DNA from: a virus | Taxonomy: Duplodnaviria; Heunggongvirae; Uroviricota; Caudoviricetes | IMG/VR virus record: IMGVR_UViG_2802429241_000006 | Coordinates: 1-16,232 of that record | Reading direction: 5' to 3' (one strand) | Length of the DNA stretch: 16,232 bases | In this document: piece after piece, positions 1-16,232 of the stretch | Layout of the letters: each line of letters opens with the position of its first letter | Position numbering within the stretch: the stretch's first letter is position 1 | Program-made: the position numbers and the translations under genes | The notes under the pieces: model-generated | What the model saw: only the letters and a program-made list of their open reading frames with translations | What the model was told of the DNA's origin: nothing | Databases searched by the model: none

Positions 1-1131
1 TCAAATAACCAGTTTTTTCCACTCCTTACCGCGTGCGTCGTTGTAAATATCGGTCATTTTTTGATTCGAATGACCCAGCAAAATTTTGGTATCAATTCCC
101 TGTTCTCTGAACAATCTTTCTGATAAAGATCTTTGCTCATGGAAAGAGGGTGGAGTGCCATTAGCACGCCAGTTGTAATCCACAGAATCCCGGGCTTTTT
201 TAAATGCAACTGTTAACGTTGCTGGTTTAACCATCCCGCCGCGCTTACCCATCCCCTTAGCGTGATGATGGTGCAATAACCACGGACTAAGGATGTAATC
301 ACGACAGGATGACACCACGTCACCTAGGGTCAGATTTAATTTGTCGCAACGCAGAGCCAGAGGAATGGCTATCCGGGCTCCTGTTTTTTGCTGTTCGACA
401 TGAAGGTAACCATCCCGGATATCCGAAAACTGCATTTTGCAAATATCCGAAAGACGCTGGCCCGTCATCAGTGCCAGCAGCATGCCGCGCTGTAAAAAGT
501 AACCATCCTTTTCCGCTGCGTTATAAATCATCATCCACTCATCAAAAGTCAGTCGCTGTCTTGATATCCGCACTTGCGGTTTTTTTGCCGATTCAGCCGG
601 GTTAAAGCCTGGCGGGACATCACCCGTTTGTTGAGCCTCCCGGAAAACATCGATCAATACCTTCCTGAAAATTTGTCCCATTCTGTTATGTCCCTTTGCC
701 TTGTATTCTTCCAGCACCGATACCACATCTTTTACGGTTATGGCATCTAGCGGCCTGGCTCCAAAACGTTCATCAAACACCCTGAGAGGAGCCGCTTTTT
801 GCTTCAGCGTGCTGAGTTTGATCTCTCCGTTCTCATATCTTTCCTGTTGAATTTTTCTGTAATTATTCAGAAAAATGGAAACGGTTGATGCGCCGCCGGT
901 ATCACTAATAATTTTCTCCTGCAGACTGAGCATTTGCTCCATTTGTTGTCTGGCAAGACGGCTGTTCGCTTCTGCTGCAATGGTTTCTGCCAGTTTCTGG
1001 TCAATACTGCCGAGTCCATGATTTTTACCTGTGATGGGATGCCTGTAACGCCAGTAAACTTTGTTATTTCTTTTGTCAAAATACGGAGATAAACCCGGAA
1101 CATCGGTTTTATATTTTCGCGGGCGCGCCAT
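1..1131 (-). CDS. int: Tyrosine-type phage integrase (site-specific recombinase), 376 aa, complete
   Basis: Full ORF with ATG at 1131..1129 and TGA stop at 3..1. Lies at the edge of the prophage module and overlaps the excisionase gene. C-terminal region (LLGHSNQKMTDIY) is consistent with a tyrosine recombinase catalytic domain. Family assignment is from recollection, not a search. Confidence 0.85.
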   Translation of the reverse strand: MARPRKYKTDVPGLSPYFDKRNNKVYWRYRHPITGKNHGLGSIDQKLAETIAAEANSRLARQQMEQMLSLQEKIISDTGGASTVSIFLNNYRKIQQERYENGEIKLSTLKQKAAPLRVFDERFGARPLDAITVKDVVSVLEEYKAKGHNRMGQIFRKVLIDVFREAQQTGDVPPGFNPAESAKKPQVRISRQRLTFDEWMMIYNAAEKDGYFLQRGMLLALMTGQRLSDICKMQFSDIRDGYLHVEQQKTGARIAIPLALRCDKLNLTLGDVVSSCRDYILSPWLLHHHHAKGMGKRGGMVKPATLTVAFKKARDSVDYNWRANGTPPSFHEQRSLSERLFREQGIDTKILLGHSNQKMTDIYNDARGKEWKKLVI

Positions 1132-1357
1132 CTTCCAGTATCCTCTTCAAAGCAGGGTGATCTGTGGCGATCACCTCAGGCTTGTTTACCATTCCGACAA
1201 AGCGAGCGCGTGGATCCACTCGCCAGTGCCTTCCTACTTTTTTGGGGAGAGGAAATATCATTCCGGCTTTAGCGTATTTACTTAACGTACCCGGAGTAGG
1301 GACCGGTTCACTGAATTCCTCTTTTGCCCACTCAGTGAGCAGAATAAGTCTTGCCAT
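1109..1357 (-). CDS. xis: Excisionase (lambda Xis-like), 82 aa
   Basis: Small ORF immediately upstream of int and overlapping its start by 23 nt. N-terminus LILLTEWAKEEF...IFPLPKKVGRHWRV follows the lambda Xis pattern (LTLQEWNARQ...IFPPPVKDGREY). Confidence 0.75.
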   Translation of the reverse strand: MARLILLTEWAKEEFSEPVPTPGTLSKYAKAGMIFPLPKKVGRHWRVDPRARFVGMVNKPEVIATDHPALKRILEDGAPAKI

Positions 1358-1421
1358 GAGCGTCGTTCACTAATCATGGTCGCCGCCACTATAGCTGGTG
1401 GGCGACGACCGGGGTTGAACA

Positions 1422-3893
1422 TTAAAAATCAGCCTGATTCGGGATCAGTTTTTGCCAGATAGCTGAAACGTATTTTGCCTGGTAACGGGCGTCATCAAGT
1501 GCATTATGGCGCTCACCTTCGAATGGGATAGCAGTTCTGGCATCGAAGTCTATGGCTTTCCCCAGCTCAACGATTGTGCGTACATCGCGATCGTTGTGGT
1601 AGCGCCACGGGCAGGGGATCCCCTGTCGTTCGTATGAACGGCGTAAAATCACGTTGTCGAAGTTGGCTCCATTTCCCCAGACCTGGACAAAAAATTCACC
1701 GGAGTTTTCGTCGATAAATTCCCGCAATTGCAGTAGTGCATCATCTAACGGAATTTCATCGGTCAGAAGGGCAGATTGCGTCTCACGTGATTGCTTAAGC
1801 CACCATTTAATGACGTCACGATCAATGACTCCGCCAGCAGTATTCAGATCGATGGTCTTGCTAAATTCCGGCCCCATATCTCCGGTTTGTGGATCGAAAA
1901 ATATTGCGCCTATTGAGATAATCGGGGCATCGGGATTTTTTCCCATGGTTTCAAGGTCGATCATCAGATGAATCCCCGCTCTGCTGGTGGATGTGAGATT
2001 ATGATGACTGTTCGCCTTAATTAAGGGATCTGACGCCTCGCCAGTTTCACTATCGCTGGCATGATGCTGATTGCCGCCAGGGTTCTCCTTGTGCTGATGT
2101 GCAGTACCTTCCATTTCCTCCGGATCATTTTCCTGAACTTCAACCTGATTCTCTTCATCGAATGTTTCCTGGTATGTTGCGTCGCCCATCACCGCGCCAC
2201 AATCAGGGCAGCTACCGCCGCCGGTCTGACCGCAGGCGGTGCAGGCTTTTTCCGGCCCCTGTTGCGCTACTGGTTCAACCTGTTTCGTTTCTGGCTCGTT
2301 TTGTTGCGCATTTGGGCTGTTTTGTTCCGTTTTCTGGTCGTTCTGTTCCGATTCTTGCTGGTTCTGGTTTACAGAATCGCGGGTTTCAATCCCCTTCACC
2401 CATTTCGGATCATTCGGGTCGCTAATCCCTGCAACAAATTCTCCGCGAGAGGCAGCAAGCAACTTATCGGCGTCAGGCTGGCTGATATTGGCTGCCTGCA
2501 TAATTTTGTTTACTTCCTCAGCGGTAACTTTTACCGGCTCTGGTTGTGCGGTCGTGTCAGATGCACCAGTATTTTGTTGTGAACCTGAGTATGTACCGTT
2601 TTTGCGGGCAAAATATTCTTCTTTCGTGATTTCAGTAGCCCCTGCAGTCAGCGCCTTATTCAGACCAGAAAGTTTGTTTGCGCGACCATATTTTTCGCCA
2701 TCCTTATCTGTGAAGAGGAAGTAGAACGGCCCCTCACGCTCTACAGATGGTTCGACTTCCACTTTGCATTCGGTTTTTTCGTTGTCCGGAATTGCCGTTT
2801 CCACTGCATCAGTTTCTGGTACTGGCGACGAGAGAGTATCAGTTGCGCTCTGATTTGTTCCTTCATCTTCAAACACGCCCTTTGTAGTCAGGTATTCAGT
2901 AATGTATTTGTTCAGTGCCACAGGGTCTTTGTGAATGTCGATCGGACGTTCACGGACAAGGCCAAAAATAGTCTGGCGGTCGTAGCGAAGGGCATCAGGC
3001 TGTTTGCGCATTGATGCCGAGATACGCTTCCAGTCTTCGCGGTCGTTGTCGATAACTTCATTTTTTGCCCAGCGATGGATGCTGCCGTCAATGTTTCCGG
3101 CATCAATGTCACCAGGCCACAGAGCGTAGGCCAGTTCATCATCCAGTGTTTTCCATGTCTGTTTGTATTCGCGACGAATGGTGGCAGTGGCTGGGGGGAT
3201 TTTCGCTACTGAGTTTTCAGTGTTCTGCCGGTTGACTCTGGCGCAGGCAAGATCAACAACAGACGTGTATTTCCCGGTTTCTTTGCGTTCGGCTTCGCGA
3301 CGTTTTTTCCAGGTGCGTAATTCTGTCTGGATCTCAGGCCATTTTGCACCCGGCTTACATTTATGTTTAACCCACCCGATGGCGAGCAGCTTAAGCTCTG
3401 AATACATGACGTTAACTTCAGGCATTTTCATCAATGCCTCAACGATATGCCCGTCGAATGTTGCCATGTCCTCCTGCAGTAATTCCTGAGCACTAATCAC
3501 CATATCAACGGTGATGTTTTCACATGTACCGAACTTAACCAGGACCGCGTTCTGTACTTCAAGTGACAGCTTGTCAAAATTGACGTTCATCGGATCGGAT
3601 TCTGGTTCGACCGGAATAAAGGAAGCGGATTCCTCATCCCAGCGGTTTTCCTGCATATATTCGGTATCCCAGGAGTCGATAGCAGGACGGGGCATGCCGG
3701 GTTTATCCTCGCAGACAAGAAATTTATAAGCGCAGTCCTGAGCAGCCGGATATTGCTCCAGGAATTGCCAGGTAAATTTGGCACGGGCGCGGCGTTCGTC
3801 ACCGGCTTCAATGGCAGTGGCTACAGCAACTGCACCTTCTTCCTTTATTGCCTGTTCGTCCGGAATGGCGGCGCAAATAAAGACTTTACTCAT
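1422..3893 (-). CDS. Prophage exonuclease, 823 aa (often annotated exodeoxyribonuclease VIII-like), with a C-terminal DnaQ-like DEDDh 3'-5' exonuclease domain
   Basis: Long ORF with GAGG about 10 nt upstream of the ATG. The C-terminal ~190 aa carry the three DEDDh motifs: MIDLETMG (Exo I), WGNGANFD (Exo II) and HNALDDA (Exo III). An internal CTACGQTGGGSCPDCG zinc-ribbon-like motif and a Q/N/E-rich linker are present. N-terminal similarity to RecE-like proteins is from memory only. Confidence 0.7.
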   Translation of the reverse strand: MSKVFICAAIPDEQAIKEEGAVAVATAIEAGDERRARAKFTWQFLEQYPAAQDCAYKFLVCEDKPGMPRPAIDSWDTEYMQENRWDEESASFIPVEPESDPMNVNFDKLSLEVQNAVLVKFGTCENITVDMVISAQELLQEDMATFDGHIVEALMKMPEVNVMYSELKLLAIGWVKHKCKPGAKWPEIQTELRTWKKRREAERKETGKYTSVVDLACARVNRQNTENSVAKIPPATATIRREYKQTWKTLDDELAYALWPGDIDAGNIDGSIHRWAKNEVIDNDREDWKRISASMRKQPDALRYDRQTIFGLVRERPIDIHKDPVALNKYITEYLTTKGVFEDEGTNQSATDTLSSPVPETDAVETAIPDNEKTECKVEVEPSVEREGPFYFLFTDKDGEKYGRANKLSGLNKALTAGATEITKEEYFARKNGTYSGSQQNTGASDTTAQPEPVKVTAEEVNKIMQAANISQPDADKLLAASRGEFVAGISDPNDPKWVKGIETRDSVNQNQQESEQNDQKTEQNSPNAQQNEPETKQVEPVAQQGPEKACTACGQTGGGSCPDCGAVMGDATYQETFDEENQVEVQENDPEEMEGTAHQHKENPGGNQHHASDSETGEASDPLIKANSHHNLTSTSRAGIHLMIDLETMGKNPDAPIISIGAIFFDPQTGDMGPEFSKTIDLNTAGGVIDRDVIKWWLKQSRETQSALLTDEIPLDDALLQLREFIDENSGEFFVQVWGNGANFDNVILRRSYERQGIPCPWRYHNDRDVRTIVELGKAIDFDARTAIPFEGERHNALDDARYQAKYVSAIWQKLIPNQADF

Positions 3894-4016
3894 TTTGTTT
3901 TAACCTCATTACAGATTTAAGGATGAACAAATCCCTGCCATTGCTGGCATATAAGAATCAAATCTGATGTATTCATTAAGCTGAATGTCGTATTGTGGCA
4001 GTTATTTTATTACTGC

Positions 4017-4238
4017 TCACCATGACTCTGCTTTTACAGGTAAACCATCACGACCAAGGAAGACTTTAATCATGGTTTCCTTAATACAGTGTTGTGTGGA
4101 AAAATCACGAATATAGAGCCGTTGTTTTTTAATGTTGTTTACCGAAGCAATATATGTTCTTCCTTTATGAATAACATAATCACCGGGAGTCACGCACTGA
4201 CGAGGAATCTCATCAGTTCCGAAGTGATGAGCAATCAT
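4017..4238 (-). CDS. kilR: KilR-like FtsZ-inhibiting killing protein (Rac prophage type), 73 aa
   Basis: Protein [22 protein letters not shown]...[18 protein letters not shown] closely matches my recollection of Rac KilR. The ORF track extends to 4250 (MEII...), but GGAG lies 6 nt upstream of the internal ATG at 4238, giving the expected 73 aa. Confidence 0.75.
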
Positions 4239-4804
4239 AATTATCTCCATTTTTACAAATGAACTTTGTTGATGCGGTGCCTGGTGCCTCCAGGTGACGT
4301 TAACCAGTTAACAATTAACGCCGGATACAGAGAATCCACCCATAACACTGTTTTTGGTTTTAACTGTTCCGCGTGCGCTTAGCCGCATTCACCGCATCAC
4401 AAAATTCACTTTAAAAAGGGCGGCAGAGCAGTCACGGAGTAAAACTGATACCGCCAAACGCCACCAGAAAATTGATAACAGAGGGCGTTGTAGCGGGGGT
4501 GTCACTTAAGCGTATGGTCAACCTGACAACCCGGTGTCCTCAACGGGGAAGGAATAACCCCGCCATACTTACCGCCGCGCCATTTCGCGGAGTGCCACAA
4601 CCGGAAGCGCACGGTCGACGAAAATTTAACGACAGGCTATCTATGAACCAGCAACCTCGCCGTGCGCTTTCGTGTTATGGTCTGACTTTTCAGGGAAATA
4701 TCCTTTCAGTAAACTGTCAGTGCCGGATGCTCACCCGTGTCCGGCGCACGCACTCCACCTCACCCGTGGAGAACTCCTTAATCACCAACCCTCAGGAGGG
4801 TGAA

Positions 4805-5080
4805 ATGTCGACTGAAAATGATGAAATCATTAACTCCCTGATACGCCAGATTAATAATTTTGATAAAGCATTGCAGCATGCTGCGGCGCGTAGTGATATA
4901 ACTCTTTTAGCAATTTCATTTCTTGCATCTGTTATGGATAAAAATGAAGTCGTACGACAGAGTCTTGTTGATTATATCGACTCGCTTCAACCCGGCACTT
5001 TCAATCATGAGAGCTTCAATCATGAGAAAGAGCATGTTAAATCTGTTATTAATTCTCTTGTTTTGAATCAAAAGAATTAA
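4805..5080 (+). CDS. Hypothetical protein, 91 aa
   Basis: ATG at 4805 preceded by AGGAGG (4794..4799) at 5 nt spacing. Only plus-strand gene in the early-left region. The 111 upstream in-frame codons of track ORF 4472..5080 begin with TTG, lack an RBS and are Arg-rich, so are treated as non-coding. Confidence 0.5.
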   Translation: MSTENDEIINSLIRQINNFDKALQHAAARSDITLLAISFLASVMDKNEVVRQSLVDYIDSLQPGTFNHESFNHEKEHVKSVINSLVLNQKN

Positions 5081-5390
5081 TGCTTTTTGTTGCAAAGTAA
5101 TTTTCAAGGGGTTCTATTCGAATCCCTTTCTTTTTCATTAACAAGCCAAACCCCTTATCAATGATGTTCATTAATTCCAGGAAGTATTTTTCATGCAAAT
5201 CCTGGTTATCAGAGAGTTGCTTCTCTTCGTACAACCCGATAAAGGCGCGACGCACGTTACCGGATATATTATCGATGGTTTCTTTTTCTACGGTACTCAG
5301 GTCAAGAGTCGCCAGTTGGGAACGAACTATATTCGCTGCCATTTCCTGGAATGGTATTGGTAAATCTTTAAATTCCATCGTCAACCTCAT
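5049..5390 (-). CDS. Hypothetical early-left operon protein, 113 aa
   Basis: ORF in the same orientation as, and tightly packed with, neighbouring minus-strand genes (stop of upstream gene at 5394). No recognisable motif. Confidence 0.5.
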   Translation of the reverse strand: MRLTMEFKDLPIPFQEMAANIVRSQLATLDLSTVEKETIDNISGNVRRAFIGLYEEKQLSDNQDLHEKYFLELMNIIDKGFGLLMKKKGIRIEPLENYFATKSINSFDSKQEN

Positions 5391-5393
5391 CAG

Positions 5394-5609
5394 TCAGTAG
5401 TTTTCAATCACTCGTGAAACGTTTAATGCCGCGCTTTTTGCCAGAGTGGTAATATCCTGCTCCGCTGACGCCAGTTCTTTAGAGAGGCGCTCTTTATAGT
5501 CAGCAGCCCGCTTCAGGTCATTAATGGCGCGTATCTTCCCGCACATCCATTCGTAAATTTCATCATCGGTATAGCCTGGTGCGATGATGATGGGTTCTGG
5601 TTTCTGCAT
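5394..5609 (-). CDS. Hypothetical early-left operon protein, 71 aa
   Basis: ORF on the minus strand, closely spaced with the downstream gene; coding-like composition (MQKPEPIIIAPGYTDDEIYEW...). No recognisable motif. Confidence 0.5.
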   Translation of the reverse strand: MQKPEPIIIAPGYTDDEIYEWMCGKIRAINDLKRAADYKERLSKELASAEQDITTLAKSAALNVSRVIENY

Positions 5610-5638
5610 ACTGATTCCTCGCGGTGCTGCTTCGCTTA

Positions 5639-5767
5639 TCAGCCGTTAGATTTTGCCGAGCTGGAAAGCGCCTGTTTAAACTCACTGAAGCTGAGAGCTT
5701 CTTCGCCTTTGGCAAGGCCTTCGAAGTATTCTTCGTAAGCCTTTTCCATGATTGTGTCGAAATCCAT
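5639..5767 (-). CDS. Candidate small ORF, 42 aa (MDFDTIMEKAYEEYFEGLAKGEEALSFSEFKQALSSSAKSNG)
   Basis: ATG at 5767 with AGGTGA RBS-like motif 5 nt upstream. Start lies 2 nt after the stop of the upstream small ORF. Below the track length cutoff. The overlapping 69-aa track ORF in another frame is Arg-rich and GTG-initiated. Confidence 0.3.
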   Translation of the reverse strand: MDFDTIMEKAYEEYFEGLAKGEEALSFSEFKQALSSSAKSNG

Positions 5768-5768
5768 A

Positions 5769-5924
5769 TCACTCACCTGAATTTCTTTCCTGCCAGCGAC
5801 GCGCACCAGATTCGGTTTTAAACGTTTTGCTTTTGGTATACGTCATCGCGGTGAACGTACCGTCCTGGTTTGGGAACACGCCGTACACCAGAGATTCGTT
5901 GTTGCCAAGATCGATAGTATCCAT
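5769..5924 (-). CDS. Candidate small protein, 51 aa (MDTIDLGNNESLVYGVFPNQDGTF...)
   Basis: Internal ATG at 5924 with GAGG 6 nt upstream. The track ORF extends to 6005, but that upstream part lacks an RBS. Confidence 0.35.
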   Translation of the reverse strand: MDTIDLGNNESLVYGVFPNQDGTFTAMTYTKSKTFKTESGARRWQERNSGE

Positions 5925-6216
5925 GTTGACCTCATTTCCCCTTAACGCCGGGGTAGCGGAACAAAAACCTGCTGCATAGTTATTAAAGTTGAACCCTGCC
6001 GTCATGTTCTTACGCCTCGGGCTGGCTACTTACCCCCTGACCACTGCCTGGTAACTCGAAGTATTGCCCTGCATTCTGTGGGATGGGGTGAGGGAATGAA
6101 TGAAGTTTAGAAAAACGAACTTTTCAGGTCAATGTTTTTTTATCAAAACATTTTAGGCAGGCAGCTGTTAAGCCATCACCACGATGGCATACAGTTAATC
6201 AAATAGATGAGGTTGG

Positions 6217-6855
6217 TTAAATATCTTGTTGAATTTTAAAGCATACGCCCAATATGCAAGATAGATCATCCAGCATAATTGAAGGGTAGCGAGGATTCGT
6301 GGGGACTAAAAGAATATCCGGCCCTTCTATCTCCAGTTTACGAATGACAGGTGTTGTGGTCCCTTTGGGTAAGGCAAGGACAATATTTCCTGGTTGTACG
6401 GTTCGATCGGGATCAACAAAAACTGTTGAACCATTTGGGATGGAAACTCCCCCACCAGATGTTGACATACTGTCACTCTCTAGAACAACTGCAAAGGTAT
6501 TGGCCGGGATTTCTCCGACAAGCTGCACACAAGAGGTTATTGAGGAATTTTTCATATAATCACTCCAGCTTGCTGCCTGCTGAAGTGATAGTAGCGGAAC
6601 CGTTTTTATCGGCGGTAAAGATAGATCAAGCGAATCACCTGTATTTAACTCTCCTCCATTAAGAAGCCAATTTTCGTTTACTTTCAATATCTTTGCCAGT
6701 GAAGTTATGTAACGCGAGGACGGCGCTCCTCCACCGTTCATCCATTGACTTACGGAGCCTTTTGATGCGCCAGTGGCATTGACAAGGTCTTTGCCCTTCA
6801 GGTTTAGCGCATGCATACGTTGGGTTATGCGTTCAGATATTGTTTGCTTGCTCAT
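6217..6855 (-). CDS. cI: Phage CI-like repressor, 212 aa (XRE-type HTH plus LexA/S24 peptidase domain)
   Basis: N-terminal HTH (GKDLVNATGASKGSVSQWMNG). C-terminal S24 signature with Ser in ESDSMS and a downstream Lys (VIRKL). Divergently placed relative to the Cro-like gene, a classic immunity-region layout. Confidence 0.85.
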   Translation of the reverse strand: MSKQTISERITQRMHALNLKGKDLVNATGASKGSVSQWMNGGGAPSSRYITSLAKILKVNENWLLNGGELNTGDSLDLSLPPIKTVPLLSLQQAASWSDYMKNSSITSCVQLVGEIPANTFAVVLESDSMSTSGGGVSIPNGSTVFVDPDRTVQPGNIVLALPKGTTTPVIRKLEIEGPDILLVPTNPRYPSIMLDDLSCILGVCFKIQQDI

Positions 6856-6888
6856 GTTTTGATTTTAAAACACAGATGGTTTTGTTTC

Positions 6889-6917
6889 TTGACTTTCTTT
6901 GGTTTTGATTATTAAAC
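6889..6917 (+). promoter_or_regulatory. Candidate PR-like sigma70 promoter for the rightward early operon
   Basis: TTGACT at 6889..6894 and a TATTAA-like -10 about 15-16 bp downstream, ahead of the cro-like RBS (GGAG 6937..6940). GTTTTGATT occurs at 6856..6864 and 6902..6910, flanking the -35. Prediction by eye only. Confidence 0.3.
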
Positions 6918-6946
6918 TTTTGACGTTCAGTTTTATGGAGCGACTC

Positions 6947-7177
6947 ATGAAAAAATCAGAAGTATTAGGCTATTTTGGCGGAGTTGTTAAAACAGCCGCA
7001 GCTCTAGGAACGTCAAAAACCACAGTCAGCATGTGGGGGGAAGAGGTTCCGTGGAAATGGGCGTTGCTAATTCAGGCAGTCACTGCCGGGGCGCTCAAAT
7101 ATGAGTTACACATACCGACGGTTGTCATTCCCGGTTCTGATCATAATCCGCCTTCTAACCAAGGGGGGGATTCATGA
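6947..7177 (+). CDS. Cro-like / YdaS-family small DNA-binding regulator, 76 aa
   Basis: ATG at 6947 with GGAG 6 nt upstream. Divergent from the CI-like repressor. Small protein with an HTH-like region (KTAAALGTSKTTVSMWG). Stop overlaps the next gene start (ATGA at 7174..7177). Confidence 0.6.
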   Translation: MKKSEVLGYFGGVVKTAAALGTSKTTVSMWGEEVPWKWALLIQAVTAGALKYELHIPTVVIPGSDHNPPSNQGGDS

Positions 7178-7599
7178 AAATCAAGCATGAACACATCCGC
7201 ATGGCGATGAATGCCTGGGCGCGTCCTGATGGCGAAAAAGTTCCAGCAGCTGGAATAACCCAGGCTTATTTTGAGTTGGGTATGACGTTTCCTGAACTGT
7301 ATGACGATAGCCATCCGGAAGCCCTGGCTCGCAATACCCAGAAAATTTTCCGCTGGGTAGAGAAAGACACCCCTGATGCAGTTGAAAAAATTCAGGCGTT
7401 GTTACCAGCGATCGAAAAGGCAATGCCACCTTTGCTGGTGGCCAGAATGCGCAGCCACAGTTCAGCTTATTTTCGGGAGCTGGTGGAGACGCGGGAGCGA
7501 CTGGTGAGAGACGCTGATGATTTTGTCGCAGTGGCAATCGCCGGTTTCAATCAGATGAACCGTGGTGGCCCGGCAGGAAATGCTGTGGCAGTACATTGA
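7174..7599 (+). CDS. ydaT: YdaT-like protein, 141 aa (CII-like early regulator; annotated as toxin YdaT family in databases)
   Basis: N-terminus MKIKHEHI matches my recollection of Rac YdaT. Translationally coupled to the Cro-like gene. Sits in the position lambda cII occupies. Confidence 0.6.
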   Translation: MKIKHEHIRMAMNAWARPDGEKVPAAGITQAYFELGMTFPELYDDSHPEALARNTQKIFRWVEKDTPDAVEKIQALLPAIEKAMPPLLVARMRSHSSAYFRELVETRERLVRDADDFVAVAIAGFNQMNRGGPAGNAVAVH

Positions 7600-7670
7600 C
7601 TGACAATAGCCATATCGAATCGCTTCCGGCAACTCGTGAGTAAAAAGATTCGGTATCAGAAGAGGTGAGT

Positions 7671-8741
7671 ATGGCTAACGCCTGGCTCAGATTATGGCAT
7701 GACATGCCAAATGACCCTAAGTGGCGAACAATTGCCAGGGTGTCAGGGCAGCCAATTGCAACAGTGATGGCAGTGTATATCCACCTCCTGGTGAGCGCGT
7801 CACGAAATGTCACGCGAGGTCACATTGATGTCACGACAGAAGATTTGGCAAGTGCGCTCGACGTGACAGAAGAGGTAATTGATTCAATTTTGCAGACGAT
7901 GCAGGGGCGGGTACTTGATGGTGATTTAATCACTGGATGGGAAAAACGCCAGGTGCTGAAAGAGGACAACGGCAATATTTCGCAAACCGCAAAATCTCCT
8001 GCAGAGCGCAAGAGGGCGCAGCGAGAGAGGGAAAGAAAGCGGGAACAAAATGGCGATTGTCACGGCGCGTCACGAAATGTCACGCACATGTCACGACGAG
8101 TCACGACAGATAAAGATACAGATAAAGATACAGATCAAGAAGATCAAAACACTATGGTCCATGGCGTAAAAAACGCCACGAACCAGGCAGGGGATGTTCA
8201 GACCGTCAATCCTGGTCAGCCAGCAGGCACGACACCGGAAGCCGATTCAGCGTATGCGCTGAAAGCCGATTCGGGCGCTGTGCAGCAGGTGATGACAGCA
8301 TGGACGGAGCAATCACACCAACTGCAGCAGCCTGAAGCCGATTCCGCCATTCAGCGGGAAGCCGATCGGGTAGTCCCGGAAAACACCGGGCAGCCTGTGG
8401 GACGAGTGGATTATCCGGATGTGTTCGAACAGGTCTGGCGGGAATACCCGTTGCGTGCCGGGGCAAACCCGAAGAAATCCGCTTTCAGTGCCTGGAAGGC
8501 CAGATTACGCGAGGGGGTGCCACCAGAGGCCATGCTGGATGGCGTGAGGCGTTACGCAAGATACCTGGCGGCTACCGGGAAAACGGGAACGGAATTTGTT
8601 CAGCGAGCGACGACGTTTTTTGGACCGGACCGGAATTTTGAAAACCCCTGGTTGCTCCCGGTAAGCGGCACGAACAACCAGCGTTGTGTTAATCATATTT
8701 CTGAACCGGACACCGAAATTCCGCCTGGATTCAGAGGGTAA
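7671..8741 (+). CDS. Phage replication initiation protein (O-like replisome organiser), 356 aa
   Basis: ATG at 7671 with AGAGG 5 nt upstream (track GTG at 7665 is an alternative). N-terminal region AWLRLWHDMPNDPKWRTIA resembles replisome-organiser N-domains. The gene carries internal iteron clusters as lambda O does, and sits after the cro/cII-like genes. Confidence 0.65.
   Translation: MANAWLRLWHDMPNDPKWRTIARVSGQPIATVMAVYIHLLVSASRNVTRGHIDVTTEDLASALDVTEEVIDSILQTMQGRVLDGDLITGWEKRQVLKEDNGNISQTAKSPAERKRAQRERERKREQNGDCHGASRNVTHMSRRVTTDKDTDKDTDQEDQNTMVHGVKNATNQAGDVQTVNPGQPAGTTPEADSAYALKADSGAVQQVMTAWTEQSHQLQQPEADSAIQREADRVVPENTGQPVGRVDYPDVFEQVWREYPLRAGANPKKSAFSAWKARLREGVPPEAMLDGVRRYARYLAATGKTGTEFVQRATTFFGPDRNFENPWLLPVSGTNNQRCVNHISEPDTEIPPGFRG
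7797..7867. repeat. Iteron cluster 1: four direct GTCAC(G/A) hexamers at about 10-bp spacing plus one inverted copy
   Basis: GTCACG at 7799, 7809 and 7830, GTCACA at 7819, and CGTGAC (inverted) at 7862. Shares the 21-bp string GCGCGTCACGAAATGTCACGC with cluster 2. Confidence 0.55.
8059..8150. repeat. Iteron cluster 2 (five direct GTCACG at about 10-bp spacing) followed by an A-rich tandem repeat; candidate replication origin core
   Basis: GTCACG at 8059, 8069, 8079, 8090 and 8100. Directly followed by GATAAAGATACA x2 and GATCAAGAAGATCAAAAC (8106..8150), resembling a DNA-unwinding element. Lies inside the O-like gene as lambda ori lies inside O. Confidence 0.5.
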
Positions 8742-8778
8742 CAGATTTCAGGTCATGGGGTAATTTTCAGGAGGGCTT

Positions 8779-9123
8779 GTGGCAAAAGTTTTTACTCCCG
8801 AACTGCGGGAAGAAGTGAAGGCGCGCATTGTGGAACTGGTACGCAGAGATGGGCGAAAAACGCGTAAACAACTGGAAAATGAAACCGGGGCGACGAGACA
8901 CCTGATAGAAGTTCTGGCGAAAGAGCTGGTAGTTAGTGGCGCAGTATATGGTTCAGGACATGGAATATTTCCTTCGGAGCAGGCTCGTAAGGACTGGGGA
9001 AAAGCCCGCAAAAAAATGTCGAGAGCGGCAGTGAAAAAGAAGAGCGACCCTGACCTGATTTATTCATTGCTAGATGGCGAAATACGCCGTTACAACAGAC
9101 GACAGAACATAATTTGTCGCTAG
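8779..9123 (+). CDS. Hypothetical basic protein, 114 aa
   Basis: GTG start at 8779 with AGGAGG (8769..8774) upstream. Lys/Arg-rich. Lies directly after the O-like gene, where a helicase loader would be expected; no P-loop motif seen. Confidence 0.5.
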   Translation: MAKVFTPELREEVKARIVELVRRDGRKTRKQLENETGATRHLIEVLAKELVVSGAVYGSGHGIFPSEQARKDWGKARKKMSRAAVKKKSDPDLIYSLLDGEIRRYNRRQNIICR

Positions 9124-9331
9124 TGCCGTCAGAGCGAAGTTATGCAGCGCATACTGGAATTTTATCAGGGAAATGTTCGGTATTTATTGAAGTGACGAAA
9201 TTAAAGAGCATTAGTTCAGATATTAATTGACACTTCGATGGCACAGGGCCAGAACTAGACTGGTTGTCAGCTTTGAGCCTGGTGAACGTTGGTATCGTTA
9301 GTTTGTATTAATCAACGGAGAATAGGCCAAA

Positions 9332-9361
9332 TGACTTTTCTTTGCCTCTTTTAATTATAAT
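9332..9361 (+). promoter_or_regulatory. Candidate sigma70 promoter for the large NTPase gene
   Basis: Perfect TATAAT at 9356..9361 with TGACTT/GACTTT -35-like hexamer 17-18 bp upstream, in the AT-rich intergenic region 9124..9429. Prediction by eye. Confidence 0.3.
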
Positions 9362-9429
9362 TCAAGTTCAATTGATTACATTGAAGTACTAATGTGAGTC
9401 TGTCAAACAAATAGCTCAAGGAATAGGTC

Positions 9430-12228
9430 ATGTGGGGAAGTGAAAACAAACAAAATCTGGACGTACTGGATCCTGTGCAGTTGGCGCGTATCAAAGCGGT
9501 ACACCGGGGGTTCCTTTACCAGCATCTTTACGCTGTAGGCTGCTTACTTTTGGCGCAGAGGGCTGCTATGGACTCAGTAACTGTCGAGCTTGATGAGGAT
9601 ATTGAGCTGAAATCCAAACAGGAATGTCTCTACATTCAGGTTAAAACCCGTTCAAAACCTATTATGCCCAACGATGTGTCAGGGGCTCTTGAGCGATTTG
9701 TAAAGCTCAGAAATGAGCATACTTCGGCAAACCGCGAAGGGGTGGCTTCTTTTGTGATTATTGTAAACCAGGCGCCTGGACCGCTGCTTCAGAAGATGAT
9801 TGACGATAAAAAGCTTCCTTCTGATGTTCTCATTGTCTGGCCCCAGTCGACAGCTGGACGTCACCCGGCACTTCCGCCCGCATGGAGTACTCTGGCTGAT
9901 GCGGCCACATGGTGTATCGCAGAAGCAGAAAAGCTGAAATTTTCACTATTGTCCCCAGAATCCTTGATTTGGAAGTTAGCAGGGTTGGTTCAGCTTGCCG
10001 CCACCGGAGGCGATACCAATGGGCAACATACGTTTTTCACGGAAGAACTTACTGAACTATTTGAACAGTTGATCGTTCAGCTACAGGACTTTCCTGCGCC
10101 ACCAGCACTGTACCGTCCACAAAACGAAGAACCTTCTCTCACATCTGGTGAGCGGATCCGTATCCTTTGTGGGCTCTCAGGTGCAGGCAAGACAGCTTGG
10201 GCCGCACAGGCCGCATTACACTCCACTGCACTTTGTGCTTATTACGACACCGGTGATCTTCCCGGTCCAGCTCTGGCCAGTACGCTGGTGCGCGAGATGG
10301 TTGCTAGATTTACAGCCCGTGACCAAAACGGTTTGCGCAGGATTTTGCTCCCCGGTGCCAGTGGTTTTGAGGCTCTTAGGAGTTTTGATACCTACCTGAA
10401 AGAGCACGGTACCACCTTGGTGCTGGTTCTGGATAACGCCCATCGTGTGCCTGCGGAAAATCTACGGGATGTTCTGAATGCAACTACACATATTCGTTTT
10501 GTGCTGTTGTGCCAGCCTCACGAAAACGTTCGCGAACTGGAGGTCATGACGGGGCTACAGCGCGAGAGCCTGCAGGGATGGAATCTCGATACGGTAGCTG
10601 TCGTTGTAAACGATATCGGAGGATTTGCCACCGCCATGGGATACGAGCAGCTACGGGCTTACACTGGTGGTCTTCCCCTGTATGTAGAGAGCGCCGCAAA
10701 AATCGCCGTTTCTGATTATGAGCGTAGTGTCGATGCTCTGTGTGCTGAACTCCAGCAACAAACCCATACTGCGGAAACCGCCCAAGAAATTATTCTGTCA
10801 CGTGTATTTCAGGGATTTGAATCACTACTTCAGAGCGCGCTGGCATTGTTCAGTCTCTCTGACGTAGGGCTGAGTCGTGAAGAGATTTCTACGCTCCTAA
10901 TCAATTCGCTGAACATTTCACCAAGCAGTGCGGCTTCTTTAATTAGGAAAATGCGCGCTACTGGCACTATTGAAATTTATGGAAACCATACCCTGAAGGT
11001 ACATGATGCTGTCAGGGGGCTAGGACTGCAACATCTGGAACTGATGGATCAGGGGATATCGAACAAAGCGCTACTAGCGCTGAAAGACCTTTTAGTTGAA
11101 AGTCTTCATAATACCCGCAATACAAAACGGTTATCGTTGTTGACTCAACTTTATATTAAGCTCAATGATGTCACGACGTTGATCGAACTCTCAGGCCAAG
11201 AAATGTTTTATGAGATGGGCGTGACGGTCGACATTCTTTCAAGCCTGGAGCGTGCTGCAACATCGGACTTATTGGGACCTGTTCATAAATTCTGGGCATT
11301 GGATGGTCTTGTTTTCGTTGAGCTTAAAGACGGAATATCCGACCAGATTGCTCAGAGGTTAAACATCATGGGAGCTTTACTTGCGGAGCACAAGTTCGGT
11401 TATCAAGAAGAGATGGCCTATGCAATGAAACGAATGTTATTTTCGGCAGAAAGCAATGATGCACGAGCAGTTCAAAAGCTGGCACAGGAAGTCCGCCCCC
11501 AACTCCCAGATGAAGAACATAAACGCATCTTTGACTACAACCATGCTATTGCACTCTGGAGATTAAAAAAACTCAAGGATGCTGAAACATTAAGCTGTAA
11601 TGTTATACAAGGGTACTATTCTTTATTTGGTATCACACCTGCTGATGTCATAGGAAAAAACGCCGACGCATTATGGAAAACTATTAATCATTCCGAAAAT
11701 ATGCAGGAACACTTTAAACATATGGCTGATGCACTGGAGTTGCTGGCCAGAATTCGTGATGCGCAGGGAAAAATGTCACCATTACTGCGTATTCATTCGA
11801 TGAAGTTCTACAATCTGGCCATGGCCCCGGAATCCATGGTCAGGGTGGGCCAAGATCTGGCGGATGAGTTTGTTGCCATAAAGGATTACGACGGTGCCAA
11901 GGAAGTCATGGAGCAACATGTCCTGCCGGTTGTCAATGAGGCAGGTCTAGTACATCGACTGATTCAGGTTCGAAGCCAGTACGCAGTCATATTGGCACTA
12001 TCGGGTCAGCATAAAGCAGCTGATGTCGAAATGCAGCGCCTTGCTCCCTATATCGAAGGCCTCACAGGTGTACAGCGTCAAGAAATCCAAAATCAATCAA
12101 ATTACATCGTACAGCTTGCCCATAAAGCAGCAAAGACTAAATTAACTGAAGTTTTTGGTGCGGTCGGCCGGAATGAACAATGCCCCTGTGGCTCGGGAAT
12201 AAAGTACAAAAAATGTCACGGTGCCTGA
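9430..12228 (+). CDS. Candidate anti-phage STAND-like NTPase, 932 aa: N-terminal PD-(D/E)xK-like nuclease region, central P-loop NTPase, helical C-terminal region, terminal SEC-C-type zinc motif
   Basis: Unambiguous long ORF with AAGGA RBS. Walker A CGLSGAGKT at about aa 248-256 and Walker B-like TTLVLVLDNAH about 80 aa later. N-terminus has a GF-x-YQ motif and a D...QxK pattern (VELDEDIELKS...LYIQVKT) resembling Cap4/Mrr-type nucleases. Final residues NEQCPCGSGIKYKKCHGA match the SEC-C metal-binding motif. About 570 aa of predicted helical sequence follow the NTPase. Flanked by non-coding DNA on both sides. Confidence 0.6.
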   Translation: MWGSENKQNLDVLDPVQLARIKAVHRGFLYQHLYAVGCLLLAQRAAMDSVTVELDEDIELKSKQECLYIQVKTRSKPIMPNDVSGALERFVKLRNEHTSANREGVASFVIIVNQAPGPLLQKMIDDKKLPSDVLIVWPQSTAGRHPALPPAWSTLADAATWCIAEAEKLKFSLLSPESLIWKLAGLVQLAATGGDTNGQHTFFTEELTELFEQLIVQLQDFPAPPALYRPQNEEPSLTSGERIRILCGLSGAGKTAWAAQAALHSTALCAYYDTGDLPGPALASTLVREMVARFTARDQNGLRRILLPGASGFEALRSFDTYLKEHGTTLVLVLDNAHRVPAENLRDVLNATTHIRFVLLCQPHENVRELEVMTGLQRESLQGWNLDTVAVVVNDIGGFATAMGYEQLRAYTGGLPLYVESAAKIAVSDYERSVDALCAELQQQTHTAETAQEIILSRVFQGFESLLQSALALFSLSDVGLSREEISTLLINSLNISPSSAASLIRKMRATGTIEIYGNHTLKVHDAVRGLGLQHLELMDQGISNKALLALKDLLVESLHNTRNTKRLSLLTQLYIKLNDVTTLIELSGQEMFYEMGVTVDILSSLERAATSDLLGPVHKFWALDGLVFVELKDGISDQIAQRLNIMGALLAEHKFGYQEEMAYAMKRMLFSAESNDARAVQKLAQEVRPQLPDEEHKRIFDYNHAIALWRLKKLKDAETLSCNVIQGYYSLFGITPADVIGKNADALWKTINHSENMQEHFKHMADALELLARIRDAQGKMSPLLRIHSMKFYNLAMAPESMVRVGQDLADEFVAIKDYDGAKEVMEQHVLPVVNEAGLVHRLIQVRSQYAVILALSGQHKAADVEMQRLAPYIEGLTGVQRQEIQNQSNYIVQLAHKAAKTKLTEVFGAVGRNEQCPCGSGIKYKKCHGA

Positions 12229-12505
12229 GTCTTTGTACGACCATGCAGGCCTTATTGTCTTGCTATTGCTCTTATGGTTCGCCTTTCTGATTGATTTCAT
12301 ATTGGCGAGGTAACGGGAGTTAAGTAGAATGGCTGCGGGTGCTTGAGGCTATCTGTCTCAGGCATGAACACCAAAGGCAGATAGAGAAAAGCCCCAGTTA
12401 ACATTACGCGTCCTGCAAGACGCTTAACATTAATCTGAGGCTCAATCTATGAACGGCAAATCTAGGTTAGCCTCTTACGAGCCGAAAGGCAAGGAGAAGC
12501 AGGCT

Positions 12506-12661
12506 ATGAAGCAGCAAAAGGCGATGTTAATCGCCCTGATCGTCATCTGTTTAACCGTCATAGTGACGGCACTGGTAACGAGGAAAGACCTCTGCGAGGT
12601 ACGAATCCGAACCGGCCAGACGGAGGTCGCTGTCTTCACAGCTTACGAACCTGAGGAGTAA
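12506..12661 (+). CDS. hokD: Hok/Gef-family membrane toxin, 51 aa (HokD/RelF-like)
   Basis: Protein MKQQKAMLIALIVICLTVIVTALVTRKDLCEVRIRTGQTEVAVFTAYEPEE matches my recollection of E. coli HokD (RelF). AAGGAG RBS lies upstream of the ATG at 12506. The track ORF's 19-codon in-frame extension from 12449 is unlikely to be translated. Confidence 0.85.
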   Translation: MKQQKAMLIALIVICLTVIVTALVTRKDLCEVRIRTGQTEVAVFTAYEPEE

Positions 12662-12730
12662 GAGACCAGGCGAGGGAGAAATCCCTCGCCACCTCTGATG
12701 AGTCAGGCATCCTCAACGCACCCGCACTTA

Positions 12731-12756
12731 ACCCGCTTCGGCGGGTTTTGTTTTTT
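12731..12756 (+). terminator. Rho-independent terminator downstream of hok
   Basis: Stem ACCCGC / GCGGGT with TTCG tetraloop (12731..12746) followed by TTTGTTTTTT. Confidence 0.7.
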
Positions 12757-12828
12757 CCTGGCATTCTGGTTTACAATTCGCACGTCAGCCTGAACACCTG
12801 ACACCTGCTGCGCCAGCAGAGAAAACAG

Positions 12829-13101
12829 ATGGCGCACAAAACCAAATTTCACAATTCTGATACCGACCTTGCCATCCGGCATGGGCGGCGTTCACACGCA
12901 TTTAAAACCGACTGGTACCAACACCCACCATGTACTGAAGAACAGGCCGAATGGCTAATTCATAACTACCGCAGACGCGGATACGAGATTAAGAAAGCCC
13001 TCAGCCTCGATTATCGTCACTGGATAATCTATGTTAGGCTCCCTTATTCCGAACGCCCACCGCGCCCATCCCGCACATACCAGCAACGGATCTGGAGGTA
13101 A
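12829..13101 (+). CDS. Small prophage protein, 90 aa, Rem-like by position
   Basis: ORF between hokD-like and ydfU-like genes, where K-12 Qin carries rem. Its stop is 1 nt before the next gene's GTG start. The Rem sequence itself is not recalled, so the name is positional only. Confidence 0.45.
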   Translation: MAHKTKFHNSDTDLAIRHGRRSHAFKTDWYQHPPCTEEQAEWLIHNYRRRGYEIKKALSLDYRHWIIYVRLPYSERPPRPSRTYQQRIWR

Positions 13102-13102
13102 C

Positions 13103-14152
13103 GTGCGGATATTACTTCGACCTGTTCTGGTACCGGAACTCGGGCTGGTGGTCCTTAGGCCGGGCCGTGAATCCATGCAAGTATTTCATAACCCTCGAGT
13201 GCTGGTGGAGCCTGAACCGAAAAGCATGCGCGGTCTGCCGTCCGGAGTCGTCCCTGCCGTTCGCCAGCCGCTGGCGGAGGATAAATCATTACTGCCATTT
13301 TTCAGCGATGAGCGGGTGATTCGTGCTGCTGGCGGCGCTGGTGCACTGTCTGACTGGCTGTTGCGTCATGTCAAATCCTGCCAGTGGCCTCATGGTGACT
13401 ATCATCACAGTGAAATCGTCATACATCGTTACGGTACCGGCGCGATGGTGTTGTGCTGGCACTGCGACAACCAGCTGCGTGACCAGACCTCCGAATCACT
13501 CGGGCAACTTGCTCACCAAAACCTGTCAGCATGGGTGATTGACGTCATACGCCATGCAATGAATGGCACGCAGGAGCGGGAATTATCGCTGGCTGAATTA
13601 TCCTGGTGGGCGGTCTGCAATCAGGTAGCGGACGCGCTACCGGAGGCAGTATTACGTCGTTCTCTGGGGTTACGTGCTGAAAAAATCCGCTCGCTTTACC
13701 GCGAGAGTGACATCATACCGGGAGAGCAGACAGCCACCAGTATACTGAAGCAGCGCACAAAAAATATTGTGCTACCGCCTCACGCCCACCAGCAACAGAA
13801 CCCACCACAGGAAAAGACGGAGGTCAGCATTGCCGTTGATCCGGAGTCTCCGGAATCTTTCATGAAGCGACCTAAACGTCGCCGCTGGGTAAATGAGAAA
13901 TACACGCGCTGGGTGAAGACACAGCCGTGTGCGTGTTGTGGTAAGCCAGCTGACGATCCCCATCACCTGATTGGTCATGGTCAGGGCGGAATGGGTACAA
14001 AAGCGCATGACCTCTTTGTGTTGCCTTTGTGCAGAAAGCATCACGACGAGCTGCATGCGGATACCGTGGCATTTGAAAAGAAGTATGGCTCCCAGCTGGA
14101 GCTGATATTTCGTTTTATCGATCGTGCGCTGGCAATTGGCGTATTGGCGTAA
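13103..14152 (+). CDS. ydfU: DUF968-family prophage protein (YdfU-like), 349 aa, with C-terminal HNH-like Cys/His motif
   Basis: GTG at 13103 with GGAGG 4-5 nt upstream gives 349 aa, the length recalled for K-12 YdfU. C-terminus CACCGK...HHLIGHGQGG...LPLCRKHHDELH is HNH-like. Sits in the Qin order hokD-rem-ydfU-quuQ. The track ORF start at 13031 is an unlikely extension. Confidence 0.65.
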   Translation: MRILLRPVLVPELGLVVLRPGRESMQVFHNPRVLVEPEPKSMRGLPSGVVPAVRQPLAEDKSLLPFFSDERVIRAAGGAGALSDWLLRHVKSCQWPHGDYHHSEIVIHRYGTGAMVLCWHCDNQLRDQTSESLGQLAHQNLSAWVIDVIRHAMNGTQERELSLAELSWWAVCNQVADALPEAVLRRSLGLRAEKIRSLYRESDIIPGEQTATSILKQRTKNIVLPPHAHQQQNPPQEKTEVSIAVDPESPESFMKRPKRRRWVNEKYTRWVKTQPCACCGKPADDPHHLIGHGQGGMGTKAHDLFVLPLCRKHHDELHADTVAFEKKYGSQLELIFRFIDRALAIGVLA

Positions 14153-14165
14153 GTGGAGAACGAGC

Positions 14166-14918
14166 ATGAACCTTGAAGCCTTACCAAAATATTACTCCCC
14201 AAAACCTCCAAAATTGAGCGATGACGCACCGGCGACAGACTCAGGTGGTTTAGCAATTACGGATGTGATGGCTGCGCAGGGGATGGTGCAGTCGAAAGCA
14301 CCGCTTGGGTTTGCCTTATTCCTGGCAAAAGTTGGTGTTCAGAACCCTCAGTTTGCGATTGAAGGTCTGCTCAATTACGCGATGGCACTGGATAACCCGA
14401 TATTGAACAAATTGAGTGAAGAAACCCGGTTACAGATCATCCCTTACCTTGTGAATTTTGCCTTTGCTGATTATTCCAGGTCTGCGGCAAGTAAGGCTCG
14501 CTGTGAACATTGTGCAGGTACGGGATTTCATAATGTATTGCGCGAAGTGGTGAAACACTACAGAAGTGGGGAATCTGTTATCAAGGAAGAATGGGGGAAG
14601 GAACTATGTCAGCATTGCCATGGTAAGGGCGAAGTCAGCACAGCGTGCAGAGGGTGTAAGGGTAAAGGTATTGTCCTGGATGAAAAAAGAACCCGGCTTC
14701 ATGGCGTACCGGTTTATAAGATTTGTGGGCGTTGTAATGGAAACAGGTTTAGTCGTTTACCGACCACACTGGCACGACGTCATGTCCAGAAGTTGGTACC
14801 GGACCTGACAGATTATCAGTGGTACAAGGGGTATGCGGACGTCATTGATAAACTGGTAACAAAGTGCTGGCAGGAAGAAGCGTATGCAGAAGCACAACTG
14901 AGAAAAGTGACAAGATAA
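14166..14918 (+). CDS. quuQ: Late-gene antitermination protein Q (Q82/QuuQ-like), 250 aa
   Basis: ATG at 14166 gives 250 aa, the length recalled for QuuQ. Four CxxC pairs (CEHCAG, CQHCHG, CRGCKG, CGRCNG) are consistent with the zinc-binding Q antiterminator family. Position downstream of ydfU-like matches Qin. Confidence 0.65.
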   Translation: MNLEALPKYYSPKPPKLSDDAPATDSGGLAITDVMAAQGMVQSKAPLGFALFLAKVGVQNPQFAIEGLLNYAMALDNPILNKLSEETRLQIIPYLVNFAFADYSRSAASKARCEHCAGTGFHNVLREVVKHYRSGESVIKEEWGKELCQHCHGKGEVSTACRGCKGKGIVLDEKRTRLHGVPVYKICGRCNGNRFSRLPTTLARRHVQKLVPDLTDYQWYKGYADVIDKLVTKCWQEEAYAEAQLRKVTR

Positions 14919-15647
14919 AAGATTTTCACCGAACGATGGCGACATAATGATTGTATTTTCTAAGGAAACGTGCAAAGAGTTTTCCAATGATGAGCCTTAT
15001 ATGCATACCGGTGGAAAATATCAATAAGCCGCGCAGAGTGGTTTTTTTGTGGACATAAACTTTGTGCAGAACGGTAACCATTCTGGTTGCCGTGAATGCA
15101 GTTTTTTTACATTGCTGGCTTTTTTAGATTTGTGTTAGTCATTGATATTAACAAGAAGGGGAAAAGACATGCTAAAACGGCAGGATATGAAGGAAACGGT
15201 TATGCGTGAATGTTCCAGTGTGATTAACCATATCATCTTGGGAAGCCATCCTGATGCAGGGAAGAGGTAACAGTAACGTGCATCAATCAGGCTATCGATG
15301 TATTACCGGTTTGTTACCCATGAAGAAAATTAAGGTGATAACGAAACTGATTTTATAGGTGTCTTGTCAGAGTGTTGCGACGAAACTGGTGTTGGCAGTG
15401 TAGGGAAAATAGTAGGATGAAAATTATAAATTGCTTTAAATGAGCTTGATTTCCCTCATGTTATGAGATATTTGTCTTATATTGCTGGTTAATTATGAAA
15501 ATTTTTGTAAATCTACAGCAATAAAATCCATATTAATTAAAGCACTAGATGCGTTTCTGATTTGTGCATGAAACATACATACCATAATGATTAATTGCAT
15601 CTATAATTACAGATACAGCATTGTGCTGTTAAAAAACTGGAGTCCCC

Positions 15648-15755
15648 ATGAATACATTATATGTAAGTGATTCAAATGAAAAATCTCATGACAGGAATAA
15701 AAACAATGAGGATAGTAAGGGTAAGGATAATAAAAAAGACAACCGGAAAGAGTAA
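15648..15755 (+). CDS. Candidate small highly charged protein, 35 aa (MNTLYVSDSNEKSHDRNKNNEDSKGKDNKKDNRKE)
   Basis: ATG with GGAG 6 nt upstream, inside an AT-rich region and followed downstream by a strong terminator. The low-complexity composition could also be an artefact of AT-rich DNA. Confidence 0.25.
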   Translation: MNTLYVSDSNEKSHDRNKNNEDSKGKDNKKDNRKE

Positions 15756-15790
15756 ATAATCTTTCCTGCATAAAAATACTAGGGTGGAAT

Positions 15791-15910
15791 ATGTCAGAAC
15801 ATCCAGATTTTGATGACCGTAAGCCTGATGATGAGCCCGTTGAGCGTCCTGATGAGGGGCAACCATTGAACCCTTTTTCACCGGATGATAAAAGAGAACC
15901 TATTATTTAG
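15791..15910 (+). CDS. Candidate small acidic protein, 39 aa (MSEHPDFDDRKPDDEPVERPDEGQPLNPFSPDDKREPII)
   Basis: ATG with GGGTGG upstream. Terminator hairpin lies about 50 nt downstream. Composition is less AT-biased than its surroundings. Confidence 0.3.
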   Translation: MSEHPDFDDRKPDDEPVERPDEGQPLNPFSPDDKREPII

Positions 15911-15962
15911 ATATAGCAGAATATAGCCGTTTAAAGTAGGTTGTGTTTTGTTGCTATCCTTA

Positions 15963-15992
15963 AACCACCTCCACAGGAGGTGGTTTTTTACT
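15963..15992 (+). terminator. Rho-independent terminator (plus-strand orientation)
   Basis: Perfect 10-bp stem AACCACCTCC / GGAGGTGGTT with ACAG loop, followed by TTTTTTA. Confidence 0.65.
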
Positions 15993-16046
15993 AATGGAAC
16001 ATTAATTGGTAGATGTGATTGTGTACGACTTATGGGAGGCTTAAGA

Positions 16047-16232
16047 TTATTTTCTGCCAATAATAAAACCAAGCGTTAACCCTATGCTTAGAGCGACCAC
16101 CACGCTAGTCAGTGGATAATTTCTAAATTTATCTTTAACGTTTTCTTTGCCTGCCTGCAAAGCATCGTCAGCACATGATGCATATTTTTTGACAGTATTA
16201 ACTATTTCGTTTTCAGATTGATTTGAAGTCAT
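16047..16232 (-). CDS. Small membrane-anchored protein, 61 aa as seen, possibly truncated at the window edge (ElaB/YqjD-like C-terminal helix)
   Basis: ORF begins at the last base of the window, so the true start may lie beyond it. C-terminus NYPLTSVVVALSIGLTLGFIIGRK looks like a single transmembrane anchor of the DUF883 type. Weak, motif-level assignment. Confidence 0.35.
   Translation of the reverse strand: MTSNQSENEIVNTVKKYASCADDALQAGKENVKDKFRNYPLTSVVVALSIGLTLGFIIGRK

Follow-up and report, generated by a model that had tools for sequence, protein, structure and literature searches.

RecE, encoded by the Rac prophage of K-12, has an N-terminal PF06630 domain and a 5'-3' nuclease of the PD-(D/E)XK/DUF3799 type (RecE 606-866), and recT, ralR and rcbA lie downstream of its gene. 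A different kind of recombination (Rec) module is described in PMC12315714. There, Tritos (Table 1, class B) is the prototype listed for Rec modules that consist of a nuclease only, found in Chi-rich lambdoid phages without anti-RecBCD functions. The nuclease-only module is given for four phages, with 21/6 to 7/2 Chi sites, and the growth of phage LLS, which has neither a Rec module nor the gene studied here, is aided by RecBCD. The paper also states that DnaQ-like 3'-5' exonucleases 'usually inhibit homologous recombination' and that DnaQ-type genes near int are generally not counted as members of Rec modules, and it mentions RecE relatives that have no nuclease. T4 DexA (PDB 8KEL), mEp235 gp30 and epsilon34 gp34 are stand-alone DEDDh proteins of 180-230 aa, and gp30 and gp34 belong to Erf-SSB-Exo-Abc2 modules.

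We analyzed 16,232 nucleotides of viral DNA (IMGVR_UViG_2802429241_000006:1-16232; hereafter, the window), including a gene that joins a RecE-type scaffold to a DEDDh domain. This gene is almost certainly the 'exonuclease' of the early left operon of a lambdoid prophage of Escherichia of the Tritos/mEp460/PPompW type. It is known, common and catalogued: the family, the domains (YdfE_N, YdfE_C and Rv2179c-like, in Pfam), the nuclease-only module and the correlation with Chi have all been described. It is minor as a discovery. It is a concrete handle on the use of RecBCD by Chi-rich lambdoid phages without Rec modules.

Layout of the gene and its neighborhood

The open reading frame predicted from the sequence is real (Table 1), and the phrog_2082 profile covers its product from end to end (1-823/823). 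The gene fills the recombination-module slot of a leftward operon, between kil and xis, with a pL-like promoter at 6132-6104. The corresponding slot, just upstream of xis-int, is that of recE in Rac. In the closest genomes, the end of the prophage lies beside ompW.

The protein is almost certainly a mosaic of a YdfE-type N-terminus, a RecE-family scaffold with a linker and a ribbon, and a C-terminal DEDDh nuclease. Module A belongs to PF27430 (YdfE_N, in newer Pfam), and the N-terminus is 86% identical to the K-12 Qin pseudogene ydfE. Module B has folded blocks at aa 245-345 and 385-435, with disordered linkers between them in the AF2 model. The folded blocks are under purifying selection. We found dN/dS values of 0.06-0.12 in the folded blocks of the scaffold, 0.06 in the segment at aa 466-505 and 0.15 in the DEDDh domain. 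The value was 0.22 for the whole gene and 0.6-0.8 in the scaffold linkers.

Table 1. Features of the exonuclease locus, in window coordinates
Feature	Position	Strand	Remarks
lambda-type integrase	1..1131	-	
excisionase	1109..1357	-	immediately downstream of the exonuclease gene
Chi site	1394..1401	+	exo-xis intergenic spacer
RecE-scaffold/DEDDh exonuclease, whole gene	1422..3893	-	ATG start, 823 aa
DEDDh domain, predicted 3'-5' exonuclease, DexA/Rv2179c-like	1455..1970	-	aa 642-813; Pfam, motifs
Chi site GCTGGTGG	1983..1990	+	scaffold/DEDDh junction; conserved in orthologous loci
four-Cys ribbon CTACGQTGGGSCPDC, putative Zn ribbon	2199..2243	-	aa 551-565
Q/N/E-rich linker	2250..2378	-	aa 506-548; about five degenerate 7-aa units
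conserved RecE-family segment, ...DADKLLAASRGEFVAGISDPNDPKWVKGIETRD	2379..2498	-	aa 466-505
module B, central scaffold common to RecE	2514..3125	-	aa 257-460
module A, YdfE-type N-terminal domain	3126..3893	-	aa 1-256; folded block aa 1-210
Kil-type septation inhibitor gene	4017..4250	-	immediately upstream of the exonuclease gene, within the leftward early operon
DicF sRNA	4418-4469	-	

The C-terminal domain is a DEDDh nuclease domain

We found that the C-terminus matches PF16473 (Rv2179c-like 3'-5' exoribonuclease domain) strongly, over aa 642-813 (E=2.1e-65; 220 bits, cutoff 27) and positions 2-177 of the 177 in the model. The Pfam match to RNase_T was weak (E=6.5e-4). Residues of Exo I (D-x-E), Exo II (D) and Exo III (H-x4-D) are all present. 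Read from the sequence, they are D646 and E648 (in IDLET), D746 (NFDN), and H796 and D801 (HNALDD), and this D/E/D/H/D pattern is kept in 125/125 fused homologues. The original prediction had proposed a full DnaQ-like motif set and the absence of the PD-(D/E)xK fold of RecE, and the domain searches bear out both. PF12684 (PD-(D/E)XK, DUF3799-like) was unmatched in the gene product and matched the K-12 RecE control at E=4e-28, and dissection of the protein with phmmer found no RecE_nuc segment. Structure prediction, also proposed, was of mixed use. AF2 modelled the scaffold blocks and left the ribbon unfolded, and its model of the C-terminal half was poor (pLDDT 53.5), so the DEDDh assignment rests on sequence profiles.

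T4 DexA was the sole PDB match of the domain profile at E<=0.01 (E=3.7e-15). The two share the DEDDh subfamily and the catalytic D, E, D, H and D, and the DEDDh domain of mEp235 gp30 is 58% identical. In contrast to these stand-alone proteins, the domain here is fused to a 640-aa scaffold of the RecE type. Membership in this family suggests 3'-5' polarity and a substrate of DNA rather than RNA.

The name of the Pfam family, taken from the M. tuberculosis exoribonuclease Rv2179c, and the label '3'-5' exoribonuclease' in many database records, often given by PGAP, run counter to a DNA substrate. They would fit a 3'-5' exoribonuclease acting on phage or host transcripts, on the 3' ends of DicF or other sRNAs, on RNA primers or on R-loops. 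DicF is encoded within the operon of the exonuclease gene, and Foldseek of the low-confidence AF2 model against the PDB gave weak matches to oligoribonuclease (probability 0.97, E=0.07). However, the database names were passed on from the Pfam name with no experiments behind them, and the one protein found by the PDB profile search, DexA, is a DNA exonuclease. In DNA recombination modules, the stand-alone homologue is flanked by SSB and Abc2, and the domain here is fused to the scaffold of the DNA exonuclease RecE. We consider a role on RNA quite unlikely.

Kinship with DexA, with the catalytic residues intact, also bears on a possible defense or superinfection-exclusion function of the 'HREX' type, in which the protein would digest incoming phage DNA containing 5-hydroxymethylcytosine, as EcD does. 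EcD, a stand-alone DexA homologue of E. coli, cuts T4 DNA and not unmodified DNA, and its expression from a plasmid gives protection against T4 (PMC12153337). However, cutting of T4 genomic DNA requires W152 and D169 of DexA (PMC12153337), and in pairwise and closer-homologue alignments the equivalents here are H766 and A788, assignments that depend on the alignment. The equivalent of W152 in the 125 fused homologues is, with the same dependence on alignment, H in 76, C in 29, Y in 17 and W in 1. In mEp235 gp30, the W and the D are both retained. The gene studied here is located well inside a repressed leftward early operon and not in the position of a moron expressed in the lysogen, and PADLOC gave a match to a generic DEDDh model only (E=8e-5). 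A defense function of this kind appears improbable.

In T4, the role of DexA is nucleotide scavenging (PMC12153337). A similar role here, in which fragments of host DNA or oligonucleotides would be broken down to mononucleotides for phage replication, would agree with early expression of the gene. However, a large RecE-type scaffold as conserved as this one would be needless for simple scavenging, and a partner endonuclease is not evident in the operon. Degradation of host DNA is not known from temperate lambdoid phages. Scavenging is, in our judgement, distinctly improbable.

The remainder of the protein is a RecE-family scaffold

The contrast with RecE drawn in the original prediction holds for the catalytic domain. 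It does not hold for the protein as a whole, which is related to RecE over aa 262-625. This region aligned with K-12 RecE 278-591 in BLASTP (E=1e-60) and was near-identical over aa 470-625, including the region around the ribbon; aa 466-505 are near-identical to RecE 452-485. NCBIfam PRK09709 (exoVIII) matched aa 219-626 on model positions 243-603. The score with the RecE equivalog model NF007259 was 268 bits (cutoff 1269), with only model positions 243-603 aligned. Overall, RecE-family scaffold makes up roughly three quarters of the protein, and only the C-terminal nuclease cassette differs. The features in common with RecE are the DKLLAASRGEFV...KWVKGI segment, a heptad Q/N/E linker, a CxxCGxxGGxxCPDC ribbon and an acidic tail. 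Where RecE has its 5'-3' nuclease, the gene here has the DEDDh (3'-5') type. Where RecE has PF06630 (Exonuc_VIII), the N-terminus here is of the YdfE_N type, and a Pfam search of it gave no match to PF06630.

The ribbon and the linker had both been predicted, and both are real. The ribbon has the spacing C551-x2-C554-x7-C562-x2-C565, and its four cysteines are kept in 13 diverse representatives as well as in K-12 RecE (C517-C531). It may bind metal, as the cysteine pattern suggests; AF2 gave it no confident fold (pLDDT about 35-45). The linker is encoded by degenerate DNA repeats, detected by Tandem Repeats Finder at 2289-2363 (period 21, 3.5 copies, 71% matches, score 73). Each 21-bp repeat encodes a 7-aa unit (NQNQQES/EQNDQKT/EQNSPNA/QQNEPET/KQVEPVA). 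Linker length across homologues is 28, 34, 41-42, 48 or 50 aa, and the linker of K-12 RecE is two units (14 aa) shorter than the one here. This variation is variation in the copy number of whole units. Because the protein is near-identical to RecE in this region, neither the ribbon nor the Q/N linker is unusual for a RecE-family scaffold.

Scaffolds and nucleases are shuffled as modules. Scaffolds with RecE_N or YdfE_N carry one of three C-termini: DEDDh, PD-(D/E)XK or no recognizable domain. The last group, 'RecE-2' or scaffold-only proteins (YdfE_N plus YdfE_C), includes P0126 and POCJ13 'exodeoxyribonuclease VIII'. Their modules A and B are homologous to those here, and their genes occupy the same place in the operon, but a recognizable nuclease domain is lacking. 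The POCJ13 protein is encoded directly upstream of gam-bet-exo. The scaffold fold matched nothing of known function, and any role of the scaffold in targeting is therefore a guess.

No annealase accompanies the DEDDh-ended gene

The gene had been predicted to have no adjoining annealase gene, a claim that an annealase in an overlooked frame would have overturned. Pfam and PHROG scans of all plausible open reading frames in the window found no annealase. In six-frame tblastn, none of the queries RecT, Red-beta, Erf, SSB, Gam and Abc2 matched the window at E below 0.5. Sak, Sak4, gp2.5-type, GamL and Mu-Gam proteins were covered solely by the Pfam and PHROG scans. SAP, SSB and anti-RecBCD genes, sought in the early left operon by Pfam, PHROG and tblastn, were not found. 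Thus, in contrast to Rac, there is no recT, ralR or rcbA downstream, and in contrast to the modules of gp30 and gp34, there is no annealase, SSB or Abc2.

The same was true of related loci. A single-protein search of genome contigs yielded six loci. We compared 18 related loci, 14 with a DEDDh end and four with a PD-(D/E)XK end. In this comparison, a check of the kind that the original prediction had proposed for neighboring prophages, RecT, Red-beta or Erf was encoded within about 4-7 kb in none of the 14 DEDDh-ended loci. In contrast, recT was directly downstream in all four PD-(D/E)XK-ended loci. The DEDDh-ended variant lacks an annealase throughout the family. The gene does not have the adjoining single-strand annealing protein gene of two-component exonuclease/annealase recombinases (RecET, Red-alpha/beta, 'SynExo'). 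RecE is the wrong annotation for a RecE scaffold whose nuclease is probably of opposite polarity and that has no annealase, and searches for RecET-type recombineering partners should pass the gene over.

An exonuclease that is expressed early and has no recombinase partner might also serve in anti-defense, by destroying retron msDNA, cyclic-oligonucleotide signals, guide nucleic acids or the substrate of an effector. The evidence for this is circumstantial. The protein has no homology to any described anti-defense protein, the family co-varies with recombination genes, and a Chi/RecBCD strategy accounts for the lack of a partner (PMC12315714). We regard anti-defense as very improbable. The original prediction had offered a stand-alone nuclease that was either anti-defense or recombination-related. 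The second option is the best reading, by way of host RecBCD/RecA; the first is unsupported, the PADLOC match being generic.

Chi sites and a possible connection to host RecBCD

We found that the window is rich in Chi. It contains eight sites, compared to 0.46 expected, and none of 200 shuffles reached eight. Six are on the + strand and two on the - strand, in 16.2 kb, with the remaining prophage outside the window. One site lies at the scaffold/DEDDh junction (Table 1). Orthologous loci have 1 to 6 Chi sites per 10-15 kb. The complete phage mEp460_ev081 has seven top-strand and two bottom-strand sites, and tblastn of its whole genome found no homologue of RecT, Red-beta, Erf, SSB, lambda Gam or Abc2.

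The exonucleases of Tritos, mEp460_ev081, Evi, HannyBb and PPompW prophages are all 823 aa, share the module order and align with the protein here without gaps at 86-91% identity (86% over 822 aa for TRITO_27, Tritos gp27; 91% for mEp460_ev081). Tritos/mEp460-type loci have the order kil or dicB-ydfD, exo, xis, int, no annealase, and many Chi sites. The gene upstream is of the Kil type here and dicB-ydfD in the relatives; otherwise the differences are allelic only. The locus thus has what characterizes the Tritos-type module: an orthologous nuclease, no SAP, SSB or anti-RecBCD gene, and many Chi sites. The lack of an annealase is understandable, since phages of this type are well supplied with Chi sites and apparently depend on the RecBCD pathway of the host.

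Our preferred reading, to which we give roughly even chances, is that the gene encodes an early-expressed 3'-5' DNA end-trimming exonuclease that would be an accessory to host RecBCD/RecA and not half of an exonuclease/annealase pair. Transcription, with kil/DicF, xis and int, would start at the repressor-controlled leftward early promoter upon induction or infection. The DEDDh domain, presumably Mg2+-dependent, would trim DNA 3' ends. In replicating phage DNA, these could be the 3' tails or flaps of double-strand ends, for instance. The scaffold, a booster of end-to-end recombination in RecE, would bring the nuclease to DNA ends or to some partner. Strand exchange would be left to host RecBCD-Chi-RecA, because there is no annealase, SSB or anti-RecBCD gene and correctly oriented Chi sites are abundant. 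The nuclease would provide an accessory end-processing activity, for example blunting of 3'-tailed ends for loading of RecBCD. The 58% identical stand-alone domain is found inside the Erf-SSB-Exo-Abc2 recombination module of mEp235/epsilon34.

The RecBCD dependence known from LLS is that of a phage without this gene, an observation that runs counter to the mechanism. The uneven density of Chi among orthologous loci, the inhibition of homologous recombination usual for DnaQ-like 3'-5' exonucleases and the general exclusion of DnaQ-type genes near int from Rec modules (PMC12315714) also count against it.

It is also conceivable, although unlikely, that the YdfE/RecE scaffold is a general swappable 'DNA-end platform' of enterobacterial lambdoid phages, which carries or accompanies alternative nuclease cassettes that set the recombination strategy. 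PD-(D/E)XK with recT would then give autonomous single-strand annealing, and a DEDDh cassette by itself would make an accessory that trims 3' ends and directs phage DNA ends to host RecBCD-Chi-RecA. If so, the DEDDh cassette would assist RecBCD and not inhibit it, the first phage factor known to do so. The Chi site conserved at the scaffold/DEDDh junction might then be a trace of the way in which cassettes were exchanged.

Distribution and naming

Full-length copies of the gene are present in 3531 of 5426 complete E. coli genomes (~65%), often more than one per genome, and viable temperate phages also carry it. These data bear on whether the gene could be a decaying, functionless remnant of recE in a cryptic prophage. 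K-12 Qin holds merely the IS2-truncated fragment ydfE, and there are frameshifts in some related loci (L017, L020). However, the frame here is unbroken and colinear with its counterparts in the viable phages Tritos, mEp460, Evi and HannyBb, purifying selection is strong on every folded block, and the catalytic motifs are intact in every fused homologue. We found the remnant reading to be contradicted by the selection and conservation data and extremely improbable.

Literature searches for ydfE and Rv2179c returned nothing on the protein studied here. Its names in databases vary and include exonuclease VIII, 3'-5' exoribonuclease and exonuclease, as well as 'Exodeoxyribonuclease encoded by cryptic prophage CP-933P' and the PGAP name '3'-5' exonuclease'.

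A DEDDh domain fused to a RecE-family scaffold

We found that the exonuclease (823 codons) carries the full DnaQ-like motif set at its C-terminus that the original prediction had claimed. Residues 642-813 matched Pfam PF16473, the Rv2179c-like 3'-5' exoribonuclease domain, over the full model (E=2.1e-65; 220 bits, cutoff 27 bits), and RNase_T gave a weak additional match. The DEDDh residues, read directly off the sequence, are D646/E648 (IDLET), D746 (NFDN) and H796/D801 (HNALDD), and were kept in 125 of 125 fused homologues retrieved. The profile of this domain had exactly one solved relative, T4 DexA (8KEL; E=3.7e-15), a 3'-5' DNA exonuclease. By these matches the domain is a predicted DEDDh enzyme in the DexA/Rv2179c subfamily; in this protein it is joined to a RecE scaffold.

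The predicted ribbon and repeat were also present. Residues 551-565 (nt 2199-2243) form the four-Cys motif CTACGQTGGGSCPDC, and the Q/N/E-rich segment is encoded by a degenerate 21-bp repeat at 2289-2363 (3.5 copies, 71% matches, score 73; Tandem Repeats Finder) that specifies about five 7-aa units. Among homologues the linker from the conserved KWVKGI motif to the ribbon is 28, 34, 41-42, 48 or 50 aa long, indicating that the repeat grows and shrinks by whole units.

The original prediction set the protein apart from RecE. It was right about the DEDDh domain and the missing annealase, but missed that RecE-family scaffold makes up most of the protein, including the ribbon and the linker. The NCBIfam exonuclease VIII equivalog aligned with aa 219-626 (model positions 243-603) at 268 bits, where the family cutoff is 1269. 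By BLASTP, aa 262-625 corresponded to residues 278-591 of K-12 RecE (E=1e-60). Near-identity to K-12 RecE runs from DKLLAASRGEFV via the ribbon to the acidic tail; the ribbon is shared (C517...C531 in K-12 RecE), and the heptad linker occurs in K-12 RecE as well but is shorter there. Residues 1-256 are 86% identical to ydfE, a K-12 Qin pseudogene that is itself truncated by IS2. Newer Pfam releases already contain scaffold regions as YdfE_N (PF27430) and YdfE_C (PF27432), and the protein is matched over its full length by PHROG 2082 ('exonuclease'). Judged by this homology, the exonuclease is a RecE-family mosaic and no free-standing DnaQ-like enzyme with unusual extra parts.

The scaffold family is narrow: when aa 1-640 were searched exhaustively with HMMER against 1.84 billion cluster representatives, only 252 matched. 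We dissected the 252 into modules: A, the YdfE-type N-terminus; B, the middle; and C, the ribbon region; after these comes D (DEDDh) or, in its place, the RecE nuclease. The modules are evidently shuffled freely.

Module arrangements among representatives (P numbers) of the scaffold family
Arrangement	Members
A + B + C + DEDDh	window exonuclease, P0121, P0123
RecE_N + C + DEDDh	P0129, P0137, P0140, P0251
RecE_N ... PD-(D/E)XK	K-12 RecE, P0245, P0142
A + B + PD-(D/E)XK	P0132, P0188, P0249
A + B, then ~300 aa without Pfam match	P0126 and others

Many relatives (P0126, P0131, P0134, P0136, P0150, P0166, P0178; for example, 5001-7109 of related locus L011) have a YdfE_N/YdfE_C scaffold followed by ~250-350 C-terminal residues without a Pfam match or a recognisable nuclease. 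They occupy the same kil-X-xis-int position, without an annealase, and are probably the 'RecE-2' proteins without nuclease noted in a survey of lambdoid phages (PMC12315714).

Structure, prevalence and selection

AlphaFold2 modelled aa 1-460 confidently (71 homologues; mean pLDDT 84.7) as three folded blocks with disordered linkers between them. For aa 440-823 the model was poor (pLDDT 53.5) and left the ribbon unfolded; its only sensible structural matches were oligoribonucleases, which are DEDDh enzymes.

Relative to the orthologues in phages Tritos and mEp460, dN/dS was 0.06-0.18 in all confidently folded blocks (aa 1-210, 245-345, 385-435, 466-505 and the DEDDh domain) and mostly 0.35-0.95 in the linkers predicted to be disordered, in the Q/N repeat and across the ribbon-acidic segment (aa 549-600). 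The scaffold was constrained at least as strongly as the nuclease. Purifying selection on both parts indicates that the gene is functional and contradicts the idea of a dead remnant, whose probability we regard as negligible. The gene was found at a coverage of at least 80% in 3531 of the 5426 complete E. coli genomes of a RefSeq set; the median genome had two matching places.

Annealase genes are missing from DEDDh-ended loci

Pfam and PHROG scans found no annealase in any plausible open reading frame of the window, as originally predicted. Nor was one present in an overlooked frame: six-frame tblastn of the window gave nothing at E<0.5 for RecT, a second divergent RecT, Red-beta, Erf, SSB, Gam or Abc2.

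We then compared 18 related loci with flanks of ~3.5-7 kb. A RecT-family gene lay immediately downstream of 4/4 genes ending in PD-(D/E)XK (K-12 Rac, phage 673R7, and loci L014 and L018). In contrast, RecT, Red-beta and Erf were near none of the DEDDh-ended genes within these flanks (0/14, the viable phages mEp460_ev081 and Tritos included), a difference that is a pattern and not a formal statistic because the 18 loci are phylogenetically related. The association held for both N-terminal scaffold types. The absence of an annealase is a property of the DEDDh variant and not an accident of this locus. We picture an apparent cassette exchange, with a PD-(D/E)XK domain plus recT (and ralR, rcbA) alternating with a DEDDh domain.

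The DEDDh domain also has a stand-alone version (58% identical); in the Erf recombination module of mEp235 and of epsilon34, its neighbours are SSB on one side and Abc2 on the other. In Shigella phage POCJ13 (L024, 3068-6877), a 682-aa scaffold-only RecE relative is directly upstream of lambda-type gam-bet-exo. A scaffold that is not fused to a nuclease can therefore occur beside a separate exonuclease/annealase pair, and both parts of the protein keep the company of recombination genes.

Chi sites and the Tritos-type phages

The 16.2-kb window contains eight Chi octamers, versus 0.46 expected from shuffles (0/200 shuffles reached 8). They are at 1394, 1983, 7434, 7479, 13144 and 13201 (plus) and at 10099 and 13786 (minus); the six plus-strand sites have the orientation of the lambda top strand. 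The density is about 1 per 2 kb, whereas the E. coli chromosome has one every 4.6 kb (PMC12315714). In the complete genome of mEp460_ev081, Chi occurs 7 times on the top strand and twice on the bottom strand, and no homologue of RecT, Red-beta, Erf, SSB, lambda Gam or Abc2 was found anywhere.

In a survey of 314 lambdoid phages of enterobacteria, Zheng, Casjens, Smith et al. (Genome Res 2025; PMC12315714) found that 22% lack a recombination module and carry many Chi sites in active orientation; LLS, the studied example, grows better with RecBCD. The small 'Tritos' type, with a nuclease as its sole Rec-module gene, falls in the Chi-rich class without anti-RecBCD (21/6 to 7/2 Chi sites). The survey also describes Rec modules that include a DnaQ-like 3'-5' nuclease, and sporadic DnaQ-type genes close to int. 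Tritos gp27 has 823 aa and is 86% identical to the window exonuclease with zero gaps; the order around it, dicB-ydfD, exo, xis, int, is shared with the window, except that the window has a Kil-type gene in place of dicB-ydfD. The Chi richness, the Tritos orthology and the lack of Rec and anti-RecBCD genes in mEp460_ev081 together explain the missing annealase by a known phage lifestyle. The exonuclease gene is one allele of a prophage gene that is very common and already annotated, in a class of phages that has been described. The original interpretation was sound on the DEDDh domain and the annealase, but overlooked that the gene and its annealase-less context had been catalogued.

The Chi site at 1983-1990 is at the exact boundary of the RecE-type scaffold and the DEDDh domain. 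The orthologous loci L015, L016, L020 and mEp460 keep this site, which may be the point of cassette exchange or lie there by coincidence.

Genomic setting and proposed role

By its sequence, the window is the early region of an Escherichia lambdoid prophage, which adjoins ompW in the closest genomes.

Features of the window in map order
Feature	Coordinates	Direction	Evidence
int	1-1131	leftward
xis	1109-1357	leftward
exonuclease	1422-3893	minus
Kil/KilR-type septation inhibitor gene	4017-4250	minus	phrog_294
DicF sRNA	4418-4469	minus	Rfam 76 bits
small genes without assigned function, DUF1391		leftward
S24-type cI repressor	6217-6855	leftward
cro, ydaT, replisome organiser, DUF977		rightward
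Cap4-like nuclease/AAA/SEC-C protein, 932 aa	9430-12228	plus
hok/sok type I toxin-antitoxin	12337-12661	plus	Rfam sok 107.7 bits; Hok/Gef ORF 12449-12661
DUF968/HNH, Q antiterminator		rightward

The gene order places the exonuclease at the distal end of a repressor-controlled leftward early operon; a pL-like promoter match is at 6132-6104. Lambda, P22 and Rac keep their recombination genes in this same slot. DicF is present as in Qin and Tritos, and the gene between it and the exonuclease is of the Kil/KilR type and not dicB-ydfD, making the operon a Rac/Qin hybrid.

The exonuclease gene is thus in an early-left operon, under selection, never paired with an annealase, and found in Chi-rich phages without anti-RecBCD. 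From the sequence comparisons, we give an about even chance to a role in DNA-end processing as a recombination accessory. In replicating phage DNA, the enzyme would trim 3' ends, acting at double-strand ends or on recombination intermediates, and strand exchange would be left to host RecBCD-Chi-RecA. It might turn 3'-tailed ends, which are closed to RecBCD, into usable substrates; in E. coli, ssDNA exonucleases probably make ends blunt for RecBCD. However, 3'-5' exonucleases often inhibit recombination (PMC12315714). The recombination-related role originally suggested is plausible as an accessory to the host pathway, without a phage annealase. The PF16473 family name and many annotations read 'exoribonuclease', which argues against a role on DNA, and a true exoribonuclease is an unlikely alternative.

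EcD, a stand-alone E. coli homologue of DexA, reportedly cuts hmC-containing T4 DNA and protects cells (2025 NAR, PMC12153337). A defence function of this HREX type seems quite improbable for the window exonuclease. The Trp and Asp found necessary for cutting T4 DNA (PMC12153337) are H766 and A788 here, the Trp position is variable (H/C/Y) across the fused clade, and the operon position argues against expression in the lysogen. mEp235 gp30 keeps both residues. DexA-like nucleotide scavenging appears still less probable, and the anti-defence nuclease of the original prediction, for which we found no evidence, is very unlikely. Interest remains in the possibility that the phage supplies a helper for the RecBCD pathway of its host, and in the binding partner of the conserved scaffold.

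Other features of the window

The 932-aa protein, encoded between the replication genes and hok/sok, has an N-terminal Cap4/LmuA/HamA-like nuclease (Pfam PF14130, 2e-6; PADLOC LmuA, 1e-6), an AAA_22 ATPase and a C-terminal SEC-C. From its domains it looks like a prophage-borne anti-phage defence moron, without an exact match to a described system.

A 90-aa open reading frame (4808-5080, plus), opposite to the leftward operon and without a Pfam or PHROG match, is followed by a terminator-like hairpin (5106-5128, plus). It may be a small moron at the position of sieB in Rac. Just to its right is a low-GC patch (39%, 5001-5500). At the right end of the window (15001-16232), which holds only short open reading frames without Pfam hits, GC falls to 35-38% with a strong positive GC skew.

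Follow-up and report, generated by a model that had tools for sequence, protein, structure and literature searches.

A conserved, ORF-free stretch upstream of kilR is the DicF small RNA locus with its flanking folded RNA

The approximately 550 bp located beside kilR in the analysed window (the whole stretch of 16,232 nucleotides of viral DNA) is the known DicF locus together with the flanking folded RNA from which the small RNA (sRNA) DicF is cut, and as such has already been described, the DicF locus having been reported in 1989-1990. Taken as a whole, we consider it very probable that positions 4239-4804 constitute the non-coding middle of an early-left prophage operon of the dicBF type, encoded on the minus strand and carrying the Hfq-dependent sRNA DicF, in which a Qin-type part is joined to a Rac-type kilR and in which RNase III would cut within two predicted helices. 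The sole unusual feature of the locus is the joining of DicF to a Rac-type kilR instead of dicB, which corresponds to a minority recombinant. For a sequence scan the region thus represents a resolved false alarm, this conserved, structured and ORF-free stretch being the DicF locus that most Escherichia coli genomes carry.

Identity of the locus and organization of the operon

An earlier sequence-only reading of this stretch had considered a regulatory region or a small RNA among its options, and had proposed a search against Rfam. When the window was scanned, this search settled the small-RNA question: the DicF family (RF00039) was matched with 76.4 bits, against a gathering threshold of 48 (E = 1e-15), over model positions 1-52 of 52 and at 4469..4418 of the minus strand. 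The regulatory option was likewise confirmed, as the minus strand carries the DicF gene with structured RNA around it. The 53-nt DicF sequence (4470-4418, minus strand) shares 52 of its 53 bases with K-12 dicF, differing only by G for A at position 10, which belongs to the 5' part; its ftsZ-pairing 3' part is identical to that of K-12. It has been reported that the 3' part of DicF represses ftsZ translation, and hence production of the cell-division protein FtsZ, and that the 5' part represses xylR and pykA (PMC5069750); the A10G change falls in the region used for xylR and pykA, and the target range of this DicF may therefore be shifted. The intrinsic terminator is intact, consisting of a hairpin at 4455-4419, which the Rfam alignment shows as paired, and a UUUUU tract at 4417-4413; it was absent from the list produced by a simple terminator scan, presumably because its loop is larger than the 3-8 nt limit of that scan. 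Family score, seed and ftsZ-pairing sequence, terminator and operon location all correspond to DicF, with the division inhibitor of the operon being KilR rather than DicB. [quoted passage not shown]

The conserved block extends well beyond the sRNA. Over positions 4258-4790 (533 bp), identity reaches 96.8% with the ydfC-dicF-dicB intergenic region of Qin, a prophage of E. coli K-12, and 97.6% with phage Tritos, in which DicF is annotated. Of 5426 complete E. coli genomes, 4730 contain some match to the region, and at least 80% of the region was matched in 3511 of the complete genomes, at a median of two places per genome. As a separate matter of annotation, dicF is left unannotated by PGAP in the RefSeq records examined, K-12 excepted.

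The gene order of the operon is repressor, ydfA, ydfB, a ydfC-like gene, orf113, leader, DicF, spacer, kilR, exonuclease, xis and int. On the minus strand, tblastn identified relatives of the K-12 proteins YdfA (96%), YdfB (98%), YdfC (56%, hence YdfC-like) and KilR (81%), and an S24/HTH repressor and a P22-Cro-like gene are found beyond the ydfABC-like genes. The DicF match, the identity to Qin, and the presence of the upstream ydf genes and repressor together show the region to be the central, non-coding part of an early-left operon of the dicBF type.

The downstream gene of the operon is kilR (4017..4238, minus strand), encoding a Rac-type FtsZ inhibitor of 73 aa. Its previous designation as kilR proved correct: the product matches NCBIfam NF008465 (140 bits, above the cutoff of 92) as well as PHROG 294 ('Kil protein'), and is 81% identical to K-12 KilR over 73 aa. 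Translation probably starts at ATG 4238, as in K-12, with GGAG located 7 nt upstream, and the in-frame ATG 4250 (the mechanically assigned ORF start) is probably not the start. Positions 4002-4423 are 82.6% identical to K-12 Rac kilR and the spacer upstream of it. As judged from these sequence comparisons, the locus is a recombinant, in which a leader, DicF and spacer of the Qin type are joined at 4251-4257 to a Rac-type kilR. The gene that follows the spacer differs between loci (kilR, dicB or a third gene) and is joined directly behind the 3' strand of the basal spacer helix; among 144 loci, which form a biased sample, we counted 85 DicF-dicB, 27 KilS-kilR and 4-5 DicF-kilR combinations.

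Coding potential and base composition

The stretch had been described as apparently non-coding, a description upheld by the broken state of its open frames in homologues, by the empty Pfam search and by the lack of protein remnants in tblastn. Thirteen stop-to-stop frames of at least 25 aa were listed, the ten longest were scanned against Pfam and PHROG, and 11 of the 13 were checked in homologues, using alignments of 63 sequences for the leader and 82 for the spacer. Every frame tested (at least 25 aa) was frameshifted or interrupted by a stop in at least 13% of homologues, and the longer frames in 43-90%. This includes the long, Arg-rich, plus-strand frame that had been singled out in the sequence-only reading, which is not conserved, being open in 6 of 63 homologues. 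No Pfam match was obtained with the ten longest open frames of the region; two of the scanned frames matched PHROG families of unknown function, which we read as ORFs placed by gene callers on conserved DNA. Protein-coding small ORFs were rejected as a candidate, with none of the 11 checked frames conserved and no Pfam support.

That the stretch could be a decayed gene had also been suggested, and two observations speak for what would be left of a sieB or dicB coding sequence: in a genome of 98.6% identity, the counterpart of 4265-4348 is labelled 'DicB, incomplete' by PGAP, and two open frames have the PHROG matches mentioned above. Nevertheless, tblastn using the K-12 Rac and Qin proteins revealed no remnant of SieB, DicB, YdaF, YdaG or YdfA-D in 4239-4804; K-12 SieB produced only chance hits against the region (E > 2), and the real DicB of K-12 (62 aa) had no match in 3900-6100. 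The sole DicB-labelled match comprises residues 1-25 of an over-extended, 94-aa DicB annotation, at 4339-4265. Additionally, all frames are disrupted in homologues, those of greater length in no less than 43% of them, Pfam is empty, and in one locus (L005) the frame running into dicB has a stop and no start. A decayed sieB or dicB gene was ruled out on the basis of these tblastn searches, and we assign this explanation almost no probability. The PGAP call itself ('DicB, partial/incomplete') represents, in at least one record, a spurious pseudogene on the spacer: it arises because some records annotate a 94-aa DicB starting upstream, within the spacer, and only that extension is matched here.

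Two further statements on the stretch stood in part. It had been regarded as GC-rich, which holds only in relative terms: G+C amounts to 51.4% in the region, compared to 35-39% in the flanking genes and 47.3% in the whole window, with 54.7% in the leader and 41.9% in the spacer. It had also been stated that sieB occupies this slot in Rac, which is loosely correct, given that sieB comes further on, but the stretch immediately beside kilR in K-12 Rac corresponds to the KilS sRNA and a homologous spacer.

Folding and conservation of the leader and spacer RNAs

The description of the region as structured was borne out, as it folds beyond chance. The minus-strand RNA of 4225-4800 has a minimum free energy (MFE) of -218.9 kcal/mol (z = -4.89, with 0 of 100 shuffles as good), and the plus-strand RNA of -189.8 kcal/mol (z = -3.78), the minus-strand fold being 29 kcal/mol more stable. 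It comprises three domains, namely the leader (4790-4471), DicF (4470-4418) and the spacer (4417-4239). The inverted-repeat coordinates given in the sequence-only reading were exact. The motif CCTGGTGCCTCCAGG lies at 4280-4294; GTTAAC occurs twice, at 4299-4304 and 4307-4312, and TTAAC once more, at 4315-4319; CCGCG (4575-4579) and CGCGG (4586-4590) form a hairpin in the leader consensus fold; and GCCGGA (4722-4727) and TCCGGC (4740-4745) are paired only in the single-sequence fold of the window. A long-range pairing of 4605-4613 with 4372-4380, and two more nested complementarities, were discarded as candidates, being absent from the MFE structure and each near chance.

Loci for comparison were gathered from annotated E. 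coli and phage records, and from exact-pattern scans for the spacer motif in species genomes (19 loci) and IMG/VR (120 loci). The alignment for compensatory substitutions that had been proposed in the sequence-only reading gave a divided answer, with a modest signal in the spacer (40 sequences) but none in the leader (63 sequences).

The leader of the DicF precursor (4471..4790, minus strand) corresponds to the ydfC-dicF interval of K-12 Qin and is predicted to form a closed, multi-hairpin domain, with z = -2.65 for the fold of 4405-4800. Its consensus fold contains 61 pairs, 99.2% of which are paired among the 63 sequences. No covariation signal was detected in these sequences (one double change, with 96 of 500 shuffles as good), so the data allow, but do not prove, the leader fold. 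The longest local helix has 13 pairs, 4672-4657 with 4618-4602 on the minus strand (helix 5 of alignment A1, 99.6% paired), and includes an inverted repeat of 92% complementarity (4602-4614 with 4660-4672). Just upstream of the sRNA, a highly conserved hairpin, CCGGGUUGUCAGGUUGACCAUACGCUUAAGUGAC..., spans 4496..4532 of the minus strand (helix 10 of A1, 13 pairs, 99.3% paired); it is kept in loci L011, L012 and L035, which carry non-DicF sRNAs, and we infer that it may guide RNase E. Different prophages lose homology to the leader at discrete points, and many have a truncated leader; some thus lack its distal part, and the full domain may not be needed.

The spacer, running from the DicF terminator to kilR (4239..4417, minus strand), is a structured RNA with a closed multibranch fold, as indicated by folding z-scores, covariation and similarity to a known RNA family (see below). 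Its MFE is -66.4 kcal/mol in the window (z = -5.40), -66.1 kcal/mol in K-12 Qin (z = -5.14) and -63.2 kcal/mol in K-12 Rac (z = -3.88). In 40 diverse sequences, 98.8% of the cells of its 42 pairs are paired, compared to 32-46% when partners are slid; four pairs, comprising 11 cells, are changed on both sides, values matched in 5 of 500 and in 0 of 500 shuffles. The covariation backing this fold in the minus sense is modest but real.

The basal helix of the spacer is formed by a 5' strand at 4390..4410 and a 3' strand at 4258..4279 (both in the minus-strand RNA), with 20 bp between 4410-4390 and 4279-4258 (helix 1 of alignment A2, 99.8% paired); it lies within the inverted repeat 4252-4279 with 4390-4417, and its 3' strand ends approximately 20 nt upstream of the kilR start codon. 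All eight of its variable pairs have one-sided changes to G-U or U-G, which hold only in the minus-sense RNA, and the functional strand is therefore the minus strand. The TTAAC/GTTAAC motifs form a hairpin at 4296..4322 (minus strand; stem 4322-4313 with 4305-4296, loop 4312-4306; helix 4 of A2, 97.2% paired), two pairs of which show compensatory double changes, such as GCGUUAA/UUAACGU to ACUGUAA/UUGCAGU in K-12 Rac. A role of the GTTAAC palindromes as protein-binding or restriction-type DNA sites was rejected, as they belong to an RNA hairpin whose stem displays compensatory changes in Rac, and the middle GTTAAC constitutes its loop. The following CCUGG-AGGCA-CCAGG hairpin (4280..4294, minus strand; helix 5 of A2, 98.1% paired) aligns with CCGGG-AGGCA-CCCGG of the STnc100 consensus. 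Another candidate was an antitermination element of the put or nut type; it was set aside, as the spacer lies downstream of the terminator that would have to be suppressed and no Rfam family supports it.

These data bear on the proposal that DicF is the only functional element, with leader and spacer conserved through the recent spread of a block among Escherichia prophages, as recombination linker DNA in which RNA structure is not selected. The leader fits this proposal in lacking covariation and in having homology that ends at many discrete points, and all combinations of sRNA and downstream gene occur, as expected if the conserved blocks were crossover sites. The narrow distribution of the exact spacer motif agrees as well: in a scan of 185,579 species genomes it was found only in Escherichia/Shigella and in a few MAG contigs labelled as unrelated taxa, which were probably mis-binned. 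The spacer, however, argues for selection on RNA, with compensatory and wobble-only changes matched by 0-5 of 500 shuffles, folding z-scores of -3.9 to -5.4 in three diverged versions, and a variable stretch located between two near-invariant blocks that pair together; furthermore, the published RNase III-dependent species require double-stranded RNA at about these positions. We thus judge linker DNA an unlikely account of the flanks, and favor structured RNA around DicF.

The other border of the region is set by an opposite-strand ORF of 91 aa, which lies at the edge of, and outside, the DicF region (4791..5080, plus strand). Its RBS (AGGAGGG) is at 4794-4800 and its coding sequence at 4805-5080, with the ATG at 4805 and a terminator-like site at 5106-5128 of the plus strand. 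The product has no match in Pfam, PHROG or NCBIfam, no similarity to SieB, and no tblastn match in phages; it is annotated as a hypothetical protein in approximately 200 E. coli genomes. Three different plus-strand ORFs occupy this slot in different prophages, sharing an identical upstream junction and a conserved, identical RBS.

This arrangement raises the alternative that the gene at 4805 has its promoter and a long 5' UTR in the region, the key transcript being a plus-strand RNA antisense to DicF. The shared junction and RBS of the three ORFs are in line with it, and, with every gene upstream of it lying on the opposite strand, the gene at 4805 must be served by a promoter within 4239-4804; a promoter-like site is indeed present at 4308-4335 of the plus strand. 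Nonetheless, the three promoter-like sites found compare with 2.1 expected by chance, and none lies in 4600-4800 of the plus strand; the same 533 bp are present in K-12 and Tritos, where no plus-strand gene adjoins them; and the weaker plus-strand fold (by 29 kcal/mol) is accompanied by helix variation that is incompatible with plus-strand pairing. We regard a plus-strand UTR as a very unlikely principal function, and the minus-strand DicF transcript as the relevant RNA.

Predicted processing and relation to known systems

In K-12, the dicBF operon is transcribed from dicBp, no internal promoter having been found, and most transcripts end at the DicF intrinsic terminator, with RNase E trimming the 5' end to yield the 53-nt form (PMC10448788, PMC5069750, PMC9438474). 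Two additional species depend on RNase III: a 190-nt DicF precursor, produced by cutting upstream of DicF (PMC10448788), and a 72-nt DicF, produced by cutting downstream in read-through transcripts (PMC5069750, PMC9438474). RNase III sites were placed here from the published RNA lengths only; the published numbering (cut at 813/814 in a 1,146-nt transcript) could not be brought into agreement with 190 nt. By arithmetic, 190 nt counted back from 4418-4414 lead to 4607-4603, within the 13-bp leader helix (3' strand), and 72 nt counted from 4470 lead to 4399, midway along the 5' strand of the spacer's 20-bp helix. The calculated ends thus fall inside the two longest predicted helices, positions that would suit a double-strand-specific nuclease, and for sRNA specialists the two reported RNase III-dependent species can be mapped onto two specific conserved helices.

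According to the proposed model, the upstream RNase III cut would occur in the 13-bp leader helix (4672-4657 with 4618-4602), and the downstream cut in the basal spacer helix (20 bp, 4410-4390 with 4279-4258), where a staggered partner cut near 4267-4269 would release a kilR mRNA with a 5' UTR of approximately 30 nt. Expression of kilR, a toxic division inhibitor, would then depend on read-through of the terminator and on RNase III, and the spacer could in this way couple kilR expression to both.

The spacer itself resembles STnc100, a multi-copy prophage RNA of unknown function. A permissive Rfam search aligned the whole STnc100 model (RF02076) at 4231-4416 with 38.3 bits, below the gathering threshold of 47 (E = 4e-7), and the same model gave 34.4, 32.9 and 38.0 bits on three related loci. 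The score falls short of family membership; the architecture, on the other hand, agrees, with a closing helix and two 3' hairpins in register, and an independent fold is concordant. The shared elements are the closing helix (G..UGGUG with CACC..C), a hairpin of the GGGUU...AACUC type and a CCNGG-AGGCA-CCNGG hairpin. From the below-threshold score and the common architecture, we call the spacer that precedes kilR or dicB a distant relative of STnc100 and not a member, an assignment that may be of use to specialists in sRNA. Eleven copies of STnc100 are present in strain EDL933, one of them verified by Northern blot (PMC5331693), and STnc100 has recently been linked by structure to PasD (bioRxiv 10.64898/2026.05.13.724894).

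This resemblance allows for another reading, in which the spacer (approximately 4231-4416) is a trans-acting sRNA of the STnc100/PasD family, and more than a cis processing element or 5' UTR of kilR. The alignment over the whole model, with its E-value and its common helix and hairpins, is in favor, as are the abundance of Northern-verified STnc100 transcripts in EHEC (PMC5331693) and the finding that its structural relative PasD binds Hfq and has RIL-seq targets (bioRxiv 10.64898/2026.05.13.724894). Against it, the score remains under the gathering threshold, the spacer has no terminator of its own and runs directly into the kilR RBS, and the canonical STnc100 and PasD copies are located in the late region, near Q or stx, whereas the spacer belongs to the early-left operon, between the sRNA terminator and kilR. 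We find a trans-acting role doubtful; it can, nevertheless, coexist with the role in processing that we propose for the spacer.

Beyond the present locus, a residual point is that sRNA seeds appear swapped between conserved flanks. We tentatively propose, at somewhat less than an even chance, that Escherichia lambdoid prophages carry leader, sRNA and spacer as one modular sRNA cassette. Two conserved domains, both processed by RNase III, would flank an exchangeable part made up of seed and terminator hairpin, which comes as DicF, KilS or one or more other types. The domain on the downstream side would be a distant relative of STnc100/PasD that acts in cis, as a 5' UTR gated by RNase III, on whichever gene follows, be it kilR, dicB or a third one. 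If true, this would provide the first concrete function for STnc100-like RNAs; in addition, KilS would be the Rac counterpart of the 190-nt DicF precursor, made by RNase III and not from a promoter of its own.

Among known systems, the K-12 Qin dicBF operon shares the leader, terminator, spacer, operon orientation and upstream ydfA/ydfB/ydfC-like genes with the present locus. It differs in the downstream genes, which are dicB-ydfD in Qin and a Rac-type kilR here, and in the presence here of two extra genes between the ydfC-like gene and the leader, namely orf113 (minus strand) and the opposite-strand 91-aa ORF. K-12 Rac, with KilS (b4833), has a homologous kilR downstream (81%), a homologous spacer with the same fold between terminator and kilR, and an sRNA in the same slot. 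With the DicF model, KilS reaches a below-threshold score of 39.1 bits, and the seeds differ, with UGUGUAGUC in KilS and UUUCUGGUG in DicF; moreover, the leader of Rac is much shorter, and sieB, absent here, follows in Rac. A more general likeness is found in the pL operon of phage lambda, where RNase III cuts a long double-stranded RNA stem, as in N-leader processing and in the sib retroregulation of int, and thereby changes the fate of the mRNA of the adjacent gene. The likeness consists of a stem in a leftward early transcript, with no sequence similarity to the lambda sites, and unlike these, the stem predicted here would also define the 3' end of an sRNA.

Composition of the sRNA slot

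The position occupied by DicF in the window (4470-4418, minus strand) was compared with its counterparts, at the equivalent of 4418-4480, in the K-12 Rac locus (L004), loci L006-L012, L035, L114, L121, L137 and L143, and others. Three types of seed were found there, namely the DicF-type UUUCUGGUG, the KilS-type UGUGUAGUC and a third type, CCUUUUGGCGG, and they are combined with several different terminator hairpins. Furthermore, the seed types are found together with every one of the downstream genes, namely dicB, kilR and a third one, and the slot is flanked by the same conserved sequences in every case, whichever seed or downstream gene is present. As judged from these sequence comparisons, the sRNA slot is modular.

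Annotation of the spacer and the adjacent plus-strand gene

In a near-identical genome, the spacer between DicF and kilR carries a RefSeq/PGAP pseudogene call, 'DicB, incomplete'. The stretches concerned are 4265-4348 of the window (minus strand), 5015-5098 of the compared locus L001 and 1297-1581 of locus L009. The call on the spacer stems from a DicB annotation of 94 aa whose N-terminal extension is spurious; DicB proper, of 62 aa, has no match in the spacer region of the window. The dicF gene itself is not annotated in the RefSeq records examined, except for that of K-12.

Upstream of the leader, an identical junction, CCAACCCTCAGGAGGGTGAA(A)TG, is followed by three different plus-strand ORFs of 91, 77 and 92 aa (window 4791-5080, L001 5540-5787 and a third locus, L005, 2040-2335, respectively). 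This position resembles a slot for cargo genes that share a conserved RBS, on the strand opposite to the operon, and a promoter search there gave no convincing site. The 91-aa ORF of the window matched no family and gave no tblastn hit among phage records, and it is present in about 200 E. coli genomes, ETEC H10407 among them.

Other RNA modules and host labels of matching records

A full-length sok antitoxin RNA was found at 12337-12511 of the window (plus strand; it scores 107.7 bits with Rfam RF01794, whose gathering score is 59), overlapped by a 70-aa ORF at 12449-12661 on the same strand. This ORF could be a hok-type toxin gene, in which case the prophage that carries the DicF locus would also contain a toxin-antitoxin module of the hok/sok type. 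In one related locus (L006 1236-1424), the gene 3' of the spacer sits, upstream of dicB, in a region that also has Rfam matches to C4 antisense RNA, at 78 bits, and to isrK, at 69 bits; an immunity or antirepressor module of the isrK/C4 type seems to have been inserted here, between spacer and dicB.

Parts of this Escherichia prophage region display 97.8% identity to Aeromonas phage AP1 (MT713136.1) and 82.5% to Actinobacillus phage vB_Apl-pPE4 (PP818812.1), and the exact spacer motif is present in MAGs labelled Veillonella, Nanosynbacter and Collinsella (contigs L023, L028, L030, L031 and L032). Contamination, mis-binning or mis-assigned hosts most likely account for these records.

Leader pairing and the 5' end of KilS

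Three nested complementarities of 9-10 nt, each close to chance expectation, link the spacer (4319-4380) to the leader (4605-4746) and would enclose DicF; one arm, 4605-4613, is shared with the proposed RNase III helix of the leader. The minimum-energy fold of the 4225-4800 RNA includes none of the three.

In the Rac version of this helix, GGCGCA pairs with UGCGCC. Start-site data suggested that the 98-nt KilS of K-12 Rac (L004 3906-4003) is a primary transcript (PMC8175672). Its annotated 5' end, placed by manual base count on the alignment of loci, falls inside the 3' strand of the Rac helix, at the calculated site of the RNase III cut that makes the 190-nt DicF; therefore, KilS may be a processing product, and perhaps not a primary transcript.

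Follow-up and report, generated by a model that had tools for sequence, protein, structure and literature searches.

Iteron plasmids such as P1 (incC/incA) and F (ori2/incC) carry two arrays for a single initiator, one lying beside an unwinding element and the other acting in control, and in plasmids iterons often take part in autorepression as well as in initiation. The iterons of phage lambda are about 18-19 bp long, each bound by an O dimer, and a palindrome lies to the right of the AT-rich tract in the lambda ori. This origin places its iterons and AT-rich tract in the middle of gene O (PMC7466680). The oriL of Bacillus phage SPP1 consists of direct repeats together with an AT-rich DNA unwinding element (DUE) inside gene 38 and is bound by gp38 (PMC6316719). 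In Rac, oriJ is an active origin (PMC3945230); its position at the sequence level was not found in the literature searched. A 2025 survey states that there is no experimental work on lambdoid phages that encode an initiator without a helicase or loader, and that how they replicate is not understood (PMC12315714). That survey concerns modules with O homologues; the prophage module described here is analogous and lies outside that set.

The prophage and its initiator gene

The window, that is the whole stretch of 16,232 nucleotides that was analysed, belongs to a Rac/lambda-like E. coli prophage in which the gene considered here sits in the initiator slot. The gene order is repressor, cro-like, ydaT-like, initiator, the last lying downstream of the cro and cII-like genes. 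The segment is 97.7% identical to phage Tritos, which makes virions and plaques (PMC9928086), and on the strength of this plaque-forming relative the replication module works. Of 5426 complete E. coli genomes, 1646 carry the segment at a query coverage of at least 80%. The initiator is not followed by a phage gene for a helicase or loader; the initiators of relatives are followed by a DnaC-like or a DnaB gene.

7671 to 8741, plus strand: replication initiator gene, 356 aa, PHROG 3729
8667 to 8738, plus strand: part coding for the C-terminal tail GTNNQRCVNHISEPDTEIPPGFRG, which matches the C-terminal end of host DnaT

The protein comprises a winged-helix N-domain (about residues 1-95), a disordered linker (about 128-200), a helical C-domain (249-317) and the DnaT-like tail. 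The fold of the N-domain is closest to that of DnaD-NTD, and a Foldseek search gave no significant PDB match. Against the phage_rep_org_N model (TIGR01714 / PF09681; SPP1 G38P) the N-domain aligns from end to end but weakly, with 15.4 bits at a cut-off of 49.8. The N-domain family ranges over beta- and gammaproteobacteria and beyond. A Pfam search of the initiator returned no family at E<=0.01; at E<=0.1 there were only chance-level or winged-helix hints, and Phage_rep_O was absent even among these weak matches. The original prediction had called the gene O-like, which holds for its role and fails for homology to lambda O. By position and PHROG family the gene is an initiator, but it is not a lambda O homologue. 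Literature searches found no paper on the origin of this initiator family.

A PDB sequence search with the tail retrieved 6aep, 2ru8 and 9zbt, and the NCBIfam DnaT model matches it at positions 156-179 of 179. The likeness to DnaT is confined to these last ~24 residues of DnaT and does not take in its DNA-binding domain. The DnaT family PF17948 itself was found in 20 of 67 relatives, which have other C-modules, and is absent from the initiator of the window. The tail is proposed as a link to the host helicase-loading machinery. The available part of a paper on the DnaT preprimosome does not state the contact partner of the extreme C-terminal tail, so that recruitment is a step that we infer.

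Two iteron arrays inside the gene

7795 to 7815 and 8065 to 8085, plus strand: two copies, both exact, of the 21-mer GCGCGTCACGAAATGTCACGC
7799 to 7835, plus strand: iteron cluster 1, with four GTCAC(G/A) cores in direct orientation at 7799, 7809, 7819 (GTCACA) and 7830
7862 to 7867, minus strand: inverted core, CGTGAC on the plus strand, coding for D64-V65-T66 in the turn of the helix-turn-helix
8059 to 8105, plus strand: iteron cluster 2, with five GTCACG cores in direct orientation at 8059, 8069, 8079, 8090 and 8100, in the part coding for the disordered linker

From the letters alone it had been predicted that GTCAC(G/A) recurs at about one helical turn, with four direct copies and one inverted in the first cluster and five direct copies in the second, that an exact 21-bp string is common to both, and that SRNVT...VTT peptides are repeated in the protein. 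All of this was found as described, the string starting at 7795 and at 8065 and the translation containing the peptides ASRNVTRGHIDVTT and ASRNVTHMSRRVTT. The cores are spaced at 10/10/11 bp in cluster 1, which codes for the end of helix 3 and the loop of residues 46-55, and at 10/10/11/10 bp in cluster 2. The units are 10-11 bp long, around an asymmetric core of 6-7 bp without dyad symmetry.

The clustering of GTCAC far exceeds chance. Nine of the 15 plus-strand GTCAC[GA] sites in the 16.2-kb window fall inside the two clusters, and the 21-mer has no third copy elsewhere in it. The window was simulated 300 times with a first-order Markov model; the maximum number of GTCAC per 55 bp was 1 in 197 runs, 2 in 102 and 3 in a single run, against 5 observed. 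In the complete 46-kb Tritos genome these two clusters are the only places with at least three sites per 60 bp. Cluster 2 is proposed to hold the candidate core origin binding sites.

The A-rich tract and the palindrome

8106 to 8152, plus strand: A-rich, purine-rich tract, ACAGATAAAGAT x2.9 followed by GATCAAGAAGATCAAAACAC, A+T 0.70, with two GATC sites
8155 to 8185, no strand assigned: imperfect palindrome TGGTCCATGGCG-TAAAAAA-CGCCACGAACCA with a 13-bp stem, directly 3′ of the A-rich tract

The tandem repeat and A-rich tract that had been predicted to follow cluster 2 are both present. Tandem Repeats Finder reports the A-rich 12-mer array (ACAGATAAAGAT x2.9) at 8106-8140, and the local GC content has its minimum of 0.32 at 8100-8149, compared with about 0.55 in the surroundings. 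Across the family a (GATAAA/GATACA/AGAAGA)n tract lies 3′ of cluster 2, where GC falls to 0.15-0.35 even in genes with an overall GC of 62-67%. The segment 8106-8152 is proposed as a candidate DNA unwinding element.

The palindrome at 8155-8185 was missing from the list of features in the original prediction. At the equivalent place the homologous loci L003 and L007 (CGCGCACGTGCGCG) as well as L004 carry perfect palindromes that are unrelated in sequence. The hairpin score at this position is 6.24 family-wide and 5.31 in controls (p=2e-6).

Among other signals, no DnaA box was found within one mismatch between 7500 and 8400 and no IHF consensus was seen by eye; neither kind of site lends support to a part played by host factors. 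On the bottom strand at 8124 the oriC 13-mer consensus occurs with two mismatches, an observation that serves as a lead only. A promoter and terminator scan gave counts no higher than those of shuffled sequences, and a minus-strand "promoter" made of iteron sequence and a "terminator" at 8185-8155 were dismissed as functional evidence. Rfam has no match in the region and an RNA element is therefore unsupported.

Sites within a gene could also work in autoregulation, in place of initiation or in addition to it. A reading in which the repeats are operators only, where the initiator or a different regulator of the phage binds to block or tune transcription of the gene, and in which replication starts at another place, draws on their location within a transcribed gene, the cro-side promoter region lying upstream of them, and on the dual role that plasmid iterons often have. 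An operator, however, needs neither an adjoining A-rich tract that stays low in GC even within GC-rich genes nor a neighbouring palindrome, and the complete Tritos genome offers no other iteron cluster to act as the origin. As the layout also fits experimentally defined origins, a purely regulatory role is improbable.

Homologues and mosaic junctions

Homologues whose DNA does not contain the repeats had been named in the original prediction as grounds for giving it up, and a search of the relatives found the opposite. GTCAC is kept at gene positions 129/139/149/160 and at about 387-430 in ~25 species-level homologues, whose locus GC spans 0.34 to 0.69, and most of these GTCAC-type genes also have the inverted core at gene position 193. 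Other lineages use other cores (GTAACG, CGAACGC, ACTACG or AACGCC), usually with one core common to both clusters. Independent analyses of the two regions yielded an identical or overlapping core in 30 of the 37 loci with periodic repeats in both. Related elements in related hosts may differ in this respect; for example, GTCACG is found in an Erwinia element (L030) and GTAACG in elements of Pantoea (L026) and Enterobacter (L029). In the GTAACG lineages all copies have changed in concert, and the change is silent for Val.

The copy number in relatives is 4 or 6 for cluster 1 and 3 to 5 for cluster 2. A periodic cluster occupies the cluster 2 position in 44 of the 50 family loci analysed, and cluster 1 was not detected in several relatives. 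Because cluster 2 is far more widespread in the family than cluster 1, the jobs of the two clusters may differ. Across the family the last cluster 1 copy and the first cluster 2 copy lie 219-247 bp apart, a distance that does not correspond to a constant number of helical turns, so no phasing between the clusters is claimed.

Homology to relatives breaks at about 8128 and about 8146, within the A-rich tract, which is proposed to be a mosaic junction between N- and C-modules as well as a melting site. In relatives with the N-module alone in common, the iterons are retained and divergence sets in directly behind the A-rich repeat. Where only the C-module is shared, both the N-domain and the repeats are different, e.g., GGGGCTTC in Stx phage 75/02. 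With the breakpoints in the A-rich tract, the N-domain and the repeats are therefore inherited together. These comparisons show that the repeats change in concert with the initiator lineage.

This pattern bears on whether the repeats are sites for a host protein or for another phage function such as packaging or recombination. The encoded initiator is a presumed binder, and a hint of host factors comes from the GATC sites of the A-rich tract and from its weak resemblance to the oriC 13-mer. Sites for a host protein would, however, hardly differ between the related Erwinia, Pantoea and Enterobacter elements, the cores follow the N-domain across mosaic junctions, and the terminase genes of Tritos are at the opposite end of its genome. 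Binding by something other than the initiator is very unlikely on these grounds.

Constraint on the repeats at the DNA level

The iteron cores occupy all three reading frames and encode the residue pairs Ser-Arg, Val-Thr, Gly-His and Cys-His. Among 20 species-level homologues the normalised synonymous entropy is 0.09 at iteron codons and 0.83 at other conserved codons (Mann-Whitney p=3.8e-6). The usage of single codons is close to uniform within the iterons (Val47 GTC 21/21, Thr48 ACG 21/21, Gly50 GGT 21/21, His51 CAC 20/20, Val54 GTC 21/21, Ser44 TCA 20/21), and Val65 of the inverted core is GTG in 18/18. In contrast, invariant residues outside the iterons use 4-6 codons each. Within the disordered linker, invariance is limited to residues that the cores encode, and in L003 and L004 the cluster 2 cores are invariant and their spacers variable. 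Use of three frames and frozen synonymous sites show a constraint at the DNA level; the repeats are selected as DNA, not as protein. The recurring SRNVT...VTT peptides and the exact 21-mer could suggest a repeated peptide motif or a recent internal coding duplication without a function in DNA, but this is extremely unlikely given cores read in three frames, synonymous sites that are nearly invariant while other conserved codons vary freely, the concerted Val-silent change of every copy in GTAACG lineages, the position of cluster 2 in a predicted disordered linker conserved only at core-encoded residues, and control codons of the same genes that rule out a general codon bias.

A model for the probable origin

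The region from about 7795 to 8185 is likely to be a prophage replication origin embedded in the gene of its own initiator, the repeats very probably representing its binding sites and melting region. The features by which an iteron-type origin is recognised occur together, i.e., direct repeats arrayed at intervals of about one helical turn, an AT-rich tract directly adjoining it, a location inside the gene of an initiator with a DNA-binding domain, and co-variation and co-inheritance of the repeats with that domain. The central reading of the original prediction, a candidate origin of iterons and AT-rich sequence within an initiator gene and with a lambda-like logic, has passed every computational test applied to it.

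In the proposed mechanism, the winged-helix N-domain of the initiator would bind the GTCACG cores, and since these lie one helical turn apart the bound proteins would stack along a single face of the helix. At 8059-8105 the array of five sites adjoins the A-rich segment at 8106-8152, whose low stability would let it melt, while the C-domain and DnaT-like tail would recruit the host helicase-loading machinery. The four-plus-one array at 7799-7867 would bind the same initiator and would most likely be an auxiliary or control site, acting through looping, cooperative loading or autoregulation. We infer the binding by the initiator, the melting at the A-rich tract, the recruitment of host factors and the separate role of cluster 1.

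A wider synthesis can be offered tentatively. The prophage would possess a lambdoid module with an initiator and without a helicase or loader gene, whose initiator binds iterons in its own gene and melts the (GATAAA)n tract, and whose tail, as a mimic of DnaT, feeds the origin into host loading of the PriA/DnaT type (or through DnaB-DnaC). The protein would have its most conserved residues imposed on it by the origin that it reads, and this overlapping code would evolve in concert in the two arrays in steps of 21 bp, equal to two iterons, seven codons and two helical turns.

With a defined origin, marker frequency could be used to measure how far prophages are induced, and replicons could be constructed. 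Synonymous recoding could destroy the iterons without changing the protein and would be a clean test. Together with plaque-forming Tritos, a locus with a DnaT-like tail makes a concrete system for the question of initiator-only replication. It would also be a case of overlapping codes in which an origin fixes the most conserved residues of its own reader.

Comparison with known origins

The lambda ori and oriStx (933W/P27) resemble the prophage locus in the order of their parts along transcription, with initiator-binding repeats (putative in the prophage) ahead of an AT-rich tract, both in the middle of the gene, where the linker is encoded (PMC7466680). The number of iterons varies among relatives in the lambda/oriStx group (4 or 6), as it does in the prophage family. 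The palindrome to the right of the AT-rich tract in the lambda ori has its counterpart at 8155-8185. The prophage units of 10-11 bp with an asymmetric core are, however, not iterons of the 18-19 bp lambda type. The protein lacks an O-homologous N-domain, no P-type loader gene follows, and the repeats form two clusters separated by about 230 bp, of which one lies within the region coding for the DNA-binding domain. The Eru classification of replication modules in non-lambdoid Stx phages (PMC8044961) was also considered; it omits this initiator protein and does not discuss origins.

In K-12 Rac, with oriJ and ydaU, the same genomic slot is used and YdaU ends in the same ...IPPGFRG tail. The YdaU linker has short repeats (GATGTTCAA x5) and an A-rich tract coding for DKD, akin to the prophage initiator. 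YdaU differs in its DUF1376 N-domain, in its repeats and in the DnaC-like ydaV downstream; it was rejected as the same initiator, the BLASTP matches being limited to the C-terminal tail and a low-complexity linker stretch. In contrast to the P1 and F plasmids, where units of about 19-22 bp are arrayed on either side of the rep gene, both prophage arrays lie inside the coding sequence.

SPP1 oriL likewise lies in the gene of a replisome organiser (G38P); the prophage N-domain aligns weakly with phage_rep_org_N, at a score below the family threshold (15.4 vs 49.8 bits). SPP1 has its own loader gp39, helicase gp40 and a second origin, oriR, whereas the prophage encodes neither a loader nor a helicase, and the rest of the genome holds no further cluster. 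The best explanation of the locus would be an iteron-plus-DUE origin of known design, analogous to the lambda ori and to SPP1 oriL.

Repeat arrays and the candidate origin

The repeat segment inside the initiator gene is very probably the replication origin of the prophage, at which initiator binding, DNA melting and firing would take place. Both iteron clusters, the inverted copy, the shared 21-mer and the A-rich tandem repeat are present as the original prediction stated, and a palindrome absent from it adjoins the A-rich tract.

7671-8741 (+), initiator ORF, 356 codons, containing both repeat clusters
7799, 7809, 7819, 7830 (+), cluster 1, direct GTCAC(G/A) cores, spacings 10/10/11 bp
7862, inverted core copy CGTGAC beside cluster 1
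8059, 8069, 8079, 8090, 8100 (+), cluster 2, direct GTCAC(G/A) cores, spacings 10/10/11/10 bp
7795 and 8065, exact 21-mer GCGCGTCACGAAATGTCACGC, at these two sites only
8106-8140, tandem repeat ACAGATAAAGAT, 2.9 copies
8155-8185, imperfect palindrome TGGTCCATGGCG-TAAAAAA-CGCCACGAACCA

The two clusters hold 9 of the 15 plus-strand GTCAC(G/A) sites of the window, and GTCAC reaches five copies per 55 bp against a maximum of three in 300 first-order Markov simulations. GC content has a minimum of 0.32 at 8100-8149. Cluster 2 and the A-rich tract would form the origin core, with cluster 1 as an auxiliary or control array that may be bound by the same initiator, by analogy with P1 and F, which carry second iteron sets. 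The k-mer clustering scan also found TGATGA hexamers bunched at 15811-15840, with four copies in 55 bp.

Prophage setting

A lambdoid E. coli prophage of Rac/Qin-like type makes up the window, with its genes and RNAs in the order below.

Integrase, first in the order
1422-3893 (-), long exonuclease gene
4418-4469 (-), DicF sRNA (Rfam match of 76 bits, above the gathering score)
6217-6855 (-), cI-like repressor
6899-7177, cro
7174-7599, cII/YdaT-like gene, directly before the initiator gene
DUF977/Ren-like gene, next after the initiator gene
9430-12228 (+), nuclease-ATPase ORF, 932 aa, whose N-terminus is Cap4-nuclease/LmuA-like, with an AAA ATPase domain and, C-terminally, a SEC-C motif
12337-12511 (+), sok antitoxin RNA of a hok/sok module (Rfam match of 108 bits, above the gathering score)
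DUF968 gene, then antiterminator Q, at the end of the order

A 21-bp tandem repeat (2289-2363; 3.5 copies, 71% matches) lies within the exonuclease gene. The nuclease-ATPase ORF resembles an anti-phage defence or moron gene; in Tritos, a plaque-forming E. coli phage, the corresponding place does not contain it and is occupied by a different, minus-strand gene. Positions 7600-8800 are 97.7% identical to Tritos and several further E. coli phages. Of 5426 complete E. coli genomes, 1646 carry the segment at a coverage of at least 80%. In strain LF82, Tritos resides as prophage 3; its induction is spontaneous, and it forms virions and has been plaque-purified on K-12 (PMC9928086), so the replication module is functional.

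The initiator protein

The gene had been called O-like. Membership of its product in PHROG 3729, 'replication initiation protein' (E 2.8e-256), upholds a replication initiator, but the implied homology to lambda O does not stand. Pfam searches with the protein returned no family at E<=0.01, and the alignment of the N-terminus with TIGR01714 (phage replisome organiser N-domain) runs from end to end at a score far under threshold. No published experiment on this initiator family was found. In an AlphaFold2 model for which 67 relatives were used, the N-domain is confident (pLDDT >90) and consists of three helices (2-14, 16-25, 29-45), a loop (46-55), two further helices (56-63, 67-77) and a beta hairpin. 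Disorder is predicted for residues ~128-200, and a helical C-domain (249-317) comes next. Cluster 1 encodes the end of helix 3 and the subsequent loop, the inverted core copy the turn joining the two helix-turn-helix helices, and cluster 2, the A-rich tract and the palindrome all encode the disordered linker.

Repeat cores across the family

A one-genome-per-species scan yielded 53 loci encoding initiator relatives (L-numbers). Roughly 25 beta- and gammaproteobacterial species have GTCAC at gene positions 129, 139, 149 and 160, usually with the inverted copy at gene position 193 and with 3 to 5 further copies at ~380-430; the flanking 5-6 kb per locus contain merely a handful of GTCAC. Homologues without repeats at the DNA level had been named as evidence against an origin, but these species keep GTCAC, and distant relatives lacking it have different cores, likewise of 10-bp periodicity, in the same two places.

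Cores of distant relatives
GTAACG: L026, L029, L034, L037, L046, L047
CGAACG(C): L033, L036, L038-L045, L051
ACTACG: L049, L056
AACGCC: L057

Among the 50 loci analysed, the cluster 2 region has a periodic repeat in 44, and a periodic cluster 1 was not detected in 13, including L038, L049, L050, L056 and L057. When the best periodic 5-mer was determined independently in the two regions, the same or an overlapping core emerged in 30 of the 37 loci periodic in both; most of the others give CGAAC versus AACGC, two parts of CGAACGC. In GTAACG lineages the change from GTC to GTA is silent for Val, yet it is found in every copy, and no copies occupy the frame in which TAA would arise.

In L003 and L004, close relatives from E. 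coli, invariant cluster 2 cores are separated by 4-5-bp spacers that vary. Iteron number shifts by steps of 21 bp, each the length of two iterons, of seven codons and of two helical turns: cluster 1 of L003, L004 and L007 carries a 21-bp insertion (~2700-2720 in L003), with a gain of two iterons in L003 and L004, and window cluster 2 has a 21-bp (HMSRRVT) insertion at 8086-8106 relative to most of the family. This is the smallest step that keeps reading frame and repeat period together.

Relatives sharing only the 5′ part (H34, H35; L003, L004) keep their homology from the start codon up to ~8128, within the ACAGATAAAGAT array, and continue with an unrelated C-domain (DnaT-like, PF17948) and then a P-like gene. 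Those sharing only the 3′ part (H31-H33, from ~8146, and Stx phages 75/02 and POCJ13) carry unrelated N-domains and, after the initiator, a DnaC-like gene; phage 75/02 has repeats of its own, two copies of GGGGCTTC with an inverted form ~250 bp downstream, then (CAGGAA)n. Because homology breaks at ~8128 and ~8146, the A-rich tract is the exchange point, and the proposed unwinding element would thus also be the recombination joint of initiator modules. Judged by these boundaries, the N-domain and the repeats travel as a single module. The less favoured reading of the repeats as sites for a host factor, or for some other function, is hard to square with lineage-specific cores co-inherited with the N-domain.

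The A-rich tract and palindrome

Past cluster 2, the coding strand of the tract is purine-rich; its A+T content is 0.70, and it carries two GATC sites. In nearly all family loci the lowest-GC 40-mer of the gene directly follows cluster 2, as (GATAAA)n, (GATACA)n or (AGAAGA)n, with a GC content of 0.15-0.35 even in genes of 62-67% GC. Were the repeats an autoregulatory operator only, also a weaker reading, this conserved tract would be left unexplained; autoregulation may well accompany initiation. Hairpins are somewhat enriched in the 110 bp past the tract (mean best score 6.24 versus 5.31 in 373 control segments, p=2e-6), and the palindromes CGCGCACGTGCGCG (L003/L007) and CGCGCATGCGCG (L004) are unrelated in sequence to that of the window. 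Many relatives (L016, L018, L020, L026, L029, L041) have a GC-rich CCCCC...GGGGG hairpin ~40-60 bp past the tract that coincides with a PPxPxRG peptide, and the selected feature may be either the DNA hairpin or the peptide.

Selection on DNA or on peptide

The cores have frame offsets of 2, 0, 1, 0 in cluster 1 and 1, 2, 0, 2, 0 in cluster 2 and encode Ser-Arg, Val-Thr, Gly-His and Cys-His pairs. Because they are read in all three frames, a single peptide motif cannot account for the repeats. Codons were compared over the 20 of the 53 loci that are of GTCAC type, whose first 80 codons align gap-free, and at core-encoded residues the codon itself is fixed.

Codons at core-encoded residues (residue, codon, count)
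Ser44, TCA, 20/21
Val47, GTC, 21/21
Thr48, ACG, 21/21
Gly50, GGT, 21/21
His51, CAC, 20/20
Val54, GTC, 21/21
Thr55, ACG, 20/21
Val65, GTG, 18/18

The control residues Arg7, Leu8, Pro13, Pro16, Arg19, Thr20, Pro28, Val32, Gly79 and Arg80 are equally invariant, yet are encoded by 3 to 6 codons. For nine iteron codons the normalised synonymous entropy is 0.09, versus 0.83 for 31 other conserved codons (Mann-Whitney p=3.8e-6), and codon bias is ruled out as the cause because locus GC ranges from 0.34 to 0.69 across hosts. In protein alignments the family-invariant residues of the loop and disordered linker are exactly the core-encoded ones. The codon data exclude a peptide repeat. The DNA element dictates the protein sequence rather than the reverse, bearing out the earlier proposal that the repeats impose peptide sequence on the protein.

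Helicase recruitment

After the initiator (positions 8742-9430) the window has neither a helicase nor a loader gene, and the annotation of the complete Tritos genome lists none; other family members have a DnaC-like (IstB_IS21) or DnaB gene directly 3′ of the initiator. The last ~24 residues, ...VNHISEPDTEIPPGFRG (8667-8738), match the extreme C-terminus of host DnaT, and this tail is common to the initiator and K-12 Rac YdaU. The tail hints at a connection with the PriA/PriB/DnaT or DnaB-DnaC machinery of the host, a recruitment step that is hypothetical because the preprimosome paper, in the part available, defines no contact for the DnaT tail.

The K-12 Rac gene ydaU (in L059), an unrelated initiator gene, has its own short repeats at 3472-3563, five copies of GATGTTCAA, ahead of an A-rich tract coding for DKD; its product has the same IPPGFRG tail. 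These repeats and tract suggest that oriJ shares the in-gene layout.

Comparison with known origins

Iterons and an AT-rich tract inside an initiator gene are a textbook type of origin. Less ordinary are the two arrays, one of them within the DNA-binding-domain coding region, the core that changes in concert in both, an origin that would fix the best-conserved residues of its own reader, and a module with a DnaT-like tail at its end and no loader gene. In E. coli the element is very common, and a plaque-forming phage makes it testable. In a 2025 survey, 34 of 314 lambdoid phages encode an O homologue alone, without helicase or loader; none of these initiator-only modules had been studied experimentally and their replication type was not understood (PMC12315714). 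Their module is analogous to the present one, but the window initiator differs in not being an O homologue. The candidate origin, transcribed from the early rightward promoter region, has helically phased lineage-specific sites, then a low-stability tract and then a palindrome in the linker-coding part of the initiator gene, the same layout as in lambda ori (PMC7466680) and in SPP1 oriL within gene 38 (PMC6316719).

Follow-up and report, generated by a model that had tools for sequence, protein, structure and literature searches.

Which DNA takes the place of relBE upstream of hok in a prophage where relBE is missing, and how did it get there? In Qin of K-12 the annotated gene order is relB-relE-hokD-rem-ydfU-ydfT. 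The stretch analysed here (the window, 16,232 nt of the IMG/VR record IMGVR_UViG_2802429241_000006, Caudoviricetes) has instead a single gene for a 932-aa protein ahead of hok. A sequence-only reading had proposed that this NTPase gene occupies the relBE slot through cargo exchange between the replication and Q modules. We consider it likely that 9280..12251 is a mobile, single-gene Avs-like STAND cassette, which sits in a cargo hotspot of Rac/Qin-type lambdoid prophages and acts against phages by a mechanism like that of Avs3 and Avs7.

The cargo slot and the ends of the cassette

The slot and its left side comprise the following features.

8779..9197, plus strand: DUF977 gene, left anchor of the slot, replication module (Pfam PF06163, 3e-20)
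9198..9279, plus strand: conserved spacer 3' of DUF977, the last ~80 nt of left-flank homology (blastn, alignment A2)
9280..12251, plus strand: cargo cassette, 2,972 bp (breakpoints against five prophages with other cargo)
9280..9429, plus strand: cassette-borne upstream region with candidate promoter (GC 0.33; TATAAT at 9356-9361; Shine-Dalgarno AAGGA at 9418-9422)
9430..12228, plus strand: Avs-like STAND NTPase gene, 932 aa (ORF list)
12252..12336, plus strand: beginning of the conserved hok block (homology of the right flank returns at 12252, 12272 or 12318)

The hotspot is bounded by DUF977 with about 80 nt of spacer on the left and by the hok/sok module on the right. Homology to L003, L007, L008 and L009 stops at 9275-9279 on the left (blastn), and the right breakpoints are ragged, from 12252 to 12337. 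Among related prophages the flanks are 90-98% identical and enclose unrelated inserts, with 36 unrelated cargo clusters in 66 DUF977…hok loci (clusters being distinct at 70% reciprocal coverage, some sharing single ORFs, e.g. of a DUF551-like family). This bears out the proposed hotspot of cargo exchange, placed between replication and Q modules. The region had been taken to begin at 9124, which falls just past a premature amber codon in DUF977; aligned with the L005 allele, which is intact at 138 aa, this amber (9121-9123) proves to be a single GAG to TAG change, and the natural stop falls at 9195-9197.

Some of the alternative cargos are known or candidate defence genes, namely HEC-04/ATPase-Toprim (1e-25), a PD-λ-2_C-like gene (PD-Lambda-2_C-like, 2e-41) with ‘cll’ (2e-28) and a KwaB-like gene (4e-16). 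Uncharacterised two-gene cargos pair NA37 or DUF6731 with a membrane protein, or a HEPN-like with a GNAT-like protein. The slot is not purely defensive, as many small nin-like ORFs, QueH, KilA-N and an IS occupy it as well. We found no paper describing a DUF977…hok/hokD hotspot, in a literature search that did not cover Brenes & Laub 2025.

The cassette itself consists of a 150-nt AT-rich upstream region, the 932-aa gene, whose frame agrees with the earlier call and lies between DUF977 and an intact hok/sok, and a 23-nt 3' tail. The promoter proposed for the gene stands in part: a perfect TATAAT is present within the 150-nt stretch of GC 0.33, but it has no canonical -35 and is not called by the promoter scan. 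The upstream region accompanied the gene into L098, whose copy has TATATT as the -10; the Shine-Dalgarno sequence is retained as far as Serratia. The spacer carries a TTGACA (9227-9232), kept regardless of cargo (alignment A2); we rejected it as a flank-borne promoter for the cargo, since it has no convincing -10. The comparison of GC and codon usage that had been proposed does not discriminate (gene GC 0.480, window GC 0.473; codon usage not deviant), and with the gene no more deviant than its neighbours these values are uninformative on a foreign origin.

Outside the prophages the cassette occurs in L098, an unrelated island with integrase and type I R-M genes, where it spans 9286..12252 at 91.9% identity; its right end is common to the Serratia homologue too. 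The 3' tail is ~60 nt longer in L098 and L099, hence the prophage copy is truncated. Such near-identical ends (9286, 12252) in two unrelated backbones, the shared Serratia end and the integrase next to the cassette in L098 might suggest that it is moved by a dedicated site-specific or transposition-like mechanism, rather than by homologous recombination through the flanks. We regard this as unlikely. The borders have neither direct nor inverted repeats and no target duplication, which rules out transposon-like ends, and the right breakpoints of the other cargos are ragged. Moreover, the truncated tail of the prophage copy resembles a one-off illegitimate capture, and the flank identity is ample for RecA- or Red-type exchange. 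The STAND cargo is tied to one DUF977 allele (96-99% identity), which argues for one acquisition followed by spread of the lineage, and not for repeated exchange of this particular cargo.

Domains and distribution of the 932-aa protein

The gene encodes four recognisable parts.

9502..10029, plus strand: N-terminal Cap4/LmuA/HamA-like PD-(D/E)xK nuclease domain, about aa 25-200
10147..11049, plus strand: STAND NTPase module (NBD, helical and winged-helix parts), about aa 240-540
11050..12153, plus strand: TPR-like all-helical C-terminal domain, presumed sensor, about aa 541-908
12169..12222, plus strand: SEC-C zinc-binding motif, aa 914-931 (C918, C920, C929, H930; PF02810, 7.9e-10)

Pfam matches cover Cap4_nuclease, AAA_22 (1e-8), AAA_16 (8e-4) and SEC-C. 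The N-terminal effector domain has intact catalytic residues, with E53, D55, D57, E59, Q70 and K72 invariant. It is followed by the NTPase module, of the MalT/NLR STAND type, with an NBD, a helical domain and a winged helix in the NOD/NB-ARC-type fold, and then by a large TPR-like repeat domain. Walker A reads G248-x4-GKT255 and Walker B D335-N336; G248, G251, G253, K254, T255 and D335 are invariant among 32 diverse homologues. With D-N rather than D-D/E in Walker B, NTP hydrolysis may be slow or absent. The SEC-C tail, kept in at least 90% of the sequences of alignment A1, resembles the C-terminal peptides of SecA and YchJ in the PDB. Foldseek matches of the AF2 model (pLDDT 80.5) are the STAND-TPR protein 6mfv (1e-12), Avs3 (5e-12), NLR resistosomes and Avs5.

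Sequence searches of the PDB, with the single protein and with a profile, returned SEC-C peptides and no other solved relative, and NCBIfam gave SEC-C-tail families and a weak DUF4297 match. PADLOC 2.0 has no family match at E <= 0.01 beyond weak LmuA and SEC-C-region ones, which also holds for AVAST, PD-Lambda-4 and Upx; this comparison with named Avs proteins comprises AVAST types 1-5 and the other PADLOC 2.0 models, with Avs6-24 and the 198 defence-associated clades of PMC13581612 lying outside it. The weak LmuA, E2 and HamA fragments do not give the protein a PADLOC name. Membership in Lamassu (LmuA), CBASS (Cap4) or Hachiman (HamA) was rejected, since the likeness is confined to the nuclease domain and the cassette holds a single gene, without the partners sought in its operon (LmuB SMC; CD-NTase and SAVED; HamB helicase). 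Literature searches on the family (SEC-C with Cap4 or STAND; protein accessions) found no paper. Judged by its domains, we class the protein as an Avs-like STAND nuclease of an uncharacterised family.

Only 16 of 5,426 complete E. coli genomes carry the gene, each time in the DUF977…hok slot, and it is no conserved core component. Its absence from most related prophages means that it is dispensable for the phage. In the GenBank phage collection two metagenomic contigs alone have homologues (33-39% identity). Outside prophages, five of the six contexts examined have Gabija, AbiH, bSEFIR or type I R-M genes as neighbours. Gabija (GajA 1e-238, GajB 8e-192) adjoins homologues in Yersinia and Vibrio and, judged by its Pfam signature, in Enterobacter; bSEFIR is next to a homologue in Enterobacter, AbiH next to homologues in Vibrio and Pseudomonas, and type I R-M next to the cassette in L098. 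The Serratia homologue lies among metabolic genes and has no defence neighbours.

The STAND protein could also be read as a MalT-like signal-transducing regulator or as a prophage life-cycle factor, active for example in induction control or DNA processing, instead of an immune sensor. This appears quite improbable to us: a DNA-binding output domain is lacking, the N-terminal part is a nuclease of the Cap4/LmuA/HamA type whose catalytic residues are invariant, and both the defence-island neighbourhoods and the absence from most related prophages speak against it. The 932-aa protein is probably an anti-phage sensor.

It is very unlikely that the gene is a decaying relic, devoid of current function in a prophage that decays already. 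The nonsense codon in DUF977, the splitting of the gene by ISEc52 in one genome and the frameshifted integrases in relatives of the prophage would fit such decay. However, the 932-codon frame is intact and 98% identical to a 223-member cluster, its alignment across genera is gap-free, and dN/dS is 0.19-0.24 even between closely related E. coli copies and 0.06-0.18 between more distant ones, which indicates purifying selection.

The hok/sok module, Qin and the second slot

Right of the cassette the features are as follows.

12302..12330, plus strand: hok promoter TTGGCG-17-TAGAAT (promoter scan)
12337..12511, plus strand: hok mRNA 5' leader/sok regulatory region (Rfam RF01794, full model)
12337..12755, plus strand: full-length hok transcript (fold prediction, terminator scan)
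12449..12661, plus strand: mok frame, 70 codons, overlapping hok (ORF list)
12506..12661, plus strand: hok, 51 codons (PF01848, 3e-23)
12756..12811, no strand: second variable slot, empty in the window (blastn breakpoints 12749/12731 and 12755/12812)
12829..13101, plus strand: conserved 90-aa ORF, right anchor of the second slot, not Rem (homology to a Qin ORF)

The 277 nt between the gene and hok (12229..12505), described earlier as about 280 bp of non-coding DNA, are not featureless, as they hold the hok promoter, the leader and the mok start. Of the two contents suggested for them, hok regulatory elements proved right, with the RF01794 leader scoring 107.7 bits (gathering score 59; E 4e-24), and relE remnants wrong: tblastn and blastn-short matched the 14-nt hok-proximal junction 12492-12505 alone, RelE has no tblastn match at E <= 10, and the best RelB match has E 1.6. 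In the MFE structure of the hok transcript (-171.8 kcal/mol, z = -8.15) base-pairing joins the 5' GGGUGCUUGAGG to the 3' CCUCAACGCACCC; the terminator scan places an intrinsic terminator at 12730-12747. A candidate Sok promoter is seen by eye as a weak minus-strand match (TTGCCT, 17 nt, TAACCT, around 12492..12464), which the scan does not call.

The Hok product is identical to K-12 HokD in 51 of 51 residues, and 12812..15002 of the window aligns to Qin at 88% nt identity. The proposed Qin order holds for hok, for the YdfU-like DUF968 gene (13103..14152, 88.5% aa identity) and for Q/YdfT downstream of it (93% aa identity); the E-values of the Hok, DUF968, Q and Qin homologies are essentially zero, so these are not chance matches. 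It fails for the supposed Rem-like ORF at 12829..13101, which has no Rem similarity (the best tblastn match in the window, E 0.18, lies outside this ORF). This ORF is 76% identical in aa sequence to an intact 92-codon Qin ORF between rem and ydfU, unannotated in NC_000913.3, and is near full length in 40 related loci. As to rem, it is variable cargo itself, found in 16-18 of 88 loci. In Qin the second slot is taken by rem, in L004 and L008 by the defence system RosmerTA (PADLOC RmrA 5.5e-102, RmrT 7.5e-10), and in L005 by a 130-aa ORF.

That the 932-aa gene stands in the relBE slot of Qin is right insofar as both lie upstream of hok, but relBE shares no junctions with the cassette. Qin homology sets in at 12492, only 14 nt ahead of the hok ATG, from which it follows that relBE replaced the hok leader too; this agrees with the account that relBE integration truncated an ancestral ORF of ~70 codons (PMC6379469). 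Searches detected neither relB nor relE, be it in the whole window or in 88 related loci. Qin itself is heavily deleted, and its DUF977 side is lost. On this comparison we read relBEF of K-12 as a rearranged state of an otherwise intact prophage hok/sok module. Differential deletion from one large ancestral region, which the heavy deletion of Qin might bring to mind, can hardly account for the variability of the slot, as 36 distinct clusters are too many for one such region and the STAND cassette occurs outside prophages too.

Proposed mechanism and relation to known systems

Avs3 and Avs7 are Cap4-nuclease STANDs, which tetramerise upon binding of a phage protein (PMC13581612). We suggest that in the lysogen the 932-aa protein would be made from the AT-rich upstream region of the cassette and kept autoinhibited. 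Upon superinfection its TPR domain would bind a protein of the incoming phage, and the NTPase module would drive oligomerisation, by which the N-terminal Cap4-type nuclease is assembled into its active form. The activated nuclease would then cut DNA indiscriminately, thus aborting the infection. A single illegitimate recombination event probably brought the cassette into one prophage lineage, and it and the alternative cargos would be swapped between prophages by homologous recombination via the conserved flanks.

The locus is a clear but unsurprising case of defence-gene swapping at prophage hotspots. A bolder reading, possible but in our view doubtful, is that the region of DUF977, hok/sok and the 90-aa ORF forms an undescribed double defence hotspot of Rac/Qin-type prophages and that the 932-aa protein founds a new, functional Avs family; more speculatively still, its conserved SEC-C zinc tail might recruit a SecA-tail-type host partner (ribosome or SecB), as Avs7 uses EF-Tu. 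If the cassette does protect against phages, a compact 932-aa Cap4-nuclease STAND sensor with an unusual SEC-C tail joins the Avs repertoire, and since a 3-kb clone would include its own upstream region, its trigger should be easy to hunt for. The two slots around hok/sok make a ready-made discovery site, given 36 cargo types in just 66 loci, and the textbook relBEF of K-12 is clarified as a rearranged prophage hok/sok module.

Unlike SeAvs3 (PDB 8dgc) and SeAvs7 (PMC13581612), to which it has no detectable sequence similarity and with no AVAST match in PADLOC, the protein has 932 aa (2,028 residues in the solved SeAvs3 chain), D-N in Walker B and a C-terminal SEC-C zinc motif, which PMC13581612 does not mention for any Avs. 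MalT and PH0952 (PDB 8bob, 6mfv) are STAND NTPases with TPR/SUPR sensors, but lack a nuclease effector; MalT, whose C-terminus is a LuxR DNA-binding domain, acts as a regulator and does not belong to the mobile defence genes.

As in relBEF of Qin, an identical hokD directly follows foreign cargo of the same orientation, whose transcription likely continues into hok. However, relBE is a type II TA system and replaced the hok promoter, leader, mok start and sok region, whereas the window has a STAND cargo and keeps the full regulatory region. Its hok/sok shares the Hok toxin, the overlapping mok, the leader and the long-range 5'-3' pairing with plasmid R1 and the chromosomal hok loci, and differs in its place in a prophage between two cargo slots.

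In P2/P4-type hotspots conserved phage genes surround a short slot for many alternative, mostly small defence systems (PMC9122126; PMC9519451), typically each with its own promoter (PMC9122126; Vassallo et al. 2022, PMC9519451). The concept here is the same, with conserved flanking phage genes and alternative inserts that include known defence systems. However, the phage family is Rac/Qin-type lambdoid, the position is between the replication module and the DUF968-Q module, and the slot is paired with a second one, so that both flank the hok/sok TA locus.

The prophage and its hok/sok module

The region is most economically read as a single-gene Avs-like anti-phage cassette placed in a cargo slot, with a second such slot on the other side of hok/sok. 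The window is an E. coli lambdoid prophage of the Rac/Qin type and has the following features.

Features of the prophage
1..1131, minus strand: integrase
minus strand: 823-aa exonuclease
4418-4469, minus strand: DicF sRNA, full length (Rfam RF00039, 76.4 bits)
minus strand: cI-like repressor
plus strand: ydaS-like gene and ydaT gene
plus strand: 358-aa replication-type protein, then DUF977
9430..12228, plus strand: 932-aa ORF
12506..12661, plus strand: hok
12829..13101, plus strand: 90-aa ORF
13103..14152, plus strand: DUF968/YdfU
plus strand, after DUF968/YdfU: Q/YdfT

In the closest STAND-bearing relatives (L002 and L005, complete genomes, 97-98% identity) the integration site adjoins tRNA-Ser and mtfA. 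Segments 4258-4790 and 5406-5962 correspond to the dicF-dicB and ydfA-ydfC regions of Qin with 87-97% nucleotide identity and, together with DicF, they indicate a Qin-type cell-division inhibitor module. At 14058-14200 Q directly follows DUF968, as in K-12 Qin, unlike in L002 and L005, where a RusA gene separates them; the window is thus mosaic, L002-like to about 14058 and Qin-like beyond. DUF977 has an amber codon (GAG to TAG, codon 115, 9121-9123) when compared to the intact 138-aa allele of L005, its natural stop being at 9195-9197; we read this codon as a sign of prophage decay or as a truncated variant.

The 277 nt before hok (12229..12505) were proposed in the sequence-only reading to hold relE remnants or hok regulatory elements, and only the latter part stands. 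The stretch is hok regulatory DNA and not a relE relic, because the leader, the promoter, the mok start and the transcript fold are all present. The full-length hok/sok leader occupies 12337..12511 (Rfam RF01794, 107.7 bits; gathering score 59), with a sigma-70-like promoter directly upstream (TTGGCG-17-TAGAAT, 12302..12330), and the mok frame of 70 codons starts at 12449. In the predicted fold of the 419-nt hok transcript the 5′ end pairs with the 3′ end (MFE −171.8 kcal/mol, z = −8.15), a pairing known from full-length hok mRNAs. The intrinsic terminator follows hok at 12730-12747. No terminator was found between the stop of the 932-aa gene (12228) and the hok promoter, or from there to 12730; therefore, read-through from this gene into hok is likely. 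Such predicted read-through echoes relBEF of K-12.

The NC_000913.3 record bears out the Qin order relB-relE-hokD-rem-ydfU-ydfT. Hok of the window is identical to K-12 HokD (51/51 residues), and identity is 88.5% for YdfU and 93% for YdfT. Near hok, Qin DNA matches the window from 12492 (14 nt upstream of the hok start codon) to 12755, and then from 12812 to 15002; since the match begins only at 12492, about 240 nt upstream of the window hok are absent from Qin, where relE abuts hokD. According to a review (PMC6379469), the integration of relBE in Qin truncated an ancestral ORF of ~70 codons, and Qin is therefore the derived state. Similarity to RelE, RelB or Rem is found nowhere in the window, and relBE occurs in 0 of 88 related loci. 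The ORF at 12829..13101, previously called Rem-like, lost this label, as it has no similarity to Rem and is a homologue (76% at the amino-acid level) of the Qin ORF between rem and ydfU. Homologues of this ORF are kept in 40 related prophage loci with 74-99% amino-acid identity. In Qin it is an intact frame of 92 codons on the minus strand (8310-8585 of the K-12 locus L001), unannotated in NC_000913.3.

Two cargo slots around hok

The first slot is bounded by DUF977 with the ~80 nt after it and by hok/sok. In blastn of the window against E. coli prophage loci the left homology stops at 9275-9279 (L003, L007, L008, L009) and restarts on the right at 12252 (L007-L009), 12272 (L003) or 12318 (L006); the left flank of L006 is just 75% identical and its homology stops at 9178. 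Other inserts of the slot in related E. coli prophages are QueH, four small ORFs (one of them a DUF7167 protein), a 320- and 333-aa gene pair, two small ORFs, and a 269-aa gene on the reverse strand. A DUF977 scan of IMG/VR gave 80 loci; those with hok downstream were used, together with eight E. coli prophage loci. DUF977 is followed by hok in 65 loci, or 66 with the window, and their inserts form 36 clusters at ≥70% reciprocal coverage, with individual ORFs common to some clusters. Among the inserts are a 467-aa ATPase-Toprim protein (PADLOC HEC-04, 1e-25), a PD-Lambda-2_C-like protein (2e-41) with its ‘cll’ partner (2e-28), and a KwaB-like protein (Pfam, 4e-16), as well as KilA-N, an IS transposase and an esterase. 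The 932-aa gene is present in 16 of 5,426 complete E. coli genomes, in all 16 within the DUF977-hok slot, and one copy is disrupted by ISEc52.

Five loci taken together (L054, L079, L049, L091 and L007) carry further uncharacterised cargo in this slot: an NA37 nucleoid-associated-like protein with a membrane protein, in two versions; a DUF6731 and membrane protein module; a 298-aa protein without Pfam or PADLOC match, in which inspection by eye suggests that there may be a caspase-like His/Cys dyad; and a pair with weak HEPN_RES_NTD1 and weak GNAT matches. None of these modules has a PADLOC match. A perfect TTGACA (9227-9232) in the ~80 nt after DUF977 is kept in prophages regardless of cargo. 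It might be part of a flank-borne promoter directed into the slot, with no convincing −10 downstream.

The second variable slot lies directly after the hok terminator and is empty in the window (12756-12811). Its cargo is RosmerTA (RmrT/RmrA; RmrA 5.5e-102) in two E. coli prophages, L004 (9373-11129) and L008 (3824-5580), rem in Qin and in 16-18 of 88 related loci, and a 130-aa ORF in L005. Loci with an insert here show a 19-nt overlap at 12731-12749, so each border of the insert carries a copy of the terminator sequence.

The cassette as a discrete unit

Segment 9286..12252 recurs at 91.9% identity in L098, an unrelated element, with a P4-type integrase and type I R-M genes as its neighbours; the Serratia ficaria copy has 9419..12252 in common with the window. 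Alignments with both place the beginning of the prophage sequence exactly after ...ATGCAGGCCT (12252). L098 (5003-5070) and the Serratia locus L099 (9823-9890) have ~60 nt more of 3′ tail in common (ACACATTCAGCC.GCAT..GGCT…), absent from the prophage copy; the tail may be a terminator that belonged to the cassette and went missing upon capture. The 144-nt upstream region, AT-rich (GC 0.33), moves with the gene and contains TATAAT at 9356-9361, which reads TATATT in L098, together with a conserved Shine-Dalgarno sequence. No terminal repeats were found at the cassette borders. The left flank is 97-99% identical among STAND-bearing prophages and ~91% identical in those with other cargo, which suggests one capture of the cassette followed by its spread within one lineage. 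The comparison of GC and codon usage, proposed earlier, did not mark the gene as foreign.

Homologues outside the prophage mostly have defence neighbours, the Serratia copy being the only examined one without them. They adjoin Gabija in Yersinia enterocolitica and Vibrio cholerae (GajA 1e-238, GajB 8e-192), a Gabija-type gene pair in Enterobacter hormaechei (by Pfam signature only), AbiH in V. cholerae and Pseudomonas, and type I R-M genes in L098; the Enterobacter homologue lies on an ICE-like element and has bSEFIR nearby as well. The homologue and the Gabija-type pair stand side by side in Yersinia, Vibrio and Enterobacter (L010 4511-7655, L011 3754-7778, L015 3512-6656), with the same arrangement in Yersinia and Enterobacter, where the genes are divergent with a ~345-nt gap. 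They may be a co-travelling pair.

The 932-aa protein and known Avs systems

Pfam matches of the protein
aa 25-77: Cap4_nuclease
aa 239-364: AAA_22/AAA_16
aa 914-931: SEC-C

The protein (for example WP_023352600 or WP_000264572) has 902 homologues; most of the best 120 are exactly 932 aa, and these 120 are spread patchily over Enterobacterales, Vibrio, Shewanella, Alteromonas and Pseudomonas. In 32 diverse sequences the nuclease motif D…QxK (E53, D55, D57, E59, Q70, K72), Walker A GxxGxGKT (248-255) and Walker B D335-N336 are kept, and in at least 90% of these sequences the SEC-C residues C918, C920, C929 and H930 are retained too. The literature searched gave no role for a SEC-C tail in any Avs. 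Gap-free comparisons over 932 codons yield dN/dS of 0.06-0.24. In the AlphaFold2 model (pLDDT 80.5) the N-domain is α/β, the P-loop domain includes helical and winged-helix parts, and helical repeats form the domain at 541-908. The best Foldseek matches of the model are the STAND-TPR protein 6mfv (1e-12), Avs3 8dgc (5e-12), plant NLR resistosomes and EfAvs5. By sequence, the only relatives among solved structures are SecA and YchJ tail peptides, and PADLOC has no family for the protein beyond weak fragments.

The concepts of the prophage defence hotspot and of Avs proteins are established, and 198 defence-associated STAND clades were already counted (Lee et al. 2026, PMC13581612). The practical value is that the cassette is a clonable candidate and the slots are a discovery site. 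By analogy with Avs3 and Avs7 (PMC13581612), a phage protein would be bound by the TPR domain, after which oligomerisation of the NTPase module would be followed by DNA degradation by the Cap4-type nuclease.

What the first reader, a model, noticed from the sequence alone, without database searches (positions are those of the whole stretch)
12449..12760. HokD-like toxin as a stand-alone unit with 3' hairpin and terminator; antisense regulator not identified
The Hok ORF is intact. A perfect 9-bp stem with GAAA loop (12669..12690) follows the stop, and a terminator lies at 12731..12756. No relBE is upstream and I could not confidently identify a Sok-like antisense gene. An in-frame 19-codon upstream extension from 12449 exists, unlike the out-of-frame mok arrangement. 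Whether this hok is silenced, antisense-controlled or co-transcribed with the NTPase gene is open.
Basis: partly seen in the sequence, partly recalled or inferred. Interest (0 to 1): 0.5.

Follow-up and report, generated by a model that had tools for sequence, protein, structure and literature searches.

The report
Complete hok/mok/sok toxin-antitoxin cassette in prophage

Summary
There is an intact 51-aa Hok ORF (12506-12661) identical to K-12 HokD. There is an in-frame 19-codon extension from 12449, a perfect 9-bp/GAAA hairpin (12669-12690) and a terminator (12730-12757). No relBE lies upstream.

Rfam's hok/sok model RF01794 matches 12337-12511 end to end at 107.7 bits (threshold 59). K-12 hokD, whose leader was replaced by relBE, gives no hit.

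All canonical parts can be placed:
- hok promoter (TTGGCG-17-TAGAAT)
- tac (12337-12348) pairing with fbi (12711-12723)
- ucb, mok SD, mok ORF and dcb
- a 78-nt Sok gene on the minus strand (12457 to 12380)

The Sok -35 and -10 are identical to those of sokW from phage Sp5, whose -10 was inactivated by mutation in a published study. The in-frame extension is mok, arranged exactly as in K-12 mokC and Sp5 mokW.

The cassette is 92.8% identical to the characterised hokW-sokW locus. Its leader occurs in 78% of complete E. coli genomes, where it is left unannotated. Verdict: already known, low interest. Expression and toxicity remain untested here.

The parts
12302..12330 (+). hok/mok mRNA promoter: -35 TTGGCG (12302-12307), 17-nt spacer, -10 TAGAAT (12325-12330)
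   Evidence: This was the only promoter-like site found in 12150-12900. The -10 is conserved as TAGAAT/TAGGAT/TACAAT/TATAAT in six loci from different contexts. It ends 7 nt before position 1 of the Rfam leader match.
12337..12755 (+). Predicted full-length hok mRNA (about 419 nt)
   Evidence: The 5' end is taken from RF01794 model position 1 and the 3' end from the terminator. The MFE fold is -171.8 kcal/mol, z = -8.15, and closes the two ends on each other. The ends are inferred, not mapped.
12337..12348 (+). tac (translational activator element), GGGUGCUUGAGG
   Evidence: It pairs with fbi in the full-length fold. It pairs with ucb in the 3'-truncated fold. In the nascent 30-nt transcript it sits in an 11-bp metastable hairpin, -16.9 kcal/mol.
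12389..12395 (+). ucb / anti-SD (AAGCCCC)
   Evidence: It pairs with the mok SD region in the full-length fold and with tac in the truncated fold. This matches the RF01794 consensus outer stem.
12437..12440 (+). mok Shine-Dalgarno GAGG, 8 nt before the mok ATG
   Evidence: Read from the sequence. It is sequestered by ucb in the full-length fold. It pairs with dcb (12469-12474) in the truncated fold. R1 uses the same GAGG motif (PMC9841398).
12449..12661 (+). mok ORF (70 codons), in frame with hok and sharing its stop
   Evidence: ORF list. The architecture is the same as annotated K-12 mokC and Sp5 MokW. It is 87% identical to MokW and 70% to MokC.
12380..12457 (-). Predicted Sok antisense RNA (78 nt): variable single-stranded 5' tail, long hairpin, GGGGCUUUUCUCUAUC 3' tail. 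It covers the mok SD and start codon.
   Evidence: The ends were transferred from annotated K-12 sokC, which covers mRNA positions 44-102 with its 5' end 8 nt inside mokC. The fold is -33 kcal/mol, z = -5.8. It aligns with sokW, sokC, sokB and sokE. The published sokW northern probe YO-592 matches 12429-12458.
12464..12492 (-). sok promoter: -35 TTGCCT (12492-12487), 17-nt spacer, -10 TAACCT (12469-12464), with predicted +1 at G 12457
   Evidence: Both hexamers are identical to Sp5 sokW. The published promoter-less mutant changes exactly this heptamer, TAGGTTA to CCGGCTC on the + strand (primers YO-421/422), and loses antitoxin activity. The site is below the threshold of the consensus scan.
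12492..12496 (+). hok Shine-Dalgarno AGGAG
   Evidence: Read from the sequence. Homology to K-12 hokD begins here.
12506..12661 (+). hok toxin ORF, 51 aa
   Evidence: Pfam HOK_GEF, E 3e-23. It is 100% identical to K-12 HokD.
12669..12690 (+). GC-rich 9-bp stem with GAAA loop, predicted to be the 3'-terminal protective stem-loop of the processed (truncated) hok mRNA
   Evidence: Fold result. The stem is kept in homologues with compensatory changes (helix 14). In R1, mutations in the equivalent last stem-loop abolish toxicity through exoribonuclease degradation (PMC9841398). The role here is inferred by analogy.
12711..12723 (+). fbi (fold-back inhibitory element), CCUCAACGCACCC
   Evidence: It forms 12 bp plus one bulge with tac, -21.5 kcal/mol. 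In K-12 hokB the pairs at tac positions 7 and 12 are both changed on both sides: U-A to C-G and G-C to A-U. The bulged base varies freely, C or U.
12730..12757 (+). Intrinsic terminator of the hok mRNA
   Evidence: Terminator scan. It is conserved in K-12 hokD and PPompW.

Best explanation
The region 12302-12757 is a complete, canonical hok/mok/sok type I toxin-antitoxin cassette of the hokD/hokW lineage, carried in the early region of a lambdoid prophage.

Inferred mechanism, following the R1 paradigm:
1. A constitutive promoter makes a hok mRNA of about 419 nt.
2. While the transcript is nascent, tac is held in a metastable 5' hairpin.
3. In the finished transcript, tac pairs with fbi near the 3' end, and ucb sequesters the mok Shine-Dalgarno. 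The mRNA is then neither translated nor bound by Sok.
4. Slow 3' trimming back towards the 12669-12690 stem-loop removes fbi.
5. tac then pairs with ucb, which exposes the mok SD/start region in a target hairpin.
6. While the cassette is present and transcribed, the unstable 78-nt Sok RNA, made from the opposite strand (12457 to 12380), pairs across the mok SD and AUG. This blocks mok translation, and with it the coupled hok translation, and marks the duplex for RNase III.
7. If Sok synthesis stops, the stable processed mRNA is translated and Hok damages the inner membrane.

Shown here: presence, integrity, conservation and predicted folding of every element. Inferred: transcription, processing, toxicity and the biological role. 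Candidate roles are prophage retention, help with lysis on induction as reported for hokW-sokW, or phage exclusion.
For: - RF01794 matches 12337-12511 over the full model at 107.7 bits, E 4e-24. This is in the range of K-12 hokC (118), hokB (110) and Sp5 hokW (113.5). The leader-less K-12 hokD region gives no hit.
- The toxin matches HOK_GEF and is identical to HokD.
- The full-length fold pairs the two ends, z = -8.15. The truncated fold gives the tac/ucb stem and the SD/dcb target hairpin. The nascent 30-nt transcript gives the metastable hairpin.
- The tac/fbi duplex is -21.5 kcal/mol, and hokB carries two double compensatory changes in it.
- Across 7 loci, 91.4% of cells are paired against about 40% in slid controls. 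18 pairs changed on both sides, against 5.6 +/- 2.1 in shuffles.
- The Sok candidate folds as a tail plus terminator hairpin, z = -5.8, and aligns with the annotated sokC, sokB and sokE.
- The sok -35 and -10 are identical to sokW, whose -10 mutation abolishes antitoxin activity.
- The cassette is 92.8% identical to Sp5 hokW-sokW over 12317-12733.
- The mechanism vocabulary and the role of the 3' stem-loop come from PMC9841398.
Against: - There are no expression data for this copy.
- The sok promoter is a poor consensus match (7 of 12) and was missed by the scan.
- The RNA ends are transferred by homology, not mapped.
- Chromosomal hok/sok loci tested earlier did not mediate post-segregational killing (summary in bioRxiv 10.1101/2025.08.07.668861). 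An intact sequence therefore does not guarantee activity.
- The structure used was derived from the window itself, and only 7 sequences were used, so that count leans towards the structure.
Confidence: 0.9

Rival explanations
1. The cassette is intact in sequence but functionally quiet. Like the chromosomal hok loci tested by Pedersen and Gerdes, it would be transcribed and Sok-controlled yet never release enough Hok to kill. On this reading it is a drifting passenger of the prophage.
For: [quoted passage not shown] The sok promoter is weak by consensus.
Against: Every regulatory element is intact and under visible structural constraint. The 93%-identical hokW-sokW is a working toxin-antitoxin pair with a phenotype on prophage induction. 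R1 hok in single chromosomal copy is toxic without Sok (PMC9841398).
Confidence: 0.2
2. One reading: an orphan HokD-type toxin with no antisense regulator. It would be either silenced or expressed by read-through from the upstream 932-aa NTPase gene, as K-12 hokD is expressed from the relBE operon.
For: No terminator was detected between the stop of the upstream gene (12228) and hok, so some read-through is possible. K-12 hokD does lack its own leader.
Against: The full hok leader, including the complement of Sok, is present. The cassette has its own promoter at the right distance. The sok promoter and RNA are conserved with validated homologues. Homology to cassettes in unrelated contexts starts at the hok promoter and not further upstream.
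Confidence: 0.03

Closest known systems
hokW-mokW-sokW of Stx2 prophage Sp5 / VT2-Sakai (E. coli O157:H7), experimentally characterised (PMC8621323)
   Same: The two are 92.8% identical in nucleotides over 12317-12733. tac, fbi, and the sok -35 and -10 are identical. Both have the 70-codon in-frame mok. Both have the roughly 20-nt apical extension of the Sok hairpin. Both reside in a lambdoid prophage.
   Different: mok codons 2-5, which are also the Sok 5' recognition tail, differ: GCCGUUCAUAG against GUUCAGCAUGG. The Hok C-terminus is TAYEPEE against VDYESEK. The sequence after fbi differs, and Sp5 lacks this terminator. The position within the prophage differs.
hokD (relF) of the relBE-hokD operon, Qin prophage, E. 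coli K-12
   Same: The Hok protein is identical. The SD, ORF, 3' stem-loop, fbi and terminator are the same. The downstream neighbours are the same (rem-like ORF, DUF968/ydfU, Q antiterminator), and DicF is nearby.
   Different: In K-12, homology stops at the hok SD (about 12492). The promoter, tac, ucb, mok and sok are all replaced by relB-relE, and there is no RF01794 hit. The K-12-type junction is in 1165 of 5426 genomes, whereas the leader is in 4254 of 5426.
hokC/mokC/sokC (gef) of E. coli K-12
   Same: The 19-codon in-frame mok shares the hok stop. Sok starts 8 nt inside mok and ends with GGGGCUUUUCUCUAU. The tac sequence is identical.
   Different: The Mok-Hok protein is 70% identical. 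The Sok is shorter, 59 nt. The K-12 copy has IS186 inserted in the 3' stem-loop, which removes fbi.
hok/mok/sok (parB) of plasmid R1, the paradigm
   Same: The element order and the refolding logic are the same: tac/fbi, ucb/SD, tac/ucb, SD/dcb and the 3' stem-loop. There are 19 mok codons upstream of hok, and the mok SD is GAGG (PMC9841398; folds).
   Different: R1 mok is out of frame with hok. The toxin is distant (HokW is 44% identical to R1 Hok). R1 is plasmid-borne with a proven plasmid-stabilisation role.

Membership tests
[quoted passage not shown] | Small hydrophobic Hok/Gef-family toxin ORF | tested here: met
   Pfam PF01848, E 3e-23, 81.6 bits against a cut-off of 22. It is 100% identical to HokD.
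[quoted passage not shown] | Conserved structured 5' leader of the hok mRNA (Rfam RF01794, which also contains the complement of Sok) | tested here: met
   107.7 bits against a gathering score of 59, model positions 1-157 of 157. The negative control, K-12 hokD, gives no hit. The positive controls hokB, hokC, hokE and hokW score 84-118 bits.
[quoted passage not shown] | mok leader ORF with its own SD that starts upstream of hok and runs across the hok start | tested here: met
   GAGG at 12437-12440, ATG at 12449, and 19 codons before the hok ATG. The layout matches the annotated mokC and MokW.
[quoted passage not shown] | cis-encoded antisense Sok gene with its own promoter and terminator, overlapping the mok translation start | tested here: met
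   The sequence features are present: TTGCCT-17-TAACCT, a 78-nt tail plus hairpin plus U-rich end. The promoter is identical to the mutationally defined sokW promoter. Transcription itself cannot be tested with these tools.
[quoted passage not shown] | Long-range 5'-3' end pairing (tac/fbi) that locks the full-length mRNA | tested here: met
   It is part of the MFE fold. The duplex is -21.5 kcal/mol, with compensatory changes in hokB. The helix is 98.8% paired across 7 loci.
[quoted passage not shown] | Alternative fold after 3' trimming (tac/ucb stem, SD/dcb target hairpin) and a protective 3' stem-loop | tested here: met
   The fold of 12337-12700 gives both stems. The 3' stem-loop at 12669-12690 is stable and conserved. 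Processing itself was not tested.
[quoted passage not shown] | Hok toxicity neutralised by Sok RNA | not testable with these tools
   This has been shown only for homologues: hokW-sokW and R1.
relBE-hokD operon arrangement (K-12 Qin) | relB-relE directly upstream, hok without its own leader, mok or sok | tested here: not met
   The upstream gene is a 932-aa SEC-C protein. The alignment with K-12 breaks at about 12492. The leader is present here.

The most novel reading that the evidence does not exclude
The most novel reading not excluded has two parts. First, the divergent Sok 5' tail / mok codons 2-5 would define a specificity class orthogonal to sokW and the other resident Sok RNAs. That would let several hok cassettes coexist in one genome without cross-protection. 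Second, this copy would act together with the adjacent Cap4-nuclease/AAA/SEC-C gene as a prophage-borne defence or lysis-timing module, instead of as a plain addiction cassette.
Probability: 0.1. Interest if true: 0.35.

Novelty: already known. Interest (0 to 1): 0.1.

Why it matters
There is little new biology. The cassette belongs to one of the best-studied antisense-RNA systems, and a 93%-identical copy has been characterised experimentally.

The practical value is for annotation. In RefSeq E. coli genomes only the hokD CDS is named. The leader, mok and sok, which are present in about 78% of complete genomes, carry no feature. These loci therefore look like orphan toxins to anyone reading the sequence or the annotation.

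The window also shows the intact form of the cassette whose 5' half was replaced by relBE in K-12 Qin.

Tried and rejected
- The consensus promoter scan did not report the sok promoter. It was located instead by homology to sokW and sokC. The scan's silence was therefore not taken as absence.
- The terminator scan alone is no better than chance in this region, so conservation was used instead.
- PADLOC has no model that hits Hok.
- NCBIfam Hok models hit below their curated cut-offs: 48.5 bits against 73. Pfam and direct identity to HokD were used instead.
- The RF01794 hit was not taken as the Sok RNA itself. In K-12 the model's hits lie on the hok strand, opposite to the annotated sokC, sokB and sokE. 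The hit therefore marks the hok leader, and Sok is its complement.
- Co-transcription with the upstream gene was rejected as the main route, because the cassette brings its own promoter in every context.
- An apparent tac-complementary stretch downstream of K-12 hokC (-17.9 kcal/mol) lies inside IS186 and was dismissed as chance.
- hokE could not be used for the tac/fbi comparison, because the fetched locus ended inside the gene.
- The exact source organism was not determined. The best E. coli prophage matches are about 95% identical over 79% of the window.

Full report
**Observation**

- The ORF 12506-12661 encodes a 51-aa protein. It matches Pfam HOK_GEF (E 3e-23) and is 51/51 identical to K-12 HokD.
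- An ATG at 12449 lies in frame 19 codons upstream, giving a 70-codon ORF.
- GGCGAGGGA-GAAA-TCCCTCGCC at 12669-12690 is a perfect 9-bp hairpin, about -20 kcal/mol, z = -5.4.
- A terminator-like hairpin with a T-run lies at 12730-12757.
- The upstream gene (9430-12228) is a 932-aa SEC-C/AAA/Cap4-nuclease protein, not relBE.

**The antisense regulator is there**

A scan of the window against Rfam gave a full-length match to RF01794 ('sok') at 12337-12511 on the + strand: 107.7 bits against a gathering score of 59, E 4e-24.

Controls were run in the same way:

| Locus | RF01794 score (bits) |
|---|---|
| K-12 hokC | 118 |
| K-12 hokB | 110 |
| K-12 hokE | 84 |
| Sp5 hokW | 113.5 |
| K-12 relBE-hokD region | no hit |

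One caveat matters. In K-12 the RF01794 hits lie on the hok strand, opposite to the annotated sokC, sokB and sokE genes. The model therefore describes the hok mRNA leader, and Sok is its complement.

I transferred the ends of annotated sokC to the window. sokC covers mRNA positions 44-102, and its 5' end lies 8 nt inside mokC. This gives a 78-nt Sok at 12457 to 12380 on the minus strand. It folds as a short single-stranded 5' tail, a long hairpin and a GGGGCUUUUCUCUAUC tail (-33 kcal/mol, z = -5.8). It aligns with sokW, sokC, sokB and sokE.

Its promoter is TTGCCT (12492-12487), a 17-nt spacer, then TAACCT (12469-12464). This is below the threshold of the consensus scan. It is, however, identical to the promoter in phage Sp5. 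In Sp5, Takada et al. destroyed exactly this heptamer (primers YO-421/422: TAGGTTA to CCGGCTC on the + strand) and lost antitoxin activity. A short clone that begins 17 nt upstream of the -35 restored it (PMC8621323).

**The in-frame extension is mok**

- K-12 mokC and hokC share their stop and differ by 57 nt, which is 19 codons.
- The mokA remnant also shares its stop with hokA.
- Sp5 carries an annotated 70-codon 'MokW' with the same layout, 87% identical to the window's ORF.
- K-12 mokB is out of frame, as is R1 mok. R1 also has 19 mok codons before hok.

Both arrangements therefore occur in the family. The mok SD (GAGG, 12437-12440) lies 8 nt before the ATG.

**mRNA switch elements**

A sigma-70 promoter, TTGGCG-17-TAGAAT (12302-12330), ends 7 nt before position 1 of the leader match. 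Its -10 travels with the cassette in phage, P1-like/IncY plasmid and chromosomal contexts.

The folds reproduce the states described for R1 hok mRNA (PMC9841398):

- **Full-length transcript, 12337-12755** (z = -8.15). The first 12 nt, tac (GGGUGCUUGAGG), pair with CCUCAACGCACCC at 12711-12723 (fbi). The ucb element (AAGCCCC, 12389-12395) pairs with the mok SD region.
- **3'-trimmed transcript, 12337-12700.** tac pairs with ucb. The SD region (GAGGCU) pairs with AGCCUC at 12469-12474 (dcb) in a hairpin that carries the mok start.
- **Nascent transcript, first 30 nt.** It forms an 11-bp metastable hairpin that holds tac.

The tac/fbi duplex is -21.5 kcal/mol. In hokB it is kept through two double changes, U-A to C-G and G-C to A-U. 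The bulged base varies freely.

I projected the full-length fold onto seven loci. 91.4% of cells pair, against about 40% when partners are slid. 18 pairs change on both sides, against 5.6 +/- 2.1 in shuffles. The structure came from the window itself and the set is small, so this is supporting evidence and not decisive.

In R1 that stem-loop protects against 3' exonucleases.

**Relation to known loci**

- **Sp5 hokW-sokW.** The cassette is 92.8% identical over 12317-12733 to this experimentally validated locus.
- **K-12 hokD.** Homology starts only at the hok SD (about 12492) and runs through the terminator. Everything upstream in K-12 is relE/relB.
- **Neighbourhood.** The surrounding genes are of the Qin type: DicF at 4418-4469, a cI-like repressor, then hok, a rem-like ORF, DUF968 and Q.
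- **Distribution.** The leader alone (12337-12505) is found at 80% coverage or more in 4254 of 5426 complete E. coli genomes, with no annotated feature under it. The K-12 relE-hokD junction is in 1165 genomes. The whole 571-nt region is in 3366 genomes.

The window is therefore the common, complete form, and K-12 hokD is the truncated one.

**What is shown and what is inferred**

Shown: every defining sequence and structure element of a hok/mok/sok cassette is present, intact and conserved.

Inferred by homology: the transcript ends, 3' processing, Sok instability, RNase III cleavage and toxicity.

The biological role is open. hokW-sokW assists lysis and phage release after induction. R1 hok/sok stabilises plasmids and hinders T4. 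Some chromosomal copies showed no post-segregational killing.

**Verdict**

This is a known system with a close, characterised homologue. Interest is low. The only practical point is that mok and sok go unannotated in this very widespread cassette.

Noticed in passing
window 9430-12228 (+): The 932-aa ORF directly upstream of hok combines an N-terminal Cap4-type nuclease domain, an AAA ATPase and a C-terminal SEC-C zinc motif. PADLOC gives only weak N-terminal LmuA/HamA hits. RefSeq calls it 'SEC-C metal-binding domain-containing protein'. It looks like an uncharacterised prophage-borne defence candidate.
   Followed up: partly
window 4418-4469 (-): A DicF sRNA gene scores 76.4 bits over the full model. 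It marks the window as a Qin/Kim-like lambdoid prophage early region.
   Followed up: no
L003 (K-12 hokC) and L012 (ST131 IncY plasmid); equivalent to window 12669-12690: An IS186/IS421 element is inserted at the same point inside the GC-rich post-stop hairpin (..GATCCC|ATAAGCGCTAACTTAAGGG..) in two different hok loci. In each case it cuts fbi off the mRNA. The hairpin appears to be a recurrent IS186 target.
   Followed up: partly
window 12647-12656 (+): The Tyr47 codon of hok is UAC followed by G (GCUUACGAAC), a TadA-type UACG motif. A recent preprint states that hokC, hokD and hokE mRNAs undergo A-to-I editing that recodes this Tyr to the second Cys. I did not test whether the local fold resembles the tRNA-Arg anticodon arm.
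   Followed up: no
window 12337-12505; RefSeq E. coli genomes: Rfam RF01794, named 'sok antitoxin', is modelled on the hok-sense strand. In RefSeq genomes the leader/mok/sok region of hokD-type cassettes carries no annotation at all.
   Followed up: yes
window 12452-12462 compared with L004 1636-1646: The least conserved stretch of the whole cassette among close homologues is mok codons 2-5, which is also the single-stranded 5' tail of Sok. This fits diversification of antisense specificity between co-resident copies. Up to 11 places per genome were seen.
   Followed up: partly
E. coli hits H1-H5: In five E. coli strains, four of them from chickens, the match to 12230-12800 is split into two pieces spanning 1236 bp. 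This implies an insertion of about 665 bp, annotated 'hypothetical protein', within or next to the cassette.
   Followed up: no

Follow-up and report, generated by a model that had tools for sequence, protein, structure and literature searches.

A probable mosaic moron island between Q and the late promoter of a Qin/SfV-like lambdoid prophage, bounded by a putative relic promoter

Features of the region after Q

The window, by which we mean the whole stretch of 16,232 nt that was analysed, is on sequence grounds a Qin/SfV-like lambdoid prophage. From the antiterminator gene Q to the right end of the window the following features are found.

14166 to 14918, plus strand: antiterminator Q of the YdfT/QuuQ type, 250 aa, Q-lambda family
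14861 to 15002, plus strand: copy 1 of a repeat of about 141 bp, made up of the last 58 nt of Q and 84 nt downstream
14951 to 14994, plus strand: putative PR' relic (within copy 1), from an alignment that includes lambda PR' and seven intact members of the family
15026 to 15050, plus strand: first terminator, a degenerate tR' homologue (7-bp stem with 2 G-U pairs, then T7)
15065 to 15108, plus strand: second terminator, intact (4+10-bp hairpin, then G and U7)
15169 to 15270, plus strand: ORF33, 33 codons, gene debris as judged from homology and haplotypes
15270 to 15423, plus strand: remnant of a decayed lambda ren-like exclusion gene (blastn, tblastn, phrog_142)
15424 to 15647, no strand: AT-rich spacer without ORF, about 30% GC (ORF list, composition)
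15648 to 15755, plus strand: ORF35, candidate 35-aa protein rich in Lys, Asn and Asp, with a GGAG Shine-Dalgarno motif 5 nt before the ATG
15791 to 15910, plus strand: ORF39, candidate 39-aa acidic, proline-rich protein, with GGTGGA before the ATG
15962 to 15989, plus strand: strong intrinsic terminator, AAACCACCTCC-ACA-GGAGGTGGTTT plus TTT (RNA fold)
16047 to 16232, minus strand: gene of a 61-aa protein (RefSeq WP_000203370.1, hypothetical protein; phrog_11629)

A profile search placed Q in PF03589 (E 5.3e-53, 177.6 bits with a cutoff of 26.7), i.e. by sequence it is a member of the Q-lambda family and not of the alternatives Q21 (PF06530) or Q82 (PF06323), as these families are defined in PMC9388147. 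Also a match to PF00684 (E 3.5e-8) was obtained, which represents a zinc-finger insert of the DnaJ type (CXXCXGXG) that lambda Q lacks. In the PDB only Q-lambda entries were matched (7UBM, E 6.4e-37), and the amino acid identity is 93% to the Q protein of K-12 Qin and 96% to that of SfV. The advice of the first-pass annotation to compare the region with phage 82-type late regions was therefore off target, since Q82 belongs to PF06323.

The AT-rich tract that had been described after Q is clearly present, as the GC content of 14919-16046 is 36.5% against 48.2% for 1-14918, and no other 1128-nt stretch in the window falls below 42.6%. The minimum, of about 29-32%, lies at 15300-15750. Of 5426 complete E. 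coli genomes only 40 have the region, in each case with at least 98% identity, which fits a young, horizontally spread island, and it is missing from the otherwise collinear K-12, SC418 and ST70. It thus combines absence in collinear relatives with deviant base composition, two of the marks by which a moron is recognised, and the earlier suggestion of foreign cargo after Q is borne out. Two deposited complete phage genomes, PhiR63_1 and HannyBb, have the same arrangement as the prophages described below; it may be noted that PhiR63_1 is a member of a plaque-forming panel of temperate phages. Among 23 copies of the region there are 26 variable sites in all. Between the two haplotypes there are 0 differences across 15583-15897 as against about 1 per 45 nt in 15083-15582. 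Scans of 14000-16232 gave only sub-threshold matches to Rfam even at a permissive E (best score 21.5 bits against a gathering value of 54, all E > 1), no tRNA genes and 0 matches to anti-phage defence systems in PADLOC. Stx phages carry tRNA genes at the corresponding position, and the window is without them.

The duplicated promoter segment and the late genes beyond the window

Comparison with K-12 Qin places the window from 15003 on inside a 1.55-kb insert, whose left boundary is copy 1 of the repeat; copy 2 lies beyond the window. K-12 Qin 4455-4595 matches the relative SC487 twice (locus L003, positions 6763-6903 and 8456-8596), the intervening 6904-8455 has no K-12 counterpart, and this relative shares 97.8% identity with K-12 from copy 2 onward. 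Between the two copies the identity is 71%. Copy 2 consists of a 58-nt stub of Q and, after it, a lambda-like PR', pause element and tR' in intact form, and it matches lambda PR' in TAAAAT, 6 nt and AACGATGGG. In relatives that are 99.9% identical to the window it lies about 380 nt beyond the window end, and in 19 of 20 loci the intact PR' core is located 1661-1693 nt downstream of copy 1.

On aligning copy 1 we obtained TTGTAT in the -35 position, the 17-nt spacer TTTCTAAGGAAACGTGC in the position of the Q-binding element, AAAGAG in the -10 position, TTTTCC, and AATGATGAG in the position of the sigma-dependent pause element, with a predicted +1 at 14986. The family consensus reads TTGCAT, TTTTCAAAAAATATGGA, TAAAAT or TAAGAT, 6 nt, AA(C/T)GATGGG, and lambda PR' reads TTGACT, 17 nt, TAAATT, TGACTC, AACGATGGG, in which the pause element is AACGAT at +1 to +6, then GGG (PMC4005639). 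The -10 hexamer of copy 1 lacks both T's (T-12 and T-7) of the TAAAAT or TAAGAT of intact members, and its spacer, as aligned, differs at about 9 of 17 positions from the conserved TTTTCAAAAAA(T/C)ATGGA, which is also present in SfV, whose Q is 96% identical. Taken together, the 23 nt of spacer plus -10 show at most 2 differences among intact members and about 11 in copy 1. The pause element AATGAT is a variant that also occurs in the intact copies of loci L006 and L012 and of ST70, and is followed in copy 1 by GAG in place of the consensus GGG. An AACGAT at 14932-14937 was rejected as pause element because SfV, K-12 and copy 2 are without the C there and the true element aligns 54 nt downstream. 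A search of the literature on ydfT, quuQ and the Qin late promoter retrieved no earlier description of this family promoter.

Both terminators after copy 1 have counterparts in the family. The first (15026-15050) aligns with a rho-independent terminator annotated in SfV and with the CCCGC..GCGGG-T4-7 hairpin of K-12 and copy 2, and is calculated at only about -7.8 kcal/mol. The copy-1 leader RNA folds worse than its shuffles (z = +1.5), against z = -2.7 and -2.9 for the leader RNAs of intact copies. The leader RNAs of intact members differ widely from each other, despite the near-invariant spacer plus -10. The second hairpin (15065-15108) had been noticed, near 15068-15115, as a weak hairpin and possible tR'-like terminator. 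Its terminator-like character holds and its sequence is partly conserved in SfV, where it is the second of two post-PR' terminators, but at -20.1 kcal/mol (z = -2.4) it is not weak. An additional T6 run is present at 15122-15127.

We infer that copy 1 no longer launches Q-modified late transcription, because the conserved -10 and Q-binding spacer are lost and the stem of the first terminator is weakened. The consensus promoter scan found no plus-strand promoter at copy 1, but is uninformative, as it would miss the intact family PR' too (scores 8/12). Divergence from SfV is about 20-50% across most segments downstream of 14957 and its clustering in the promoter core is not significant (Fisher P = 0.19), so that the argument for a relic is drawn from the constancy of the core in intact copies; copy 1 could also be a diverged lineage variant instead of a decayed one. 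Copy 1 still has TG two bases before its -10 position, and A-11 and T-7 are kept if the hexamer is shifted to AAGAGT; weak promoter activity is therefore possible.

The statement that no lysis cassette follows Q is correct inside the window, which ends at the start codon of the 61-aa gene, but relatives carry the cassette beyond this point. All 19 relatives with enough downstream DNA continue into the late region, and on going rightward the holin gene is met at +2251 from the last base of the window, then lysozyme and Rz/Rz1. The order after copy 2 is ynfS, cspF, cspB, ynfU, holin, lysozyme, Rz/Rz1 in 19 of 19 loci; in the usual Qin late region YdfR lies between holin and lysozyme. Over the 1314 bases of 14919-16232, two of the loci (L006 and L012) show a single difference from the window (99.92% identity), and in L006 the holin, lysozyme and Rz/Rz1 ORFs are followed by one that we take by eye to be the small terminase subunit. 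Late genes downstream of copy 1 in the same orientation are thus found in the relatives only, and there the second, intact cassette intervenes.

Two other explanations for these observations were weighed. Copy 1 might be a working late promoter of altered sequence, with ORF35 and ORF39 as Q-dependent late genes in an stx-like position and with antiterminated transcription crossing the island into the lysis genes. Its place directly after Q fits the canonical cassette (PMC9388147). It still has a -35-like TTGTAT, a TG before the -10 position, a discriminator of 6 nt and AATGAT as a -10-like pause element, and the strong intact hairpin plus U7 at 15065-15108 lies downstream. Yet we consider it improbable, as the hexamer AAAGAG is without T-12 and T-7, the spacer shows its roughly nine differences even though Q is 93-96% identical to Q proteins served by the consensus spacer, and the pause element runs into GAG and not GGG. 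Also, nearly all carriers keep an intact PR'-tR' 1.66-1.69 kb downstream, a redundancy that would be hard to explain, and late transcription would meet the 61-aa gene, with its predicted strong promoter, head-on. Far less probable still is the earlier proposal that the prophage was truncated after Q or had its late genes replaced by foreign cargo. It draws on a window that holds no lysis gene, on an AT-rich region with pseudogene debris and on the fact that the order past 16232 is known from relatives and not from the source genome, and is opposed by the 19 of 19 relatives that reach holin and lysozyme, among them the two 99.92% identical loci and the two complete phage genomes. We hold that the prophage is probably not truncated, because every sequenced relative keeps the lysis genes about 2.2 kb past the window end. 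As the relatives and the complete phages continue to the lysis genes, the cargo would have been inserted ahead of the late operon and not in its place.

Contents of the island

The 33-codon ORF pointed out by the first-pass annotation does exist, but it reads as debris and not as a gene, with an orf47-like start and decayed ren sequence adjoining. Codons 1-10 are homologous to the start of SfV orf47 (phrog_331, winged-helix-like), and the remainder is unrelated and runs into the ren remnant. Close to the end of this ORF, two neighbouring codons each carry a non-synonymous difference between the two haplotypes (LG vs WR). A similarity of ORF33 to the N-terminus of a ren-like gene was suggestive by eye and not significant. 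As for the remnant itself, 15287-15406 is 72-74% identical in nucleotides to ren of lambda, 933W, phage 21 and others (blastn, E to 3e-13). In the undeleted haplotype, lambda Ren residues 29-93 are matched at E 2e-9 (tblastn, two-sequence set) with stops and a frame change, and the frame-repaired translation matches phrog_142 (Ren-like) at E 0.02. It is spread over at least two reading frames with in-frame stops, so that it lacks what would identify Ren, an uninterrupted family-like ORF of some 96 codons, and the ren-like sequence as read here is a pseudogene fragment. The copy in the window has in addition a 32-bp deletion after about 15290, the junction of which has no exact match in GTDB genomes or metagenomes.

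Further downstream, the two short RBS-preceded ORFs for charged peptides that had been noted are indeed present as ORF35 and ORF39, and the hairpin after them is perfect as described (15962-15986, 11-bp stem, 3-nt loop, T6 tail). Its calculated energy is -17.3 kcal/mol (z = -3.05) as read on the plus strand and -17.8 kcal/mol (z = -3.84) on the minus strand, where only UUUAAGG follows. It closes the stretch of ORF35 and ORF39 and parts it from the convergent gene, and its pattern has 0 matches in all GTDB species representatives. Together the two ORFs and the terminator plausibly form a small transcription unit for candidate microproteins. In the spacer 15424-15647 a perfect TATAAT occurs at 15602-15607, with no recognisable -35, and no plus-strand promoter there passes the consensus scan; likewise, apart from this isolated hexamer, the scan offers no promoter for the two ORFs.

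Relatives of ORF35 among 5.8 billion proteins were all from E. coli and 97-100% identical, with R16M, D27V, S23I and a frameshifted tail as natural variants. For ORF39 an exhaustive HMMER search of 1.84 billion representatives gave 2 matches, both about 97% identical, a word-based search also gave 2, and frameshifted and fused variants exist. Family scans of ORF35 gave 0 matches in Pfam, PADLOC and NCBIfam and one insignificant match in PHROGs (E 0.36), those of ORF39 (Pfam, PHROGs, NCBIfam, PADLOC) gave none, and neither ORF is called in the PGAP annotation. Of the 26 variable sites in the 23 copies, 3 fall inside ORF35 or ORF39 and all are non-synonymous; the substitution test, of low power on such near-identical copies, gave no sign of constraint. 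That one strand of 15420-15960 holds two ATG-initiated ORFs with 35 codons or more is only modestly unusual (shuffle P = 0.043).

We put it at about even odds that these small plus-strand ORFs are not genes at all, 15169-15960 being decaying filler or the source of a non-coding RNA that would end at the strong terminator, and the 61-aa gene the sole functional cargo. The restriction to 97-100% identical copies in both protein sets, the silence of PGAP, the three non-synonymous differences, the radical substitutions and frameshifted variants in nature, the low-complexity sequences next to demonstrable pseudogene debris and the marginal excess of ORFs (P = 0.043) are all in its favour. However, both ORFs have Shine-Dalgarno motifs at usable spacing, they stand in tandem with a perfect terminator within 55 nt, the haplotypes show 0 differences in 15583-15897 against about 1 per 45 nt in 15083-15582, and the frameshift variants may be assembly errors in homopolymers. 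A bolder proposal, which we regard as rather unlikely, is that ORF35, ORF39 and the terminator make up a unit expressed in the lysogen, encoding either two orphan charged disordered microproteins (one basic, one acidic) or an Hfq-type sRNA derived from the 3' end. Such a unit, captured on the upstream side of the late promoter, would escape Q control and have a host-directed or anti-phage role, and the relic PR' might fire weakly as its promoter or act as an insulator.

The convergent small membrane-protein gene is also where it had been reported (16047-16232, minus strand), the membrane segment being read by eye. Its 61-aa product matches phrog_11629 at E 5e-46, only near-identical relatives were found by homology search, and an NCBIfam scan gave nothing useful. 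It is the sole RefSeq-annotated gene of the island. An extended -10, TGcTATAAT, lies just past the window end (in the sequence of L006), and the gene is presumably expressed in the lysogen from this strong promoter of its own. The protein has a hydrophilic N-terminus and a C-terminal hydrophobic glycine-zipper-like stretch, tail-anchor-like by eye. In this tail, with basic residues at its end (GLTLGFIIGRK), it resembles the DUF883/ElaB-YqjD-YgaM proteins, and DUF883_C touches the same segment, but at E 0.14 and 12.3 bits the match does not reach the cutoff of 27 bits, and the 61-aa protein has no detectable homologues outside the island. It is also about 40 residues shorter than those proteins.

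Origin of the island and comparison with known systems

With a probability of about 0.7, we consider the region to be the left two-thirds of a mosaic moron island of about 1.55 kb between Q and the late promoter, in which copy 1 is a relic and copy 2 is intact. Recombination between lambdoid phages would have placed the island there, and recombination at the homology of Q end and PR' would have left a duplicated cassette, one copy of it without the conserved core. The PR' of copy 2 most likely serves the lysis genes. We infer this use, as well as expression of the cargo genes, on top of an architecture, homologies, a gene order in the relatives and RNA folds that were directly observed. As such the finding is ordinary, a moron island with one mildly interesting relic promoter. 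It does correct one kind of conclusion, in that truncation of a prophage should not be concluded from a window that ends before the lysis genes; between Q and holin, Qin-type phages routinely hold several kilobases of cargo. Also, direct alignment with lambda PR' (TAAAAT, 6 nt, AACGATGGG) finds the Qin/SfV late promoter, and would allow PR', pause element and tR' to be annotated across thousands of E. coli prophages.

With lambda the Qin family shares the layout of PR' element by element (-35, 17 nt, -10, 6 nt, AACGATGGG), an intrinsic terminator about 40-60 nt downstream of PR' in the manner of tR', and, in the window, a Q of the same protein family (PF03589; 7UBM). The differences are that this Q carries the additional DnaJ-type zinc-finger insert, that copy 1 appears to be without a usable -10 and conserved spacer and has a weakened first terminator, and that the intact PR' copy is displaced 1.66 kb downstream behind the 58-nt stub of Q. 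A Qin-type leader RNA would be about 60 nt, compared with the 194-nt 6S RNA of lambda. The ren remnant is recognisable over 120 nt (72-74% nucleotide identity) and over Ren residues 29-93, but stops and a frame change interrupt it, the copy in the window has the 32-bp deletion as well, and the remnant sits after Q and not after the replication gene P. K-12 Qin has the same Q type (93% identity) and the same downstream gene order as the relatives of the window (ydfT/quuQ, ynfS, cspF, cspB, ynfU, essQ, ydfR, rrrQ, rzpQ), whereas it has a single PR'-tR', 277 nt from Q to ynfS and no 1.55-kb island. Homology to SfV covers roughly the first 280 nt after Q and takes in the start of orf47. Stx phages (stx) and SfV (orf47, orf48) use the same slot for terminator-bounded, self-contained units of foreign base composition. 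Their cargo, however, follows the sole PR'-tR' and is transcribed by the Q-modified polymerase, whereas here the cargo genes are orphans and lie upstream of the intact PR', and are therefore probably not in the late transcript. The duplicated cassette would thus leave the cargo ahead of late control, opposite to the order in Stx phages.

Gene content around Q and the AT-rich segment

The following landmarks were identified in the window, along with a YdaT-like gene and replication genes.

1-1131, minus: lambda-type integrase, left end of the window
1422-3893, minus: 823-aa protein with a C-terminal Rv2179c-like 3′-5′ exoribonuclease domain, adjoining the integrase
6217-6855: S24 repressor
9430-12228, plus: 932-aa ORF of the nin region, with an N-terminal Cap4-type dsDNA endonuclease, an AAA_22 ATPase and a C-terminal SEC-C zinc motif
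12449-12661, plus: Hok/Gef type I toxin gene hok (PF01848, E 3e-23), upstream of ydfU
13031-14152: DUF968/YdfU
14166-14918: Q, Q-lambda family (PF03589; PDB 7UBM, E 6e-37)

The domains of the 932-aa ORF make it look like a candidate for an anti-phage defence gene carried by the prophage. Compared with lambda Q, the Q protein has an insert of about 46 residues (window 14511-14660, residues ~116-165) bearing two further CXXCXGXG motifs, giving, with those already there, four motifs and a zinc finger of DnaJ type (PF00684, E 3.5e-8) where Q-lambda has a single zinc-ribbon arm. The matches to PF03589 and 7UBM place Q outside the Q82 family (PF06323), and the comparison with 82-type late regions proposed in the first-pass annotation was thus misdirected.

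The segment after Q (14919-16046) has a GC content of 36.5%; the remainder of the window has 48.2%, with every other 1128-nt stretch at 42.6% or more. The three small ORFs, perfect hairpin and convergent 61-codon gene of the first-pass annotation lie where it placed them and were accurately described; the 11-bp hairpin with a T6 tail after the third ORF has a folding energy of -17.3 kcal/mol (z = -3.05). The hairpin with a T7 run that it called weak, near 15068..15115, lies at 15065-15108 and is stronger than was thought (-20.1 kcal/mol, z = -2.4). A tRNA scan and an Rfam search of 14000-16232 found no tRNA gene or Rfam family. A 51-codon ORF (14926-15081, minus), an annotated CDS in phage PhiR63_1, runs antisense over the first terminator and the relic promoter described below; neither Pfam nor PHROGs gave a family match, and it is probably spurious.

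Two copies of the late promoter segment

Aligning K-12 with SC487, a relative carrying the segment, gives two blocks. They share 141 nt of K-12 sequence, made up of the final 58 nt of Q and the next 83 nt, so that the stretch with the Q 3′ end and late promoter PR′ is doubled in island carriers; nothing in K-12 corresponds to SC487 6904-8455 (1552 bp), the equivalent of the window from 15003 on. A recent tandem duplication was rejected as the origin, since copy 1 (in the window) and copy 2 (beyond it) are 71% identical, Q and copy 1 being closest to phage SfV, with homology running to ~15200, and SC487 from copy 2 on being 97.8% identical to K-12. The insert is a recombinational mosaic.

The post-Q DNA of K-12, SC418 and ST70 (relatives without the island), SfV and three copy-2 sequences was aligned against lambda, and the PR′ elements of lambda and the Qin/SfV family match one for one. 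In lambda the sigma-70-dependent pause element consists of AACGAT at positions +1 to +6 and a GGG directly after it (PMC4005639).

PR′ elements (lambda; Qin/SfV family; window copy 1)
-35: TTGACT; TTGCAT; TTGTAT
17-nt spacer, position of the Q-binding element: TATTGAATAAAATTGGG; TTTTCAAAAAATATGGA; TTTCTAAGGAAACGTGC
-10: TAAATT; TAAAAT or TAAGAT; AAAGAG
Next 6 nt: TGACTC; 6 nt (K-12 TTTTTC); TTTTCC
Pause element and triplet: AACGAT-GGG; AA(C/T)GAT-GGG; AATGAT-GAG

Among intact members the 23-nt spacer plus -10 has at most two variable positions despite widely different leaders, and a clean CCCGC..GCGGG-T4-7 terminator, already annotated in SfV by its authors, lies ~40 nt past the pause element. 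In copy 1 both T's of the -10 hexamer are gone, ~9 of the 17 spacer positions differ, and the first terminator stem has only 7 bp left, two of them G-U pairs; the leader RNA fold has z = +1.5, where intact copies reach -2.7 and -2.9. Even so, the window Q shares 93-96% identity with Q proteins whose promoters are consensus. Divergence from SfV is high throughout the stretch after 14957 and not in the core alone, and copy 1 retains a TG upstream of the -10 position and a shifted hexamer, AAGAGT, that keeps A-11 and T-7; it could conceivably still act as a weak promoter. In 19 of 20 loci copy 1 is followed, 1661-1693 nt further downstream, by an intact core; in contig L006, copy 2 comprises a Q 3′-end stub of 58 nt and, after it, intact PR′, pause element and tR′, with a core identical to that of K-12 Qin. 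We infer from these alignments that the PR′ in use is copy 2, copy 1 being a relic. The late promoter driving the lysis genes would most likely lie just outside the window, because in L006 this stub and cassette occupy ~290-510 nt past its end. A block GATGGCGACATAATG (14936-14950), situated after the Q stop codon and before the -35, is conserved in all family members and has a recognisable lambda counterpart, GATGGCAACATATTA; it is a candidate UP element or another site.

The K-12 Qin order is Q, ynfS, cspF, cspB, ynfU, essQ, ydfR, rrrQ, rzpQ, and the same continuation was seen in every locus that has the segment and enough downstream DNA.

Downstream features in relatives (offset from the last base of the window)
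+292: Q stub and PR′ (L006 5690-5905, minus)
+770: cspF
+1283: cspB
+1862: ynfU
~+2251: holin, in 19/19 loci with enough downstream DNA
+2780 or +3344: lysozyme

L006 also codes for Rz/Rz1, and a further ORF there we take, by eye only, to be a small terminase subunit. As the relatives' loci, which supply all of this downstream DNA, continue to holin and lysozyme, the earlier suggestion of prophage truncation or late-gene replacement is not supported.

Small ORFs and gene remnants of the island

15169-15270, plus: ORF33
~15270-15423: decayed ren gene
15648-15755, plus: ORF35
15791-15910, plus: ORF39
16047-16232, minus: 61-aa gene

ORF33 has only its first 10 codons in common with SfV orf47 (phrog_331, winged-helix-like). 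Over 15287-15406 the ren remnant shares 72-74% identity with the ren genes of lambda, 933W and phage 21; its frame-repaired translation touches phrog_142, and in the haplotype without the 32-bp deletion described below, residues 29-93 of Ren can be made out, spread over two frames and broken by in-frame stops. An AT-rich spacer (~30% GC) with an isolated TATAAT at 15602-15607 follows.

The candidate ORFs ORF35 and ORF39 each have a Shine-Dalgarno motif, and the strong terminator closes the pair. A word search of 5.8 billion proteins found only near-identical E. coli copies of both; for ORF39 the same held when 1.84 billion representatives were searched exhaustively with HMMER. The excess of ORFs over shuffles is marginal (P = 0.043), all 3 nucleotide differences within the pair are non-synonymous, and among natural variants there are frameshifted tails and radical substitutions. 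Constraint is hinted at only by the stretch 15583-15897, across which the haplotypes do not differ. A 69-codon GTG-start ORF (15672-15881, minus), antisense to the pair, encodes a strongly hydrophobic C-terminus (LLFPVVFFIILTLTILIVFIPVMRFFI) and has no PADLOC match. It is probably an artefact, the mirror image of the Lys/Asn-rich frame on the plus strand; against this, it is located downstream of the 61-aa gene, and the hairpin of that gene has a poor U-tail on the minus strand.

The 61-aa gene is RefSeq-annotated and forms phrog_11629. Homology search returned only near-identical relatives of its product, which weakly resembles, below threshold, the C-terminal glycine zipper of DUF883. In relatives a predicted extended -10 promoter, TGcTATAAT, lies ~45 nt upstream of its ATG (L006 6085-6176, minus, just past the window end); between this promoter and the Q stub, L006 has a 29-codon ORF (MTTQSTLHKMTF...) on the opposite strand. 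None of these products matched the PADLOC defence-system models.

Distribution and reading of the segment

In E. coli, Q and the DNA to its left are common, but just 40 of 5426 complete genomes carry the segment 14919-16046, always at 98.2-98.6% identity, and PGAP calls nothing within it. It also occurs in 20 IMG/VR or metagenome contigs and two deposited complete phage genomes, HannyBb and PhiR63_1, the latter from a series of plaque-forming temperate phages. Two of the contigs, L006 and L012, match the window at all but one of 1314 positions and have the same deletion of 32 bp (GGCTGCAAATAAATGGCTTACGCCGGAAATCT) at 15290/15291, which removes part of the ren remnant. The deletion is recent, since all other copies keep the 32 bp, including locus L033, otherwise of the same haplotype.

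The slot between Q and the lysis genes is well known as variable. Judged from sequence comparison, the segment is probably an ordinary cargo (moron) island in this slot of a Qin/SfV-type prophage. Mildly novel are its three orphan mini-ORFs and the duplicated Q-end/PR′ cassette, whose Q-proximal copy is without the conserved core, so that the cargo would lie upstream of late control.
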